A stretch of 64,000 bases of DNA from Staphylococcus phage Machias, in sequence record MW349128.1; one strand, 5' to 3'. Each line of letters begins with the position of its first letter. The stretch's first letter is position 1. The position numbers and the translations under genes were made by a program. Under the pieces are notes generated by a model, which did not search any database, was not told where the DNA came from, and saw nothing but the letters and a program-made list of their open reading frames with translations. Positions 1 to 64,000 of the stretch are shown here, piece after piece.

Positions 1-3000
1 GTTACTATAAGTTCATGATATATAGTCCCTCCAGTAGTAGACATCCATCTGAGATGAAGTCTCATACCACTTGTATTGACTCGACATGATAATTTTACTT
101 TAAGATATCTTTGATTGTGAAAATATGTGTATCTATTAACACGAGCAAATGCAGTATTATTTTTTTCAATTAACTGTTTTTTGTCTCTCCCTAAACTGTA
201 TGCTCCCCAGTCTATTCCATATAACCCATTTATGCCTTCGGTAACTATTTTCCTACTATCGTATTGACTGCCAGTCCCTGCAAAGTTCCACGTAACAAAC
301 TGAGGTTCATATGCTTGGACATTGGACTCACCCAAGTCAAGTCCATCAATCATTTTATTTACTCCATCTTTTCTTATAGTTATTCCTTCTGAATTCATTT
401 CAACATAGTTGTCTTTATCTGAAGAAGTTTTAGATATTTGTAATTTATCATCTACAAATGTTAAGTTGCCTTTATCATTGTATATTCTTGCATTATTTGT
501 ATTGATATTTAAATGATTACTTATGATGTCAATTGATTCTGGATTCATAGATATTTTACTTGCCATAGATTCTGTACTAAAAGTATCTAATCTGGATGGT
601 GTCCATTTAGTTAATTTGTCGTTTATTTCTATCTGAGGCAGTCCATAGTAAAATGTAGCATTTGTATTTTTTGGTTGACCTGGTCCTGAGAATCTCATTA
701 AGAATCTGATATAATTAGTTTTACCATTACTAGAAGTAGAAGGTATTTTTCCTTTAAAAGAAACTCTTACCCATTCATCATATTTAAAATCTTTAGGTAA
801 ATATTCATATCTAGCAAACATAGAATTGGAACCCTGAGATTTATTTTCGTAAGTTGCAAATTCAATATAAGGATTACTAACCAAATTATCTAAAGAAGAT
901 GATGGAACATATATATAAACTGAACCAGTGATCGTATCACCAATGTCAAAATCTCCACCTTTACCAATAGACATGTAATTAGACGTAATGGAAGGCCATG
1001 AATCAGTTCCTGTCATAGAAAATTTAAAAACTCTTTTAGAAGATCCATAACTGTAAGGTAAAGAATCTTTTTCGCTTTCTCCTTCTATCATAGTTACATT
1101 TTCAAATAAAGCATTTGCATTAGCATTATCATCTGTACCTGCTTTAGCTGCATAAAGTAAGATTTGGTTAGCATCTCTATTTGCAGTGAATTTGATTATA
1201 TTTCTTTTACTAGAACTTACAGGTGCCTCAAATCTGTCACTATCTGGTGCCATATCCGGTAATTTGGGATTTGATCTACTATGTGGATATATATAAGGGA
1301 ACACACTTACTTCATTAGTTGTATTACTACCGGAAAGTAGAGTATAATCAAATGAAAGTATATACGTTTTACCTTTTTTAATAGGTCTTGTTAAGTAAAA
1401 AGTTGTACGCTTATATGTTCCAGATGAAATATGATCGTCTCTATATCTACCTCCGACAATCATATTATTGTCAGTATTAATCGACATCGTATTAACGTCC
1501 TCTATATTATAGTATCCAGAAGAATACCCACTTATTTCCCATCCTTCCATACCATTACGTAAATCACTGTTAATAAGCATATTATTACTATCAAAATAAC
1601 TTTTCATTTGACTAACAGATAATTCTATAGAATCGGTTTTTTGGTCTATTTTAGATGATACAGTTGAAATAGATGTTTGAACGTCTTCAGGAGATGGAGA
1701 CCAATCAGTAGCTTTATTACCTTTTTCAATTTTAATATTAGATACATAAATAGGAGCAGTGGAATTTGCTTCTCTCGTTAAATAAAAACGCATATAATTA
1801 CATTCATAAGAATTAAATGGAATACTATATCTAACTATATCATTTGTAAGAGATTTATTAAATTCATTATACCCAAAAATAGCAACAAATGGATCAAAAT
1901 CAGTCTTATCATCTTTTAATTTTCTAATTTGAGGATAAATATTTCCTGTATTCGAACCATCTTTATAAGCATCAAAAGATATAATATATTCTGTATTAGG
2001 ATCTGTTTTAAAGGTTTGATTGATCCAATTTTGAGTTCCGTTTGTATTTTGTAAAGGTACAAAAATTCTTCCATTATTTTGAAATTTATTTGTAAAATTA
2101 CCATTCCAAAAAATTGGATTAAAATCACTAGTTCCATTTAATATATTTTTACCACCAACCTCAATTTTACCAATTTCAGTTATAGTGGTTTTCTTAGCTT
2201 CTAATAATATTTGTTCAGGTAATTGATTGATAGATGTAGTTAATGAAATTACGCTATTATCAATATCTTCTGGTGCTAAACCATAACCAGTTAATTTAGA
2301 TCCTTCAACTAAAATAGCATCTTTTATAGTAGCACTTATAGTTCCATTATTTGTAGTTCCTGTTTGAGCTGGATATAAATAGAATTCTGTACTAGCTGCA
2401 GTAGGTATGAATGTATATTCATTTCTATTATTTTCATTATTTTCAAAAGTTAAAACTTTAGATGCTGGTGTATAAGGATAAATTGAGAATTTACCTCCAT
2501 CATCACCTGAATTAACAACCTTAGTAAAAGCAAAAGTATATTCCACATTAGGTTTTAAAGGTTCAGAAAGTTTGTATTGAATACGTCTTGAATTAGTTCC
2601 TCCAACAATATCATTACGAACTCTACTATTTAATAGTAAGTTTCTAGAACCTATTTTAATATTATTAATTTTGCTATCAACATCTTCAGGAGCCGGTGTC
2701 CAATCAGTAGCTTTATTACCTTTTTCAAGTTTAGCATTTATTATACTACCATTAGAATTTAGATTTTCATCAGTGTATCCAGTTCCAAAATAAATAGATA
2801 TTTCATTAGAATTTGCACTTGCGACAAAAGTATATGCATTTCTTATTTTTGTGTCTAATGTTACATTTTTTCTATCGGATGAGTTATTTGTAAATTGTAA
2901 TGAAGTTTTGTTATTGATATTTCCAGAAGTAACATTAATTTCATAAGTTAATGTATAAGTTTCTCCAGCTATTATATTATTACTTAAATTATAAGTAACT

Positions 3001-6000
3001 CTTTTAGAGTTTGTAGAACCATTTATAGGAGCTCTATTTTTAGAATCTAATAATAGGTTTCTAGCACCAACTTGAATATTATTAATATTCTCATTAACTC
3101 TACTTTCGACAGCAGAAACTTGTGATGTTATTTGACCTGGTAACTGTTCAATACTAGAAGTATTAGCAGAAATTTTACCATCCATTTCATCTTGTTTATT
3201 AACAATACTACTAATCTTATCAGTCTCTACTTTTAATTCACTATACTGATTAGTAGTTTTAGTATCTAATTTTGTAATAGAAGATGCATTTAAACTTATA
3301 TCTTTTTCAGTTTGAGTTATACGAGTTTCACTTGCAACTAATCTACTTTCAATATCTTCTGGTGCTGGAGACCAATCAGTTGCTTTATTACCTTTTTCTA
3401 ATTTAGGTTTATTATAAGTTAAAACTAAATCTGTAGCAGAAGTTTTTATTACTATAGGTATATTAGTTATAGCATTTGAATTTATCCATTTAAATGTGTA
3501 ATAAATTCTTTTAAATTCTCCTACATTTAATGAATAAGTATTAACCTTAATTGTATTACTATTAGGATTAATAACTCCTGAACTATTTATTCCAATATCA
3601 ATATCAGTTGATTTATTACTTTTAACATCCATAGAAAAAGTATACCATTCATTAAGAACAATAGGTTCTGAAGTTATATTGTCTGTATTATTTTTTAAAA
3701 ATACATATGAACTTATATAATTACCTGAAGTTGGTGTTATATTCCAACTATTGTCACTATTTTTTACAGGTGTACCTAAACCAACATTATTAGGTTTAAA
3801 AATTATATTTGTTAAACTTTTTAATAGTAAATTTCTACTACCTATCTGAATATTATCAATTTGATCATCTACATCTTCAGGAGCAGGTGTCCAATCTGTG
3901 ACTTTATTACCTTTTTCTAATTTTAAATTTTTAATTTTTATTTTATTACTGTATCTATCTGTAGCTGAAGTTCCATCAGGAGTATATAACCCAGAATAAA
4001 TTATAAATCTATGATCAGTTAATTTAGGACATACAAAAGTTTGACTTACTTTTATTTTATTTCCTATAATTGCTTCTATACTTTGGTAACCCATTACTCT
4101 ATCGGATACAACAGAATCACTATAAAAAATTATACCATGACTTCTACTATTTATCTTATATCCTTTAGTATCTACTTCTAAAATTTCTAAATCATAAGAG
4201 TAAGTGTAAGTTTCTCCTTCAGTTAAAACATTTTTTAAATAATCAACGGTATATAAGTTCGTAGCCCAATAACTTCCTGTAAATTCTCCTGTTGATGTGA
4301 CATCTTTATTTATTGATGTACTGTATTTAGGTTTATATTTTTGGAATAAGTTTCTTCCACCAATTTGAATATTATTGATATTATTATTAACTCTATTCTC
4401 TACAGCAGAAACTTGACTAGTAATTTGATTTGGTAACTGTTCAATACTAGATCGGTTAGCAGAAATTTTACCATCCATTTCATCTTGTTTGATAACAATG
4501 GAAGTGATTTTATCAGTTTCTACTTTTAATTCACTGTATTGGTTAGTAGTTTTGGTATCTAATTGAGATATAGATGAAGCATTCAAAGTAATATCTTTCT
4601 CAGTTTGAGTTATACGAGTTTCATTTTTAGCAAATCTACTTTTATAATCTTCAGGAGAAATATCCCAAGCAGAAGCTACATTACCTTCTTCTAATTGAAT
4701 ATGACCAACATAAGTATCTTTAGTTGTATTATCTGAAGTGAACTGAATTTTAATGAAATTGTTAGTTCTAGAATTAAATTTCAACTCATAACGAGTAGGA
4801 GTTGTTGTCAATGTTTTAGCACTTTCAGTTAAAGTAATTAAATAGTTTTTAGGTGAAACTTCAGTAGTTAGACTTGAAGCTTTCGTAATAGGTGTTTTAA
4901 TTACTGGAGATGCAGCTGCTGAATAAGCATCATAACTTAACACATAATTTGTATTAGGTTTAACTGCTACTATCTGAGATACTTCAGCTAAATTTGTTTT
5001 GGTATTAGCATAAGTAATACCATTATTATCTTTTTTAGTAATACTAGCTAAGAAAGGTAAATCAAATTTTTCAGTTCCAGCAAGCATATTCTTAGTACCA
5101 ATTTTAATTTTACCTGAAATAGCTTCAGTACTTGTCTCAGAAGTTACTCTTTGATCAATTCTACCAATTTCAGCTGTAATATTAGTATTTAGATTTGATA
5201 CAGTTTCATTAACAGAATTTTTGGTAGCATAATCTTTAGAAATATCTTGTTTAATAGAATCAGCTGTAGCAGTAATACTAGCTTGTAAAGTTTGTGTAGT
5301 ATCATCAATAGCCGATTTTCTATCAGTAACTTCTTGAGTAATGGCATCATTTGCTACAGTTAATTTACCCGAAAGATCTGTTATATTTTCACCTTGTTTT
5401 TCAACCTTTTCGGCAGTAATAGAATAACTACTATCAAGTTGTTCTACTTTAGTTGATAAATCACTATAGTTATCTTCAGTTGCTGTTATTCTTTGTACTA
5501 ATGATGTAATTTTATCAGTTTCAATTTTTATTTGACCGATTTGTTTTTCTAATTCTTCTTTATCTACTTTTTGAGCTTCAGAAACTAAGTCAATCTGACC
5601 TGCAATAGTTTCTATTCTTGAAGTAACTTCATTAATAACTTTATCATCAAGATCATTAATCTTTTTAGTTACTTCTTGTCGAATCATATCTACTGTTTGA
5701 CTAACCTCAGAGAAACCTTCGATTACTTGTTTACGGTAATCATCCATTTCTTTTTTAGTCATCATAGTAGCTACTAATTCATTAGTATCAATTACAGTTT
5801 TCTTAACAGATTCTAATCCAGTAACATCATACATTTCTAAATTAGTAACCCAGAATTTAGGTTCATTAGATCCATCTTCAAATTCAACAACATCTGAATC
5901 TTCAGATTGGTTTACTTTAAAGTATAGTGTCATATAGAAAGCACCATATAAGAAACCATTAGTACCTCTAACATTCTCTTTAGTTATTAAACCTTGACGA

Positions 6001-9000
6001 TGATACCAACCATTAAATTCTTCTGGATCGTCATCTTCTTCTGTATTAGGAATATCTTCATCTTTAATTAAAGACCATTCTACATTATTGTCAGTGAATG
6101 TTCCTGAAACTTTAGTTCCAGCAGGGAAACCTCCATCTTCAGAATCATAATTAATTAAATCAAAAGGTCTATTTAAATAGATACAATTATTTTCTCTATC
6201 AATAGCACCAAAATCCCAACCATTCATGAATACATTTCTAGAATAAGTTGATTCTCCGTAATTATAACCATCATTACTCTTGAAGTTCCAAATAACTAAT
6301 GAGTGATTATCATTATAATCTGTTAAATTAGGATTGATATTTTTATTAACAATTCCTGCATTAGATACGTTATAATTATTAGTCATATTCTTAATAGCTT
6401 CTTCTTCATCTACTGGAGTTGAATTAGTTTCAACTGGTTCTTCAGATTCTGACATAGGTAAATCAGGTTCTGTAGTTTTATCTTCTTCAGGTGTATCATC
6501 TGCATATATTACACTATCTTCTTCTTCATCAGGTAATGCGTTAGGATCATCTATAGAAAGAATATCGTCTGCATCGTTAGGTAATACAACTGAACCGTCT
6601 CTATCATAATCATAAGCAGGTGTGTCATCTTCTTCATCTAAAGGTGCAGATTGAAATCTATAAGTGTCATCAAGACCATCAAGACTATTGAAATAAATAA
6701 CTTTATCTCCTTGTCTTAATTCTTGAGCTAATTCAATTACAGGTTTCTCACTACCCATTACATGTTGAGATTCTATTAATTGTCCGTCTTTATCATAACT
6801 TAAATGACCTATAGAAGAAGGAAGAGAATTATTATTTTTCATAAACATAGAAAGTTTGTATGTCTTCTCTGGATTAATCGGTATTAATCTTTCAGAAGAA
6901 GTAGTGGAGTTAAATCCTTCCATTCTAAATGAAGCTGCTGACTGAAAGGCATCTGAATTATCGTAATACATTCCAGGGAAGTTTGATTCATCTCCTTGAT
7001 CTGCATTACCGTTAAAAATTAAATTATCTCCACGAGAATCCATATAGTAATTAAACTCTTTTTGAGAAACTTCTAATTCTTGACCTAAATCTTCTCTAAC
7101 ACTATTAGCTTCAGCCATAGCTTTATCTATATCTTTAGATTTTTGATCTAACTCTTCTTGTTGTTTTTCTAATTCTGTTTTAGTATTTTCTAAATTAGCT
7201 TTAGATTCATTAATTTCATCTTTAGTTTTCTGAATCTGTTCTTGGATAAGGTCAAACATGTCTTGTTTATCTATAGTTCCATCTATTAAACCAGATTCAG
7301 AATTAAGAGGTAAACCTAATACGCTGGATAGATTTTCTTTCAGTTTAGTTAAGTTTTCTTTTAATCCTCTATCAGAATCATTAAGATCATTTTCAATTCT
7401 ATTAACTTTTACTTTCATTAATTCTAAAGAAGTTTTTACTTCATTGATATCCTCAGTTACATTGATATTTCCTGTTAATTTTTGAGTTTTACTATCATAA
7501 GATAATCCTAAAACTCTTCCAATTTCAGAAAATACAGTATCTTTAATACCATGAGAATATTCATTTTGAAGCTTATTCATTTCTAAATTAATAGCTTCAT
7601 TAGATAATTCAATAATATTTTTAGTACTATTAACTACAGAATAGAATCCTACAAAAGATTTATTAATATCTTTCATTAATGATTCATTCTGATCAGCTCT
7701 ATTAAGTTTATTAACTTCGGATTTTATTTTATCAAAATCATTATTAATTTCTTTAATTTTGTCTCTAACTTGAATTTTAATTGCATCTTCTTTAAGATAA
7801 GCAGAATCAAATATGGATTTCAATTGGTTAACAACTTGATCTTTTTGAGATTTAATTAAATTAAAATCAGAAATAATAGCATCAAAGTTAAGCTCTTTAT
7901 TTGATTGTAATACACTTGAACCATCTGTACCACTATTACTATTATTACTGATATCATTAATATAATTTTTAAATGACTCTAATTGTTTATTAACTAAAGA
8001 TTCAACTAATTTAACATCATTACTTTTAGAAGATGTATTGTCTTTAATAAAGATGTTATCATTAGCGTATTTAGTATAATTCTCTAACATTTCAGGTTTA
8101 TAAACTTCATTAGAATCTTTATACTTAGCAAAGAAGTTAAATTTCTCTATATTATAATCGAATAAACTTCTCTCTAATTTATATATTTGGAAACCTGCTG
8201 TTAATTCAGGTTTTATATTTTTATAATTGATGAATATTTGACTTGATATAAATTTATTATAATGACAGTTAGTCCAATTTCTTAATACTAAACCAGTCAT
8301 TTTTAAATCTATAGCATTCAAAGAACTATCGTTAAGGTATTTAGAAGCAATTTCTTCCATTTCATCTCTAGTTTTTCCTTTAACTTCCATAGTGTCAAAT
8401 ATATAATTTTCATCTTTAATAAATCTAGCTTGGTTTAATGAGTCTTTAACAGTAATAGATTCATTATTATCATTATACATGATTAAACCAGTTTTAATAT
8501 TTGATTTGTCTACATTAAATTCAAAACCAGGTATTCTACCAGAAATTTCTTTAGGATTAGATTTTCTTAAATCTTTACCTTTATTAATTATTAAAGTTCT
8601 TTCATTTGTATTAATATCATATTTATGTCTAATAGATAAATCTTTTTCAAATACAATATCTAATAATTTCTTAAATACAGATTTATTATCTTCAGGTAAA
8701 GTGATTTCCTCATCAACAACTAAATCATTATACTCAATACTATATCCTGTATTCAATAATAAAGTACTTAACACTGATTTTAATTGTCCATTTAATTCTT
8801 TATTAGAATTCATAAAGACATTATCTAAATCTTTTACATAAGCAGGAATTAATGAAGATTTTAAACCATTTTCTTCAATACAAACAAACTCAGAATCATT
8901 CTTACTTTCATCTTTAATAATTATATGTGTATTTTCTGAAATGTAGTTTTTACTTTTGAATTCAATATTGATAATTTCAGTTTTTTTACTAAAATCATAT

Positions 9001-9092
9001 ACTAATTTCTCACTAGAGATTACATTTTCAAAAGTTTCTGCAACTAATTTACCTTCAATTCTTTTATGTTCTTTATCTAGAATACTAATCAA
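1..9092 (-). CDS. Giant tail fibre / adhesin-like structural protein, more than 3000 aa; its 3' end lies beyond the window start. Contains coiled-coil segments and five copies of a KLEKGNKATDWTPAPEDV-type module junction.
   Basis: One minus-strand frame stays open from about 9092 (TTG after an AGGA-like SD; the first in-frame ATG is about 80 codons further in) to position 1. All other frames are closed, and the ORF track shows only antisense fragments here, consistent with a truncated giant ORF. Repeated peptide motifs and coiled-coil heptads seen in translation. Confidence 0.55.
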   Translation of the reverse strand, partial: MISILDKEHKRIEGKLVAETFENVISSEKLVYDFSKKTEIINIEFKSKNYISENTHIIIKDESKNDSEFVCIEENGLKSSLIPAYVKDLDNVFMNSNKELNGQLKSVLSTLLLNTGYSIEYNDLVVDEEITLPEDNKSVFKKLLDIVFEKDLSIRHKYDINTNERTLIINKGKDLRKSNPKEISGRIPGFEFNVDKSNIKTGLIMYNDNNESITVKDSLNQARFIKDENYIFDTMEVKGKTRDEMEEIASKYLNDSSLNAIDLKMTGLVLRNWTNCHYNKFISSQIFINYKNIKPELTAGFQIYKLERSLFDYNIEKFNFFAKYKDSNEVYKPEMLENYTKYANDNIFIKDNTSSKSNDVKLVESLVNKQLESFKNYINDISNNSNSGTDGSSVLQSNKELNFDAIISDFNLIKSQKDQVVNQLKSIFDSAYLKEDAIKIQVRDKIKEINNDFDKIKSEVNKLNRADQNESLMKDINKSFVGFYSVVNSTKNIIELSNEAINLEMNKLQNEYSHGIKDTVFSEIGRVLGLSYDSKTQKLTGNINVTEDINEVKTSLELMKVKVNRIENDLNDSDRGLKENLTKLKENLSSVLGLPLNSESGLIDGTIDKQDMFDLIQEQIQKTKDEINESKANLENTKTELEKQQEELDQKSKDIDKAMAEANSVREDLGQELEVSQKEFNYYMDSRGDNLIFNGNADQGDESNFPGMYYDNSDAFQSAASFRMEGFNSTTSSERLIPINPEKTYKLSMFMKNNNSLPSSIGHLSYDKDGQLIESQHVMGSEKPVIELAQELRQGDKVIYFNSLDGLDDTYRFQSAPLDEEDDTPAYDYDRDGSVVLPNDADDILSIDDPNALPDEEEDSVIYADDTPEEDKTTEPDLPMSESEEPVETNSTPVDEEEAIKNMTNNYNVSNAGIVNKNINPNLTDYNDNHSLVIWNFKSNDGYNYGESTYSRNVFMNGWDFGAIDRENNCIYLNRPFDLINYDSEDGGFPAGTKVSGTFTDNNVEWSLIKDEDIPNTEEDDDPEEFNGWYHRQGLITKENVRGTNGFLYGAFYMTLYFKVNQSEDSDVVEFEDGSNEPKFWVTNLEMYDVTGLESVKKTVIDTNELVATMMTKKEMDDYRKQVIEGFSEVSQTVDMIRQEVTKKINDLDDKVINEVTSRIETIAGQIDLVSEAQKVDKEELEKQIGQIKIETDKITSLVQRITATEDNYSDLSTKVEQLDSSYSITAEKVEKQGENITDLSGKLTVANDAITQEVTDRKSAIDDTTQTLQASITATADSIKQDISKDYATKNSVNETVSNLNTNITAEIGRIDQRVTSETSTEAISGKIKIGTKNMLAGTEKFDLPFLASITKKDNNGITYANTKTNLAEVSQIVAVKPNTNYVLSYDAYSAAASPVIKTPITKASSLTTEVSPKNYLITLTESAKTLTTTPTRYELKFNSRTNNFIKIQFTSDNTTKDTYVGHIQLEEGNVASAWDISPEDYKSRFAKNETRITQTEKDITLNASSISQLDTKTTNQYSELKVETDKITSIVIKQDEMDGKISANRSSIEQLPNQITSQVSAVENRVNNNINNIQIGGRNLFQKYKPKYSTSINKDVTSTGEFTGSYWATNLYTVDYLKNVLTEGETYTYSYDLEILEVDTKGYKINSRSHGIIFYSDSVVSDRVMGYQSIEAIIGNKIKVSQTFVCPKLTDHRFIIYSGLYTPDGTSATDRYSNKIKIKNLKLEKGNKVTDWTPAPEDVDDQIDNIQIGSRNLLLKSLTNIIFKPNNVGLGTPVKNSDNSWNITPTSGNYISSYVFLKNNTDNITSEPIVLNEWYTFSMDVKSNKSTDIDIGINSSGVINPNSNTIKVNTYSLNVGEFKRIYYTFKWINSNAITNIPIVIKTSATDLVLTYNKPKLEKGNKATDWSPAPEDIESRLVASETRITQTEKDISLNASSITKLDTKTTNQYSELKVETDKISSIVNKQDEMDGKISANTSSIEQLPGQITSQVSAVESRVNENINNIQVGARNLLLDSKNRAPINGSTNSKRVTYNLSNNIIAGETYTLTYEINVTSGNINNKTSLQFTNNSSDRKNVTLDTKIRNAYTFVASANSNEISIYFGTGYTDENLNSNGSIINAKLEKGNKATDWTPAPEDVDSKINNIKIGSRNLLLNSRVRNDIVGGTNSRRIQYKLSEPLKPNVEYTFAFTKVVNSGDDGGKFSIYPYTPASKVLTFENNENNRNEYTFIPTAASTEFYLYPAQTGTTNNGTISATIKDAILVEGSKLTGYGLAPEDIDNSVISLTTSINQLPEQILLEAKKTTITEIGKIEVGGKNILNGTSDFNPIFWNGNFTNKFQNNGRIFVPLQNTNGTQNWINQTFKTDPNTEYIISFDAYKDGSNTGNIYPQIRKLKDDKTDFDPFVAIFGYNEFNKSLTNDIVRYSIPFNSYECNYMRFYLTREANSTAPIYVSNIKIEKGNKATDWSPSPEDVQTSISTVSSKIDQKTDSIELSVSQMKSYFDSNNMLINSDLRNGMEGWEISGYSSGYYNIEDVNTMSINTDNNMIVGGRYRDDHISSGTYKRTTFYLTRPIKKGKTYILSFDYTLLSGSNTTNEVSVFPYIYPHSRSNPKLPDMAPDSDRFEAPVSSSKRNIIKFTANRDANQILLYAAKAGTDDNANANALFENVTMIEGESEKDSLPYSYGSSKRVFKFSMTGTDSWPSITSNYMSIGKGGDFDIGDTITGSVYIYVPSSSLDNLVSNPYIEFATYENKSQGSNSMFARYEYLPKDFKYDEWVRVSFKGKIPSTSSNGKTNYIRFLMRFSGPGQPKNTNATFYYGLPQIEINDKLTKWTPSRLDTFSTESMASKISMNPESIDIISNHLNINTNNARIYNDKGNLTFVDDKLQISKTSSDKDNYVEMNSEGITIRKDGVNKMIDGLDLGESNVQAYEPQFVTWNFAGTGSQYDSRKIVTEGINGLYGIDWGAYSLGRDKKQLIEKNNTAFARVNRYTYFHNQRYLKVKLSCRVNTSGMRLHLRWMSTTGGTIYHELIV

Positions 9093-9136
9093 ATTTTTTC
9101 ACCATCCTTCCGTCTTATTGATATTAATGTGTTTTA

Positions 9137-9556
9137 TTAATCTTCTAACTGCTCTGCTACACTATCAATAATAATTGCAGTTTCTCCTGATAATTGAGTT
9201 TCCATTCCATCGATAATATTTAATAATATTTCTCTATCTTTTACAGGAATATACGCATATTCAACATCAATAGCAAGTATATCTTCTTTAGCGTTTGGAA
9301 ATTCTTGAATATTAAGAATAATACTATTAGGATCATTAGGATCTTGAATTGAATTTCCTTCACTATCTTTTTTAGAAAATTCATTTATCATTTCTTCTCT
9401 ATCTTTAGCAAACTCTTCATGAGCTTCTTTAATATTATTAATAAATTTAGTACGATGTCTAGATTTATTACCATTTAATGGGATATTAAAAAGAATTTCA
9501 TGTACTTTATTAAGATCTTTATTTTTAATTTTTACTCTTTCAATTGTTTCAGTCAT
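9137..9556 (-). CDS. Hypothetical protein (139 aa) directly upstream of the giant fibre gene; possible fibre-associated or assembly protein
   Basis: Complete ORF on the same strand as the fibre gene with a short gap between them. Confidence 0.45.
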   Translation of the reverse strand: MTETIERVKIKNKDLNKVHEILFNIPLNGNKSRHRTKFINNIKEAHEEFAKDREEMINEFSKKDSEGNSIQDPNDPNSIILNIQEFPNAKEDILAIDVEYAYIPVKDREILLNIIDGMETQLSGETAIIIDSVAEQLED

Positions 9557-9667
9557 TTTTAAATTTCTCCTTCATTTTTAATAATATATAATAAAAGTTA
9601 ATAATGCACTTTAAAAAATTACTCAACATTTTTATTATTATAATGATAATAGAAAGTAGGTAAATAT

Positions 9668-10930
9668 ATGCCTCAATTAGGAGAAAATAGTAATTATTCA
9701 ATGTGTACTGCATCGCCTTCATTATCAAGTGTCATAAGTGGTGTACAGTCATTTATGTGGAATTATTTTAAATCAATGTTCCCTAGCAATTTTTTTGCTT
9801 CAACTTATGTAAGTACAGCTTTGAATTCAAATTCTTTAAAAGATATGAAGAATTTAAAAAAGGGATATCCTCATTTAGCTATGACTACACAATTTGAATT
9901 AGGCGATGGTTTTATGTCTAGTTTACCGATGTGGCATAAAACAGATAGATTTGTAATGAAGAATTTAAAAAGAAATTATAGAATGATATTTGAAGATGAT
10001 ACAAGAGGTATAAGAATATTCATGGTACCTCAAAGATATAAAATAGTATTTAATTATGGTATATTATTGCAAACACAAATGGGTGCTTGGAATACTCTTA
10101 ATCATATTAATCAAACTTTTGAATCTGGTGGATATAATTTTGCAAATGAAATAAGAATACCAACACAATTACCAGAAATATTTATTGTAAATATATGTAA
10201 GAAATTAAATTTAGATATTAATAACAATGAAGATAGACTTAAGTTAAATGATTATATGATGTCTAATGGTTTAGGTCCAATAACTAACAAAAAAAATTTA
10301 GCCAATGGTAAAGAGAAATATACTTACGATTTTACAACTAATATACTTTTAAATTATCCAGATTTAGTTAATTATGAAAATGAAATAAGTAACTTAATAA
10401 ATAAACAGAGTGCAGTTAAATATGCAATATCTGCTGAATTATGGGTACCTGGTAGTTATATATTAGAAATTGAAGAAGACTTTAATATTCAAAGGGAGAT
10501 AGAAAATCCTGGTGAAGATATATTACAATTTGATATTGCTATTTTACAAGATATGATTCCTAAAGAAAATGATAGAGGAATGAAATTATTACTTGAAAGA
10601 AATTTCAATACTGAAATGAATGTTAAATTTGATAGTACTCCAATAGAGTCTATAATGGATAAAGACATAATAAAATCTATTAAAGAAATTAATAAAATTG
10701 GTGGAAATATAGAAAAAATTATTGAATTCAAATTATTCAGAAATAATAAACCTATGGACAAAAGTGAATTTTATATTGACTATGATAATTTCGAATTGAT
10801 TGTTAAAGAACCTCAGTCTAATGTAGTTCATACACTTGTATTATATGCAGATATGAGAAAGATTAATATGATTAATGAATTAATTAATCAAGGAAGAAAA
10901 AAAGATATTCATAAAATGGATATTTTTTAG
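9668..10930 (+). CDS. Hypothetical protein (420 aa)
   Basis: Complete ORF with ATG start at 9668 after an AT-rich leader. Confidence 0.45.
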   Translation: MPQLGENSNYSMCTASPSLSSVISGVQSFMWNYFKSMFPSNFFASTYVSTALNSNSLKDMKNLKKGYPHLAMTTQFELGDGFMSSLPMWHKTDRFVMKNLKRNYRMIFEDDTRGIRIFMVPQRYKIVFNYGILLQTQMGAWNTLNHINQTFESGGYNFANEIRIPTQLPEIFIVNICKKLNLDINNNEDRLKLNDYMMSNGLGPITNKKNLANGKEKYTYDFTTNILLNYPDLVNYENEISNLINKQSAVKYAISAELWVPGSYILEIEEDFNIQREIENPGEDILQFDIAILQDMIPKENDRGMKLLLERNFNTEMNVKFDSTPIESIMDKDIIKSIKEINKIGGNIEKIIEFKLFRNNKPMDKSEFYIDYDNFELIVKEPQSNVVHTLVLYADMRKINMINELINQGRKKDIHKMDIF

Positions 10931-10945
10931 AAAAAAAAAATATTA

Positions 10946-10985
10946 GAGGTAATGATCAAATTAATGATCATTACCTCAATTTTAT
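10946..10985. terminator. Bidirectional rho-independent terminator (GAGGTAATGATC...GATCATTACCTC followed by a T-run) between convergent genes
   Basis: Perfect stem of about 12 bp followed by AATTTTATT. Confidence 0.5.
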
Positions 10986-10988
10986 TAA

Positions 10989-11780
10989 TTATTTTTTATA
11001 TTCAATTAGAGTATTTACTAGTGACATATCTACATTATTTTCATTAGCAATTTTACTTGCTTGTTTCTTAATTTCATGTAGTAAACTATTAATATCAGGT
11101 TTAACTTGTGGTGGAAAATTCTTTAATATACTACTATTAATTTCATCAAATATTTCTGTAGCTTTTATAGATTCATTTAAGAAATCATTAATATAACTTT
11201 CAGAGAATAATTTAATTTCATTAGATTCTTCTTTTAATTCTAAAATATTATTACCGTTCATTAATTCTTCTTTATAGAAGAAAATATACATATCAATATA
11301 AGTAGCTACCATAATATTGTATATATTATAATAATTTAAATTATATTTCTTATTATATTCTTCTGTAATATAACTAGACATTAATGCAATTAATCTATCT
11401 TCAATATTTTCTTTTCCATCTGGAAACATTTCTGATTTATCTTGTTTTCTTAAGATTGTTAAAAACTCAAATATATTTTTAGCAAAGTTATAATCTTTAT
11501 TAAGTTCTAAACTATCTAAAAAGAAATCATTAAAATTATCAAAAGCAATTCCTTTAATAAAATCTGATTTTCTTCTAATCATTTTAAAACTATAAAAATC
11601 TCTAAATGTTTTTGTATCTTCAATATTGATTAATCTTCTTTCTAAATCATCAAATTCTTTTCGATTATCCTCTTCTTTAAGTTCATCCATAATATTTTTA
11701 GCTATATCAATTTCAATATCTTTCTTATCTTCCTTAAATAAATATATAGCCTTGATTAAAGCTTCTTCTGTCATATCCAT
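10989..11780 (-). CDS. Hypothetical protein (263 aa)
   Basis: Complete ORF. Confidence 0.45.
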   Translation of the reverse strand: MDMTEEALIKAIYLFKEDKKDIEIDIAKNIMDELKEEDNRKEFDDLERRLINIEDTKTFRDFYSFKMIRRKSDFIKGIAFDNFNDFFLDSLELNKDYNFAKNIFEFLTILRKQDKSEMFPDGKENIEDRLIALMSSYITEEYNKKYNLNYYNIYNIMVATYIDMYIFFYKEELMNGNNILELKEESNEIKLFSESYINDFLNESIKATEIFDEINSSILKNFPPQVKPDINSLLHEIKKQASKIANENNVDMSLVNTLIEYKK

Positions 11781-11863
11781 TTCATCTCCTAATTTTTATA
11801 TAATATATAAATCTTTAATGATTTACATTTATATAATATATATTTAAAATAAATATTAAAAAT

Positions 11864-12499
11864 TTATATATCTGAAGCTTCTATAAGTTCATTATACTGT
11901 TCTATTTGATGGTCAAGTATATAGTCTTTATAATAACTTACAAATTCATTTACTTTACCAAATATTGATGATAATGGTATTATAATCTTACCTGCATGAG
12001 CTAATTGATGATTTGTTTTTGTTAATAATACTAATCCTACTTTATTCTCAAAATGTAATTTTAAAACTCTTTCAGCTATATCTATTGATGTAAACTGTTC
12101 ATCTTCCATGATAGCTTTATTTGTAACAATTTCAACAATTTCATAAAGAGTAAAAGGAAAGTGATGATATTCTGTAGTTGCCATATCTTCTGTAATATTT
12201 GACATTATTATATCATTTTTCAAATTGTATTCTTCTTTTAATATTGATAAATACTTTTTATATTCATTTGATCTTCTTACTAATCCTTCTACATTTTTAA
12301 TGAATTTCTTTAAACTGTTTTCTGATTCTATTTCAAAATATAGACTTGATATTTGAAACTTACTTTGTTTATTTACTAATATTGTATTATTATTAGAATC
12401 TTTTTTTATTAATACATTATTGATCTTATTATTTTTATTTAACTTTACTTTTTTATTATTTAAGTTATTGAATTTTATATCAATATTTTTATTATCCAT
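11864..12499 (-). CDS. Hypothetical protein (211 aa)
   Basis: Complete ORF. Confidence 0.45.
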   Translation of the reverse strand: MDNKNIDIKFNNLNNKKVKLNKNNKINNVLIKKDSNNNTILVNKQSKFQISSLYFEIESENSLKKFIKNVEGLVRRSNEYKKYLSILKEEYNLKNDIIMSNITEDMATTEYHHFPFTLYEIVEIVTNKAIMEDEQFTSIDIAERVLKLHFENKVGLVLLTKTNHQLAHAGKIIIPLSSIFGKVNEFVSYYKDYILDHQIEQYNELIEASDI

Positions 12500-12991
12500 T
12501 TTTATTCAATTCCTTTTTATTAATTAATATCAAATTCATTATTACTTTTTCTTTGAAATTTTCTTTTATTAAATTTAATATATTAATTTATTTTTAATAA
12601 TATTTTTAATTACTATTATTTTTTATAATATTAATTAAAATTAAAGAAAATTTTAAAAATTATTCCCCTAAAAAATATTTATTTATTATTTATATAATTT
12701 TATATTAAAAATATAATAATATATTCTGGAGATTTTCTAAAAAAATTTGTATAAATATTTCATTTCTTTAATTTTAATAATCTTCATTAATATATTATTA
12801 AGTTAATTTTATTTGTATGAATTTCATTATAATTTTTAATTTAATATATTTATTAATACCAATTTTAATATAAAAAATTAAAAATCAAAATAAATATATT
12901 ATTATATTTTGATAGAAATATAATAATATATTATTTTTTATTTGATAAAAATATAAATTCTCAAGTAACAACTAAATATTAAGAAAAATAA
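12500..12991. promoter_or_regulatory. About 490 bp of extremely AT-rich divergent intergenic region, presumably holding divergent promoters; contains a conserved 40-nt motif at 12591-12630
   Basis: No ORFs, divergent flanking genes, and a motif repeated at 62019-62058. Confidence 0.35.
12591..12630 (+). repeat. Conserved 40-nt intergenic motif TTTTTAATAATATTTTTAATTACTATTATTTTTTATAATA, copy 1
   Basis: 39/40 identical to 62019-62058, in the same orientation and the same context (upstream of a plus-strand gene, divergent from a minus-strand gene). Confidence 0.5.
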
Positions 12992-15556
12992 ATGAAAGAG
13001 AGGATTTCAATGGCCATAGAATACACTGATTATAAGAACTTCAGTAAAGATGATTTAAGAAAATACAATCCTCTTTATTTTTATAAAGCCTTTACTGAAG
13101 AAGATATAGAAAATTTAGATGATATAGTTAAATTCTGTCAAGGTTTAATAATAAAAGATCAAGAATTTGCAGATAGATTAGAATCAAATGATTCTATGAT
13201 GGAGTCAGATTTATATATTAGAGCTAAAGAAAACACTTTAGATGATTACTATTCAGTATTTGATAAAGATAGTATTTTAAGAAACTATAAAGAACGTAAT
13301 CCATACTATGGAAAATTACAAAATATATATGATATTGATCCATATGTATCACGTACAGCAAATGATTTTGATATTATTAAAATAAGTAACCATACATTGG
13401 ATAAAAAAGAAGAATCATTATTATTAGAAAGTTATTCTGAAGCTCTTAATTATTTTAAAAAAGTAACACATACTAGAGCTTTTAATAATCAAGTTTATTA
13501 TAGAGAAATGTATTATATGTATTTAATTAATGCAACTATACATAGATATATAAACAAAACAATGTATAGAGTATTTGATGTTGATAGATATACTAAAAGA
13601 GATTTAAAGAATGCTTTCATTTCTAATGGACTTGATTACTTTGATGATTTCCCTTTAGAATATCAAAGAAGAACATACAAACGCATAAATGATTTAATTC
13701 GTAATAAAGGCACAAATGAAATATTTCCAATTATAGAAGATATATTCTCCATTAACTCCATAGACATTAATAAATATTATTTGGCTAAACATGAAGATGA
13801 TCTAAAGTTTTATAAAACAAATGTAAATGATAATCTTGATGTATACAATGATAATCAATACGGTTATAATGAAATCATTGATCTTGATCCATACTGGAGA
13901 AATACTAAAGAAGAAGTTATGGATAAAGCATTTAATGTAATACAAACTAAATATCTTTCTACCGATGCTGTTATAGATATAATTAATAATAGTAAATCTT
14001 TATCATTCTTATACAGTTTAATTAACTTAATGAAAGAAGATAAAGATATTATTGAAGATGATAGCTTTAATATGACTAACTCAAGAATCAGTTCTAGAAA
14101 GTTTAATGTTTTTGATGGAATTGTTACACTTAATACACTTGTCATAAATTATATTAAATGGAATGATAGAATCAAGAATGATAAGAATATGAATATTTAT
14201 GGTTATAATTTTAATGCAGATATTAAAGATACCGTAGATGATATTCGTAGTTATATTTATTCCAGACAATTTGATAAATCAGATTACACTGATTTTGCTA
14301 GAGAACTAAATTTCCTTAATATTAAGAAATTTAAAAATAGAAATACGCTAAGCTATGAAGATATTGTTAAAGAATATGAAATGTCTGATTTAGCTCAAAG
14401 ACAATTTAAATTTATTTCAGAAATAATGACCGGTATAAATGGTTCTACGCAATTAGAATACTATATTGAAAATGATTTAATTATAGATGGAATGAGATAT
14501 TTGTGGACACAGATATCTAAACCTGAAAGAGAATTTGATTTTAAAAATATATCTTACTATAAGAACTTTATGGAAATATACAAAAAATTTTTAAATGTAA
14601 TGATTCATGATGGTCGTATAAATAAAGAAGATGTATATTTAATTATGATAGAAGATAATTCTATTGATAAAGATATTGATGAATTTGTTAAAGTTATGAA
14701 TGTTAAGTTTTTAGATAAATCTTATCAAGATTATAAACAAAATAAAAATGAAGAAAATATAGATAATTTAGTAACATCTATAAGAAGATCAATAGATTAT
14801 TCAATTAAGAATAAATTATACACTCCTAAAAAGCAAATAACTAGATATCCAGCTTTAAATTCTTACATCAGTGATATATTAGCTTACAGTGATTCTGATA
14901 AAGATCTTATTAACATTTATGATATTATTGAAATGTATAAATATAATGAAGAATTTCGTAAAGAATTAGAAGAGTTAATATATAATTCAAATGATCCTCA
15001 TTTACGAAAAAAATTTACTAATCTCCATAAACAGCTATTTATAACTAATTCTAGTAATGATATTTTTAAAGGTTTTAAAACTTATTCAGATTATCTTAAA
15101 TTTAAAGAACCTGATTTGTATTATTATACAGTTGTTGAAAGTGAAATTTATGATGAAGATGTTTTTGATAGAGAAAATATTTTTAGAGAAAGAATATTTG
15201 AATTAGTAAGTAGTATTGATAATCATCTTAATCTTAAAGAACAGTACTTCACAAATAGTAATTTTGTAGGTGTTGTTAATTTTATTAGAGATTATATTAC
15301 TATATTGATAACTCTATTCAAATCATATACAACTGATTTAATTTATACAAGTCTATTATTTAAATTGGATGATAAATTTGAAAATAGTATTCATTTAATT
15401 GATGAAGGAAATATTAAATATACTGGAACTACAAAATATGTAGATAAGATTAATACATTAGATAATAGAAATATAACTGATAAGATCATCAGAAAAGAAA
15501 ATATTGAGATGAAAGACAATGTTAACATTTCAATAATCAAAAGGGAGGAAAATTAA
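12992..15556 (+). CDS. Hypothetical large protein (854 aa), likely virion or morphogenesis-associated
   Basis: Complete ORF; its stop overlaps the start of the next gene (ATGA overlap at 15556). Confidence 0.45.
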   Translation: MKERISMAIEYTDYKNFSKDDLRKYNPLYFYKAFTEEDIENLDDIVKFCQGLIIKDQEFADRLESNDSMMESDLYIRAKENTLDDYYSVFDKDSILRNYKERNPYYGKLQNIYDIDPYVSRTANDFDIIKISNHTLDKKEESLLLESYSEALNYFKKVTHTRAFNNQVYYREMYYMYLINATIHRYINKTMYRVFDVDRYTKRDLKNAFISNGLDYFDDFPLEYQRRTYKRINDLIRNKGTNEIFPIIEDIFSINSIDINKYYLAKHEDDLKFYKTNVNDNLDVYNDNQYGYNEIIDLDPYWRNTKEEVMDKAFNVIQTKYLSTDAVIDIINNSKSLSFLYSLINLMKEDKDIIEDDSFNMTNSRISSRKFNVFDGIVTLNTLVINYIKWNDRIKNDKNMNIYGYNFNADIKDTVDDIRSYIYSRQFDKSDYTDFARELNFLNIKKFKNRNTLSYEDIVKEYEMSDLAQRQFKFISEIMTGINGSTQLEYYIENDLIIDGMRYLWTQISKPEREFDFKNISYYKNFMEIYKKFLNVMIHDGRINKEDVYLIMIEDNSIDKDIDEFVKVMNVKFLDKSYQDYKQNKNEENIDNLVTSIRRSIDYSIKNKLYTPKKQITRYPALNSYISDILAYSDSDKDLINIYDIIEMYKYNEEFRKELEELIYNSNDPHLRKKFTNLHKQLFITNSSNDIFKGFKTYSDYLKFKEPDLYYYTVVESEIYDEDVFDRENIFRERIFELVSSIDNHLNLKEQYFTNSNFVGVVNFIRDYITILITLFKSYTTDLIYTSLLFKLDDKFENSIHLIDEGNIKYTGTTKYVDKINTLDNRNITDKIIRKENIEMKDNVNISIIKREEN

Positions 15557-16392
15557 TGTTCAATTTTGAACGTTTTTCACGTAAATTGGTTGAAAATGGA
15601 GCTATGGAACAAGATCAAATAGATGATATAAGTTCTAGAGTTGAAACAAGAGATTCAAATTCTATAAATGTAAAATCTGGTTTTAAAGAAAATTTAAATA
15701 ATTATATTAAGGGTATTGTTAAATTTACAAATCCTAAAACAGGTGAGTTAATTCATCAAGAAGAAAATTTAGTTTTAATGAGAACTAGAGTTTGGATTTT
15801 AGAAAAACTATTCGGTCAAGGTATACCGTCTAATTATAATGGTGATGAAACTGAAGGAAGAACAATATGCTTATTTTCAGTAGGTTCAGGTGGAGCTGAT
15901 GTAAATAACTCTGCATTTACTCCATACACTGTAAAATTCTCAGATCAAAAATTAAACCGTCCTGTTCCTTTTGTAGTAGAAAATCCAGATAAAGAAAATT
16001 CGGATTTAACTGCAAATAATCCTAGTATGATAGAAGAACTATCAGAACAACAAAAGAAAAAATATTATCTATCAGAAGATAAACAAGATGGTACTACTAG
16101 TTTTTACGGTAAAAGATTTACTAATGCTACAAAAGATAAACCTTTAGGTGAATCAAAAGGATTTATTATTGATAATGAAGATGGTTCAGTTGCATTTTCT
16201 TTAAAAATGTCTGTAGAACCAGATGAATGTAGAGGAAGTATTATTAATGAGTTAGGTCTTTGGTTAGCTAAATATAATGAAGATACTAATAAATTTGATG
16301 GAACTGAATTAGCTACACGTTTAACATTTGATAGTCGTTCATTAAAGAATCTATCTGATGGTTTAGATATAGAATATATTATTTATATTTAG
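15556..16392 (+). CDS. Hypothetical protein (278 aa)
   Basis: Complete ORF translationally coupled to the upstream gene. Confidence 0.45.
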   Translation: MFNFERFSRKLVENGAMEQDQIDDISSRVETRDSNSINVKSGFKENLNNYIKGIVKFTNPKTGELIHQEENLVLMRTRVWILEKLFGQGIPSNYNGDETEGRTICLFSVGSGGADVNNSAFTPYTVKFSDQKLNRPVPFVVENPDKENSDLTANNPSMIEELSEQQKKKYYLSEDKQDGTTSFYGKRFTNATKDKPLGESKGFIIDNEDGSVAFSLKMSVEPDECRGSIINELGLWLAKYNEDTNKFDGTELATRLTFDSRSLKNLSDGLDIEYIIYI

Positions 16393-16401
16393 TGCAATAA
16401 T

Positions 16402-16438
16402 TCCCACAACGATATTTTATTATCGTTGTGGATTTTTA
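16402..16438. terminator. Rho-independent terminator (CCCACAACGATA ... TATCGTTGTGG followed by ATTTTTATT)
   Basis: Stem of about 11 bp plus T-run between convergent genes. Confidence 0.6.
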
Positions 16439-16681
16439 TTGCCTATCTTTTTCTTGTTCTTTTATTTCTTCTAAAAGAGCTTCATTAAACTTAGATAATC
16501 TGAAAATTAAATTTCTTTGATTATTTGTTTCCTTTTCTATTTTTGTTAATTTTTCTCTTAAAGAATTCAACTGTTTAGTAATTCTAAAATAACCTAAAAT
16601 CAGTGGAAAACTAAAAATCAAAAAATAAATAAAGAGGCATAGTAAGACTAACTGTAACAAGACATTTCCCCCTCGATGCAT
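16436..16681 (-). CDS. Small membrane protein (about 81 aa from the internal ATG at 16681): N-terminal TM helix plus charged coiled-coil C-terminus; holin- or spanin-like candidate
   Basis: Translation MHRGGNVLLQLVLLCLFIYFLIFSFPLILGYF followed by a KE-rich helix. Divergent from a putative cell-wall-binding and amidase gene pair. Confidence 0.3.
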   Translation of the reverse strand: MHRGGNVLLQLVLLCLFIYFLIFSFPLILGYFRITKQLNSLREKLTKIEKETNNQRNLIFRLSKFNEALLEEIKEQEKDRQ

Positions 16682-16709
16682 TATAAATAGAAAGGAGCTC
16701 ATAAAATAC

Positions 16710-17378
16710 ATGCAATATAAAGAATCGTTTAAAGAATTTGATTTTAGTAGAGACTTTGAAGCTGTAGTTATAGATAATACAGATTTCGATGAAAAGTATG
16801 AAGTAAAGCTATTTGTGTATGAACTTATTATGACTAAATTGCAGGATTCCCCAAGAAATATCAAAAGAAACCTAAATATTAATAATATAATAAACGTAGA
16901 AGATTTAGATGTAAGAAGTCAAGTAGATATAGGTAATTATTTAATTTGTCAACCATTAATGAATAATGATTTAGATAAACCTTTAAGAAAACCTAACCTT
17001 TATGATAAAGTTATACTTAAATTCCATAATGGTAATCCTAAATTTCCTTATTACTATGATATGCATTTACCTAGAAAATATAAACCTGAAGAACCAATTA
17101 TTTCAAATAATAGAAATCTTAAAGGAAGTTATTACAGATTATTAATGTATAGGGAAGATAACATGAAAGGTAATGATGTTAATACAGTAGGTATCGCACT
17201 GACAGGTTTGGGGTATTCTGCTAATAAATACGATAGTGAAAACTATGTATTTGATAGAACTATGTTAAGTTCTTTATTACAGTTTCAGAGTGATAATAAT
17301 CTTAAACAAGATGGAGACGTTGGTCCTATTACATTTAATAAATTGATAGAGAAATATAATTCAATTAGTTATTGCTAA
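16710..17378 (+). CDS. Protein with a C-terminal peptidoglycan-binding domain (PG_binding_1-like)
   Basis: C-terminal LTGLGYSANKYDSENYVFDRTMLSSLLQFQSDNNLKQDGDVGPITFNKL matches the PG_binding_1 repeat consensus; strong SD (AAGGAG) before the ATG. Confidence 0.5.
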   Translation: MQYKESFKEFDFSRDFEAVVIDNTDFDEKYEVKLFVYELIMTKLQDSPRNIKRNLNINNIINVEDLDVRSQVDIGNYLICQPLMNNDLDKPLRKPNLYDKVILKFHNGNPKFPYYYDMHLPRKYKPEEPIISNNRNLKGSYYRLLMYREDNMKGNDVNTVGIALTGLGYSANKYDSENYVFDRTMLSSLLQFQSDNNLKQDGDVGPITFNKLIEKYNSISYC

Positions 17379-17403
17379 TTTTTAGAAAGAAGTGAAATAA
17401 AGA

Positions 17404-17988
17404 TTGTATTATGATATAAAACAAGATAGACGTAGAAGAAGTAATACATTTCAAACCCATGTAGTTATTACTCATATGAATAATTTAATACTTAAAGAAA
17501 ATAAGTTTAATGACAGAAATATATTAAAGGGATCTTACAAATATTCTTGGGGTAAAGTTCAGAATTATTTAATCAGACATGCTAATATAAGAGCTTTACC
17601 TATGCATTATTTCGTTGAATTGATAGACAAGGATTATGTAGTTATAGAAGCACTATCAGATTATAAACCTAGTTATTATTTACAAGAATTAGCAGATAAA
17701 GGTATCATACCTCAAAAATATAGAAATAGTATTCTAATAGCTATATCTGATGATTTTAGTTTATATAATCCTGACACTAGAATGTTTAAACATTTATCTG
17801 ATAAATTATTAATTCCTTTAGCTAAAAGACATAGACTTAGTTTTCATGAAATAAAATTAATAGATGAGATATATTCAGATGATTATATTGATAAACTCAA
17901 TACAAATCGTTTTGAAACTAAATCAATGATTAAATTTGATAAGCAAAGATTAAAAAATCAATTTAATATGTATAATGTAATGAAATAA
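17404..17988 (+). CDS. Amidase_2 / T7-lysozyme-like (N-acetylmuramoyl-L-alanine amidase fold) protein, possibly endolysin-related
   Basis: Collinear blocks resemble T7 lysozyme: HVVITH / MHYFVELIDKD / NSILIAISDD / LAKRHRLSFHEIKLI. The third zinc ligand (Cys) is not evident. Confidence 0.4.
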   Translation: MYYDIKQDRRRRSNTFQTHVVITHMNNLILKENKFNDRNILKGSYKYSWGKVQNYLIRHANIRALPMHYFVELIDKDYVVIEALSDYKPSYYLQELADKGIIPQKYRNSILIAISDDFSLYNPDTRMFKHLSDKLLIPLAKRHRLSFHEIKLIDEIYSDDYIDKLNTNRFETKSMIKFDKQRLKNQFNMYNVMK

Positions 17989-18150
17989 ATTTATGATATA
18001 AATTAGTATTGTAACAAATTTTTATAGAAATTTATTTTTCTATAATTTATTCCTTTTTAAGTAATAAATTAGCGTATAGTTATAATGAAATTACTTATAC
18101 AAAGTTCTTTAATTTTATCCATATCCATTACTCCCTTATCCTAAAAATAT

Positions 18151-18188
18151 ATCCCAATACCTAAATTAATAGGTATTGGGATTTTATT
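18151..18188. terminator. Rho-independent terminator (ATCCCAATACCT ... AGGTATTGGGAT followed by TTTATT)
   Basis: 12-bp perfect stem plus T-run between convergent genes. Confidence 0.45.
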
Positions 18189-18900
18189 ATCCGAAAAATA
18201 ATTTTTTTCTATTAGAATTATAAATAGAGTTATTTTCCATTTTTTCAACTAATTCTCTTCTTTTTTCTCTAGCATCTCTTAAATCATCCATATTTAGATT
18301 TAATTCACCAAAAGTAGTTTGTAAATTTTGAAATCTACCTCTCATAGAGTATAATGACATTTGAACATCATATGAAGCTAATTCTAAAAAGTAATCATGC
18401 ATATTATTTGGTATTGAACCAAAATGTTTATCATGATAAGTATTTGCAATTATTAATAGATTAGTTGTACTCATAACAGATCCATTCATTATCTCTATTT
18501 TATTAGGATGAAGATATCTAAATGTAGATGGATTTAAATTAATAGCCATTAAATCTGCCATCATTTGAGAGTCAATAGGTGAACCCATCATAAAACCTGC
18601 ATAAGGACTCATACTACCAGCATACCCAGTTAAATTAGAAATATTGTTATTAGCACCAATCACTCTATTAATATTAACTATTGGATTTGGTGAATCAATA
18701 TAATAAACATTCTGAGTTCCTTCTACTTTATCTTCAGGCTTTACTATTATTCTTTCTTGTTTAGGATGAAATTTACTAAAAGTAGGAATTGTAAATCTTT
18801 CTACTGTTTTAATAATCTCATCAGGATTTAGTTCTAACTCATTAAACAGAAATCCTGTATCACGTTCTATATAATTAAGTACTTCTGTATTAGTTATCAT
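18187..18900 (-). CDS. Hypothetical protein (237 aa), downstream of the prohead protease
   Basis: Complete ORF. Confidence 0.45.
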   Translation of the reverse strand: MITNTEVLNYIERDTGFLFNELELNPDEIIKTVERFTIPTFSKFHPKQERIIVKPEDKVEGTQNVYYIDSPNPIVNINRVIGANNNISNLTGYAGSMSPYAGFMMGSPIDSQMMADLMAINLNPSTFRYLHPNKIEIMNGSVMSTTNLLIIANTYHDKHFGSIPNNMHDYFLELASYDVQMSLYSMRGRFQNLQTTFGELNLNMDDLRDAREKRRELVEKMENNSIYNSNRKKLFFG

Positions 18901-18923
18901 AAACTATATCACTTCCATACATA

Positions 18924-20258
18924 TTATTTAAAGTTTCTATAGAAATCATCAAGTCCATTAAGAACAGATTCTTCTAAGAAAACTTTAATAGTTTTATTAC
19001 TTTCTTTAATTGAAGCTAATTGAGATCCTTTATCGTAAATGATATTAGATTCATCAGCTTTATCAAATCCCATATCTTCAGCGATATATTTGATATTGTC
19101 TGAATTTTCTTTAATATAAGTTAAAACTTCTCTAGGAGAAAATTCTGTAACTTTACCGTTAGAAAACATATCAATTGATTCATTAACCATTTGTAAATCA
19201 CTAGTATTGTAATTATTATGATTCTCTGAAATTATATTTTGGATATAAGAATCTTGATGTGATGGAATTACACGTTATCTTAACTATATGATTTTCATAT
19301 AGACGAGACTATATCTTCCTAATTTATATTAGGTAATATATTTAGTCGTTGAACGGAATTTAATCCGATGCTGATTATCTTAATAAAGATTTCCAGCAAT
19401 TAATATTATTTATACTAAGCAATAATTTTTTACCCAGTCATACGTACATCTTAGCTATATGGTTTCCATATAGACGAGACTATATCATACTCTTAGTAAG
19501 AGCGAATATATTTAGTCGTTGAACAACTTGTATTAAGTTGATGCTAATTGGCTTAATTAAACTTCTTAGCAATTAATATTCTTTTTCATTATATATCACT
19601 ATATAAAGCTGCTATAATTTAACAGATTAATCTTAAAGGTTTAGTAACTTCTACTTCACCATTAGGTTTTCTTTCTATTTTACTAAAACCACGCATTGAG
19701 AAAGATACATCAGATTTTTGTCCAATTAAACCTTTCATATCCTTACCAGCTGATGTTTGAGCTGTTTCTACTTCTCCCATTAATTTATTACCATTCCACC
19801 AAGTTCTAGTGATAATATGAGAAATATTACGTTGATCAATATACATTTGACGTTTAGGTTCATCACTTAAAGGATGACCTGCAAATTATTATTCTTTATT
19901 ATTTTAATAAAGATTAGACTATATCATCTAGGTTATATATTTAGTCGTTGAACAACTTGTATTAAGTTGATGCTGATTACTTTAAATAAGATTTCAGCAA
20001 TTAATATAATTTAACGTGAGCCATTTTAACCTAAAACTCACCATAAAAAGTTCTTCTTGCTAATTTTTCTTGTACTACTGGACTATCTAAACCACTTTGG
20101 ATAACATCTTTACGATAAACACGACCATTACGGTTTTGTCTATCAGCTTCTTGTAACTCAGCAATGAATCTAACTGATTTATTATTATCTTGAACTACTT
20201 CTGGTTGAGAAGTTGTATTAGATTCATTAATAATGTAAGCTTTAATATCTTTAGACAT
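18924..20258 (-). CDS. T4 gp21-like prohead core protease, split into 4 exons by three group I introns. Approximate exons: 20258..20034, 19881..19624, 19438..19424 (micro-exon), 19270..18924.
   Basis: Exon translations NRNGRVYRKD, GEF/GHP, ISHII, WWNGNKLMGEV, VSFSMRGFS align block by block with the NRNGRIYP / EWEHP / SSRGVG blocks of T4 gp21 as recalled from memory. Each ORF fragment stops within 0-2 codons of an intron 5' end, and reading-frame continuity can be restored across introns. Confidence 0.6.
19271..19423 (-). ncRNA. Group I intron (about 150 nt, no ORF) in the prohead protease gene
   Basis: P AATTGCTGGAAA, Q AATCAGCATC, R GTTCAACGACTAAAT, P8 CCTAATATAAATTAGG, S GAAGATATAGTC, P9 CTATATGAAAATCATATAG. 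Confidence 0.55.
19439..19623 (-). ncRNA. Group I intron (about 185 nt, no ORF) in the prohead protease gene, with covarying P/Q elements
   Basis: P TTAATTGCTAAGAAG and Q AATTAGCATC keep P4 pairing by compensatory changes; R GTTCAACGACTAAAT; P8 hairpin; S GATATAGTC; P9 hairpin CTATATGGAAACCATATAG. Confidence 0.55.
19882..20033 (-). ncRNA. Group I intron (compact, about 150 nt, no ORF) in the prohead protease gene
   Basis: On the minus strand: P TTAATTGCTGAAA, Q AATCAGCATC, R GTTCAACGACTAAAT, S GATGATATAGTC, then a P9 hairpin CTTTATTAAAATAATAAAG. Confidence 0.6.
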
Positions 20259-20345
20259 CTATTTATACTTCCTTTCAAATTTTGATTGTAAATTAAGAAT
20301 ATTTCTATGTTATTCTTCTGAATTTAACAATCTTTTATTAGATTA

Positions 20346-21383
20346 ATGAAATATATGATAGGAGGAAAATCTTTGAAAAGTTTTGAAGAAGTAAAAGATA
20401 TATTACTTAATATTAAAGAACAAACGGATGAAAATTCTTTTCCTAATGAAGCTTATGATTATTTAGTTGATATTGAGAAGTATGCTAATATTGATAGTTT
20501 TACGAATGATCAAATTAGAAAAATTGTAAAATATCTAGTAGGTATTAAAGATTCATTAGAAAGATACGAAATTGAAAATGAACAATCTGAAATGGCAATA
20601 AATATGGTTCTTCATAAAATAGAAACTCTTAAAGATAGATATAATACACTTTATATCAATAATCGTATTCCTAATAATGGTTATATTGATAGTTTATATA
20701 AAGAAGATTTTAGTTCAAATAAAAGTGCAGAATTTAATTTTAAACAATTAACTGTAGCTTTAGCTGAAAGTCCTGCTGGTTCTAAATTAGAAAGAAAAGC
20801 TGTTATTAACTTCTTAATGGAAGGTAGTATGAATTATCTTAATGAAGCTTATGATGATGACGATGATGAAGATTATCTTGATGGTCTTGATAGTAGCTTT
20901 GAAACCTCTAAAGAACCTAAAGTTGCTGAAAAGAATTTAAATAAATTAATTGGTTCTGTTAAGAAAGCTACTGCTTCATCTAAAAATATGGATGACAAAC
21001 AATTAGCTAAAGCAAATAGAATTCGTTTTGTAAGAGCTATTTTAACAGCAATAATCTTCTGTATTGGATTAGAAGTAAGTGCTGGTGTTATTGGTAAAGC
21101 TAAAACTGCTTTATTAGGATTATTGGTTGCTATTGTGTATAATAGTACTAAAAATAGTGAACTTAATAGATTAATTATTGTACTAGAAGAAAGAATTCAA
21201 TCATTAGAAAATAAAATCGATTCAACTGATAATGAACAAAAGAGAAAAGAATTAAGAATATTAAAATCAGACTTAGAAGGTCAATTGAAAAAAGCAAATT
21301 TCCAAAAGAAAGCTATAGATAAAACTAAAAATGCTATCTCTCGTGGAGATGTAAATGACAGTGGTAATGACTATGGATATTAA
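20346..21383 (+). CDS. Hypothetical protein (345 aa) with an acidic stretch, internal TM-like segment and coiled-coil C-terminus; possible morphogenesis or scaffold-associated protein
   Basis: Complete ORF immediately upstream of the acidic scaffold-like ORF, overlapping it by 29 nt. Confidence 0.35.
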   Translation: MKYMIGGKSLKSFEEVKDILLNIKEQTDENSFPNEAYDYLVDIEKYANIDSFTNDQIRKIVKYLVGIKDSLERYEIENEQSEMAINMVLHKIETLKDRYNTLYINNRIPNNGYIDSLYKEDFSSNKSAEFNFKQLTVALAESPAGSKLERKAVINFLMEGSMNYLNEAYDDDDDEDYLDGLDSSFETSKEPKVAEKNLNKLIGSVKKATASSKNMDDKQLAKANRIRFVRAILTAIIFCIGLEVSAGVIGKAKTALLGLLVAIVYNSTKNSELNRLIIVLEERIQSLENKIDSTDNEQKRKELRILKSDLEGQLKKANFQKKAIDKTKNAISRGDVNDSGNDYGY

Positions 21384-22044
21384 TAGAGATTTACTAACTG
21401 AATCAATAAATAAACTAATGAAACAAAATATTCTTAATGAAGCTGAAGGTGATGAAGATAATCAAGATCAGAATTCATTAGATGATACTGAATCAACTTC
21501 ATCAGAAGAAGAGAATAACGAAGAAACTGAAGAAGATAATTCTAATGATGATTCTAGTGATGATTCTACAGAAGATCAAGAAGAAAATGAAGATGAATTA
21601 GATAGTGATCCTGAACAACCTGAAGCTGAAGAAACTGACACAGATAATCCAGAAGAAACACCTGAAGAAACTCCAGAAGAAACACCTGAAGAACCCAAAG
21701 AAAGTAATTCAGATAAGTTTTTAAAATTACAAATATTTAATAAATTAGTTGAATTAAAAGATGTAATGGACAAATTTAACTACATTATTAATGACAGAAA
21801 TATGGAAAATTTTTCAGATTCAGAAAGAAACGATATGTTTGATATAACTGAATTAACTACAAAATCTCTTGATCAACTTAAAGATAATATAAATTTATTT
21901 AACAATAAATTTATAAATATTGTCGATGTAGATAAATCTGAGAAGTTATATAAAAAATTTGAAAATACTTACAAAGAAATATTTGACAATTATTTAAAAG
22001 AATACAATAAGTTAGAAAGTACAAAAAAGCGTAGTAAAAAGTAA
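21355..22044 (+). CDS. Highly acidic, Glu/Asp/Ser-rich protein (229 aa); scaffolding-protein-like, directly upstream of the major capsid gene
   Basis: Composition (EETPEETPEETPEE repeats), helical C-terminus, and position before the capsid gene. Confidence 0.4.
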   Translation: MTVVMTMDINRDLLTESINKLMKQNILNEAEGDEDNQDQNSLDDTESTSSEEENNEETEEDNSNDDSSDDSTEDQEENEDELDSDPEQPEAEETDTDNPEETPEETPEETPEEPKESNSDKFLKLQIFNKLVELKDVMDKFNYIINDRNMENFSDSERNDMFDITELTTKSLDQLKDNINLFNNKFINIVDVDKSEKLYKKFENTYKEIFDNYLKEYNKLESTKKRSKK

Positions 22045-22228
22045 AATAAATGAATTTAATTACTTTTAATAATAGTTTTATTATTCTTTTTAAATTTAAT
22101 AACAATAACATATGAAAGTAAAAATACCCTTGAATATAATGGTTATTTTATTTCTTAACAAATTTATATAATAAAATTAATAATATAAAACTACACGCTA
22201 ATATATTTGAAAAGGAGCAGAAAAAATT

Positions 22229-23824
22229 ATGTTGAGTGCAAATAGAATTAAAGATGAATTCTCTAAACTCTTAGAGGATATCGAACAAAATATCAACGAA
22301 CAGTACAAATTAAGTACAGTTGGTAATGACTTCGCTTCAATTGCTACTGATGACGTAGTATTTGAAAGTTATAAAGATCAATTATTAGAAGGTTTTGATG
22401 AAGAGGAGCAGCTTTCTTTAGAAAGTATGTTAGATAATACTCGTGAAGAAATCTTATTAGAGTCTTCAATGGGACCTATCCAACCTTATGCTTCATTATC
22501 TATGCCTATCTTAGTTAAACTTTGGGCTCGTTTAGCTTTAACTGAAGCTTTACCAACTCAAGTTGCTAATAAACCACAATTCACAGTGCCAATCTTAACA
22601 CCTTACGTTGTAGATGCTGATGGAAACAAACATGCATTACCTGAATCAATTAATAACACACCTGAAACTTTAGTAGGATTAGTTCCTCTTAAAGAAGAAG
22701 TTACAATTTCTGGTGGTAAAGTTGAAGCTTACGATTTATTCGATGGCTTAAAAGAAGGTAAAGAAGTTCGTAAAGGCATTGATCGTGTTGACCGTAAATT
22801 CAAAGTTGTAGAAGCTAAATGGAGCGATTCTTTTGATGTACGTACAAACGAAAAAGGATTTGTTGAATTAGGTTCTCAAGTTATTAAAATGGAAAATGAC
22901 TCTCTAATGGCAGAAGTTAAATACCCTACAAATGGTGACGGTGAAGTTGCTGTTGATACAGTATTAGGTAAAGTTGACGTTTCTAACGGTACTTTAGCTT
23001 TAGCTTCAACTTCTGGTAAATTAGAAGCAATTAAAATTAAAGGTTATGTAGCTTCTGAACAACATACTTCAGCTACTAACATTGAGCTTGGTTTAGATCG
23101 TAAAGATATCACTATCGATACAGCTCAACACATCGAGGCTACAGTACCTCTTGAAGTAATTCAAGATATGAAAGCTACTTATGATATCGATGGAGTTGCT
23201 CGTTTATCTGAAACAATGTCTCAATTATCTAGTCAAAAAGTTGACTTAGATATCATTGAATTCTTAGATCACGAATACGAAGAAACTGATGCTAAATATC
23301 ACTTCAGCTTCGATGTTTATCCACATAGTGATTACAGTGCTCACCCTAAAGATTGGTTAGAAGGTCTACGTGAAGTAATTGACCATACTACACAATCAAT
23401 GAAAAATGATTACAAACTTTACGATGTACAATTCGTTATCGTAGGTAACCCAGTTGACGTTCGTTTAATCCCTAACGTTTCTTGGACATTTAATGGTGGT
23501 ACTGAAGATTCTTACTCTAACGGAATCAAAATTAACTATTCATTAGGTGCTGCTTCAGGTACTGCTAACTACCGTATTATCGGTTCTGACTTAGTTCGTC
23601 AAGGTGAATTGACTATTATTGCAATTCCTCAACAAGACAACTATAAAACATTCATGTTCTACCCTTACACATTCAACGTTGTAAATGGTGGAGGATACTT
23701 GAATACTCGTAACCCTAATGTTCCTAACATGATGATGACTCGTAGATATACAGTTGAATCATTTGTTCCGATCATTGGTCGTATTACAATCAAAAACAAC
23801 AACGGTTCAGTATACGCTCGTTAA
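22229..23824 (+). CDS. Major capsid protein (531 aa)
   Basis: Strong SD AAAGGAG, higher GC and codon bias typical of a highly expressed structural gene, downstream terminator, position after the scaffold-like gene, size typical of a myovirus major capsid protein. Confidence 0.55.
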   Translation: MLSANRIKDEFSKLLEDIEQNINEQYKLSTVGNDFASIATDDVVFESYKDQLLEGFDEEEQLSLESMLDNTREEILLESSMGPIQPYASLSMPILVKLWARLALTEALPTQVANKPQFTVPILTPYVVDADGNKHALPESINNTPETLVGLVPLKEEVTISGGKVEAYDLFDGLKEGKEVRKGIDRVDRKFKVVEAKWSDSFDVRTNEKGFVELGSQVIKMENDSLMAEVKYPTNGDGEVAVDTVLGKVDVSNGTLALASTSGKLEAIKIKGYVASEQHTSATNIELGLDRKDITIDTAQHIEATVPLEVIQDMKATYDIDGVARLSETMSQLSSQKVDLDIIEFLDHEYEETDAKYHFSFDVYPHSDYSAHPKDWLEGLREVIDHTTQSMKNDYKLYDVQFVIVGNPVDVRLIPNVSWTFNGGTEDSYSNGIKINYSLGAASGTANYRIIGSDLVRQGELTIIAIPQQDNYKTFMFYPYTFNVVNGGGYLNTRNPNVPNMMMTRRYTVESFVPIIGRITIKNNNGSVYAR

Positions 23825-23851
23825 GAGTAACTTTACTTTTGTTATTTATAT

Positions 23852-23890
23852 ACCCATACATCTCTCTGAGGTGTATGGGTTTATTTTATA
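23852..23890 (+). terminator. Rho-independent terminator after the capsid gene (ACCCATACATCTC ... GAGGTGTATGGGT followed by TTATTTTAT)
   Basis: Stem-loop plus T-run. Confidence 0.6.
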
Positions 23891-23908
23891 AAAAGAAAGG
23901 AAAATTAT

Positions 23909-25078
23909 ATGGTATCTTTAAAAGAAGAAATACAATTAAATAAAATAAATAAAATAATGAACATCAATGAAGATGCATTTAACTTTGGTAAAAATACTTC
24001 ATTACTAAAAGAAATAGATGAAGAATTTGATTCATTAATTAGTAAATATAATTTTGAAAAATCTGATTTTGATGTAATTGATAAGAATGAATACAATGAT
24101 ATTGCAAAAAGAATATCAGATATTGCTAAGAAATTATTTAACACTAATATGAAATTAAAATTTATTGAAGCCGATAAGCGTGGAAAAGATAAATTTAGAG
24201 TAGGTTCAGTAGCACATACATTAATTAAACCTGAAGATATTAGAAATATTACAGATGGAATCACTAAAATTGTTATTGAAGAAAAAAATGGTATTTACTA
24301 TTCTAAACCTAGAGAAATTGAAGTAAATATTGAATTATCTTCATTGAGATATTTTATAGAAAAGAAAGAATCAGGTCAAAAAGAATTTACTACTCTTAAT
24401 GGTAGAATGTATACCTTTTTATTATTACATGAAATAGGTCATAATTTATTTTTCCCTGTAGAAATTAATGTACTCTCTGGTGGTAAAACTCCTACATTCG
24501 AACTCAAATATAAAGATAATAAACCAGTTCAGTTTAAGTACACTAAAGAAATAGAAGCTGACACTAGAAGAAATAGAGTATTAGCAGCTCCTATGATTCT
24601 TGCAATGTCAACATTAGTAATGTGTTTAACTGCTGTATTTATAGGTGCTAGCATATCAATGGGTTCATTTATGGGAACAGGAATGTTACTAACAAGTGCA
24701 AGTTTCAATAGAAAAACTACTATGGATTATAATCTTTCAGAAAGATCTGCCAACCAATTACCTGCTCTTTATGGATATTCTGTAGAAATGGTTAAATTTT
24801 ATGATTTAGTGTATAAAGCATTTAGAATGAAATCTGAAAAAAGACCTAATAACTTAATAGCTAAAGCTATGAGAGGACTTTTATATCCTATGAGTGGTTT
24901 TATTAAAAGTTATAAAGATTATCCAACAGATTCAATTGATGCAGTTATTAAGACATTAAAATTTGAAATTAGTAACAATAATAATTCTAATGAAGTTAAA
25001 AAAGAACTCAAAAGACAATTAGATGAAATTCAAAGAATAATAAAATATTCTAATAGACTTAATACTAAGACAAGATAG
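23909..25078 (+). CDS. Putative membrane-associated zinc metallopeptidase (HExxH motif LLLHEIGHNLF plus a hydrophobic TM stretch), 389 aa
   Basis: HEIGH zincin motif and a TM-like segment VLAAPMILAMSTLVMCLTAVFIGASISMGSFMGTGMLL in translation. Confidence 0.4.
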   Translation: MVSLKEEIQLNKINKIMNINEDAFNFGKNTSLLKEIDEEFDSLISKYNFEKSDFDVIDKNEYNDIAKRISDIAKKLFNTNMKLKFIEADKRGKDKFRVGSVAHTLIKPEDIRNITDGITKIVIEEKNGIYYSKPREIEVNIELSSLRYFIEKKESGQKEFTTLNGRMYTFLLLHEIGHNLFFPVEINVLSGGKTPTFELKYKDNKPVQFKYTKEIEADTRRNRVLAAPMILAMSTLVMCLTAVFIGASISMGSFMGTGMLLTSASFNRKTTMDYNLSERSANQLPALYGYSVEMVKFYDLVYKAFRMKSEKRPNNLIAKAMRGLLYPMSGFIKSYKDYPTDSIDAVIKTLKFEISNNNNSNEVKKELKRQLDEIQRIIKYSNRLNTKTR

Positions 25079-25092
25079 TAAGAAAGAAGTGA

Positions 25093-28000
25093 ATGAAGAC
25101 TATGGCTATAACAAAATTAAAGAAAAAAATTTATTACGATTATAAAACTAATAACGTAAGCTTTTTAAGAGTTGCTAAAGAACTTAAAGATAATAATATA
25201 CAAAATTATGGTCTACCATTAACTCTATATGATAAGAAATTAATTGGCGTTGATCCTTGGGATGAAGATTTAGATAATGAAATGAAAACTCGTGTTATTA
25301 GGGAAGCTAAACTTAATATATGGTTTTATTTAAGAGAAGTTATCAGAGTTCCAGTTCCAGGTGGTAAGGTAATGTATGAACTTCATAGAGGTAACTTAGC
25401 TATGACGTTTTGTATGCTGCATAATTTAGATACTGCAATAATGTTACCACGTCAGCACTATAAAACATATTCTGCAGTATGTTATTATTCATGGATTATG
25501 TTATTGGTAGGTAATAACTATACAATGTTATTTACACATAAATCATACTCGGACACTACTGAAAACCTTAAAAGATTAAAAAATCTATTCAAAGAGAAGT
25601 GTTTACCTGAATATGTATTAGCTAACTTTGGAGATAAAAATGATAGAGATAAAATTAATGAATTTTCTTTAGCAAGTAATAACAACACAATAAAAACAGT
25701 ATCACCTCCAACAAATGCTGAGAGTAAAATACGTGCTCTCATTAAACTCTATTAACTGCTGAAAAAGATACTAAACCAATCAGCATCAATCAAATTGATT
25801 GTTCAACGACTAAATATAGAGATAATTAATATTATAAGATATAGTCTAGTGTGTATGAATATCATACAATGTATTACGGCAAACAAAGCAGGAAGAGGTA
25901 GCACCGTATGTAGATGCAGTGCATAAAGATTTTTAATTGCTGGAAGACTAATAATGAAGTTAATCAGCATCACTTTAATTAGTGTTCAACGACTAAATAA
26001 AATCAATTTTAATAATTTTTACTGTTAACATTCCTTTATCAGTACGATAACGGAGGGATAAAATGCCTAAAGGTGTTAAAAGTAAAGAAAAATTCATAGA
26101 ACAAAAAAATAAAACTTTTAAAGAAATAAAAGATATCAATGGAGATAAATTTGAAATACTGGGAGAGTATAAAAATTCTAAAGAACCAATTAAATGTCAT
26201 TGTAATATATGTGATAGAGATTTTTTCTTACCTACTGAAAAACTAAGATTAAAAAGAAAATTCTGTAATAGAAAAGATTGTAGATATTCAGAAAAACCCA
26301 AGAATTCTAAAGGTAAAGAAACTTTTTTAATAGAATTAAAAGATAAGTTCGGATTTAATTATACTTATATTGAAGGATTCAATGGAATGAATAAAAAGTG
26401 TAGATTCCGTTGTGGAAAATGTGGAAATATAAGATATTTTGCAAAGCCTTCTACTCTAATGGATAAAAGAAAGAAGTATAATTCAGTAAACTGTAACAGA
26501 TGTATAAATAATGAAAATTATATCATATTAGATAGTCAAGAATTATCTAAAAAGACAACAGAAGAGTTTCAAGGTGAATTAGATATGATATTTGGATATA
26601 ATAAATTTAATGTGTTAACTGAATATACTAGGAGCAAAGATTATATCTATTTGAAGAGTAATGACTGTGGACACAAATTTAAAACGAGACCAGATGATAT
26701 ACTTAAAAGAAAAAGATGTAGTGTATGTTCTAAAAGTATAGGAGAAATTGCCATCATTGAATTACTTCAAGAGAATAATGTAGAATATGAGAATGAAGTT
26801 ACTTTTGAAGGATCTAGTTTTAGATTTGATTTTTATTTTAAAAAAATAAATACTGTAGTTGAAGTAGATGGAAAAGGTCATATAAAAGGTTATGGAAATT
26901 TCATTAATGATAAAAGAAACAAAAGCAAAAGAACACCTGAAGATATAAAAAAATTAGATAATGAAAAAGATGAATTTATAAGAAGCAAAGGAATAAATAT
27001 GATACGTCTCCCTTACCAGAATAGAATAAATGAAGAATTAATTATCCCTATGAAAAAATTATTAAAATTATGATATAGTCTGATCTGCATGGATTATCAT
27101 GTAGTTTAACGTAAATGACCTATGGTTTGGCTTGATGAGTGGGCGTTTATACCGCATAATCAAGTAATGTTTGAAGCGATGAGTAAAAAGGCTCCATCTT
27201 TATAGAAATATAGATGATGAATAATATTAACTGCTGAAAAGTTTAAAAACCAATCAGCATCATTAAATAATGTTCAACGACTAAATTTATTAAATCTTAA
27301 AAAGATTATGATATAGTCTGATCTGCATGGATTATCATGCAGCTAACATAAATGACCAGCAATAAGTACAGCTTCAAGAATTGCAAAAGAAAATGGTTCT
27401 CCTTATGGACTTCTTATCACAACTACACCTAAAATGACTGGGTGAAGATAAATTAAAATTTATCTTAAGGACTTTATTAATTGCTGAAAGGTCCTTAGAG
27501 CTTAATGAGCTACAACGTGACTGGCAACAGTGAGCGTGATATGCTTAAAAATCATTAAGATTGGAAAATCAGCAGCTAATTTTCAATTTAATAAATTATT
27601 AAATCAATAATGAACAACTCTTTATACAAAAGATGTAGGAGTTGGTAATTTTGGATTTTTATGAAAAATTAAATAAAAAATTTGATAACAGTATAATAAC
27701 AAAAGAAAAATATATAAACGGCAATGAAAAGATTAAATTCTATTGTAAAAATTGTAAAAATTATTTTTATTCTAAACCTAGAAAAATTATTGAATCATCT
27801 TATAAATCATGTCATTTATGTAGGAAAAGGGAAAAAGAAAATATATTTAGGAATAATCTCATTAATATGATAAATAAAGAAATATATGAAATTATTGAAA
27901 TGAAAGATCCTATAAAAAATAATGAAAAATTTTCTTTAAAACATAAAGAATGTGGAAATATCTTTTCTATATCAGTGAGTAATTTTAAAAAAGGAAGAAA

Positions 28001-30190
28001 ATGCCCATATTGCTCAAATAAGCCTATGAAAAGGGATCAAAATTTCTTTTTAGAAAAAATAAATAATATTGATTCAAGTTTCTTAAAAGAATATGAATTA
28101 AAAAGCAATTATATAAGCGTTAACGAAAATATTAAAATTAAACATAAAGAATGTGGAAATATCTTTAATACTACCCCTAATAGAATTTATAGAGGTAATA
28201 GATGTAGTATGTGTTCACATAAATCTGATAAATATAATTTTAAAGAGGTAAAGAGTATAATAGAAAAAGATGGAAAATTTAAACTTTTATCTAATAATTA
28301 TATAAATAATAAATATAAATTAAAAATAAAATGTCTTAACTGTGGTAATATACAAGAGAAAAGTTTAGTTACATTTCAAGATAAAAGAAATAGAAAATGT
28401 ATATGTGAAAAATATTCTTTACCAATTCGTTATATAACAAATTTTTTAATAGATAAAAATATAAATTTTGAGCTAGAAAAAAGATTTGATAATTGTAGAA
28501 ATATTAGACCTTTACCCTTCGATATTTTTATAAATGATTTTAATATTCTAATTGAATATGATGGGGAACAACATTTTAAACCAATATATGGTATAGAAAA
28601 ACTCAATAAAACTAAAATAAATGATGAAATAAAAAATAATTTTTGTAATAAAGAAGGAATAGAATTAATTAGAATAAACTGTTATGATAATTATGAAGAT
28701 AAAATTGAAAATTTAGTTCAACGACTATCGAAAGTTGAGTATACATCGTGAGGATATATACAATATAAATGAGTAGAGTACAGCCAAGCGGTTAGTTTTT
28801 AAGTGATATTAGCTTAATATAATTCTATTAAATGGAAACATAAAGACGTGTATATTAACACATATACGTAAGATATAGTCTCAACGTTTAGGGAAAACCT
28901 AAAGAAGTTCATAAGAGAACTGGTATAGATTAGCGATCTATATTGAAGATTTTGAGTACTCTCGACACATCTCAAGGGCAATTTTTCTTTCAACAAATGA
29001 ATGAAGCAGCTCAATGGAATGAAAAAATATATGATTATTTTATTGATAGTGAAGAAGAAGGAAATTCTAAATTAGAAAAATACATGGAAGATAATTCAAA
29101 TAATGAATTCATGTATATAGAATATTCATATAAAGAATTAGGTAAAGATGAAAATTGGTTAGAAAAACAAAAGAGACAAATTGGTTCTTTAGAAGCTGTT
29201 AAACGTGAGATATTATTGGAATGGGCTTATAGTTCTGATGATTCATTATTCTCTGAAGAACAAATGACTGAAATATCTATGTATGCTAATAAAGAAATAT
29301 ATAATACTCTTGAATTTAATATTGATGGTAGAACTTATTATGTAAATATGATTAAATATATGGATAATATTACAGAGAAAAATTGGCTTATTGGTATTGA
29401 TATGTCTGGTGGTTTAGGACGAGATAATACAGCGTTTACTGTAGTGGATCCAGCTACTTTGGAACCAGTAATGACTTTTAAAAATAATGTAATTAATGGA
29501 CCTACATTCAGAAAATTAATTAAAGAATTGGTTAGTTTCTATATACCTAACGCTATATTAATACCTGAACGTAACTATGCAGGTTTAACAGTAATTGATC
29601 ATATGATATCTTATGATGGTTTAGAATCTAATTTATTCTATACGCTTAAAACTCGTGTAGCTGAAAAGCAAGTAGAAAATAAAAGTTTATTTAATGAAAT
29701 GTCTAGATATAGCAAAACTGAAAAAGTTAAAAAAGAAACTCGTAGATATGGTATTGATACAACTAAAAAATCTCGTGATATAATGTTAAATGAAATATTA
29801 TCTATGCTTGTTGAAGAAAAACCACATTTAATTAATAATAAACCACTTTTCCAAGAAATCAAATCTTTACAAATGATTAAAGGACGTATTGACCATCCAC
29901 CGGGAGGTCACGATGACTTAATGATGTCTTATTTATTCTGTTTATATGCGTATTACTATGAAAAAGATATTAATAAATTTGTAAAAATTAAATATGGTTC
30001 TAAACTCTCACCTAACAGTGAAAATGCAGAAGGAATGAAAAAAGAACAAGAAGCTAGAAGAAAAGATATTGCTTCAATTAAACGTATCAATAGTGTTATT
30101 GAAGGAAATGATATGAGTAATTCTATATTTGGTCAACAACAAAAACCAATGGATAACAATAATAAACGTATTATGGATTTATTCAAATAA
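25093..30190 (+). CDS. terL: Terminase large subunit, split into 5 exons by four group I introns. Approximate exons: 25093-25716, 25879-25907, 27118-27201, 27355-27439, 28937-30190.
   Basis: Walker A-like LPRQHYKT in exon 1; an Arg-finger-like ANKAGRGST micro-exon; Walker B VWLDEWAFIP in exon 3; coupling motif GLLITTTP in exon 4; nuclease domain (IGIDMSGG...D) in exon 5. Block order matches T4 gp17. Each exon fragment ends in a stop codon just inside an intron. Confidence 0.75.
25717..25878 (+). ncRNA. Group I intron T1 (about 160 nt, no ORF) in terL
   Basis: P TTAACTGCTGAAAAAG, Q AATCAGCATC, R GTTCAACGACTAAATAT, S AAGATATAGTC, P9 hairpin GTGTATGAATATCATACAAT, terminal G at 25878. Confidence 0.55.
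25908..27117 (+). mobile_element. Group I intron T2 in terL carrying a homing-endonuclease ORF in P8
   Basis: P TTAATTGCTGGAAG, Q AATCAGCATC, R GTTCAACGACTAAATAAAA before the ORF; S GATATAGTC overlaps the ORF stop (27071-27080); P9 and terminal G at 27117. Confidence 0.6.
26063..27073 (+). CDS. Intron-encoded homing endonuclease, Vsr/DUF559 (EDxHD, PD-(D/E)xK) type, with N-terminal Cys-rich zinc-finger-like repeats
   Basis: C-terminal FRFDFYFKKINTVVEVDGKGH ... GINMIRL matches the Vsr-like endonuclease signature; repeated CxxC...CxxC modules; lies inside an intron. Confidence 0.55.
   Translation: MPKGVKSKEKFIEQKNKTFKEIKDINGDKFEILGEYKNSKEPIKCHCNICDRDFFLPTEKLRLKRKFCNRKDCRYSEKPKNSKGKETFLIELKDKFGFNYTYIEGFNGMNKKCRFRCGKCGNIRYFAKPSTLMDKRKKYNSVNCNRCINNENYIILDSQELSKKTTEEFQGELDMIFGYNKFNVLTEYTRSKDYIYLKSNDCGHKFKTRPDDILKRKRCSVCSKSIGEIAIIELLQENNVEYENEVTFEGSSFRFDFYFKKINTVVEVDGKGHIKGYGNFINDKRNKSKRTPEDIKKLDNEKDEFIRSKGINMIRLPYQNRINEELIIPMKKLLKL
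27202..27354 (+). ncRNA. Group I intron T3 (about 153 nt, no ORF) in terL
   Basis: P TTAACTGCTGAAAAG, Q AATCAGCATC, R GTTCAACGACTAAAT, P8 AATCTTAAAAAGATT, S GATATAGTC, P9 CTGCATGGATTATCATGCAG, terminal G at 27354. Confidence 0.6.
27440..28936 (+). mobile_element. Group I intron T4 in terL with an extended P5 region and a homing-endonuclease ORF
   Basis: P2 hairpin GATAAATTAAAATTTATC; P TTAATTGCTGAAAGG; Q AAAATCAGCAGC; R GTTCAACGACTATCG inside the ORF 3' end; S AAGATATAGTCTC at about 28872; terminal G about 28936. Confidence 0.55.
27642..28751 (+). CDS. Intron-encoded homing endonuclease, Vsr/DUF559 (EDxHD) type, paralogous to 26063..27073; TTG start
   Basis: C-terminal PFDIFINDFNILIEYDGEQHF ... 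GIELIRI; repeated HKECGNIF ... CPYC zinc-finger-like modules. Confidence 0.55.
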   Translation: MVILDFYEKLNKKFDNSIITKEKYINGNEKIKFYCKNCKNYFYSKPRKIIESSYKSCHLCRKREKENIFRNNLINMINKEIYEIIEMKDPIKNNEKFSLKHKECGNIFSISVSNFKKGRKCPYCSNKPMKRDQNFFLEKINNIDSSFLKEYELKSNYISVNENIKIKHKECGNIFNTTPNRIYRGNRCSMCSHKSDKYNFKEVKSIIEKDGKFKLLSNNYINNKYKLKIKCLNCGNIQEKSLVTFQDKRNRKCICEKYSLPIRYITNFLIDKNINFELEKRFDNCRNIRPLPFDIFINDFNILIEYDGEQHFKPIYGIEKLNKTKINDEIKNNFCNKEGIELIRINCYDNYEDKIENLVQRLSKVEYTS

Positions 30191-30198
30191 AATATATA

Positions 30199-30240
30199 AG
30201 AGTAATGATGATTAACTTCGTCATTACTCTATTTTATTGG
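30199..30240 (+). terminator. Rho-independent terminator after terL (AGAGTAATGATG ... CGTCATTACTCT followed by ATTTTATT)
   Basis: Stem-loop plus T-run. Confidence 0.55.
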
Positions 30241-30362
30241 AAATTTTTATAAAATGTTATTAACTAAGTTGTATAGTAGAGTTGATTTTAGAAAAGATAA
30301 AAGAAAATTTTAGTTATTCGTCAGAATAATATATTATATAAAAATAAAAAGATAAATGGGAA

Positions 30363-31163
30363 GTGAAAATTTTGACTAAGACATACTTAATTGATGACAA
30401 AGATGATTTAGAAATGGTTAAAGAAGAATACGATGAAATTATTATGAATATTTCTGAAGATATTATGGTAGATAATATTAAAGATCAAATTCATGAATCT
30501 AATACAAAGCAATTTTATACTGATCAACATCATAAGAATTTCTTTGAATACTTTGAAATCCGATTTAATTTTGTATTAGAAAGATATAAAGATGATAATG
30601 ATATTTTAAATAGAACTAAAGAAGTTTATAATGATATTTTAAATGAAATATTAGAATCAATTCAAGATACTTATCAATTATCTATTGAATTTTCAGAAGA
30701 TATTTTAGTTGAAGATAAAGCTCAGTATATTAAATCATTATACTATTTCTTTGTATTAAATAAAAAAGAAATGATTAATAATCTATTTATTAATTATATT
30801 GAAAAGAATATTGTACATTTATCTAAGACTTATGAAGATAATTTAAATGATGATATTAATACTTCATTATCATATAACAATTTAAAGAAAACTATTGATA
30901 ATGAATACACAGCTATGATTTATTCTATTCCAGATATTATTGAAGGAATTTATATTGGAGATAATGAAGATATTATTGAAACTATAATTCTAGATGAAGA
31001 ATCTGAATTGAATAATTATCAGATTGATAAAATGTTAGTAGAACAATCAATTACTGATGTTAGATTTGATAATAATCTTATTAACGTATTAAGAGAAACA
31101 TTTGAAGATAATAACGTATTATTTAGAGAAATCCAGTATTATTTCATTAATAAATATAAATAA
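30363..31163 (+). CDS. Hypothetical acidic protein (266 aa)
   Basis: Complete ORF. Confidence 0.4.
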   Translation: MKILTKTYLIDDKDDLEMVKEEYDEIIMNISEDIMVDNIKDQIHESNTKQFYTDQHHKNFFEYFEIRFNFVLERYKDDNDILNRTKEVYNDILNEILESIQDTYQLSIEFSEDILVEDKAQYIKSLYYFFVLNKKEMINNLFINYIEKNIVHLSKTYEDNLNDDINTSLSYNNLKKTIDNEYTAMIYSIPDIIEGIYIGDNEDIIETIILDEESELNNYQIDKMLVEQSITDVRFDNNLINVLRETFEDNNVLFREIQYYFINKYK

Positions 31164-31169
31164 GGAGAT

Positions 31170-31922
31170 TTGTCAAAAATGGTAGAAGAGAATAAATATG
31201 TTGAAGAATTAGAAAAAGATTTACAAAATGCGATGGAAGAATTTGATAAAGAAAATGAAGAATTAGAAAAAGAAATCGAAGAAAAAAAGAAAGATATCAA
31301 TAAAGAATTATCAACTTACTATGGTAAAGATAATATTGATATCAATGACGTACTATCTGTAGATTCTAAAGTTCAAAGATATCAAGAAAAATTAGATTTC
31401 ATTAATGGGGATTTAACTTTTGAAAAAGATGAAGATATTCCTGAAAGATTAAAACCTTTAAAAGATTTAAAGATTAATGATACCAAACAAATTGAAAATA
31501 TCATTGAACAAATTAAAGATAGTAAAGAAGCTAAACATATGTTAGATAATATTACTATTAGTAAATTACCTGTTAAAGAAAATAAACTTAAAAAAGTAAA
31601 TGAAAAATTAAATATGAAAATTTACAATCATAATAAAATTCATGGAAATGAAAATAATGAATACAATTATATTGATCTAGAAGAGATCTATGAAAATCTA
31701 AAAAATGCATTAGACAGTGATAGTTTCAAAGAAACAAATTCATTGTATAAATTTATGTGTTCATTAGGTTCATACATGTTACAAAATTATGAAAAATCTC
31801 CTTATTATATAAAATCTCTTTCTGAAAATGTTGATTATATTGGAAAATTCGGTAATAAATTAGAACAGAACGAAGATTTTATCAAAGTAATTAATAGTAT
31901 CTTAATTAGATACCAAAAATAA
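31170..31922 (+). CDS. Hypothetical coiled-coil protein (250 aa)
   Basis: Complete ORF. Confidence 0.4.
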   Translation: MSKMVEENKYVEELEKDLQNAMEEFDKENEELEKEIEEKKKDINKELSTYYGKDNIDINDVLSVDSKVQRYQEKLDFINGDLTFEKDEDIPERLKPLKDLKINDTKQIENIIEQIKDSKEAKHMLDNITISKLPVKENKLKKVNEKLNMKIYNHNKIHGNENNEYNYIDLEEIYENLKNALDSDSFKETNSLYKFMCSLGSYMLQNYEKSPYYIKSLSENVDYIGKFGNKLEQNEDFIKVINSILIRYQK

Positions 31923-31960
31923 ATTATAAAAATTAGAATAGAAAGAGGTTAGAGTTAGTT

Positions 31961-32194
31961 ATGCCAGAAATTAAATTTTATACAAAGAATAATTGTAGTA
32001 AATGCATGTTTAGTAAAATGGTTCTAGGTAATCAAGGAATTGAATATACAGAAATTAATATTGATGAGGATGAAAAAGCTAAAGAAGATCTTTTATCTAA
32101 AGGCTATCAATCTTTACCAGTAATTGATTTCGGTACTGATGTTGTAGTTGGAAACGATCCAGCTAAATTAAATCAAGTATTATCTACATTATAG
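31961..32194 (+). CDS. nrdH: NrdH-like glutaredoxin-like redoxin
   Basis: CxxC motif (NCSKC), 77 aa, first gene of an nrdHIEF-ordered cluster. Confidence 0.7.
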   Translation: MPEIKFYTKNNCSKCMFSKMVLGNQGIEYTEINIDEDEKAKEDLLSKGYQSLPVIDFGTDVVVGNDPAKLNQVLSTL

Positions 32195-32212
32195 AAAGGA
32201 TGATTTATCATT

Positions 32213-32416
32213 ATGAATACTATCTTTGAAAATAAAGAATCAGTAGATTATAAAAAACTTGCTGAAATGGTTCAAAACGGTCAAGTTGAAGAATTAAATG
32301 ATAAACCTTTATACGAAGGACCTTATAAAGAAAATTTCAGTATTGAAGGTTGGAATTATACCTTTGAATCTGATGGTAGTTTTTGGAAATGGGAATATCG
32401 TCAAGTAGGATATTAA
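32213..32416 (+). CDS. Small hypothetical protein (67 aa)
   Basis: Complete ORF within the RNR cluster. Confidence 0.3.
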   Translation: MNTIFENKESVDYKKLAEMVQNGQVEELNDKPLYEGPYKENFSIEGWNYTFESDGSFWKWEYRQVGY

Positions 32417-32511
32417 ATATATGAATTAAAATGATCTATCATAAGGATAACTTATGATGGATCTATTTTAAACCTCAAATTTAGAAAATATAATTAAATG
32501 GAGAGATTTTC

Positions 32512-32934
32512 ATGAAATTGGTTTATTTTACTTTAACAGGTAATAGTAAAAAATTTGCAGATAAATTAGACAAAACAATAGTTGGAGAACCTATTGAACT
32601 TAATAGAAATAACTGTGAAGAAATAGAAATGGATGAAGATTATATACTTATATGTGGATCTTATAATACTCCTCATGCAATTTATAATCACGTTAAAAAG
32701 TTCTTTAGTAATGGAATGAATTTAAGTAGATGTATTGGTATTGTAGGTTCAGGTAATAGAAATCTTAATTATGAATTCTTAACTACACCTAAGAAATTAT
32801 GTAATGATTTTAATTTAGAATTATTAATGGGTATAGAATTATTCGGAATTAAAAATGAACATATCGAATTAAATAAAAAATTAAAAGAATTAAATAACTC
32901 TAGTATTATAAATAAAGATTTAGAATTAGTATAG
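32512..32934 (+). CDS. nrdI: NrdI flavodoxin-like protein
   Basis: N-terminal YFTLTGNSKKFADKL motif typical of NrdI, positioned before nrdE. Confidence 0.65.
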   Translation: MKLVYFTLTGNSKKFADKLDKTIVGEPIELNRNNCEEIEMDEDYILICGSYNTPHAIYNHVKKFFSNGMNLSRCIGIVGSGNRNLNYEFLTTPKKLCNDFNLELLMGIELFGIKNEHIELNKKLKELNNSSIINKDLELV

Positions 32935-32954
32935 ATATAAGGAGATAGGATAAA

Positions 32955-35900
32955 ATGCCAAAAGAAATAGATTTAACTTCAGAAAAATTTAAAGATTATT
33001 CATATAACGAATTAAACTCAAGAGGTTCACAATTAAAAGATGGTAATTTAGATTTAGAATTTGAATTAGCTTCAGTTAAAAAATACTTTTTAGATAATGT
33101 AAATAAAAATGTAAGATACTTTAAAACTTATAAAGAAAAAATTAACTATTTAGTAGATAATGATTATATTGATGGAGATATGATCAAAAATTATGATTTT
33201 GAATTTATTAAAGGATTAATGAAAGAATTAATGGCTTATAAACATAGATTCACTCGTTTATTAGGAGCTAAAAAATTCTATGAACAGTATGCAATGAAAG
33301 ATGATGCAGGAGAAATCTTATTAGAACTATATGAAGATAGAATTTTATTTGTAGCTTTATATTTAGCTGACGGTGATGAAGAATTAGCTAGAAATATTGC
33401 TAATGAAATTATTACAGGAACTTTCCAACCTGCCACACCAACATTCCTTAATGCAGGTAGAGTACGTTCTGGAGAATTAGTAAGTTGTTTCTTATTAACT
33501 ATGGAAGACTCTTTATCATCTATTTATAGAAATATCTCTAATGTAGCTCAATTAAGTAAACGTGGTGGAGGCGTAGGTAAACTATATACGTTTCATTAAG
33601 ATTTTTGAAAATTATAAATCTTAAATGATACTAATGCCTACGAAAAATCGTGTGAACTCATACTAAAGGGGTGTCTAATTATAATAATTAGGCTAACGGT
33701 CATAGCAGTTAATTATGCTGGTAAGAGAGACTAAGTCCTATTAAATTGATAGGATAGAGTTAATACCGTGCCAAGCTTTATACTATTCATAGCTTCTAGA
33801 TGGGAGCTTGATAAAATGAAAGAAAATGAAATATTTAAACAATTAGAAGAATTTCCAGACTATGATTTTGGTAGTCATGGAACTATAATATCTTATAAGA
33901 CTAAAAATCCTAGAAAAATTATACCCAAGATTGATAAGAATGGTTATCATGAAGTAGGATTGAGAGATTATACAAATAAAAGAAAATACAGAAAAGCACA
34001 TAGACTTATTCTATTAGCACATAATTATATAGAAAATTCAGAAGATATGCAAGTAAATCATATAAATGGTAAACCAGATGACAATCGTTTATCTAATTTA
34101 GAATGGTGTACATCTAAAGAAAATATGAAACATGCATATAATATTCTTAGTAAAAATAAAGATAATAATAAATTTAAAATAGAAGTTTTGATTAAAGATA
34201 AAAATGATAATATTTTTAATTTTGAATCTATGAGTAAAGCTTCAGTATTTATCAAAAGTTCTGTTGGTGGTCTAAGATCTTTCTGGGTTAGAAGAAAAAG
34301 ACCTACAAATGAATTTATTAAATATAAAGATTATGATATAATGTTTAAGCCTAGTGAAAACTGGATTAAAGAATATGGAAAAGAAATTGTTTAAAGTTAT
34401 GAATAGTAAATTGAAGGTGTAGAGACTATCGAAAAGAAAGTTTAATTACTTTACTTAGTAGAGTAGGTCAGAGATTAGTACTGATCGAAGTGCATGGCAT
34501 ATTATTTTAAATAATATGAAGATATAGTCCACTCATTATAGAAATATAGTGGTTAAAGTGATTAGTTTAAGTAATTTACGTGCTGACAATGATCCAATTA
34601 AAGGTGTTGAAGGTGCAGCTTCAGGTGTAGTTCCAGTTATGAAAGTATTTGAAGATACTTTATCATATGTAAATCAACTGGGTTAATTTTAATGGCTCAG
34701 TATAAATATTGTTAATTGCTGGAAAAGTTTACAAGCTTAATCAGCATCAATCAAGATGATTGTTCAACGACTAAATATAATAATACTTATTAATAGTATA
34801 AGATATAGTCTAATCTATATGAATTTCATATAGTTAATATAAATGCAACGTAATGGAGCTGGAGCTCTTTATTTAAATATTTTCCATAAAGATGTAGTAA
34901 AATTCTTAGATACTAAGAAAGAAAATGCTGATGAAAAAGTAAGATTAAAAACTATTTCATTAGGTTTAACAGTTCCAGATAAATATTATCAATTAGTTAA
35001 AGAAAATAAATCATTATATACATTTAGTCCATATGACATTAAAAAATATTACGATTTAGATTTCGATAGTATTGACTTTAATACTTATTATGATATCTTT
35101 GTAGATGATAAACGTATTAGTAAAGAGAAAATGTATGCTCGTGATTTAGAAACTACTATTAGTAAATTACAACAAGAATCTGGTTATCCTTATATCATTA
35201 ATATTGATACAGCTAATAGAGCTAATCCAATTAGTCATGGTACAATTAAAATGAGTAACTTGTGTAGCGAAATTCTACAAGTACAATACCCTTCATTAGT
35301 TGACGATAATCAACAATATGTTAAAACAGGAACAGACGTTTCATGTAATTTAGCTTCAACTATTGTACCTGGTTTAATGAAATCAAAAGACTTTGGTAAA
35401 TCAGTTGGAACTATGTTAAGAAGTTTAAATTCAGTAGCAGAAAAATCTAATATTGAAGCTGTACCTACAGTTAAGAAAGCTAATGATCTATTCCATACAG
35501 TTGGTTTAGGTGCAATGGGATTACACACTTATTTAGCTGAAAACCATATTCAATATGGATCAGAAGAATCTAAAGACTTTACTAATATTTATTTCATGTT
35601 ATTAAACTATTGGACATTAGTTGAATCAAATAAAATTGCTAAAGAAAAAGATGAGTCATTCTATTTATTTGAAAAAACTGAATATGCTGATGGCTCTTAC
35701 TTTGATAAACGTTATATTGGTAAAAATATTCAACCACGTACTGAAAAAGTTAAAGAATTATTTGAAGATATCTTTATTCCATCTGATAGTGATTGGGAAC
35801 AATTAAGAAATAATATTGTTATGGACGGTCTATACAATCAAAATAGATTAGCTGTAGCACCTAATGGTTCTATTGGTTATGTTAGAGAAGTATCACCTTC

Positions 35901-36300
35901 AATTCACCCTATTGTTGAATTAATTGAAGAGCGTGTAGAAGGTAAAACAGGTACTACTTTCTATCCAGCACCAGGTATTACACCAGACAACTTTGAATAC
36001 TTTAAGAAAAATGCATATCAACTGGATATGAGAGATATGATTGATTTATATTCAGAAGCTCAATATCATGTAGACCAAGGTATTTCAATGAATATTTACT
36101 TAATGAATGAACTTGATCCAGATATATATGAATGGAAAAAAGATTCTTTAGATAAAGAAACTACTACTCGTGATATTAGTAGATTACGTAACTATGCTTA
36201 TAGTAAAGGTATTAAATCTATGTATTATACTCGTATTTATTCACCAGACCATGATTCTCAATCTCAAGGAATAGTTGAATGTGAATCTTGTTCTATCTAA
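32955..36300 (+). CDS. nrdE: Ribonucleotide reductase class Ib alpha subunit NrdE, split into 3 exons. Approximate exons: 32955-33578, 34561-34683, 34846-36300.
   Basis: Exon 1 contains VSCFLL and KRGGGVG. Exon 2 ISLSNLRADNDPIKGVEGAASGVVPVMKVFEDTLSYVNQLG joins in frame to exon 3 QRNGAGALYLNIF ... NLCSEILQ ... C-terminal CESCS. The conserved RNR alpha order is restored. Confidence 0.85.
33579..34560 (+). mobile_element. Group I intron N1 in nrdE (about 980 nt) carrying an HNH homing endonuclease
   Basis: P-like AATTATGCTGGTAAG before the ORF; R-like GAGACTATCGAAAAG and S GAAGATATAGTCC after the ORF; terminal G at 34560. Confidence 0.55.
33768..34394 (+). CDS. Intron-encoded HNH homing endonuclease (probable true start at the internal ATG near 33816)
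   Basis: HNH motif VNHINGKPDDNRLSNLEWCTSKENMKHA. Confidence 0.65.
   Translation: MPSFILFIASRWELDKMKENEIFKQLEEFPDYDFGSHGTIISYKTKNPRKIIPKIDKNGYHEVGLRDYTNKRKYRKAHRLILLAHNYIENSEDMQVNHINGKPDDNRLSNLEWCTSKENMKHAYNILSKNKDNNKFKIEVLIKDKNDNIFNFESMSKASVFIKSSVGGLRSFWVRRKRPTNEFIKYKDYDIMFKPSENWIKEYGKEIV
34684..34845 (+). ncRNA. Group I intron N2 (about 160 nt, no ORF) in nrdE
   Basis: P TTAATTGCTGGAAAAG, Q AATCAGCATC, R GTTCAACGACTAAATAT, S AAGATATAGTC, P9 CTATATGAATTTCATATAG, terminal G at 34845. Confidence 0.6.
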
Positions 36301-36533
36301 TTGGAGGAAATTATATGACATTAAAAGAAAAATTTGAAAGTAAATATAGAAATTTAAATAAAGAACCAGAAATTTTAATTGTAGTAATTAAACTACCAAG
36401 TGGAGCTAAGGAAGTAATTTCCAATAGCTCTGACTTGGATAATAAAGTTCATTATTACTTAGAAAATTATGATGATCAATTTAGACATGTTAGAGATAAA
36501 AAAGTAAAGATAATTGATTTTATATTAGTATAA
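36288..36533 (+). CDS. Small hypothetical protein (81 aa) between nrdE and nrdF
   Basis: Complete ORF overlapping the nrdE stop. Confidence 0.3.
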   Translation: MFYLIGGNYMTLKEKFESKYRNLNKEPEILIVVIKLPSGAKEVISNSSDLDNKVHYYLENYDDQFRHVRDKKVKIIDFILV

Positions 36534-36554
36534 AGAATAAGGAGAGTTACTTAG

Positions 36555-37628
36555 ATGACAACAAAAGGAAATTTCTTAACAAGTAGTAATGATAATAAAA
36601 GTTATTATAGTCCTATGAATTGGAATAAAGTAGACGATTATGTAGATTTAATGACATTTGATACTTTAGTATCACAATTTTGGACTTCAACACGTATTCC
36701 AGTTTCAAATGATATTAAAGCTTGGAATGGATTAGATGATAATACAAAAGATGTAGTTAATAAAGTATTTGCCGAATTAACTACTCTTGATACACTTCAA
36801 TCACGTGAAGGAGGAGATGCTTTACTTCATCATGCTCTTACACCTATGGAAGAAGATGTATTAAACAACATCAGATTTATGGAAAGTATTCACAATCGCT
36901 CGTATAGTACTATTTTTACTACTTTGTTAAATTCAAAACAAGTAGATGAAAACTTCAAATGGGTAGAAGAAAATGAACATGTTCAAAAGAAAATTAAATT
37001 GATTAATGAAGCTTATCAATCAGGTGATATCCTTAAAGTGCAAGCCGCTTCAGTATTCTTAGAGTCATTCTTATTTTATTCAGGTTTTTATACTCCATTA
37101 AGATTAAAAGATAGTCTTAAAAGTGTATTAGAAATCATTAAATTAATCTTAAGAGATGAGTCACTTCATGGTTCTTATATTGGATATAAATTTGGTAAAC
37201 GTTATGAAAAATTAGAAGAAAATGAACAAAACGAAATTAAAATGTGGGTAACTAATTTACTATTTGAACTTTATCAAGTTGAATGTGAATTCATTGAAGA
37301 AGTTTATACTGAAATTGGTTGGGCTGAAGATGTTAAAATATTCGCTCAATATAATGCCAATAAAGCTTTATTAAATCTTAAATTAGATCCTATTTTCGAA
37401 ACTACTGAAGAAGATGTAAATCCAATTGTAATGGCTGGATTAAAAACTTCTACTGGTAATCATGATTTCTTCTCTCAAGAAGGTAACGGATATCTTATTG
37501 GTAAAGCTGAAAATACTAAAGAAGAAGATTATGATTCAATTGATGTTAATGAACTTAATAAGAATATCATTGATTCATATAAAGATAAAGCAGATGATAG
37601 ATTTAGTCATAGTTACTATATAGATTAA
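36555..37628 (+). CDS. nrdF: Ribonucleotide reductase class Ib beta subunit NrdF
   Basis: 357 aa; diiron-carboxylate ferritin-like fold motifs (E...H, EGxxxxH-like) and conserved position after nrdE. Confidence 0.75.
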   Translation: MTTKGNFLTSSNDNKSYYSPMNWNKVDDYVDLMTFDTLVSQFWTSTRIPVSNDIKAWNGLDDNTKDVVNKVFAELTTLDTLQSREGGDALLHHALTPMEEDVLNNIRFMESIHNRSYSTIFTTLLNSKQVDENFKWVEENEHVQKKIKLINEAYQSGDILKVQAASVFLESFLFYSGFYTPLRLKDSLKSVLEIIKLILRDESLHGSYIGYKFGKRYEKLEENEQNEIKMWVTNLLFELYQVECEFIEEVYTEIGWAEDVKIFAQYNANKALLNLKLDPIFETTEEDVNPIVMAGLKTSTGNHDFFSQEGNGYLIGKAENTKEEDYDSIDVNELNKNIIDSYKDKADDRFSHSYYID

Positions 37629-37655
37629 TAAACAAATGTATATGATTAATTTGCA

Positions 37656-37693
37656 GCCCTAACATTTCTAACTGAGATGTTAGGGCATTTTTT
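37656..37693 (+). terminator. Rho-independent terminator after nrdF (GCCCTAACAT ... ATGTTAGGGC followed by ATTTTTT)
   Basis: Stem-loop plus T-run. Confidence 0.6.
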
Positions 37694-37736
37694 ACGCACG
37701 AAAATTGAGCTTTAACATTCTTATATTTATGAAATA

Positions 37737-38510
37737 TTGAAGAGAAGGGAGATATATTTAAAATTGAATATTAAAGAATTTAGAAGAGAAGGAAATTCAA
37801 TAATTTTTACTGGTGAAGTATTAGATATTTATATACCAAGAGAACAATTTAAAAACGGTTTAGCTGAACATCGTGGAGAATATATTAATGCTTATGGTAT
37901 GTTCCAATTTGAAATTAAAACTGAAAAACAAGCTGAAGAAGGTAAATCTGGTGAAATTAGAAAGATTAAATATCCTAATAGAATGGATTTCAACTATACA
38001 GAACAGTTTAAATTTGATGGGAAATTATCAGAAGATTTAGATCCAATTCAGTATGACGTATTTAGATTGACTAATGGATGTCAGTTTATGGCTAATGTAC
38101 ATATTGAACAATCAGCTGAAACTGTTAAGAATTTTTTATTTCTATTTCATGCAGGTAAATTACCTTCATTTGTAGATTATAATGATATTATTAAACTTCA
38201 TTATGATGTATTAAATAGTAATAAAGTAAATCTTAAATCAAATTCATTAACTTATGAATTAATTATCGCTGAAATATGTAGATATAAAGGTAATGTAGAA
38301 ATGCCTTATAGAATAGCTTTGAATAAAAAAGATAATGTAGGATCATTAGACTATATTAATTATAATCTTAAGAAATTACCTAATCTTAATTCAACATTTG
38401 CTTCATTTACATTTGAAGGAATGGATGATACAATTGTAAGTTCTATAGGTAGAACTGCTAAGGGTGGAGAAGAAAAACGTACACCTTTAGAAGATGTTAT
38501 GAAATATTAA
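37737..38510 (+). CDS. Hypothetical protein (257 aa)
   Basis: Complete ORF. Confidence 0.4.
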   Translation: MKRREIYLKLNIKEFRREGNSIIFTGEVLDIYIPREQFKNGLAEHRGEYINAYGMFQFEIKTEKQAEEGKSGEIRKIKYPNRMDFNYTEQFKFDGKLSEDLDPIQYDVFRLTNGCQFMANVHIEQSAETVKNFLFLFHAGKLPSFVDYNDIIKLHYDVLNSNKVNLKSNSLTYELIIAEICRYKGNVEMPYRIALNKKDNVGSLDYINYNLKKLPNLNSTFASFTFEGMDDTIVSSIGRTAKGGEEKRTPLEDVMKY

Positions 38511-38530
38511 TAGAAAGAAGTGTTAATAAT

Positions 38531-38725
38531 ATGATATGGAAAATATCAAAGAATTTATTACCTTTGGTAAAATCTTTACTGTTATTTGCTAAATTTAATT
38601 CTAATAAAAAATATTTTAAACCTTATTTAGCATTTTTAGTTTTTCAAAATGAAATAAGTATAGATCAAATACCTGAAGAATATAAAGCTGATGTAGAAAA
38701 ATTAGTTAAAAGTTCTATGGAATAG
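38531..38725 (+). CDS. Small hypothetical protein (64 aa)
   Basis: Complete ORF. Confidence 0.25.
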   Translation: MIWKISKNLLPLVKSLLLFAKFNSNKKYFKPYLAFLVFQNEISIDQIPEEYKADVEKLVKSSME

Positions 38726-38852
38726 TTGCATTGTGTTTCATATATACTTCTGTACTTTAAACATACTATTATAAAATTTATTATATTAAAAATGTCTATT
38801 GAAAAAATAAAATCACATAGATGTAAATATCGAAAGGAAGGTTACAAAAAAT

Positions 38853-41800
38853 ATGGCAGACTTTATGTATCTCCATCCTTCTGTACAAACTCAAGTTAAC
38901 TCTTATCAAAATAACTTCCAAACAGCTGAAGGTCCAGTGACTTTATTTGCAGCTGACACATTTGAAAAAGGTAAAGATGGAGTTATTGACTTTGTTGGTA
39001 CTGAAGAAGAATTTATCTTTAAATATGGTGAACCAAATTACGCAAAATACGGACAAACTGCTTACAACATGGTAAACTGGTTACGTTCTGGTGGTCAAGC
39101 TTACGTATTACGTGTACTACCTCAAAACGCAACTTACTCTCATGCCATTTTAAATGTTCAAAGTAGAGTTCAACGTAAAGGCAAAAAAGTTTTAACAGAA
39201 GCAAATGAATTAGTAGAAATTGATGACGTTAAAATTCGTCCAACTATTGCATTTGTTAAGAAAAATAATAGAAATATTGAAGAATTAGTAAATGAAATTT
39301 CATTAGACCGTACTGCAGAACAAACTGTAGATGGATATAATAATAATTTCTTATTATTAGCTTATCCAAATGGTCGTGGTGAATCTTATAACGATCTAGG
39401 AATTCGTTTAACATTAAATACTTCTTATGACACTAGTGGTCGTACTGAACGTGTTTATAATTTAGAAGTATTAGATTTCGATGAATTTGGTAACGTTAAT
39501 GTAATAGATGGACCTTTCTTAGTAACATTTGATACAGATTCAATTTCTGATACTGGTGAATCAATGTTTATCGAAGAAGTAGTTAATCGTTATTCTAAAT
39601 ATATCAATATTAAATTTAATCTTGAAAATTTCCAAAGATTAGCTGAGCAAATTAATCCATATGTTCATCCAGCTAGTATTGATGTTATTTCTGGACGTTC
39701 TAAAGTAGGTTTAGACGGAAATCCTGAAACATTCTACTCTGAAATTACTAAAGATTCAGAAGATGTTCATGTTTCTTTACAACGCTACAACAATAAAGGT
39801 ATTCCAGTAACTATTAATGGACAACCAGTATTAAATAAACCTGATTTTAACGATCCAGTTGAAAATGCTTTAATTTCATTAGATAATGGTATTCGTGAAA
39901 AATCATTTGTAACAGATTCTGACCGTTTATCTTACATGAGAGATCAATATAAGACTCTACGTTCTGATAAATTCTCTGAATTCAAGTCAATCTTAAATAA
40001 AATTATCGTACCTAATGGTGGACTATTTGTTGATGATGCAGGAGATCTTCCTAAGACAATTAAAGAGAATTTAGTTTCTGATAAATTAACTCAAGAAGAT
40101 GTTACAGCTAATATTGAAGATGAAGAAGCAGTAGAAAAAGAATTAGCTGAAAAATTCAAACCTTCTGAAATTAACTTTGGTGGTAAACCTTCAGGTGTTG
40201 TATCTGAATTGGTTGAAAACTATAAAACTTATTTCGAAGATTCTAATGAAGAAAACTTATCAGCTGTATTAGCTTCTTCTGAAGAAATTGGTTCTTTACT
40301 ATTAAATGAATTCTTAGATAATGGTAATAAACTTAATGCAGCTTATGAATTAGTTTATAAATCTAATTCAGGTATTTCTTCAAATCCTAAATATCAAGCA
40401 GATGTTAAAGAATTACGTGATGTTCTTTCTCAAAAAGACCAAATCCGTATCTTTGGTATTCAACATAAATCTAATATCTTAGATATTACAAATGATATTG
40501 CTGAATTACGTATTGGAATGAAATCTGTAACTAATATTGAAGGTATGAGTAAAGTATTAAACGATACTGAAACTGAACTTAAATATGTTACTGATAATTT
40601 AATTCCTGCTGTTAAAGAAGGATTACCAGAAGATGCTATTAAATTCATTAACACTGTTCCTGATGAAGATGGAGACGGTGAACGTGAAATAGTTTCTCCT
40701 GAATCTATGTTAAACCGTATTGCAGATTGTCAATTATTGATTGATGATGTTCGTGTAGGTTTAATGGAAGATAACGCAACTAATCGTGAAGAAGTTTATA
40801 CTGCATGTAATGAAATTGCTAATCAATTAGTTGACTTAATTAATAGAGCTGTTTCAGTATCTTCAACTTATAAAGTTGCTCGTGCTGTACGTATTGCAGC
40901 TAACACTATCTATTATGATATTGCTATTTTCCGTAAGAACATTGATGAAATGATCCAAACTCGTTCTAACTATACTGAACGTGATATCACTTCAAATGCT
41001 CATCAAAATATTGAATTGGCTGTTGCTAACTTGAATAAAGCTAACTCTAAATACTTCAATACTAACCTTATTGATGTAGCTAGTCCGGTTAAATTCTTAT
41101 TCGGTTCAGATGGTGATTTCTCTTATGAAAATGATTTATCATATAGTGAACGTAAGAATGCAGTTAATCGTGAATTAATTAAAGCTTATAAAGGTTTAAT
41201 TGATGAAGATTTAACAAATACAAAAGCTGTTCCGTTTGATGTTGTTCTTGATGCTCGTTATTCTAACGAAGTTAAGTTCGCTATTTCTGAATTAGCTAAA
41301 AACAACCGTAAGGACTTTGTATTCTTAGCTGATACTGTTACTGATCGTTACCCAGTTAGTCCTGAAGATGCAATTAAATGGAGAAAAGAAGAATTTGCAG
41401 TATCTTCTGAGTACACAGCTATTTACTCTCAAGACTTAACTTACTATGATGAGTATACTGGTAGAGACATTCGTTTCACACCAACTTATCGTTTAGCTTC
41501 AATGATTCCTTATCAAGCAGTTAATTCTGGTTTACACTTCCCTATTGCAGGACCTAGACGTGGACTAGTAGAAGGACATAAAGCTTTATCATGGGCTCCT
41601 AATGAACCTTATAAAGAAAAACTTTATACTTCTAAGATTAACTACATTGAAAAAGATATTGATAGAACTAAATTTGGTTCTCAAATGACATCTATTAAAT
41701 CAGATGGTCCATTATCTAACCTTAATAATATCTTCACATTAAATCAAATTAAACGTGATGCTGAAACATTAGTTTCTGATTACCAATTTGAATTAAATGA

Positions 41801-42002
41801 TGATGAAACTCGTTCTATCATGAATACAGAATTGAATTCTTATTTAACTCGTTATGTATCTAACCGTAGTTGTGAAACTATTCAAGCTGAAGTTAGTGCT
41901 GATGAATATGATAAAGCTCAACGTATCGTACGTGTACGTATTTCTGTTAAATTCAACAATGTTATTGAACGTATCTTCATTGATATCAATGTTGAAAAAT
42001 AA
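38853..42002 (+). CDS. Tail sheath protein (unusually long, 1049 aa)
   Basis: Higher GC and codon bias; strong SD; N-terminal sheath-like blocks (GQAYVLRV, PNYAKYGQTAYNMVNWLRSGG); followed by a terminator and then the tail tube gene. Confidence 0.6.
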   Translation: MADFMYLHPSVQTQVNSYQNNFQTAEGPVTLFAADTFEKGKDGVIDFVGTEEEFIFKYGEPNYAKYGQTAYNMVNWLRSGGQAYVLRVLPQNATYSHAILNVQSRVQRKGKKVLTEANELVEIDDVKIRPTIAFVKKNNRNIEELVNEISLDRTAEQTVDGYNNNFLLLAYPNGRGESYNDLGIRLTLNTSYDTSGRTERVYNLEVLDFDEFGNVNVIDGPFLVTFDTDSISDTGESMFIEEVVNRYSKYINIKFNLENFQRLAEQINPYVHPASIDVISGRSKVGLDGNPETFYSEITKDSEDVHVSLQRYNNKGIPVTINGQPVLNKPDFNDPVENALISLDNGIREKSFVTDSDRLSYMRDQYKTLRSDKFSEFKSILNKIIVPNGGLFVDDAGDLPKTIKENLVSDKLTQEDVTANIEDEEAVEKELAEKFKPSEINFGGKPSGVVSELVENYKTYFEDSNEENLSAVLASSEEIGSLLLNEFLDNGNKLNAAYELVYKSNSGISSNPKYQADVKELRDVLSQKDQIRIFGIQHKSNILDITNDIAELRIGMKSVTNIEGMSKVLNDTETELKYVTDNLIPAVKEGLPEDAIKFINTVPDEDGDGEREIVSPESMLNRIADCQLLIDDVRVGLMEDNATNREEVYTACNEIANQLVDLINRAVSVSSTYKVARAVRIAANTIYYDIAIFRKNIDEMIQTRSNYTERDITSNAHQNIELAVANLNKANSKYFNTNLIDVASPVKFLFGSDGDFSYENDLSYSERKNAVNRELIKAYKGLIDEDLTNTKAVPFDVVLDARYSNEVKFAISELAKNNRKDFVFLADTVTDRYPVSPEDAIKWRKEEFAVSSEYTAIYSQDLTYYDEYTGRDIRFTPTYRLASMIPYQAVNSGLHFPIAGPRRGLVEGHKALSWAPNEPYKEKLYTSKINYIEKDIDRTKFGSQMTSIKSDGPLSNLNNIFTLNQIKRDAETLVSDYQFELNDDETRSIMNTELNSYLTRYVSNRSCETIQAEVSADEYDKAQRIVRVRISVKFNNVIERIFIDINVEK

Positions 42003-42025
42003 TAGTTTAATATAAACCCATTATA

Positions 42026-42059
42026 GGATACGACAATGTAAGTCGTATCCTATTTTTTA
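42026..42059 (+). terminator. Rho-independent terminator after the sheath gene (AGGATACGAC ... GTCGTATCCT followed by ATTTTTTATTT)
   Basis: 10-bp stem plus T-run. Confidence 0.6.
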
Positions 42060-42181
42060 TTTATAAATTTTAAAATATAAAAGATATTATCTTATAATTA
42101 TTTATACTAATATGAAGTTAATATAAACTCTTTATTATATATCATTATGGATAAATATTTATGAAAAGGAGAAAATAATCT

Positions 42182-42988
42182 ATGATTTTACCAAGTAAGA
42201 ATCAGCGTGTGTTTGATAATAACATCGCTAAAAATAAATGGTTCTACAATGGCCATATGAACTTACAAACTCTTGAGTTTGATCCGTTCGTAACTGGTTA
42301 CAGCTTTATCGTATGGACTAAAGTTCCTTCATGGGTTGAAAAACAATTCCCTGGATTTAAAGCTATGACTCAAAAGAACTTTAAATCATTCCAAGGTTTA
42401 GAAAATATTGAATTAACTACAAATGATTATATGCATACATTTAACGGTAATAACTATCGTACTGCTGCATCTATCACTAAAGGAAACACTGGTTTCCAAA
42501 TGACTCACCAAGAATTCTCTGGTAGTCCAATTAAAAATATGTATCAATATTGGGTATCTGGTATCCGTGATCCTCGTACTGGTATTGCAACTTATCCTAA
42601 AATTCATAATTTAGAATATGCTGCTAAGAACCATACAGGAGAATTACTATACATCCAAACTCGTCCTGATGCTAATAACACTAGTAAAAATAATATTGAA
42701 TTTGCTGCTTACTATACAGCTGTTATGCCTACTCGTATTAGCATTGATCACCATAACTATACTATGGAAACTCACGAAGAAGTTCAAATTGAACAAGATT
42801 TCGCAGGTAATATGGAAATCTCTGCTCGTGTAAATGACTTCGCTAAGTCTAAACTTAAAGAAGTATACAGCTTCGTTGAACAAGGTATGTTTGATCCTAA
42901 TGCACCTAAAGAAGCAGGAGCTCAGCTTTCTGACTTTGATTATAACAAAGGTGGAATTACAGGTTCAGGTAACGGAGATATTAAATAA
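42182..42988 (+). CDS. Tail tube protein (268 aa)
   Basis: SD AAAGGAG, high expression-type codon usage, position immediately after the sheath gene, size typical of a myovirus tube protein. Confidence 0.5.
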   Translation: MILPSKNQRVFDNNIAKNKWFYNGHMNLQTLEFDPFVTGYSFIVWTKVPSWVEKQFPGFKAMTQKNFKSFQGLENIELTTNDYMHTFNGNNYRTAASITKGNTGFQMTHQEFSGSPIKNMYQYWVSGIRDPRTGIATYPKIHNLEYAAKNHTGELLYIQTRPDANNTSKNNIEFAAYYTAVMPTRISIDHHNYTMETHEEVQIEQDFAGNMEISARVNDFAKSKLKEVYSFVEQGMFDPNAPKEAGAQLSDFDYNKGGITGSGNGDIK

Positions 42989-43004
42989 TTTTAGCAATAA
43001 AAAT

Positions 43005-43038
43005 CCCCTAACACATTTATTTGTGTTAGGGGTTATAT
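43005..43038. terminator. Bidirectional rho-independent terminator (CCCCTAACACA ... TGTGTTAGGGG followed by TTATATTTT) between the convergent tail tube gene and the minus-strand tail module
   Basis: 11-bp stem plus T-run. Confidence 0.6.
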
Positions 43039-43039
43039 T

Positions 43040-45202
43040 TTAATAATTTATTCTAGAGTATATGTGACATAATGTTATAATATCTAAATTCTCAGTTTCA
43101 TTCAATAATCTGTCTTTCCAATTTTCTCCGAGATCGTATATTGTTTCACCAATTTCACTTTCAGTAAAATTCTGTAGCGGAACTAATTTAGCGTCATACT
43201 TATTAAATTTGTTAATATATCCATCATAAGTATAATCTTGACTCAGATATTTAATGGATTCAAATACAAAAGGTTTAAATATCATATATCTATCAAATTG
43301 CATATCATCATGTATCATTAAAATTTTAGGTAAATAATGAGATTTTATTGGGAAAGAAATATCTAAATTCTGTATTGGATTTTTATATCTAATATCGAAT
43401 TCTAATTTTCTAGTGTTATAATCAAATTCATTAATAGCATAATATATAGGAGGTTTTTCTATATAAAACTCAATATTATCTTCAGTATCTATATATTCAC
43501 TAATACTTCTAAATGATCTTGATTTTTCACCATCAATATTATTTAATTCATCATCATTATTTGTTTCTACATAATCCTTAAATATGAAATAATGATCTTT
43601 AAGATTAGGGTATAATAATGCTTTTGGATTGACATCTGAATGTTTTTCAATGGTATTTGAATTTATTATCAATGAGTCAAATAAAAAATTATTTTCATCA
43701 GACACTGTTATTTTAATTTCATTTTCTTTTTTCAGATATACTTCTTTAATACGATCATCTATACCTATATCAGTATTTCTCTTATATAAAGATAATGTAC
43801 ATAAATCATTATGATCTCCATATACTTTAGCTAAGTAATTTTTACCATTTATACTAATTATTGCTTCTTCTTTTTTATTATTAACTTCATTCCTATTTTT
43901 TCTTCTAAACAGTAAATTGAATGTGTACATTCCGGATTCAGTTAATTTGATTTCATTTTTAAGTGTACCTGTTAAAATTGTAAATTTATTGTTCATTCTA
44001 TTAACTTCATCAATAGAAGTTAATTTACCATCTATCTTTACAGTTTCTAAAATATTTCCAGTACCCATATTTAATGAATCATTATCTACATAAAAATCAC
44101 TCATTGGAATTATAGTACGAGTGCCAATCTTAAAGTCGTTATAAGTTTTAACATAAAAAGGATTTTTGGATTCAGGAACTTCAGTCTCTTGAAGTATAAT
44201 AATATCTATATCATTATTTTTAGTAGAGAATCTTTCATCGTATTCAAATTTAAACGTATGTTTTCCTTTTTCCAAATACAATGGTACTTCTTCATAAAAT
44301 TCATTTTCTGAATCTCTATAAAATTCTAATATAGATCTATTCCATATAAATTCCCTATCTGTCGGAGATCTAAAATAGTACCCTACATTATCTACAAATA
44401 CTTTGTTCACTGTACCATTACTAAAATGGTTTCCATTTTTACATCTAATTTCATAATAAGAAGAATTAGGAATATAAATGTTCATTTCCAATATTCCATC
44501 CTCAATAGTTACATAACCTTCTCCAAGAAATCTATCATATCCTGATTTTCTTTTATAAGCTCCATCAAAGTTACTTTCCCTTGTTTTATATATATCACCT
44601 AGATATGCATCATAAAATATCCTACCGTCATCTAATAATCCTTCATGTATTAGTCCATCTATAATTTCAGATTCTTTTAATACTTTACGATTATAAGCAT
44701 AATCTTTAGGATACTTTCTATTATCTTGATATATTGGTGGGTAAGGTTCGATTTTCACTTCCTTTCTTTCTATACTATTAAAAGACAAATCTTCATATTC
44801 TATATTCCCTATGAAGTTTGTGTCATAAATTCTCTCTGTTTTACCTAAATAATTATAGAATATAGTAAATAAGTCATATTTTAATTCACCAATAATTTCA
44901 TAAGGTCTTTCTTCATATACTAAAATATCTGAAGAAATATCCTCTAATCTAAAGGTTGGATTCTCTAAACCATATTCACTTTTGATATAATCTTCTGATT
45001 TTGGAATATCAAGTGTATTATCTTCATTAAATGTAAATTTATTATATTCCTCAGAATTAGATTCCACTCTTAATATTAATTTATCACTTTTCTTTGTTTT
45101 AGTTTCGATTAAAGTTTTATTTTCATTATCTTTAATTTTAGTTATTACAATGTCTCCAGAATTGTGTTTATCAATTAATTCTTCTATTCTATATAATTTC
45201 AT
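43040..45202 (-). CDS. Hypothetical large structural protein (720 aa), last gene of the minus-strand tail module; baseplate candidate
   Basis: Complete ORF in the tail gene block. Confidence 0.4.
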   Translation of the reverse strand: MKLYRIEELIDKHNSGDIVITKIKDNENKTLIETKTKKSDKLILRVESNSEEYNKFTFNEDNTLDIPKSEDYIKSEYGLENPTFRLEDISSDILVYEERPYEIIGELKYDLFTIFYNYLGKTERIYDTNFIGNIEYEDLSFNSIERKEVKIEPYPPIYQDNRKYPKDYAYNRKVLKESEIIDGLIHEGLLDDGRIFYDAYLGDIYKTRESNFDGAYKRKSGYDRFLGEGYVTIEDGILEMNIYIPNSSYYEIRCKNGNHFSNGTVNKVFVDNVGYYFRSPTDREFIWNRSILEFYRDSENEFYEEVPLYLEKGKHTFKFEYDERFSTKNNDIDIIILQETEVPESKNPFYVKTYNDFKIGTRTIIPMSDFYVDNDSLNMGTGNILETVKIDGKLTSIDEVNRMNNKFTILTGTLKNEIKLTESGMYTFNLLFRRKNRNEVNNKKEEAIISINGKNYLAKVYGDHNDLCTLSLYKRNTDIGIDDRIKEVYLKKENEIKITVSDENNFLFDSLIINSNTIEKHSDVNPKALLYPNLKDHYFIFKDYVETNNDDELNNIDGEKSRSFRSISEYIDTEDNIEFYIEKPPIYYAINEFDYNTRKLEFDIRYKNPIQNLDISFPIKSHYLPKILMIHDDMQFDRYMIFKPFVFESIKYLSQDYTYDGYINKFNKYDAKLVPLQNFTESEIGETIYDLGENWKDRLLNETENLDIITLCHIYSRINY

Positions 45203-45236
45203 AATTTTAGTTCCTTTCAGTTATGTTAATTTTAAA

Positions 45237-45829
45237 TTAAGTAAACATATTCAATCCCGGATTATTTGGATGGGGATTATATTGGGATTTATATCCATAA
45301 ATTGCATCATCAATTTGTTGTTGAAAAACTCTTCCTTTAATTACTTGCATACTTCTAGAATATTGAGTTTTCATATTAATTTGAGCTTTATCAATAATGG
45401 ATAGTTGATCTCTTCTAATTCCTGCTAAGCAATCAATATAAGATAATAATCCTGTATTAAATTTCATTCTTTGGAATGATTTAGAAGCCATTAAGTTTGG
45501 ATACATATCTCTAATATTAATAGATACAGTAATTTCTCTTGGGAAACCATCTGCAGTCCATGTACCTTCTTCACCACGAACTATATTCATTGAAGTTATT
45601 ATACCTGTATTACATTCAAATCTACCAGGACAATTAGCTCTAATAATAAACGGTTGCTTATAAGAGAATATTGAATCTTGTAAAGGTAAAGCTAATACTA
45701 ATAATGAAAGAAATGGTAAATATACATTGTCAAATATAGATTGTGGATCTCCATAAGCACTATAGAATTTAAATTCTAGATTATAAGTACGGTCAAAAGT
45801 TGAATTCATCCAAACCTGGTTTGTTAAAT
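45237..45829 (-). CDS. Downstream exon (exon 2) of a tail/baseplate gene interrupted by the IStron-like element. The open frame extends upstream of the annotated ATG to about 45829.
   Basis: The frame stays open for 10 codons upstream of the ATG (NQDLTNQVW), up to a G at 45830 that can serve as the intron terminal G. Confidence 0.35.
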
Positions 45830-45839
45830 CTTGATTTTA

Positions 45840-46070
45840 TATATTAAATATAAAGGCAAGACCTTGTATAAAATACACTTGGCTCAGTGACTAACGTATA
45901 AGGGAACCCTTATACTCCTTGTAAAGCTAATCGGACATTAGCTTATCACCCGTTTATCGTCTCCCGCTACCCGCAGGCGACTCTCATATCTTTTATTTTG
46001 TGAGATTAAACATATTTTAAATCTAGAATATTTTTAGCTGCATTTAAATCTCTATCAAGAACTACATCAC
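45840..46070 (-). ncRNA. Candidate TnpB omegaRNA (reRNA) scaffold / IS right end overlapping the tnpB 3' end
   Basis: Locally GC-rich (unlike the surroundings) with several hairpins on the minus strand: GCTAATGTCCGATTAGC, TATAAGGGTTCCCTTATA, CGCCTGCGGGTAGCGGGAG. Sits immediately 3' of tnpB, where omegaRNAs are encoded. Confidence 0.4.
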
Positions 46071-47199
46071 AATTAGGACAATCATGAGTATCATCACCTA
46101 AAACTAATTTCTCTTTATTAGTTCTAACATAACCACATGATGAACATGTCTGTGTAGTCTTTTTCTTAGTAATAATATTTAATTCATTATCATAAAAATT
46201 AGATTTAAATTTTAATTTTTCTAAAAAATCATACTTACCAAATCTTCTATTAGAACGTCTAAGATTTCTGAATCTATCAGATATTTTATGTGGATATGGT
46301 TCTATATTGATTACTTTATAATTTTTAACTAACCAATTAGTAATTTTGTCCCTATGATCTTCCAACATATCATATTCTCTATTATAAGACTTTCTTAATT
46401 GTTTTAAAAGTTTGTAATATGATTTTGAATAATATTTTTTTCTATCTAATTTAGATTTAATTTTTTCAGTTTTTCTTTCTTGTTTCCATAGAATATTCGG
46501 TATTTTAAATTCAAATACTTGACCGTTTGAGTCTACAGCAGCTAAAGGAGTTTTTATCCCCATATCAATACCAATTGAATAATTATTTTCTCTCTGTTTC
46601 TTATAATTGATTATCTCATAAGTTATAGAGATGTAGAATTTTTCATTCTTTCTGCTTATGGTGTAATATTTAAAATTAATATCGTTAGAGTTAATAAATT
46701 TTAAAGATTCCTTAGTTTTAATAACAAAAGGTTTAATTCCTTTCATTGCAGAAACTCTTATCCATTTTTTAGATAAAAATTTTACAGGTAAACTTAGTTT
46801 ATCTTTAACTATAAATCTAAATGAATCGTTAGAATATTTTTTCTTTTTAAATTTAGGTTTAAATTTATCACTATCTATATAATTTTTAGATTTTCTAGCT
46901 TTACTCTGCATTTCATAGTATTTAGAAAAAGTCTGATTTAGATCTTTTAAAGCTTCTTGTCTAACCATACTATTAACTTCATAAAGATAAGGATAATTTC
47001 CAGAATTTTGAATTTCGTTGTTTAATTTCTTTTGAAAATCAAATCCACTAAATTTCTTATCATCATCAATATTCTGATAATCTTCTAAAGCCATATTCCA
47101 TACTTTTCTTCTTACACCAAAGCATTTATTGAAATAATTCTTTTGGTCTTGATTTGGGTATATTCTAGTTTTGAAAGATTTAACTATTCCTTTTTTCAT
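46006..47199 (-). CDS. tnpB: TnpB (IS200/IS605-family RNA-guided nuclease, OrfB), apparently intact
   Basis: RuvC-I SIGIDMGIKTPLAAV, RuvC-II E in KVINIEPY, zinc finger CSSCGYV...CPNCDVV, RuvC-III DRDLNAAKNIL; strong SD AGGAGGTG. Confidence 0.85.
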   Translation of the reverse strand: MKKGIVKSFKTRIYPNQDQKNYFNKCFGVRRKVWNMALEDYQNIDDDKKFSGFDFQKKLNNEIQNSGNYPYLYEVNSMVRQEALKDLNQTFSKYYEMQSKARKSKNYIDSDKFKPKFKKKKYSNDSFRFIVKDKLSLPVKFLSKKWIRVSAMKGIKPFVIKTKESLKFINSNDINFKYYTISRKNEKFYISITYEIINYKKQRENNYSIGIDMGIKTPLAAVDSNGQVFEFKIPNILWKQERKTEKIKSKLDRKKYYSKSYYKLLKQLRKSYNREYDMLEDHRDKITNWLVKNYKVINIEPYPHKISDRFRNLRRSNRRFGKYDFLEKLKFKSNFYDNELNIITKKKTTQTCSSCGYVRTNKEKLVLGDDTHDCPNCDVVLDRDLNAAKNILDLKYV

Positions 47200-47453
47200 T
47201 GTTTAATTTCACCTCCTAATCATATTATATAAATATGTTAGGAAATTCCTGATATGAATTTTTTATCAGTATTTTATACAATCTCTAAATTAGTAATTTA
47301 GAGCACAGACTATATCATACTCATTGATATGAGTGAATATATTTAGTCGTTGGACAAGTCTTATTGACTTGATGCTGATTGAGATAATAATCTATTCCAG
47401 CAATTAATATTCTTTGCTAATTAAAATTACTTTTAATAGGGACTATTTGTGTG

Positions 47454-48354
47454 AATAATCCGGATAATACATTGATGCACCATCTAAATGTTCCATAAAG
47501 TTACCTACAATACCACCAATAACTGGCATATTTGCTACCATATCATTAATACTATCTTTAATAGTTCTAGTAATTTTACCTAAAATAGAAGCTCCACCAA
47601 TACGAGCCATTTCTTTTTGTTCTCGTATTTCTTGGTTTTTATTATTAACTTGAGAAGCAATATCAGATTGATTATATTCATGCATTGCAGATTCTGATAT
47701 ACTAGTTGATTTATCTGCATAGTAAGCTAGTCCATAGTTTTTATCATCTTGTAGAGATCCACCTAGATCAAATGATCCTTTTAAACCCATTGATGCATGA
47801 ACTTGAGAAGCCATAGTTTGTACGTATTTATAATATTCAGCCATTTTAGGTTCAAAGCTTATCATACGACCATCTTTAGTATTACCGATACCTACTAAAG
47901 ATAAACCAGAGTTTACTAATCTATCCATTCCTTCACCAAAACTCCATAATTTACCTTCTCCTGGTTTACCAAATAATTTACCATTTAATTTAGGCATACC
48001 CGGCATTATAAATACTAAAGGTAAATCTAATTCAAATGTTCTTTTATATATTCTTCTATTAGGATCATCTAAACTAGAATAGTACATAGGCATTCCAAAT
48101 ACATCTAGTTCACCTTTAACATTTCTTAATTGTTTTTTATCTTTAGCATTTTTATCTGTTAAATATTCAGTTGCTTGTCTTTGATTACCCAAAGCATCCA
48201 TAAAAGCACCAGTATCTTTTTGAGTAGGATCATATTCATGATAGTCATAATCACCTTTTTTCTCATCAGCTTGAGGTATTAAAGCCATATCATCATCTGC
48301 CACTTTTAAAGGTTCTTGTTCCTTAGACTCTTTTTTATCTTTTTCTTCAGCCAA
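47454..48354 (-). CDS. Upstream exon (exon 1, 303 aa as an ORF) of the tail/baseplate gene interrupted by the IStron-like element
   Basis: The ORF stops (TAG 47443-47445) a few codons inside the group I intron 5' region, the same pattern as all other intron-split genes in this window. Confidence 0.45.
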
Positions 48355-48455
48355 TTTATTTCACTTCCTTTTAATAATAAAGAGGATATGACACATAATA
48401 AATGTCATATCCCCAATTTAATTTATTTACTATAAATTTATGTTGCATCAAAATA

Positions 48456-51400
48456 TTATTTTCCTGAGAAAACAGGTATAGCTGGTCTAACGTCAATAAC
48501 AAATCTATCTCCATAAGAATCTCTAATTGCTTCTTGTAAATCTTGATTACCTGTAGATGGATCTTGACTTGAACCATCAGGAGTATAAGGATTATTAGGA
48601 TCATTAGGATTATTAGGGTTGTTTGGATTATTAGGATTTGATTGATTATCATTTCCATTATTATTGCTATTATTTCCATTAGAACCATTAGATCCATTAG
48701 AACCATTATTTCCATTAGATCCATTTTGACCGTCTTTACCGTTATTAATAATATTAGGATTTTCTTTAATAATTTTTTCAAGCTCTTTTTGAATATCTTT
48801 AATAATTACATTACCTTTAGAATCTACTAAATCACCTTTATTATTAATAATAGTATTAGAAATATTTGTTGTATTTCCATCTTTATTAATATTTTTACCT
48901 TTAAAGGACATATCTTTAAGTTGTTCTAACATTTTGGCAGTATTTTTATCAATATTGCTTGTATGTTTAATTATATTATCTAAATCCATACGTTTTTGTG
49001 GATCTACTTTCATAGGTCCTTTATTTTCATAATTTACTTTAGAATTATTATAATTATTAGTAATATTATAGATATTTCTTACTGTATTATTATTACCTTG
49101 TATAGTTTGATTTGTAATGGAATTATTATTAGTTGTAGGTTTACCATTATTATAATTATTATTGATAACCGTAGAACTATTATTTCCTCCATTATTAATT
49201 ATACTAGAATTATTCTGGTTATTATTAACATTTCCTTGACTTCCTGAAGATGATTGATTGTTACCATCAGCTCCAGAACTATATGAAGGTGATGAACCAT
49301 CTTTACCGTCTTTTCCATCAGAACCATCTTTACCAGATGATCCTTCTGAATCGTCAGATGATGAACTTGATCCACTTGAAGATCCAGATTCTGTAGCTTC
49401 CTTACCTGCTTTAGCTTTAAGTTCAGCCTGTTGTTCTTCATCTATCTTTTTAGCTTCTTCATAGTCAATTCCATAAATTCTAGCATAACGTTTCATTAAT
49501 CTATCATTTAAAGCTTCTTGTTCTTCTTCATCCATACGGTTATCATCTCTACCAGTAATAGAACCGTACCAAGTACCATTTTTGAAACTATATTCAGAAG
49601 CTCCAGCAGAAGATCCATTAGAGTCTCCTCCTTCACTATCGCTTCCACCTATTTTATCACTACCATCTAGAGGTTTACCTGTATCATCAGGACCACCGCC
49701 GCCATATCTCATTGTAATACCAATTTGTAATCCCATTTTTTGGTATTTATTTGCAGGAGTTACAGCAACACCATGACCATAATATGATTCAACTTGTTTT
49801 CCTCCACCTATATACATAGTAACATGGTTATCGTTATCACATAAAGTAATATCACCAATTTTTTTCTTAGTGCCTTTACTTATTTTTCTAAATTTAGTAC
49901 CACCATCTCTAAAAGTAAAAGTGGTAGCATTAATATCCATTTCTAAACCAGCTTTTTTGAATGAACGAGCAATTAAACTAGAACAGTCAAATGAATTTTT
50001 ACCTTGTCTATTTGACTGAGAGTATGTTGCACCATCTTGAGCTATTGCCCATTGTACTGCTTGTTTAATTTTATCTCTTTCAGATCCACCGGATCCTCCA
50101 CCTTTACCATAAACTCCACCAGTAATAGTAGGTTTTTCTAAAACTAAACCAGTTTTTCCAACTTTTTTATTTTTATTAGATGTAGATGATACCATATTTG
50201 CAAATTGATTAACGTTCGTATCACTATAAACAGTACTAGAACCTCCACCTTTAGCTTTAGTGGATTTCTTAGATGAACCCCCTAGTTTATCTAACCATTT
50301 TTTAGCGTTTGATTGTCTTTCAGGAATAACTTTAACTCCTGCACGTTCATACAAATTCTCCCATACAACTGTTGCTTCATCAACATTCTTAGCTTTCTTA
50401 ATAGCAGACCAAGCAGCAGATTCAGATCCTTGAAGTTCATACCACATGAAGTCTAACTGAGCATCAAGATCAGACCATTTCTTACCTTTCTTTTCAGCAA
50501 ATGCTTTAAGATTATCTTTACGATCATCCCATTGAGCTAGTCCTTTACCTCCGACCCAACCAGAGTTTTGTTCGGCACCGGGATCCATTTTGGATTCACG
50601 TTCAAAGTTACCTAATATACCTGCTATCTGATGATCTTCTAACCCTTTTTCAGCAAAGAAATTCCATACTTTAGATGCAACATCTTTACCATCAACACTT
50701 TCTGCTCCTCCATCAGATGATCCTTCTGAAGAAGAACTTCCTGATGAACCGGCCATGAATCCTGCCATAATATCATTCATCATTCCGCCAAGTTTATCAA
50801 ACCAATCACCAATTTTGTTTACTACTTCACCATCAGGATCAGTTATATCTTTTTTAGATTTTTTCTTTTTCTTCTTACTTAATAAAGAATAGAAAGGAGA
50901 TAATCTTAACATAGTTTCAGCCAATTTTTTAGGAGCTTTTTTAAGTTTACTCATTAAATTATTAGGCATCATTTTATGCATTTTTTCACTAATTTTACCC
51001 ATGATAGATAAAGGAGAATTTTTCATTACTCCATTAACATCTTTCTCGATATTATCTTTAGTTTTATTAGTTGACTCTTCTACTTGTTTTTTAGCATCTT
51101 TACTAGCTTTATCAGACATTCCTTGCATTTCAGCCATTTCTTTCTTAGCTCTTTCAGATGCATGATCTTCAATACCTTCTTGATAAGAACCTAATTCTTC
51201 TTTACTAGCTTCCACCATTTCACGACTTTGATTAGACATATCTTCTTCATGAGAAGAGAATTTGTCATCAAGGAATCCTGATAAGTTTTTAGCTAAGCCT
51301 ATTCCACCTTGAATAAGATTAGAAGTAGCTCCGACCATATTACTAATTCCTTTTCCAGCCATAGCTAAAGGTGCCATTAATAACATTGAAGCTCCACCTA

Positions 51401-54200
51401 CAGCTTTTTTAATTAAACCACCAAAACCTTCAGATTTTTCTTCCATCATACTATCAGTAGAATCACCAAATCCTTTAGCCATTCCAGTAGTTTTTTGTAC
51501 CATATTCATACCTAGACCAAAAGCAGGTTTTACAATTCCTTTATAAAGTCCAACTCCAGCTAATCCCATTAAAGGAACTTGAGCTAATAAAGGATTGTCT
51601 TTAATAAAACTTCCAATTAATGAAGAACTATCTTTATCACCAGTTAATTTAGAATCAACTAAAGGATCAACACTAAATTTAGCATTTTCACCGTTAGGTT
51701 GCTCTGAATCTAATTTCTCTTGTTCTTTTTTCTGTTTTGCAGGGTGATCATTAAAACCTATAAAGCTTCCTAAAGTTTTAATTGGATGTTTAAGAGATTC
51801 AATTGGATGTGCTATAGTACTCATTATTTCAGGAGCAGACAATAATATAGATAAAGGTAATCCTACACCAGTTGCGGCCAGTCCTACTCTTGAACCTACT
51901 TTCAAACCAGCTTTAACTATACCTTTACCGGCTTTAGATCTCATTAATTTACTTCCAACTTTACTTGCACCAAATTTACCTTTAGCTTTATTTCTTAGTT
52001 TAGAACGTAATCCTCTTCCAGCACCAGATAACAAAGCTCCACCAGCAGCAAATTTACCGGCAAGTGATTCACCAGCACCTATAACACTTTTACCAATTTT
52101 AGTATTAGCCATTTTACTATCTAATACTTTTCTTTTAAGTTTATCTTTATCAATATCTTTAATTTTATCTTTAGCTTTTTCTTCTATTTTATCTTTAATC
52201 TCATCTTTTAATGGATTATCTTCTTTTTCTTCTTGTTGTCTATTTACTTCAGAAGCATGAGCTTCATTACTATCTGAGATCAAAGTAGATTTTTGTTTAT
52301 CTTTATTATTTAAATTATTTCCATTATTAGAATTAGAAGAATTATTAGAATTAGAAGACTTAGTATCTTTAATATCATCCAATTTTTCTTTAATTTCATC
52401 AAATTTACTATCTTGTTTTTGACTATCTCCAGATACAATATTATTATTATCATTTTGTGAAGATTGTTGATTATTTTTTCTTACATCTAGTTTATCATTT
52501 ATTCTAGATACAATATTTTTAATTTCACTTATATCGCTATTGATAATATTAAAATTAATGTCAGAAAATTCATTGTTACCTTTAGAAGCATATGACTTAG
52601 GTTTTTGACCTTTATCATTAACTGCATTTATAGTACTTCCGCCAAGATTTTTTCTAATTGATTTAGATTTTTGATTCAATTGCATTCTAGCTTTAGTTAA
52701 ACTAGTTTTTACTTCTTTATCTTCAAATAGCTCTTCTAAAAGACTATTTACATTAGATGACTTAGTTTTAACTTTATCACTATCTTTAGAACTATTAACA
52801 TTTTCACTAATAATATTTTTTACTAATGATTTATAATCTTTAGAGTCTATATTTTTATCTTTAGCTTTACTTTCAACTCTTTTAAAGAATTCAGAACTTT
52901 CAATAGTTTTATCTATAGATTTTTTAATTTCATCATTAATAGTTTTAGATGTTTTAAAAGATCCTGAATCATAATCATAATGAATTTCTTCACCATCTTC
53001 AGAAGTTAAACCAACTATTTTAGATAAATAACCAGGAATAACTGTATTAATAGTACTATGTGTTTCAACATCAAAAGCTACTCTTTCATTTTTATTCTTT
53101 TTATTTGCTGTTGAAATTCCACCATCTATATTATTAAATAATTTATCTATAAGTTTGCTTTTCTGTTTATCTATGAAATCACGATTAGTTTTCTTCTTAT
53201 CTTCTTTATTTTCATCTTTAGTAAATACCGTTGACATATTTGTTAGCTTTTCACTAATTTTATCACTGTTTATTATATCAAAAGCTTTACCTTTAGCACT
53301 GTCTAAAAGTCCACCTTGTATGCCTTTAGTTCTACTCCCAATAATATCTTTAACTAATTCAATACCTTGTTTTTTAGCAAATTCTTTAGCTTTATCTTTA
53401 AAACCATCTGCTTGACTACCACTTAGTATATTAGAAAGAGTTATATTAGATAAGAACAAATCTTCTAAAGAATTACTATTTTTAATTTCACTTATATTTT
53501 TTACAGATGTATTATTTCTAATATCATTACTAGTTTTGATTAAACCTGTTAATCCTTCAAATAAATTCTCTCTAACATTATCATTAGTTTCTCTCATGTA
53601 ATGAAGAGTTTCCATTAAATTATTAAAACCTGTGGCATTAATTTGAGATAAATTAGATATAGAAGAAGTTAAAAGAGCAGAAGATTTAGCTGAAGATGAA
53701 TTATCATTAATTACTGTTGTTGATGAAATGACTTCAGATTTATTACTTTCTTCTTCATCAAAATCATCGAAAGAAAAATCTCCTATTTCATCATTATCTG
53801 AATTTTCATCACTCATATCAAAATCATCAAAGCTACTGAAATCAAAATCATCGCCCATATCCATTGTTCCGCCATCTAAATTGGATGATTTATTTAAAGC
53901 TCCTTTATCTATGATCGTTTCACCAGTTTTTAAAGTTCTTTTAGTACTTTTAAGAGCTTCTTTAGATAAATCTTTCCCAGTTTCAGTTAACTTCTTAAAT
54001 TGTTCTTTTCTATTATCTTTAACTTCTTTGATAGCTTTTAAAGGATTATTGTTATCAATAAGTTTTTTCATATTGTTTGATTTCATGTTATTCAAATTCT
54101 TTTTGAATTCATTATCAATGTATTTTCTAGAAGAATTAGAAGAGGAGTTCCTATTGAACTCTCTTTCTAATTTCTTATTATTAAATTTATCTTTAGCCAA
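48456..54200 (-). CDS. Giant tape-measure-like tail protein 1 (1914 aa) with a lysozyme-like domain and an NlpC/P60 (CHAP-like) peptidase domain
   Basis: Gly/Lys-rich GKxxGK repeats and hydrophobic helices typical of tape-measure proteins; AGILGNFERES...GKGLAQWDDR phage tail lysozyme-like block; C...H NlpC/P60 block (FDCSSLIARSF...HVTMYIGGG); C-terminal Ser/Asn-rich low complexity. Confidence 0.65.
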   Translation of the reverse strand: MAKDKFNNKKLEREFNRNSSSNSSRKYIDNEFKKNLNNMKSNNMKKLIDNNNPLKAIKEVKDNRKEQFKKLTETGKDLSKEALKSTKRTLKTGETIIDKGALNKSSNLDGGTMDMGDDFDFSSFDDFDMSDENSDNDEIGDFSFDDFDEEESNKSEVISSTTVINDNSSSAKSSALLTSSISNLSQINATGFNNLMETLHYMRETNDNVRENLFEGLTGLIKTSNDIRNNTSVKNISEIKNSNSLEDLFLSNITLSNILSGSQADGFKDKAKEFAKKQGIELVKDIIGSRTKGIQGGLLDSAKGKAFDIINSDKISEKLTNMSTVFTKDENKEDKKKTNRDFIDKQKSKLIDKLFNNIDGGISTANKKNKNERVAFDVETHSTINTVIPGYLSKIVGLTSEDGEEIHYDYDSGSFKTSKTINDEIKKSIDKTIESSEFFKRVESKAKDKNIDSKDYKSLVKNIISENVNSSKDSDKVKTKSSNVNSLLEELFEDKEVKTSLTKARMQLNQKSKSIRKNLGGSTINAVNDKGQKPKSYASKGNNEFSDINFNIINSDISEIKNIVSRINDKLDVRKNNQQSSQNDNNNIVSGDSQKQDSKFDEIKEKLDDIKDTKSSNSNNSSNSNNGNNLNNKDKQKSTLISDSNEAHASEVNRQQEEKEDNPLKDEIKDKIEEKAKDKIKDIDKDKLKRKVLDSKMANTKIGKSVIGAGESLAGKFAAGGALLSGAGRGLRSKLRNKAKGKFGASKVGSKLMRSKAGKGIVKAGLKVGSRVGLAATGVGLPLSILLSAPEIMSTIAHPIESLKHPIKTLGSFIGFNDHPAKQKKEQEKLDSEQPNGENAKFSVDPLVDSKLTGDKDSSSLIGSFIKDNPLLAQVPLMGLAGVGLYKGIVKPAFGLGMNMVQKTTGMAKGFGDSTDSMMEEKSEGFGGLIKKAVGGASMLLMAPLAMAGKGISNMVGATSNLIQGGIGLAKNLSGFLDDKFSSHEEDMSNQSREMVEASKEELGSYQEGIEDHASERAKKEMAEMQGMSDKASKDAKKQVEESTNKTKDNIEKDVNGVMKNSPLSIMGKISEKMHKMMPNNLMSKLKKAPKKLAETMLRLSPFYSLLSKKKKKKSKKDITDPDGEVVNKIGDWFDKLGGMMNDIMAGFMAGSSGSSSSEGSSDGGAESVDGKDVASKVWNFFAEKGLEDHQIAGILGNFERESKMDPGAEQNSGWVGGKGLAQWDDRKDNLKAFAEKKGKKWSDLDAQLDFMWYELQGSESAAWSAIKKAKNVDEATVVWENLYERAGVKVIPERQSNAKKWLDKLGGSSKKSTKAKGGGSSTVYSDTNVNQFANMVSSTSNKNKKVGKTGLVLEKPTITGGVYGKGGGSGGSERDKIKQAVQWAIAQDGATYSQSNRQGKNSFDCSSLIARSFKKAGLEMDINATTFTFRDGGTKFRKISKGTKKKIGDITLCDNDNHVTMYIGGGKQVESYYGHGVAVTPANKYQKMGLQIGITMRYGGGGPDDTGKPLDGSDKIGGSDSEGGDSNGSSAGASEYSFKNGTWYGSITGRDDNRMDEEEQEALNDRLMKRYARIYGIDYEEAKKIDEEQQAELKAKAGKEATESGSSSGSSSSSDDSEGSSGKDGSDGKDGKDGSSPSYSSGADGNNQSSSGSQGNVNNNQNNSSIINNGGNNSSTVINNNYNNGKPTTNNNSITNQTIQGNNNTVRNIYNITNNYNNSKVNYENKGPMKVDPQKRMDLDNIIKHTSNIDKNTAKMLEQLKDMSFKGKNINKDGNTTNISNTIINNKGDLVDSKGNVIIKDIQKELEKIIKENPNIINNGKDGQNGSNGNNGSNGSNGSNGNNSNNNGNDNQSNPNNPNNPNNPNDPNNPYTPDGSSQDPSTGNQDLQEAIRDSYGDRFVIDVRPAIPVFSGK

Positions 54201-54221
54201 TTTTTATTCTCACCACTCTTT

Positions 54222-57200
54222 TTATTTTAATTCTTCTAAAAGTCTATCTAATTCTTTAGTAGAAGCTAATGTATTTCTATCTATATTTGACAACATTTTA
54301 ACGAGGTCATCTGAATACCAATATTGCTCATAATCATATATATAATCTGTATTACCATTAGTTACAGTTGAATTTTTATAATTATTTACAATTTTATTAT
54401 AATGATTTGTAGTTTTATTTTTACCTTTTACAAATTCTTGTTTTACATCGGTATTATTAACAGTACTTCCTTGACCTTGATTATAATTATTATTTGTTGT
54501 ATTATTACTTGTATTACCTTGATTATTTTGTGTTGATTTATTACTATTAGAAAAACCACTATTCTCTAATGTTGGTAATTGGAAACCATTACCTAATTTA
54601 GAAATTTGACTACCTGCTTTTTCAATATTTTCTTTAGCTTTATCCTTAGAAGAACTTGCAGAAGATCCAGAATCTTTATCGTCTCCATCTTTAGATGAAC
54701 TTGATCCGCTTGAAGATCCAGACTCAGTAGCTTCTTTACCTGCTTTAGCTTTAAGCTCTTCTTGTTGTTCTTTATCTATTTTCTTAGCTTCTTCATAGTC
54801 AATTCCATAGATTTTAGCATAACGTTTCATTAAACGATCATTAAGCTCTTCTTGTTCTTCTTCATCCATTCTTCTATCATCTCTACCGGTAATAGAACCA
54901 TACCAAGTACCATTTTTGAAACTGTATTCTCCGGCTCCGGAACCTGAAGAAGAATCAGAACTATCACTATCAGAAGATTCACCATCTTCATCTTTAGAAA
55001 CTTTAGATTCAGATCCTTTTTCATCTTCATCTTTATTATCTTTTTTATCAGCTTTAGATTTTTCTTTTTCTACTTCTTTATCAATTTTTTCTTCTGCTTT
55101 TTTATCATCAGAAGAACCTCCACCACCAATATAAGGATTTACATACATTTTTATTAAATCTACTAATATCATTCTACCTTTATTAGTTGGCATATAACCA
55201 TCTTCTTTAACTAAAACAGAATTAGCTTTACTAAACCAGTCAATTATATTAGCTGCACTAGCATTAATTGATTCATTGACTGCATTCATCAAATCAGTTA
55301 AATCTAAACTAGTACCGTTTTTATTACTATTGAAATAAGTATTAACGAAATATACATTAGCTTTATCATACATATTCTGTATTTCTGATATTTCTCCTGT
55401 AGATAATCCTCCGTTTAAACCTAATTGGATGACTATTGCTACACCTGTTCTGTTATACTCATCAATATTATTCTGTAATATTCTTCTACCAGATTCAGAT
55501 CCACCAGAATATTGTTTCCCTACAGAAGCTTCTATTTTAGCACCTTTAATTTTAATTCTAAGATCATTTGAAGCATCTTTAGTTATTTCATCACCTATAA
55601 TCAAAATTTTATTAAATTGATTTGATGATCTTAATATTCCAGTTTGTTTTTTCTCTTTACTTTCTTTAATTGCATTAAATACTTTATTTACTTTTTTAGC
55701 TTTTTCTTTAACTTTATAATCATCTTGCTTATTGATTCTATTTATTTGTGTATTAATTTTATCTTGCTCTCTCTTTTGTTGAGCAATTTCTTTTCTTCGG
55801 TTCTGCATATCTTGGATGCTTTTCTTCTTAAGTTGTCTTTGCATAGATACAGAATTCATATCACCTACTAGTGAATGACCTCCACCTTTATCTTTTTCAC
55901 CTTTTTTACTACTTCCACCTTTAGAACTACTCTTATCGTCATCATCATCTGAACCTTTACCTTTTACTTTAGCAAATACATAAGGTGCTGGATCAATTGC
56001 AGTTTCATTTGAAGGTCTTCCTTTCATGACCTGGAAGTGCATATGTGGTGCAGTAGTTTGAGCCCCTGTATTACCAGAGACGGCAATTTTTTGACCTACT
56101 CCTACTTTATCACCTTTTTTAGCAGTTATTTTACTATTATGCATATACCAAGTGTAGATACTACCGTTTTTGACCTCAACGATATTACCTCCACCAACGT
56201 CTTTAATTATATTACTTACTGTACCAGGTACAATAGCTAATATATCTGTTCCTGTAGGCATACCAATATCTATACCCCAGTGTTTTGAACTTCCGTTAAA
56301 TGATAGTCCTTGATAATTACCAAATGGTTGCCAGAATTGGTGTTTCTTAATCCAAGCACCTGCAGCATTATCAGGTATTTTATTCAATACAGATTGTGAT
56401 GTAATAGAAGGTGCATTTTTATCTATTTCAATTTCATCACCTTGTAATTGTCCACTACTGCTACCTGATGAAGATGATGAATCTCCACCTGAACTAGAGT
56501 TTTTCATTTTAGACATGGCAACTACCATTTCTTCCATTTTAACTAAGAAACGTGCAAACCAATCACCAATTTCTCCTCCACCTTTAGTAGAGAAATCTAT
56601 TCCACCTTTTGCAATTTGATATAAACTACCTAAAGGAGTATCATAGAACATATTTTCTTGTATTTCTTCTTCAGCTTTAGGACCTGACTTCATTTTATTA
56701 TCAGTTATTGTTTTAAACATATCTCCACCAACTTTTGAAATTGGGAATAAAGGAGATGATCTAAACATCATTTTAGAAGTAGATAATATTAATCTTCCTA
56801 AACCTGTTTCATCTTCATTTTCTTTTTCTTCTTTTTCTCTAGCCTCAAGATTATCTCCTGGGTGTTTAGACAATCCGAAAAAGCTTCCTAAAGTTTTAAT
56901 TGGATGTTTAAGAGATTCAATAGGATGTTTTATAGTTTTGATAATATCTGGTGCCCACATTGCCGCACCTATAATAGGACCAACAATAGGTATAAAAGGT
57001 AATGCTGTTTTTAGACCAGCTTTTAAAGCAAATTTTCCAGCAGCTTTCATACCGCCTTTACTGAATAATTTATTTTTAGCTTTACCTAAGAATCCAAAAG
57101 TTTTTTTACCCCCATTTTTTATAGAGCTAAATATACCTTTACCTATAGAACTAGCTTTTTTAAAACCTTTACCTAAAAATTTACCCGTTTTAGTTAATCC

Positions 57201-60146
57201 CTTAACTGCAAATGATTTTACTTTAGGTAACTTTTTAGCACCCCATTTTACTACAGATGCACCTGTATTGAATGCACCTTTACCAAATTTAACAGTTTTA
57301 TTGAATACACCTTTACCAAATTTAACAGTTTTTCCAAATATATTTTTACCTAAATTTCCAATACCTTTTATTAAATTTTTAGTTTTCCCATAAAAGTTCT
57401 TTCCTATATCTACAACTTTACCAATAGCACCTTTAACTTTACCAGGTAGTCCTCTAACTACATCAAGCATTTTCATTGCACCTTCAGGTAAGAATTTCTT
57501 TAGTATCTTAGGTAAGAATTTTGCTGCTATAGCACCTCCACCTAACATTAAACCAGCTTTACCTAAAAATCCTAATCCTGTTCCAACACTACCCATTAGA
57601 CCTTTTTCTTGATCTTTTTTCCTTTTACCGTTCATTAATTTAGCCAAAACAGTAGCAGATAGTCCTGCAAAAGCAATTGTTCCTGGTTTACTAAAATCTA
57701 ACATTGAGTTCATTAATTTCTTAGTACCTGTTTCTTTTTCAGCTGCTCCACCAGAGCCAAATTTAAGAGTTCCTCTTAAATCTTCAGCAACCTTTGTTTT
57801 ACTAGATCCTGATAATTTTGATATAACGTCTTCACCAGTCTCAGCAGCATTTGCAGTTGATAAACCTTTTTTCATTTCATCTAATTTTTTATTATCATCA
57901 GATTGATTCATGTCGTTTATCATAGTTTTACTTTGCTTAGGATAAGCAGTGCTAATTAAATTTTCAAGATATTTTCTAGCTTTAGATTGCTTTTCTTCTC
58001 TAGATAAATCATCAATACTTTTAGTTGGTTCTTTATTTAAATCAACTTTATTATTACTCTGAGGTCCTTTAATATTCTTTATTAAATTCATTAAAGGATG
58101 ATTATCTGTATAGTTATTATCTATGATACCAGAATTATGATCTTCATTATTACCATTATTATTAGTGTTTTCTCTTAAAATAGATGAAGGATCTTTACGC
58201 ATATCATTAAATTTATTAACAGAACTTGATAGTTTACCTAATTTGTCTTGAACTGATTTTGTTTTTTCATTAGATAAATAACTAGGTAAATTAAACTTAC
58301 TAGACGAATCTATAATACTATTAATTTTTCCTATTTTATCATTTACATAATCTTTATTATTGCTTATATTTTCTGGATTAATATCGTCTAATTTACTTTC
58401 TATTTCTAAGAATAATTTTTTAAGTTCATCAAGATCATCATTCTTCCATTCGATATCAGAATAATCTTTAACTTCATTAATTTTATTTACTCTAGCAGAA
58501 CTTGATTGAGTTTCATTATTTCTTCTTTTTAATCCTTTAATATCTGTAAATGACATTAATGTTGAATCATCTTTACCAATCTTGTTATACTCAGAGCCTA
58601 TTGATTTCTTAATATTAAAAAGATCAATATTAAATTTAGATATATCATTATTGAAAATATTTTCAATAATATCTGAATAATTTATATCCTTAGTATGCTT
58701 AGATAATTCATCTTTATTTTTTACTGGTTTATTAATTTTACTTAAAGAGAGTAAGATATCTTTAATTTCTTCATCTTCAATACCATTATCAGATAAATCT
58801 TTTCCTAATTTAGTATCTTTAAAATTAAATAATGATTTTTCTTTTAATTTATCATTTATATTTTTTCTAGTATTCTCTCTACTATCCCAAGTTCCTTCAG
58901 AATAGTTATATATACTACCTAATTCACTATTATTAACTAAACCGTTAGATTTTCCTTCTCTTTTAGCAATTAGGTTACCTTGTAATCTAGATAAAAGATC
59001 TGGTATAGCTTTATTAATAGAAGTATGACTTTCCCTATCAAATTGAACCGGAGTACTTTTATCTCTTTTATTCTTAGTTGATATTGTTCCATCACTTAAA
59101 ACGTTATCTTTTAAATTTCCGATTCTTTTATTAAGTGCTTCACCTAAATTAGAAATATATTTATTATCATTACCTTTAAGTTTATCTAAGGTATTTGATA
59201 ACCTTCCTTCATCATCAGTCAGTTCACTTACTAATAAAGAACCTAAATTATTAGGATCAAATTTTCTATTAAGTCTACTAAATATACCTTTATTTTCAAC
59301 ATCATCTGGATCGTATCCTGAAGTACTTCCATACATCAATTTCTTCATGCCCATTTGAGCACCTGTAGTTAATGCTAATTCAATAGGATTTTTTGCAAAT
59401 CCCATTAATATATTCTTAAGTCCTTCAGAACCACCTAACATACTTATCATTGAATTATTTTCAATATTTGTTTTATTATCTAAATATTTTAATAAACTTA
59501 TATTGCCATTAAGTATCTCAAATAGTTTACTTTGTTTTCCTCTTTTAGTGTTTTCTTCAAGTAAGGTATTTTGATATATAGAACTCTGTATTGATGCTAA
59601 ATTCGATACAGCTGAATTCATTAAAGTACTTGTAGCCTCATTTGATATCGCTAAATTTCTTAAAGCTATATTAGTTCCTGTAAAACCTTTTTGGTTAATC
59701 GTAGCGAGATTATTAAAAGCAATTAAAGGGGAATTTACTAGACTAGATTTCTTTTTATCTGAAACATTTATTATTTCAGATTTTGTACCATCATCATTAT
59801 CAATTATTTCAGTAATTGTTTCATACTCAGGTTTAGAATTTGATAGTTCTTCACTTTCTTCTGAAAATATATCATTTTCTTTTGAACTAGATTTAATGCT
59901 TTTTATTAAATTCTTAGTGGAAGATTTAATTTCAGAAACGTTTTTAATTCTTCTTTCTTCTTTATTCATTAAATTTAATCCATCAGAACCAATAACACTA
60001 TCTAATGCTGGATTTGATTTAATAAATGCATTGAAAAGAATACGACTAGTATTTTTAGAAGCATTTTTAATTATCTCTGATTTATTATTTTTTTCTAGCC
60101 TCTTTATATTCTTTTTATTATTATCCATTACTTTTAATTTCACCAC
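54222..60146 (-). CDS. Giant tape-measure-like tail protein 2 (1974 aa), paralogue of the previous gene, with an M23 peptidase domain and an SGNH/GDSL hydrolase domain
   Basis: M23 motifs HWGIDIGMPTGTD ... GNTGAQTTAPHMHFQV; SGNH block ILIIGDEITKD ... GLNGG; GKxxGK repeats; shares the HPIESLKHPIKTLGSF and YSFKNGTWYGSITGRDD motifs with the upstream paralogue. Confidence 0.65.
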   Translation of the reverse strand: MVKLKVMDNNKKNIKRLEKNNKSEIIKNASKNTSRILFNAFIKSNPALDSVIGSDGLNLMNKEERRIKNVSEIKSSTKNLIKSIKSSSKENDIFSEESEELSNSKPEYETITEIIDNDDGTKSEIINVSDKKKSSLVNSPLIAFNNLATINQKGFTGTNIALRNLAISNEATSTLMNSAVSNLASIQSSIYQNTLLEENTKRGKQSKLFEILNGNISLLKYLDNKTNIENNSMISMLGGSEGLKNILMGFAKNPIELALTTGAQMGMKKLMYGSTSGYDPDDVENKGIFSRLNRKFDPNNLGSLLVSELTDDEGRLSNTLDKLKGNDNKYISNLGEALNKRIGNLKDNVLSDGTISTKNKRDKSTPVQFDRESHTSINKAIPDLLSRLQGNLIAKREGKSNGLVNNSELGSIYNYSEGTWDSRENTRKNINDKLKEKSLFNFKDTKLGKDLSDNGIEDEEIKDILLSLSKINKPVKNKDELSKHTKDINYSDIIENIFNNDISKFNIDLFNIKKSIGSEYNKIGKDDSTLMSFTDIKGLKRRNNETQSSSARVNKINEVKDYSDIEWKNDDLDELKKLFLEIESKLDDINPENISNNKDYVNDKIGKINSIIDSSSKFNLPSYLSNEKTKSVQDKLGKLSSSVNKFNDMRKDPSSILRENTNNNGNNEDHNSGIIDNNYTDNHPLMNLIKNIKGPQSNNKVDLNKEPTKSIDDLSREEKQSKARKYLENLISTAYPKQSKTMINDMNQSDDNKKLDEMKKGLSTANAAETGEDVISKLSGSSKTKVAEDLRGTLKFGSGGAAEKETGTKKLMNSMLDFSKPGTIAFAGLSATVLAKLMNGKRKKDQEKGLMGSVGTGLGFLGKAGLMLGGGAIAAKFLPKILKKFLPEGAMKMLDVVRGLPGKVKGAIGKVVDIGKNFYGKTKNLIKGIGNLGKNIFGKTVKFGKGVFNKTVKFGKGAFNTGASVVKWGAKKLPKVKSFAVKGLTKTGKFLGKGFKKASSIGKGIFSSIKNGGKKTFGFLGKAKNKLFSKGGMKAAGKFALKAGLKTALPFIPIVGPIIGAAMWAPDIIKTIKHPIESLKHPIKTLGSFFGLSKHPGDNLEAREKEEKENEDETGLGRLILSTSKMMFRSSPLFPISKVGGDMFKTITDNKMKSGPKAEEEIQENMFYDTPLGSLYQIAKGGIDFSTKGGGEIGDWFARFLVKMEEMVVAMSKMKNSSSGGDSSSSSGSSSGQLQGDEIEIDKNAPSITSQSVLNKIPDNAAGAWIKKHQFWQPFGNYQGLSFNGSSKHWGIDIGMPTGTDILAIVPGTVSNIIKDVGGGNIVEVKNGSIYTWYMHNSKITAKKGDKVGVGQKIAVSGNTGAQTTAPHMHFQVMKGRPSNETAIDPAPYVFAKVKGKGSDDDDDKSSSKGGSSKKGEKDKGGGHSLVGDMNSVSMQRQLKKKSIQDMQNRRKEIAQQKREQDKINTQINRINKQDDYKVKEKAKKVNKVFNAIKESKEKKQTGILRSSNQFNKILIIGDEITKDASNDLRIKIKGAKIEASVGKQYSGGSESGRRILQNNIDEYNRTGVAIVIQLGLNGGLSTGEISEIQNMYDKANVYFVNTYFNSNKNGTSLDLTDLMNAVNESINASAANIIDWFSKANSVLVKEDGYMPTNKGRMILVDLIKMYVNPYIGGGGSSDDKKAEEKIDKEVEKEKSKADKKDNKDEDEKGSESKVSKDEDGESSDSDSSDSSSGSGAGEYSFKNGTWYGSITGRDDRRMDEEEQEELNDRLMKRYAKIYGIDYEEAKKIDKEQQEELKAKAGKEATESGSSSGSSSSKDGDDKDSGSSASSSKDKAKENIEKAGSQISKLGNGFQLPTLENSGFSNSNKSTQNNQGNTSNNTTNNNYNQGQGSTVNNTDVKQEFVKGKNKTTNHYNKIVNNYKNSTVTNGNTDYIYDYEQYWYSDDLVKMLSNIDRNTLASTKELDRLLEELK

Positions 60147-60204
60147 CGCTCATATTTTCTTAATACAAATATGTTCCATCAAGTTATATGATTTGATAAT
60201 AATT

Positions 60205-60267
60205 TACAAAAAAAAACAAAAATTTCCCTAACACAAATACTCCATTTAAGGAATATAAGTGTTAGGG
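60205..60267 (-). terminator. Minus-strand terminator (CCCTAACAC ... GTGTTAGGG with a T-run on the minus strand) downstream of 60275..60937
   Basis: 9-bp stem; on the minus strand the hairpin is followed by AAATTTTTGTTTTTTTTT. Confidence 0.45.
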
Positions 60268-60274
60268 AAAATAA

Positions 60275-60937
60275 TTATTTATTTTTAACTACTTCTTGAA
60301 TTTTATCTAATACTAAATCTACATCTTTTTCTAAAGATAATTTTTCAAATAACATAGTTAATAAGAAATCTATTGTTTTATGGTTAATAAAGAAAATAGA
60401 ACCAATAATATGATTCATTTCTTTTTTACTGACTTTTTTATTTTCTTGATGATATTTTCTATTAGGTGTTAATCTTCTTATATGACCACCATTATTAACC
60501 ACTGTTTTACTTACAGAATCAATTATTGTTTGATAGAATTTATCATCACTAACTTTTTCACCTGTATTTAATACAAAATCTTTACTGAAATTTAAATCAT
60601 TTAATTCTATTACATATTTGTATTCTAAATTATACTTCTCAATCAAAGTAGAATTTATAGAAACAAAATAAAGAATTATATCTAATAATTCAAGAGAAGC
60701 TAATGAAGTTAATTCATAGCGTTCCTTAATATTATCAGTCTTTAATAAATTATACATTTCAATATTAAACTCATAAGATTCTTCAATTATTTGAGGTAAA
60801 AATCTATCAATCATTTGATGTAATTCTTCGTCACCAAAATCATAACGTTTAATTACATCAATATGATTTAAATATAGATTCTCTATATTAATATTAATAC
60901 TTCTTTTCTTATTGTAAAAATGCTTCATTAATATCAT
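60275..60937 (-). CDS. Hypothetical protein (220 aa) immediately upstream of the tape-measure-like genes; possible tail assembly chaperone
   Basis: Position and size. Confidence 0.35.
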   Translation of the reverse strand: MILMKHFYNKKRSININIENLYLNHIDVIKRYDFGDEELHQMIDRFLPQIIEESYEFNIEMYNLLKTDNIKERYELTSLASLELLDIILYFVSINSTLIEKYNLEYKYVIELNDLNFSKDFVLNTGEKVSDDKFYQTIIDSVSKTVVNNGGHIRRLTPNRKYHQENKKVSKKEMNHIIGSIFFINHKTIDFLLTMLFEKLSLEKDVDLVLDKIQEVVKNK

Positions 60938-60949
60938 CCAATCTATTTA

Positions 60950-61867
60950 TTATTGAAATTTATTTTTAAACTCTTTTTCATACTCTTCATTAACTTTATT
61001 TAAATCGATTTCTTCACCATCTACTGTTCTAAATTTATCAGCAGATAATTTCTCACCTTTTAATACTTCTTTATCATCAGATTCAACTTTAGCTTGCATA
61101 ACTATATGTGGAGTTACATATGAAGGTGATTTAACTGTATCTAATTTAGGTGCATGAATACGAGCTTTTTGTAATTTACGTGTAAAGTTGATGTTATTAA
61201 TTGAAATTGTTTTACCCTCTTTTAAAGCTGATGTACGTAATGAATCTGCTAATGTTACAATATCTTTTAATTCTTTTTTACTGTATGCTTCATTTCCTGA
61301 TTCATCTACAAGATTCATTAATAAATCATTTAATAATTCATCTTTAGTGTATGATTTATCACTGTATTTCTTTTTAGTAGTTTTCTTAACGTCTTTTTTA
61401 ACTCGATTAACTTTAATTTTTTCCACTTTATTATCATCCTTTTTACTTGTTTTAGTTTTTGTACTAGATTTCTTTTTAACTGGATTCTTAACTTCTTCTA
61501 CTTTTTCTTCTTTAACTTCTTTTTCTTCTTTAATTTCTTTTTCTTTATCAGGATTAATTCCTGAAGCTGTAATAGTTACATTATCATATTCTGTATCTGT
61601 TGGAATATCCTTTAATTTGATAATTACATCTTTTAATTCATCAGAAGCAATATTAATTTCATTCTTATTGTAATTAATTTTGATTACATTATCATCTTCT
61701 GGGATTAATACTAAATTCTTTCTATCATATTTTTCTGGAATTGTTTCAATTTCAAAAGTTAATACGTCACCTTTATAACCTTGTTCTTCACTTACTTTTA
61801 ATTCTGCTGATTCTAATACACTTAAATCCTTAGTTTCATTAGTTACTTTTCTTCTTGTAATTGCCAT
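60950..61867 (-). CDS. Hypothetical Lys/Glu-rich protein (305 aa); tail module
   Basis: Complete ORF, first gene of the minus-strand tail operon after the AT-rich promoter region. Confidence 0.4.
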   Translation of the reverse strand: MAITRRKVTNETKDLSVLESAELKVSEEQGYKGDVLTFEIETIPEKYDRKNLVLIPEDDNVIKINYNKNEINIASDELKDVIIKLKDIPTDTEYDNVTITASGINPDKEKEIKEEKEVKEEKVEEVKNPVKKKSSTKTKTSKKDDNKVEKIKVNRVKKDVKKTTKKKYSDKSYTKDELLNDLLMNLVDESGNEAYSKKELKDIVTLADSLRTSALKEGKTISINNINFTRKLQKARIHAPKLDTVKSPSYVTPHIVMQAKVESDDKEVLKGEKLSADKFRTVDGEEIDLNKVNEEYEKEFKNKFQ

Positions 61868-62222
61868 ATCCTATTCTCTCCTTATATTTTTATATATTTG
61901 AAATTAGTATTTAACCTAATCTCATTAAAATAATATATATTTAAAATATTAGTTGTAATTTTTAATTTTTTCTATGATCCAAATTAAGTTTATTTATAAG
62001 TATTTTTCTTTAATTTTAATTACTTAATTTTTAATAACATTTTTAATTACTATTATTTTTTATAATATATTTATTAATTAATAAAAAATCTATTATTTAC
62101 AAATATATAAATAATATATTGTGGTGGATTTCAAATTTTTTATAAAGAAAAAATTATTAAACTGAATTAACCAATAATTATTAAATTACAAAGTAAATGA
62201 TTTACAAAAATAATCGAGGTGT
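61868..62222. promoter_or_regulatory. AT-rich divergent intergenic region (probable divergent promoters) containing copy 2 of the conserved 40-nt motif (62019-62058)
   Basis: No ORFs, divergent flanking genes, 39/40 match to 12591-12630. Confidence 0.35.
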
Positions 62223-63446
62223 ATGAATTTCATGGGATTAAATAAAAAACAAGAAGAAGGATTAATGAAGGCTAAGCACTGGTGGAATAATGATACATCA
62301 AGACCTTTTGTTTTAGCAGGAATTGCTGGAAGTGGTAAAAGTTATTTGATGACTAAAATAATAGATACTTTAGGATTACATGAATCTCAAGTATCATTTA
62401 TAGCATATACAGGTATGGCAGCAGGAGTATTAGTTAAGAGAGGTATAAATGCTACTACCATTCATAGAACTATTTATAATCCTTTCGTAGATGAAAAAAC
62501 AGGTGAAGTTAGATTTGTTTTAAAAACTAAAGAAGAATTTGATCCTGAAATTAAATTAATAATCATTGATGAAATATCTATGGTTCCTGATAAAATGATT
62601 GAAGAGATTAAACAATTTGAAATACCTATATTAGTTTGTGGAGACAAATCTCAATTGACACCAGTTTTTGGTACTAATTCATTAATAGAAAATCCAGACA
62701 TATTCTTAGATGAACCTGTTAGACAGGCATTAGATAACCCTATTCTTAAAATGGCTAATGAAGTTCGTAAAGGAGAAGATATTGAATATGGTTCTTATGG
62801 AGATAATTTACAAGTAATAAATTCAAATGAATTAACAATAGATATGTATAAAAATGCAGATCAAGTTCTTATGAGTTATAATAAAACAGTTAATCAATTT
62901 AATAGCTTCTATAGAAATCAAGTTGAAGGAATTGACATTGAATCAAATCCTTTTCCTAAAGCAGGAGAAAAAATTATTTGCTTGAAAAATAACTGGAATA
63001 AAGTTATTACTGAAGGAAATATAAATCAATATCTTACAAATGGTTTAATTGGAGAAATAACAAGATCTGGTAAGAAAAATAGTTTTACTGCTTCAACACA
63101 ATTAGATTTTAAGCCAGTAGGTTTTGATAATGAAAGATTTAGTAGAATATATTATGATGATTTAATTTTCAATGGAACTATTAGAGATCAACAAGAATTA
63201 TTTGAATTAAGAAAGACAGATAATGAAATTAATAAGATCTTTAAAAAACGTTATGTAACCACTATGAGTAATTTTAGTATGAAAGTTAATCCTTTTAATT
63301 ATGCTTATGGAATAACTGTTCATAAATCTCAAGGTTCTGAATTTGATAACGTTATTGTATTCGATGAAAATTATTCTAAAGATAGATACAAATCATTATA
63401 CACTGCAATTACTCGTGCTAAAAAGAATTTAATTATAGTTAAGTAA
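62223..63446 (+). CDS. Dda/RecD-like SF1 DNA helicase
   Basis: Walker A GIAGSGKSY, Walker B IIIDEISMV, VCGDKSQLTPV, C-terminal TVHKSQGSEFD motif. Confidence 0.8.
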   Translation: MNFMGLNKKQEEGLMKAKHWWNNDTSRPFVLAGIAGSGKSYLMTKIIDTLGLHESQVSFIAYTGMAAGVLVKRGINATTIHRTIYNPFVDEKTGEVRFVLKTKEEFDPEIKLIIIDEISMVPDKMIEEIKQFEIPILVCGDKSQLTPVFGTNSLIENPDIFLDEPVRQALDNPILKMANEVRKGEDIEYGSYGDNLQVINSNELTIDMYKNADQVLMSYNKTVNQFNSFYRNQVEGIDIESNPFPKAGEKIICLKNNWNKVITEGNINQYLTNGLIGEITRSGKKNSFTASTQLDFKPVGFDNERFSRIYYDDLIFNGTIRDQQELFELRKTDNEINKIFKKRYVTTMSNFSMKVNPFNYAYGITVHKSQGSEFDNVIVFDENYSKDRYKSLYTAITRAKKNLIIVK

Positions 63447-63459
63447 AGGAGATCTTTCA

Positions 63460-63690
63460 ATGACTAATAATAATAATCAAATTACTCAGGTTTCAAATCA
63501 ATTAAACACTGCATTGAATAATATTGCTAAAGCAATAAGAGGTCAGGATAAAATTGATGAAATTGAAGAGTTGAAACGAGAGAATAAAGAACTTCATGAA
63601 TTTCTCTTTAAAGTTTATCAGAATAATGAAGTTGATAGAAAAAAATTAAAGAAAATACTTTTTAAAGATATTAATAGTAAATTTATATAA
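63460..63690 (+). CDS. Hypothetical coiled-coil protein (76 aa)
   Basis: Complete ORF with SD AAGGAG. Confidence 0.35.
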   Translation: MTNNNNQITQVSNQLNTALNNIAKAIRGQDKIDEIEELKRENKELHEFLFKVYQNNEVDRKKLKKILFKDINSKFI

Positions 63691-63701
63691 GGAGAATTAC
63701 A

Positions 63702-64000
63702 ATGACAAGTGAAAAGAAAATTGCATCAGAATTAACTTTAGATCAGAAAATTAAATTATTAGAACCTAAAATACAAGAAGAATCTTATTTAAGACCATTG
63801 AGTCAAGTTGATGAGTCTTTTTATAATGAAGTTATTAAAGATGAATTAATGGATCAAATTAATAAAGAAAATCATAAATTCGAAAATAGCTTTGACTATC
63901 ATATATTTAAAAATGGCCCTATACAGTTAATGGGTTTCATATACAAGTTTGAATTCAACGAACAAGATTTAAAAGTTAAAAAAGAAAAACCTAGAGAAGA
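63702..64000 (+). CDS. Hypothetical protein, 5' partial (continues beyond the window end)
   Basis: ATG at 63702 preceded by AAGGAG; open to the end of the window. Confidence 0.4.
   Translation, partial: MTSEKKIASELTLDQKIKLLEPKIQEESYLRPLSQVDESFYNEVIKDELMDQINKENHKFENSFDYHIFKNGPIQLMGFIYKFEFNEQDLKVKKEKPRE

What the first reader, a model, noticed from the sequence alone, without database searches (positions are those of the whole stretch)
48456..60146. Two tandem paralogous giant tape-measure-like proteins that together carry four distinct cell-wall hydrolase domains
Adjacent minus-strand genes of 1914 and 1974 aa share tape-measure hallmarks: GKxxGK repeats, hydrophobic helices, and the motif HPIESLKHPIKTLGSF in both. 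They carry different enzymatic payloads. Protein 1 has a phage tail-lysozyme-like domain (AGILGNFERES ... GLAQWDDR) plus an NlpC/P60 (CHAP-like) Cys/His peptidase. Protein 2 has an M23 metallopeptidase (HWGIDIG ... HMHFQV) plus an SGNH/GDSL esterase-like domain (ILIIGDE ... GLNGG). A duplicated tape measure whose two copies have diversified into complementary glycosidase, endopeptidase, amidase/esterase-type activities is unusual. Most myoviruses have one tape measure and a separate tail lysin. It suggests a multi-enzyme cell-wall-penetration device, perhaps for a thick or O-acetylated peptidoglycan.
Basis: partly seen in the sequence, partly recalled or inferred. Interest (0 to 1): 0.8.

Follow-up and report, generated by a model that had tools for sequence, protein, structure and literature searches.

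The report
Duplicated tape-measure/tail-lysin genes, Staphylococcus jumbo phage
Two neighbouring giant genes of a Staphylococcus jumbo phage are diverged copies of the single tail-channel "tape measure plus wall-cutting enzyme" gene of related giant phages; the pair is real but already described in close relatives, and the fourth "enzyme" domain has lost its catalytic residues in this phage.

Summary
The window is a Staphylococcus jumbo myophage, 98% identical in DNA to vB_StaM_PB50. Both ORFs exist exactly as described (1914 and 1974 aa, minus strand). They are collinear paralogues and are under purifying selection.

Three of the four domain calls hold, with catalytic residues present:
- Phage_lysozyme2 in protein 1
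- NlpC/P60 in protein 1
- LytM/lysostaphin-type M23 in protein 2

The fourth is a genuine SGNH fold. It is homologous to the C-terminal O-acetyltransferase domain of S. aureus OatA (profile E 1e-14). In this phage the nucleophile Ser is Glu and the catalytic His is Met, whereas 30/30 and 28/30 database relatives keep them, so it is probably a pseudo-enzyme.

Relatives with one giant gene at the same spot, directly upstream of the phiKZ gp182-type baseplate spacer gene, are a phiKZ-type phage, AR9 and BpSp. Listeria LPJP1 also appears to have one. All nine reference Staphylococcus jumbo phages have two, so the duplication reading is supported.

The pair and three of its domains are already published and annotated (Korn et al.; the DC4 paper). 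"Tape measure" remains an inference, and no virion proteomics detects either protein.

New details are the OatA-like degenerate domain, two gene-conversion islands, and the recurrent fusion of this SGNH subfamily to phage tail lysozymes.

The parts
54222..60146 (-). P2: giant tail-channel protein, 1974 aa from the GTG start (the likely true start is ATG 60128). PB50 annotates the orthologue as 'tape measure protein'.
   Evidence: purifying selection
48456..54200 (-). P1: paralogous giant tail-channel protein, 1914 aa with a TTG start. PB50 and MarsHill annotate the orthologue as 'tail lysin'.
58983..59048 (-). P2 N-terminal family motif VQFDRESHTSINKAIPDLLSRL (aa 367-388). It is shared with P1, AR9 gp203, BpSp gp263 and a phiKZ gp181 homologue.
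53016..53081 (-). P1 N-terminal family motif VAFDVETHSTINTVIPGYLSKI (aa 374-395).
56847..57749 (-). P2 Gly/Lys-rich hydrophobic region (aa ~800-1100). The most hydrophobic helix is 1047-1065.
51231..52103 (-). P1 Gly/Lys-rich hydrophobic region (aa ~700-990). The most hydrophobic helix is 772-790.
56880..56927 (-). P2 copy of HPIESLKHPIKTLGSF (aa 1074-1089). It lies in an island of 84% nucleotide identity with P1.
51762..51809 (-). P1 copy of HPIESLKHPIKTLGSF (aa 798-813).
55989..56285 (-). P2 Peptidase_M23 domain (aa 1288-1386). H1289/D1293 and H1368/H1370 are present. The closest solved relatives are 5KQB, LytM and lysostaphin.
55116..55628 (-). P2 OatA-C-like SGNH-fold domain (aa 1507-1677). 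Block I reads GDE (E1520 in place of Ser), block III Asn N1578 is kept, and block V reads DGYM (M1652 in place of His). It is probably non-catalytic.
54723..54929 (-). P2 copy of the ultra-conserved block EYSFKNGTWYGSITGRDD...KEATE (aa 1740-1808).
50283..50681 (-). P1 Phage_lysozyme2 domain (aa 1174-1306). It is related to the N-terminal lysozyme domain of the phi29 gp13 tail protein. The GNFERES Glu is conserved.
49749..50069 (-). P1 NlpC/P60 (Amidase_5) cysteine peptidase domain (aa 1378-1484). C1406 and H1459 are present. E1471 aligns with the third catalytic residue.
49389..49595 (-). P1 copy of the ultra-conserved block (aa 1536-1604). It is 93% identical in protein and 89% in DNA to the P2 copy.
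60215..60265 (-). Terminator-like hairpin plus T-run upstream of P2. It marks the start of the two-gene unit.
   Evidence: read from the sequence; MarsHill has an annotated terminator at the same place
48382..48414 (-). Terminator-like hairpin (13-bp stem plus T-run) just after the P1 stop codon.
   Evidence: MarsHill has an annotated terminator after its tail lysin
47443..48354 (-). N-terminal piece of the downstream baseplate 'spacer ring' gene, a homologue of phiKZ gp182. It serves as the synteny anchor for the giant genes.
45237..45809 (-). C-terminal piece of the same spacer-ring gene. It is separated from the N-terminal piece by a TnpB element.

Best explanation
P2 and P1 are tandem, co-oriented paralogues of the single giant tail-channel protein found in phiKZ-related jumbo phages (phiKZ gp181, AR9 gp203). 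That protein combines a long, low-complexity or helical 'ruler' part, a Gly/Lys-rich hydrophobic membrane-active segment, and peptidoglycan-cutting domains in its C-terminal part.

Shown:
- The two genes are homologous and collinear.
- They sit between terminator-like hairpins, directly upstream of the baseplate spacer-ring gene.
- Both are conserved under purifying selection in all known Staphylococcus jumbo phages.
- P1 carries a lysozyme domain and an NlpC/P60 domain with catalytic residues intact. P2 carries a LytM/lysostaphin-type M23 domain with catalytic residues intact, followed by an OatA-C-type SGNH domain that has lost its Ser and His.
- Both share a near-invariant ~55-aa core (69-aa block) after the enzyme domains, kept alike by gene conversion.

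Inferred:
- Both proteins are built into the tail lumen, docking to the same partner in the baseplate centre through the shared block. Together they set the tail length of about 235 nm.
- They are expelled on sheath contraction.
- The enzyme domains then cut the thick staphylococcal wall at complementary bonds: glycan strand, stem peptide and pentaglycine bridge. The hydrophobic segments help to form the channel through the membrane.
- In this phage the SGNH-like domain serves as a non-catalytic module, for binding or as a spacer. In the MarsHill/S6/PALS_2 lineage, where Ser and His are intact, it may remove O-acetyl groups that block lysozyme.
For: Identity of the window. It is 98% identical in DNA to phage PB50, where the two genes are annotated 'tape measure protein' and 'tail lysin'.

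Paralogy. Four collinear segments.

Domains and catalytic residues..

SGNH domain.
- Profile against SaOatA-C (6WN9/6VJP), E 1.2e-14. The entry identity comes from PMC9487903.
- Relatives with Acyl_transf_3+SGNH architecture.
- Ser is kept in 30/30 and His in 28/30 relatives, but this copy has E and M.

Synteny.
- The downstream gene matches phiKZ gp182 (PDB 9xqs_K, E 1.3e-12). gp182 is the spacer ring between tube initiator and hub (PMC13250141).
- There is one giant gene upstream of that gene in a Phikzvirus (2236 aa), in AR9 (gp203, 1925 aa, annotated as tape measure) and in BpSp (gp263, 1797 aa). The 33-kb LPJP1 stretch examined holds one fragmented gene region.
- There are two in all 9 Staphylococcus jumbo phages.

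Shared N-terminal motif. BLASTP hits to AR9 and BpSp have E 2e-7 to 5e-9. A motif profile hits the gp181 homologue at 20.8 bits.

Selection. dN/dS is 0.11-0.30 for both genes.

Conversion islands. 89% nucleotide identity over 236 nt and 84% over 83 nt, with flanks near 40%. The block is more alike within a genome than between orthologues.

Published support.
- Tail length is 233-237 nm, and 'two potential tape measure proteins' with helical content and transmembrane segments are described.
- phiKZ gp181 is an experimentally shown structural peptidoglycan hydrolase.
- In phage 80alpha the C-terminus of the tape measure protein sits inside the tail tip. This fits the enzymes lying in the C-terminal part.
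Against: - No tape-measure family of Pfam matches. The PHROG 'tape measure' matches run only through the enzyme domains.
- No solved structure matches the non-enzymatic parts.
- The only virion proteome of a relative (DC4: 15 proteins, shallow, sheath also missed) detects neither protein. The terms gp263 and 263 do not occur in the main text of the BpSp proteome paper.
- The phiKZ structural atlas does not mention gp181 or a tape measure.
- Whether a tube lumen can hold two different ~1900-aa proteins, and at what stoichiometry, is unknown.
- Protein length per nm of tail is not constant across relatives: phiKZ gp181 has 2237 aa for a tail I recall as about 200 nm (my own knowledge, not a tool result).
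Confidence: 0.6

Rival explanations
1. Division of labour, as in the GenBank annotations. Only P2 is the length-determining tape measure inside the tube. P1 is a tail lysin attached at the baseplate or tail tip and plays no part in measuring.
For: - PB50, MarsHill and Madawaska annotate P2 as tape measure and P1 as tail lysin. Korn et al. chose this because P1 had detectable PG-degrading domains.
- P1 has a ~300-aa Asn/Ser/Gly-rich C-terminal extension that P2 lacks.
Against: - P2 also carries enzyme domains (M23 plus SGNH-like), so the criterion used for the split does not discriminate.
- P1, not P2, has the payload type of the single-copy genes of relatives. AR9 has a glycosidase domain and LPJP1 has a glycosidase plus NlpC/P60.
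- Both share the N-terminal motif, the hydrophobic region and the same post-enzyme block.
Confidence: 0.2
2. Neither protein measures the tail. Both are virion-borne ejection or lysin proteins, analogous to T7 gp16 or T5 pb2 in their wall- and membrane-breaching role only. Tail length is set by another protein or by the tube and sheath themselves.
For: - No tape-measure family match.
- No proteomic or structural placement in any relative.
- Much of both proteins is low-complexity and charged rather than clearly coiled-coil.
Against: - The genes lie in the tail module next to the spacer-ring gene. This position is conserved from phiKZ to AR9.
- No other long candidate is seen among the tail genes of this window.
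- About 1650 non-enzymatic residues in each protein is of the order needed for a 235-nm tail at about 1.5 A per residue (my arithmetic).
Confidence: 0.12
3. One of the two copies is a decaying, functionless duplicate or a frameshifted pseudogene.
For: - The SGNH-like domain of P2 has lost its catalytic residues. Its dN/dS is higher than that of the M23 domain (0.31 against 0.08).
Against: - Both ORFs are uninterrupted in the window and in nine other genomes that differ by up to 45% in protein sequence.
- Whole-gene dN/dS is 0.11-0.30 for both.
- Catalytic residues of the lysozyme, NlpC/P60 and M23 domains are kept.
Confidence: 0.02

Closest known systems
The same gene pair in published Staphylococcus jumbo phages (MarsHill/Madawaska/Machias, Korn et al., bioRxiv 10.1101/2020.12.14.422802; vB_SauM-UFV_DC4, PMC10638138; PB50, AH12, S6, PALS_2, SA1, LY01)
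   Same: - Orthologous genes in the same order and with the same flanks. Protein identity is 97% (P1) and 99% (P2) to PB50, and 55-62% to the others.
- The literature already states 'two potential tape measure proteins', one with PF18013 and PF00877, and an M23-bearing tape measure next to a tail lysozyme.
   Different: - The SGNH/OatA-like domain is not mentioned in the passages I retrieved from the Korn preprint and the DC4 paper, where I did not search for the term. The word 'SGNH' is absent from the SA1 paper.
- In this phage, as in PB50, AH12, SA1 and LY01, that domain lacks Ser and His. In MarsHill, Madawaska, PALS_2, S6 and DC4 it keeps them.
phiKZ gp181 / AR9 gp203 / BpSp gp263: the single giant structural peptidoglycan hydrolase or 'tape measure' of phiKZ-related jumbo phages
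   Same: - Size of 1800-2240 aa and position directly upstream of the gp182-type spacer-ring gene.
- The N-terminal FD..T..I...IP.(Y/L)LS motif, a Gly-rich hydrophobic middle and a wall-hydrolase domain in the C-terminal part.
- gp181 is an experimentally shown virion peptidoglycan hydrolase.
   Different: - There is one gene there and two here.
- The payload is a single glycosidase (a VgrG3-like_C domain in AR9; glycosidase type for gp181 from the review table), not two domains per protein.
- The ultra-conserved post-enzyme block is absent outside Staphylococcus phages.
- Sequence similarity is weak: BLASTP E 1e-4 to 5e-9 on short stretches.
Tape measure proteins with built-in wall and membrane activities, e.g. 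phage T5 pb2 (Boulanger et al. 2008, cited)
   Same: One long tail-lumen protein combines ruler, membrane-active and muralytic functions.
   Different: - There is no detectable sequence relation.
- It belongs to a siphophage and is a single gene.
- This resemblance rests on established knowledge, not on a test done here.
phi29 gp13 tail-knob wall hydrolase (PDB 3CSQ)
   Same: - The P1 lysozyme domain is its closest solved relative (E 7e-7).
- By my own knowledge, gp13 pairs this lysozyme with a LytM-type M23 domain. That is the same pair of activities that P1 and P2 provide together.
   Different: - gp13 is a 334-365-aa protein on the tail knob, not a giant lumen protein.
- Here the two activities are on separate paralogues.
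OatA C-terminal SGNH O-acetyltransferase domain of S. aureus (PDB 6VJP/6WN9) and the SGNH-bearing Tal of S. aureus phages 80alpha/phi11
   Same: - Homologous SGNH fold, 25-30% identical over about 150 aa.
- The block III Asn is kept.
- An SGNH domain on a tail-tip protein of staphylococcal phages has precedent, although its activity is unproven there too.
   Different: - No Acyl_transf_3 membrane domain is attached, so it is not an OatA.
- Block I Ser and block V His are replaced in this phage.
- It is embedded in a 1974-aa tail protein after an M23 domain.

Membership tests
Peptidase M23 (LytM/lysostaphin type) | Match to the family model above the curated threshold | tested here: met
   PF01551, 80.1 bits against a cut-off of 28.7, P2 1288-1386. 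Best solved relatives are 5KQB (1e-27), LytM (1e-26) and lysostaphin.
Peptidase M23 (LytM/lysostaphin type) | Zinc and catalytic motifs HxxxD and HxH | tested here: met
   H1289-WGI-D1293 and H1368-M-H1370. They align with the LytM motifs.
NlpC/P60 cysteine peptidase | Match to the family model above the curated threshold | tested here: met
   PF00877, 30.9 bits against 23. PF05382 (Amidase_5), 29.1 bits against 21.
NlpC/P60 cysteine peptidase | Catalytic Cys and His, plus a third polar residue | tested here: met
   C1406 (FDCSSL) and H1459 (NHVTMYIG) align with FDCSGL and SHAGIYIG of 8IDC. The third position is E1471, where 8IDC has His. The role of the third residue is inferred.
Phage_lysozyme2 (PF18013, phi29 gp13 N-terminal type) | Match to the family model, and the conserved Glu of the GN...ES motif | tested here: met
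   138.6 bits, E 2e-40, covering 2-140 of 140 model positions. GILGNFERES aligns with GMLGNMQSES of 3CSQ.
SGNH hydrolase superfamily, OatA-C (SGNH-AT3) branch | Homology of the whole domain | tested here: met
   A profile of four phage copies against 6WN9/6VJP gives E 1.2e-14. Pairwise BLASTP gives E 5e-16. phmmer finds Acyl_transf_3+SGNH proteins. There is no Pfam hit for this copy. The single-sequence structure model was unusable, with pLDDT 40.
SGNH hydrolase superfamily, OatA-C (SGNH-AT3) branch | Block I GDS nucleophile Ser | tested here: not met
   GDE: E1520 stands in the Ser column. All 30 database relatives, SaOatA and MarsHill have Ser.
SGNH hydrolase superfamily, OatA-C (SGNH-AT3) branch | Block III Asn (oxyanion hole) | tested here: met
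   QLGLN1578GG. Asn is kept in all phage copies and in 29/30 relatives.
SGNH hydrolase superfamily, OatA-C (SGNH-AT3) branch | Block V DxxH catalytic His | tested here: not met
   DGYM: M1652 stands in the His column. 28/30 relatives have His.
OatA peptidoglycan O-acetyltransferase (whole enzyme) | N-terminal Acyl_transf_3 membrane domain fused to the SGNH domain | tested here: not met
   No PF01757 in P2. It is a captured or shared domain, not an OatA.
Tail tape measure protein (functional class) | Sequence match to a tape-measure family outside the enzyme domains | tested here: not met
   No tape-measure Pfam family matches. The PHROG 'tape measure' hits cover only the lysozyme or M23 regions.
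Tail tape measure protein (functional class) | Gene position in the tail module next to genes of the baseplate centre | tested here: met
   Directly upstream of the phiKZ gp182-type spacer-ring gene. Sheath and tube genes lie 3.3-9.6 kb away.
Tail tape measure protein (functional class) | Length proportional to tail length | tested here: inconclusive
   About 1650 non-enzymatic residues in each protein, against about 1560 needed for 233-237 nm at 1.5 A per residue (my arithmetic). The ratio is not constant across relatives, and much of the sequence is low-complexity.
Tail tape measure protein (functional class) | Present in the virion inside the tail tube; length changes alter tail length | not testable with these tools
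   The shallow DC4 proteome does not list either protein. No genetics or structure is available.
phiKZ gp181 family | Giant gene directly upstream of the gp182 homologue, sharing the N-terminal motif | tested here: met
   Synteny in a Phikzvirus. A motif profile hits the gp181 homologue at 431-528 with 20.8 bits, and IPGYLS is shared. Similarity is weak, and BLASTP finds nothing at E<=0.01.

The most novel reading that the evidence does not exclude
The OatA-type SGNH domain in the tail-channel protein is a phage answer to peptidoglycan O-acetylation, the modification that makes S. aureus resistant to lysozymes.

- In the MarsHill/S6/PALS_2/DC4 lineage, where Ser and His are intact, the domain would strip 6-O-acetyl groups from MurNAc at the point of entry. 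The Phage_lysozyme2 domain of the sister protein could then cut the glycan.
- In this phage's lineage, and independently in SA1 and LY01, the domain has become a pseudo-enzyme. It would be kept as an O-acetyl-peptidoglycan-binding or spacing module.
- The repeated fusion of this SGNH subfamily to Phage_lysozyme2, M23 and NlpC/P60/CHAP in unrelated metagenomic proteins would then mark a general 'de-acetylate, then cut' wall-breaching toolkit.
- The duplication of the giant gene would be what let one virion carry the whole kit.
Probability: 0.25. Interest if true: 0.6.

Novelty: already known. Interest (0 to 1): 0.3.

Why it matters
As given, the finding mostly re-discovers something that is annotated and published for this phage group. 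By itself it changes little.

Three things are worth keeping:
- A clear comparative statement. Staphylococcus jumbo phages duplicated the phiKZ gp181-type tail-channel gene, while the phiKZ-type, AR9 and BpSp relatives examined (and apparently LPJP1) carry one copy. This makes the clade a natural system for asking how two different ~1900-aa proteins share one tail lumen, and which of them sets tail length.
- A specific, cheap, testable hypothesis. It links a virion protein domain to OatA-type O-acetylation, the main lysozyme-resistance mechanism of S. aureus. Natural active-site-intact variants (MarsHill, S6, PALS_2, DC4) and active-site-lost variants (this phage, PB50, AH12, SA1, LY01) are available for comparison.
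- Four ready-delimited enzyme domains, three of them probably active, of possible use as anti-staphylococcal enzybiotic modules.

Tried and rejected
- **Pfam on the SGNH-like segment of this phage:** no hit even at E 10. The MarsHill copy gives only sub-threshold Lipase_GDSL (0.0034) and DUF459 (0.0085) hits.
- **Word-indexed homologue searches:** the single domain found nothing. The four-sequence profile found one weak hit.
- **IMG/VR pattern scan with the domain alignment:** 322 pattern matches, none confirmed.
- **Structure prediction of the domain:** The single-sequence model had pLDDT 40 and was unusable, so no fold search was run.
- **PDB sequence searches:** nothing significant for the non-enzymatic N-terminal 1250 aa or the C-terminal 284 aa of P2. 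Nothing for the 720-aa neighbour.
- **Pfam and PHROGs on neighbours:** no hits for the two small upstream genes (60275-60937, 60950-61867) or for 43040-45202.
- **Virion proteomics in the literature:** the DC4 table lacks both proteins but also lacks the sheath. The terms gp263 and 263 do not occur in the main text of the BpSp paper. The PALS2 and SA1 papers say nothing on these genes.
- **Intron reading of the TnpB insertion:** Rfam search of 44500-49000 at E<=0.1 found no group I or II intron or any other family.
- **tRNA scan of the window:** none found.
- **Sigma-70 promoter scan:** fewer sites than in shuffled sequence, so uninformative for this phage.
- **Pseudogene reading:** considered and rejected.
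- **Conjugative-element wall hydrolase reading** (my first thought for TM plus lysozyme plus NlpC/P60): rejected. The window is a myophage with sheath, tube and baseplate genes.
Full report
**What the window is.** The region is AT-rich (24-34% G+C). Its DNA is 98.1% identical over all 11,691 bases to Staphylococcus phage vB_StaM_PB50 and 95.8% identical to phage AH12. It is more distantly related to S6, PALS_2, MarsHill, Madawaska, UFV_DC4, LY01 and SA1. These are the roughly 260-kb Staphylococcus jumbo myophages related to Bacillus phages AR9/PBS1. Neighbouring genes fit this: a 1049-aa tail sheath, a tube protein, ribonucleotide reductase and a Dda/RecD-like helicase.

**The observation.**
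- P1 starts at a TTG preceded by GGTGA.
- P2 probably starts six codons inside the listed ORF, at ATG 60128 after GGTGGTGA.
- The two proteins are collinear paralogues. BLASTP gives four ordered segments:
  - an N-terminal region (P1 169-572 against P2 168-587, 26% identity, E 4e-11);
  - the Gly/Lys-rich hydrophobic region ending in HPIESLKHPIKTLGSF (42%, E 9e-18);
  - a pre-enzyme segment with IGDWF (E 5e-4);
  - a 71-aa block that is 92% identical (E 5e-37).
- The G/K richness is real. The strongest hydrophobic helix lies just before the shared motif in both proteins.
- A terminator-like hairpin precedes P2 (sequence) and another follows P1. MarsHill has annotated terminators at the same places. 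The pair therefore looks like a two-gene unit.

**The four domains.** Pfam supports three:
- Phage_lysozyme2 (P1 1174-1306, E 2e-40);
- NlpC/P60 with Amidase_5 (P1 1378-1484, above the curated thresholds);
- Peptidase_M23 (P2 1288-1386, E 1e-22).

Comparison with solved structures refines these.
- The lysozyme domain is nearest to the N-terminal domain of the phi29 gp13 tail protein.
- The NlpC/P60 domain aligns with mycobacterial and Bacillus DL-endopeptidases and with a Clostridioides 'hub-hydrolase'.
- The M23 domain is nearest to 5KQB, LytM and lysostaphin, the glycyl-glycine endopeptidases of staphylococci.
- Catalytic residues are in place: the Glu of GNFERES; C1406 and H1459; H1289/D1293 and H1368/H1370.

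The fourth domain (P2 1507-1677) has no Pfam match, and two word-indexed searches found essentially nothing. However:
- A profile of four phage copies matches PDB 6WN9/6VJP at E 1.2e-14 over nearly its whole length.
- 6VJP is the C-terminal SGNH O-acetyltransferase domain of S. aureus OatA (PMC9487903).
- An exhaustive phmmer search with the window's own domain found 43 relatives. Among them are ~600-aa proteins with an N-terminal Acyl_transf_3 domain, which is the OatA architecture.

**The fourth domain is degenerate here.** In the alignment with SaOatA-C and 30 database relatives:
- The block I Ser is present in 30/30 relatives.
- The block V His is present in 28/30.
- The block III Asn is present in 29/30.
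- This phage has Glu1520 and Met1652 in the Ser and His columns and keeps only the Asn.

Among the Staphylococcus jumbo phages:
- MarsHill, Madawaska, PALS_2, S6 and DC4 keep GDS and DGLGVHP. That variant also occurs in several database relatives.
- PB50 and AH12 have GDE and DGYM, SA1 has GDE and DGSGYM, and LY01 has GDD and DGIT.

The degenerate domain still evolves under constraint. dN/dS is 0.31 between this phage and LY01, against 0.08 for the M23 domain, with dS near saturation. I therefore read it as a retained pseudo-enzyme rather than junk. The single-sequence structure model was useless, with pLDDT 40.

**Is it a duplicated tape measure?** The gene downstream of P1 is homologous to phiKZ gp182 (PDB 9xqs_K, E 1.3e-12). 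gp182 forms the hexameric 'spacer' ring between the tube initiator and the hub in the phiKZ baseplate (PMC13250141). Directly upstream of that gene there is a single giant gene in:
- a Phikzvirus (2236 aa, the gp181 equivalent);
- AR9 (gp203, 1925 aa, annotated tail tape measure, with a VgrG3-like lysozyme domain);
- BpSp (gp263, 1797 aa).

In the 33-kb stretch of Listeria phage LPJP1 that I examined there is one such gene region. It is fragmented in the annotation and carries a VgrG3-like domain plus an NlpC/P60 domain.

All nine Staphylococcus jumbo phages have two places matching the P2 N-terminal 1100 aa. P1 and P2 share with AR9 and BpSp the N-terminal motif around FD..T..I...IP..LS. A profile of that motif finds the phiKZ-type giant at the collinear position, with 'IPGYLS' in common.

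The duplication reading is thus supported, and it is specific to the Staphylococcus clade among the relatives I could examine. The payload of P1 (glycosidase plus NlpC/P60) resembles the single-copy genes more than that of P2 does. This argues against the convention of calling only P2 the tape measure.

**What is not shown.** That either protein measures the tail, or even sits in the virion, is not shown.
- No tape-measure family matches outside the enzyme domains.
- No solved structure matches the non-enzymatic parts.
- The DC4 virion proteome (15 proteins, sheath also missing) lists neither protein.
- The phiKZ atlas does not mention gp181.

In favour:
- phiKZ gp181 is an experimentally characterised structural peptidoglycan hydrolase.
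- Korn et al. report helical content and transmembrane segments for both proteins, and tails of 233-237 nm.
- Each protein has roughly 1650 residues outside its enzyme domains. That is the order needed for such a tail at about 1.5 A per residue (my arithmetic).

**Concerted evolution.** The block EYSFKNGTWYGSITGRDD.RMDE.EQE.LNDRL.KRYA.IYGIDYEEAKKID.EQQ is nearly invariant in both paralogues of all the phages. The rest of these proteins is only 55-62% identical between lineages and about 25% between paralogues.
- Within this genome the two copies are 93% identical. The orthologues in MarsHill are only 79-85% identical to them.
- At the DNA level the block is 89% identical over 236 nt, with third positions 75% identical. 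The HPIESLKHPIKTLGSF island is 84% identical over 83 nt. The flanks are near 40%.

This indicates gene conversion on top of strong selection. The block occurs only in Staphylococcus jumbo phages. My inference is that it is a common docking element for the same partner in the baseplate centre.

**A recurrent enzyme toolkit.** Apart from the OatA-type relatives, the SGNH subfamily is found fused to wall-cutting domains in other proteins:
- Phage_lysozyme2 in 7 of the 20 proteins scanned;
- M23, NlpC/P60 or CHAP, SLT, and 3D domains in others.

The architectures include lysozyme2-SGNH-M23, lysozyme2-SGNH-NlpC/P60 and M23-SGNH-NlpC/P60. One lysozyme2+SGNH protein is from a Saccharibacteria genome. 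This supports a functional link between this SGNH type and glycan cleavage. It also makes the 'de-O-acetylate, then cut' idea reasonable for the lineages with an intact active site. An SGNH domain on a tail-tip protein of staphylococcal phages also has precedent (80alpha/phi11 Tal, activity unproven).

**Comparison with what is known, and verdict.**
- Korn et al. already wrote that these phages have 'two potential tape measure proteins', one with PF18013 and PF00877 and therefore annotated as tail lysin.
- The DC4 paper lists a tail lysozyme next to a tape measure protein with an M23 domain.
- GenBank records carry these names.

The core of the finding is therefore already known, and the window is a close relative of a sequenced phage. 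As far as my searches went, the following are unreported:
- the OatA-C homology of the fourth domain and its loss of catalytic residues in half of the clade;
- the explicit one-copy against two-copy comparison anchored on the gp182 homologue;
- the two conversion islands;
- the wider fusion pattern of this SGNH subfamily.

I score interest at 0.3. But the 'unusual' architecture is a described clade-wide trait, and the proposed esterase is probably dead in this particular genome.

Noticed in passing
window 45816-47457 (TnpB ORF 46006-47199, minus strand): A 1642-bp element is cleanly inserted relative to PB50. It encodes a TnpB/IS605 OrfB protein (OrfB_IS605, Cas12f1-like_TNB and HTH domains; phrog_506, E 2e-65). 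It splits the phiKZ gp182-type baseplate spacer-ring gene after about codon 299 of 491. The C-terminal piece has its own ATG two codons after the junction. The element is co-oriented with the gene, and no Rfam intron was found. The gene may be disrupted, expressed as two pieces, or restored by splicing or excision.
   Followed up: partly
L008 (AR9) 14791-17126: The AR9 homologue of the same spacer-ring gene (gp204) is annotated as joined from three pieces, with small ORFs in the intervening sequences. In LPJP1 it is annotated as two CDSs. This gene seems to be a repeated target of intervening elements in the group.
   Followed up: no
window 1-9092, minus strand: A giant ORF of more than 3030 aa runs off the left end of the window. 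PHROG matches point to a tail or adsorption protein with repeated domains: tail protein, host range and adsorption protein, PblB-type receptor binding, and hyaluronidase-like and glycerophosphodiesterase-like segments.
   Followed up: partly
L005 (LY01) 9471-15416 compared with window 55116-55628: P2 of LY01 is overall closer to MarsHill (79%) than to this phage (61%). Its SGNH-like domain, however, is of this phage's type (59% against 42%) and has a third active-site state (GDD / DGIT). This suggests mosaic exchange of the domain between lineages and more than one loss of the catalytic residues.
   Followed up: partly
proteins P0008, P0010, P0012, P0015-P0017, P0022, P0034, P0040, P0043, P0060 (metagenomic relatives): The OatA-C-like SGNH subfamily recurs in multidomain wall hydrolases together with Phage_lysozyme2, M23, NlpC/P60 or CHAP, and SLT. 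One of these proteins comes from a Candidatus Saccharibacteria genome. Their genomic contexts could not be looked up with the tools allowed.
   Followed up: partly
window 10000-14000: G+C content drops to 19-21%, the lowest in the window, at a switch in strand bias. Not examined.
   Followed up: no
window 60275-60937 and 60950-61867 (minus strand), 43040-45202 (minus strand): Two small genes upstream of P2 and a 720-aa gene downstream of the spacer gene are conserved in all the relatives. None has a Pfam, PHROG or PDB sequence match. By position they could be tail assembly or baseplate proteins.
   Followed up: partly
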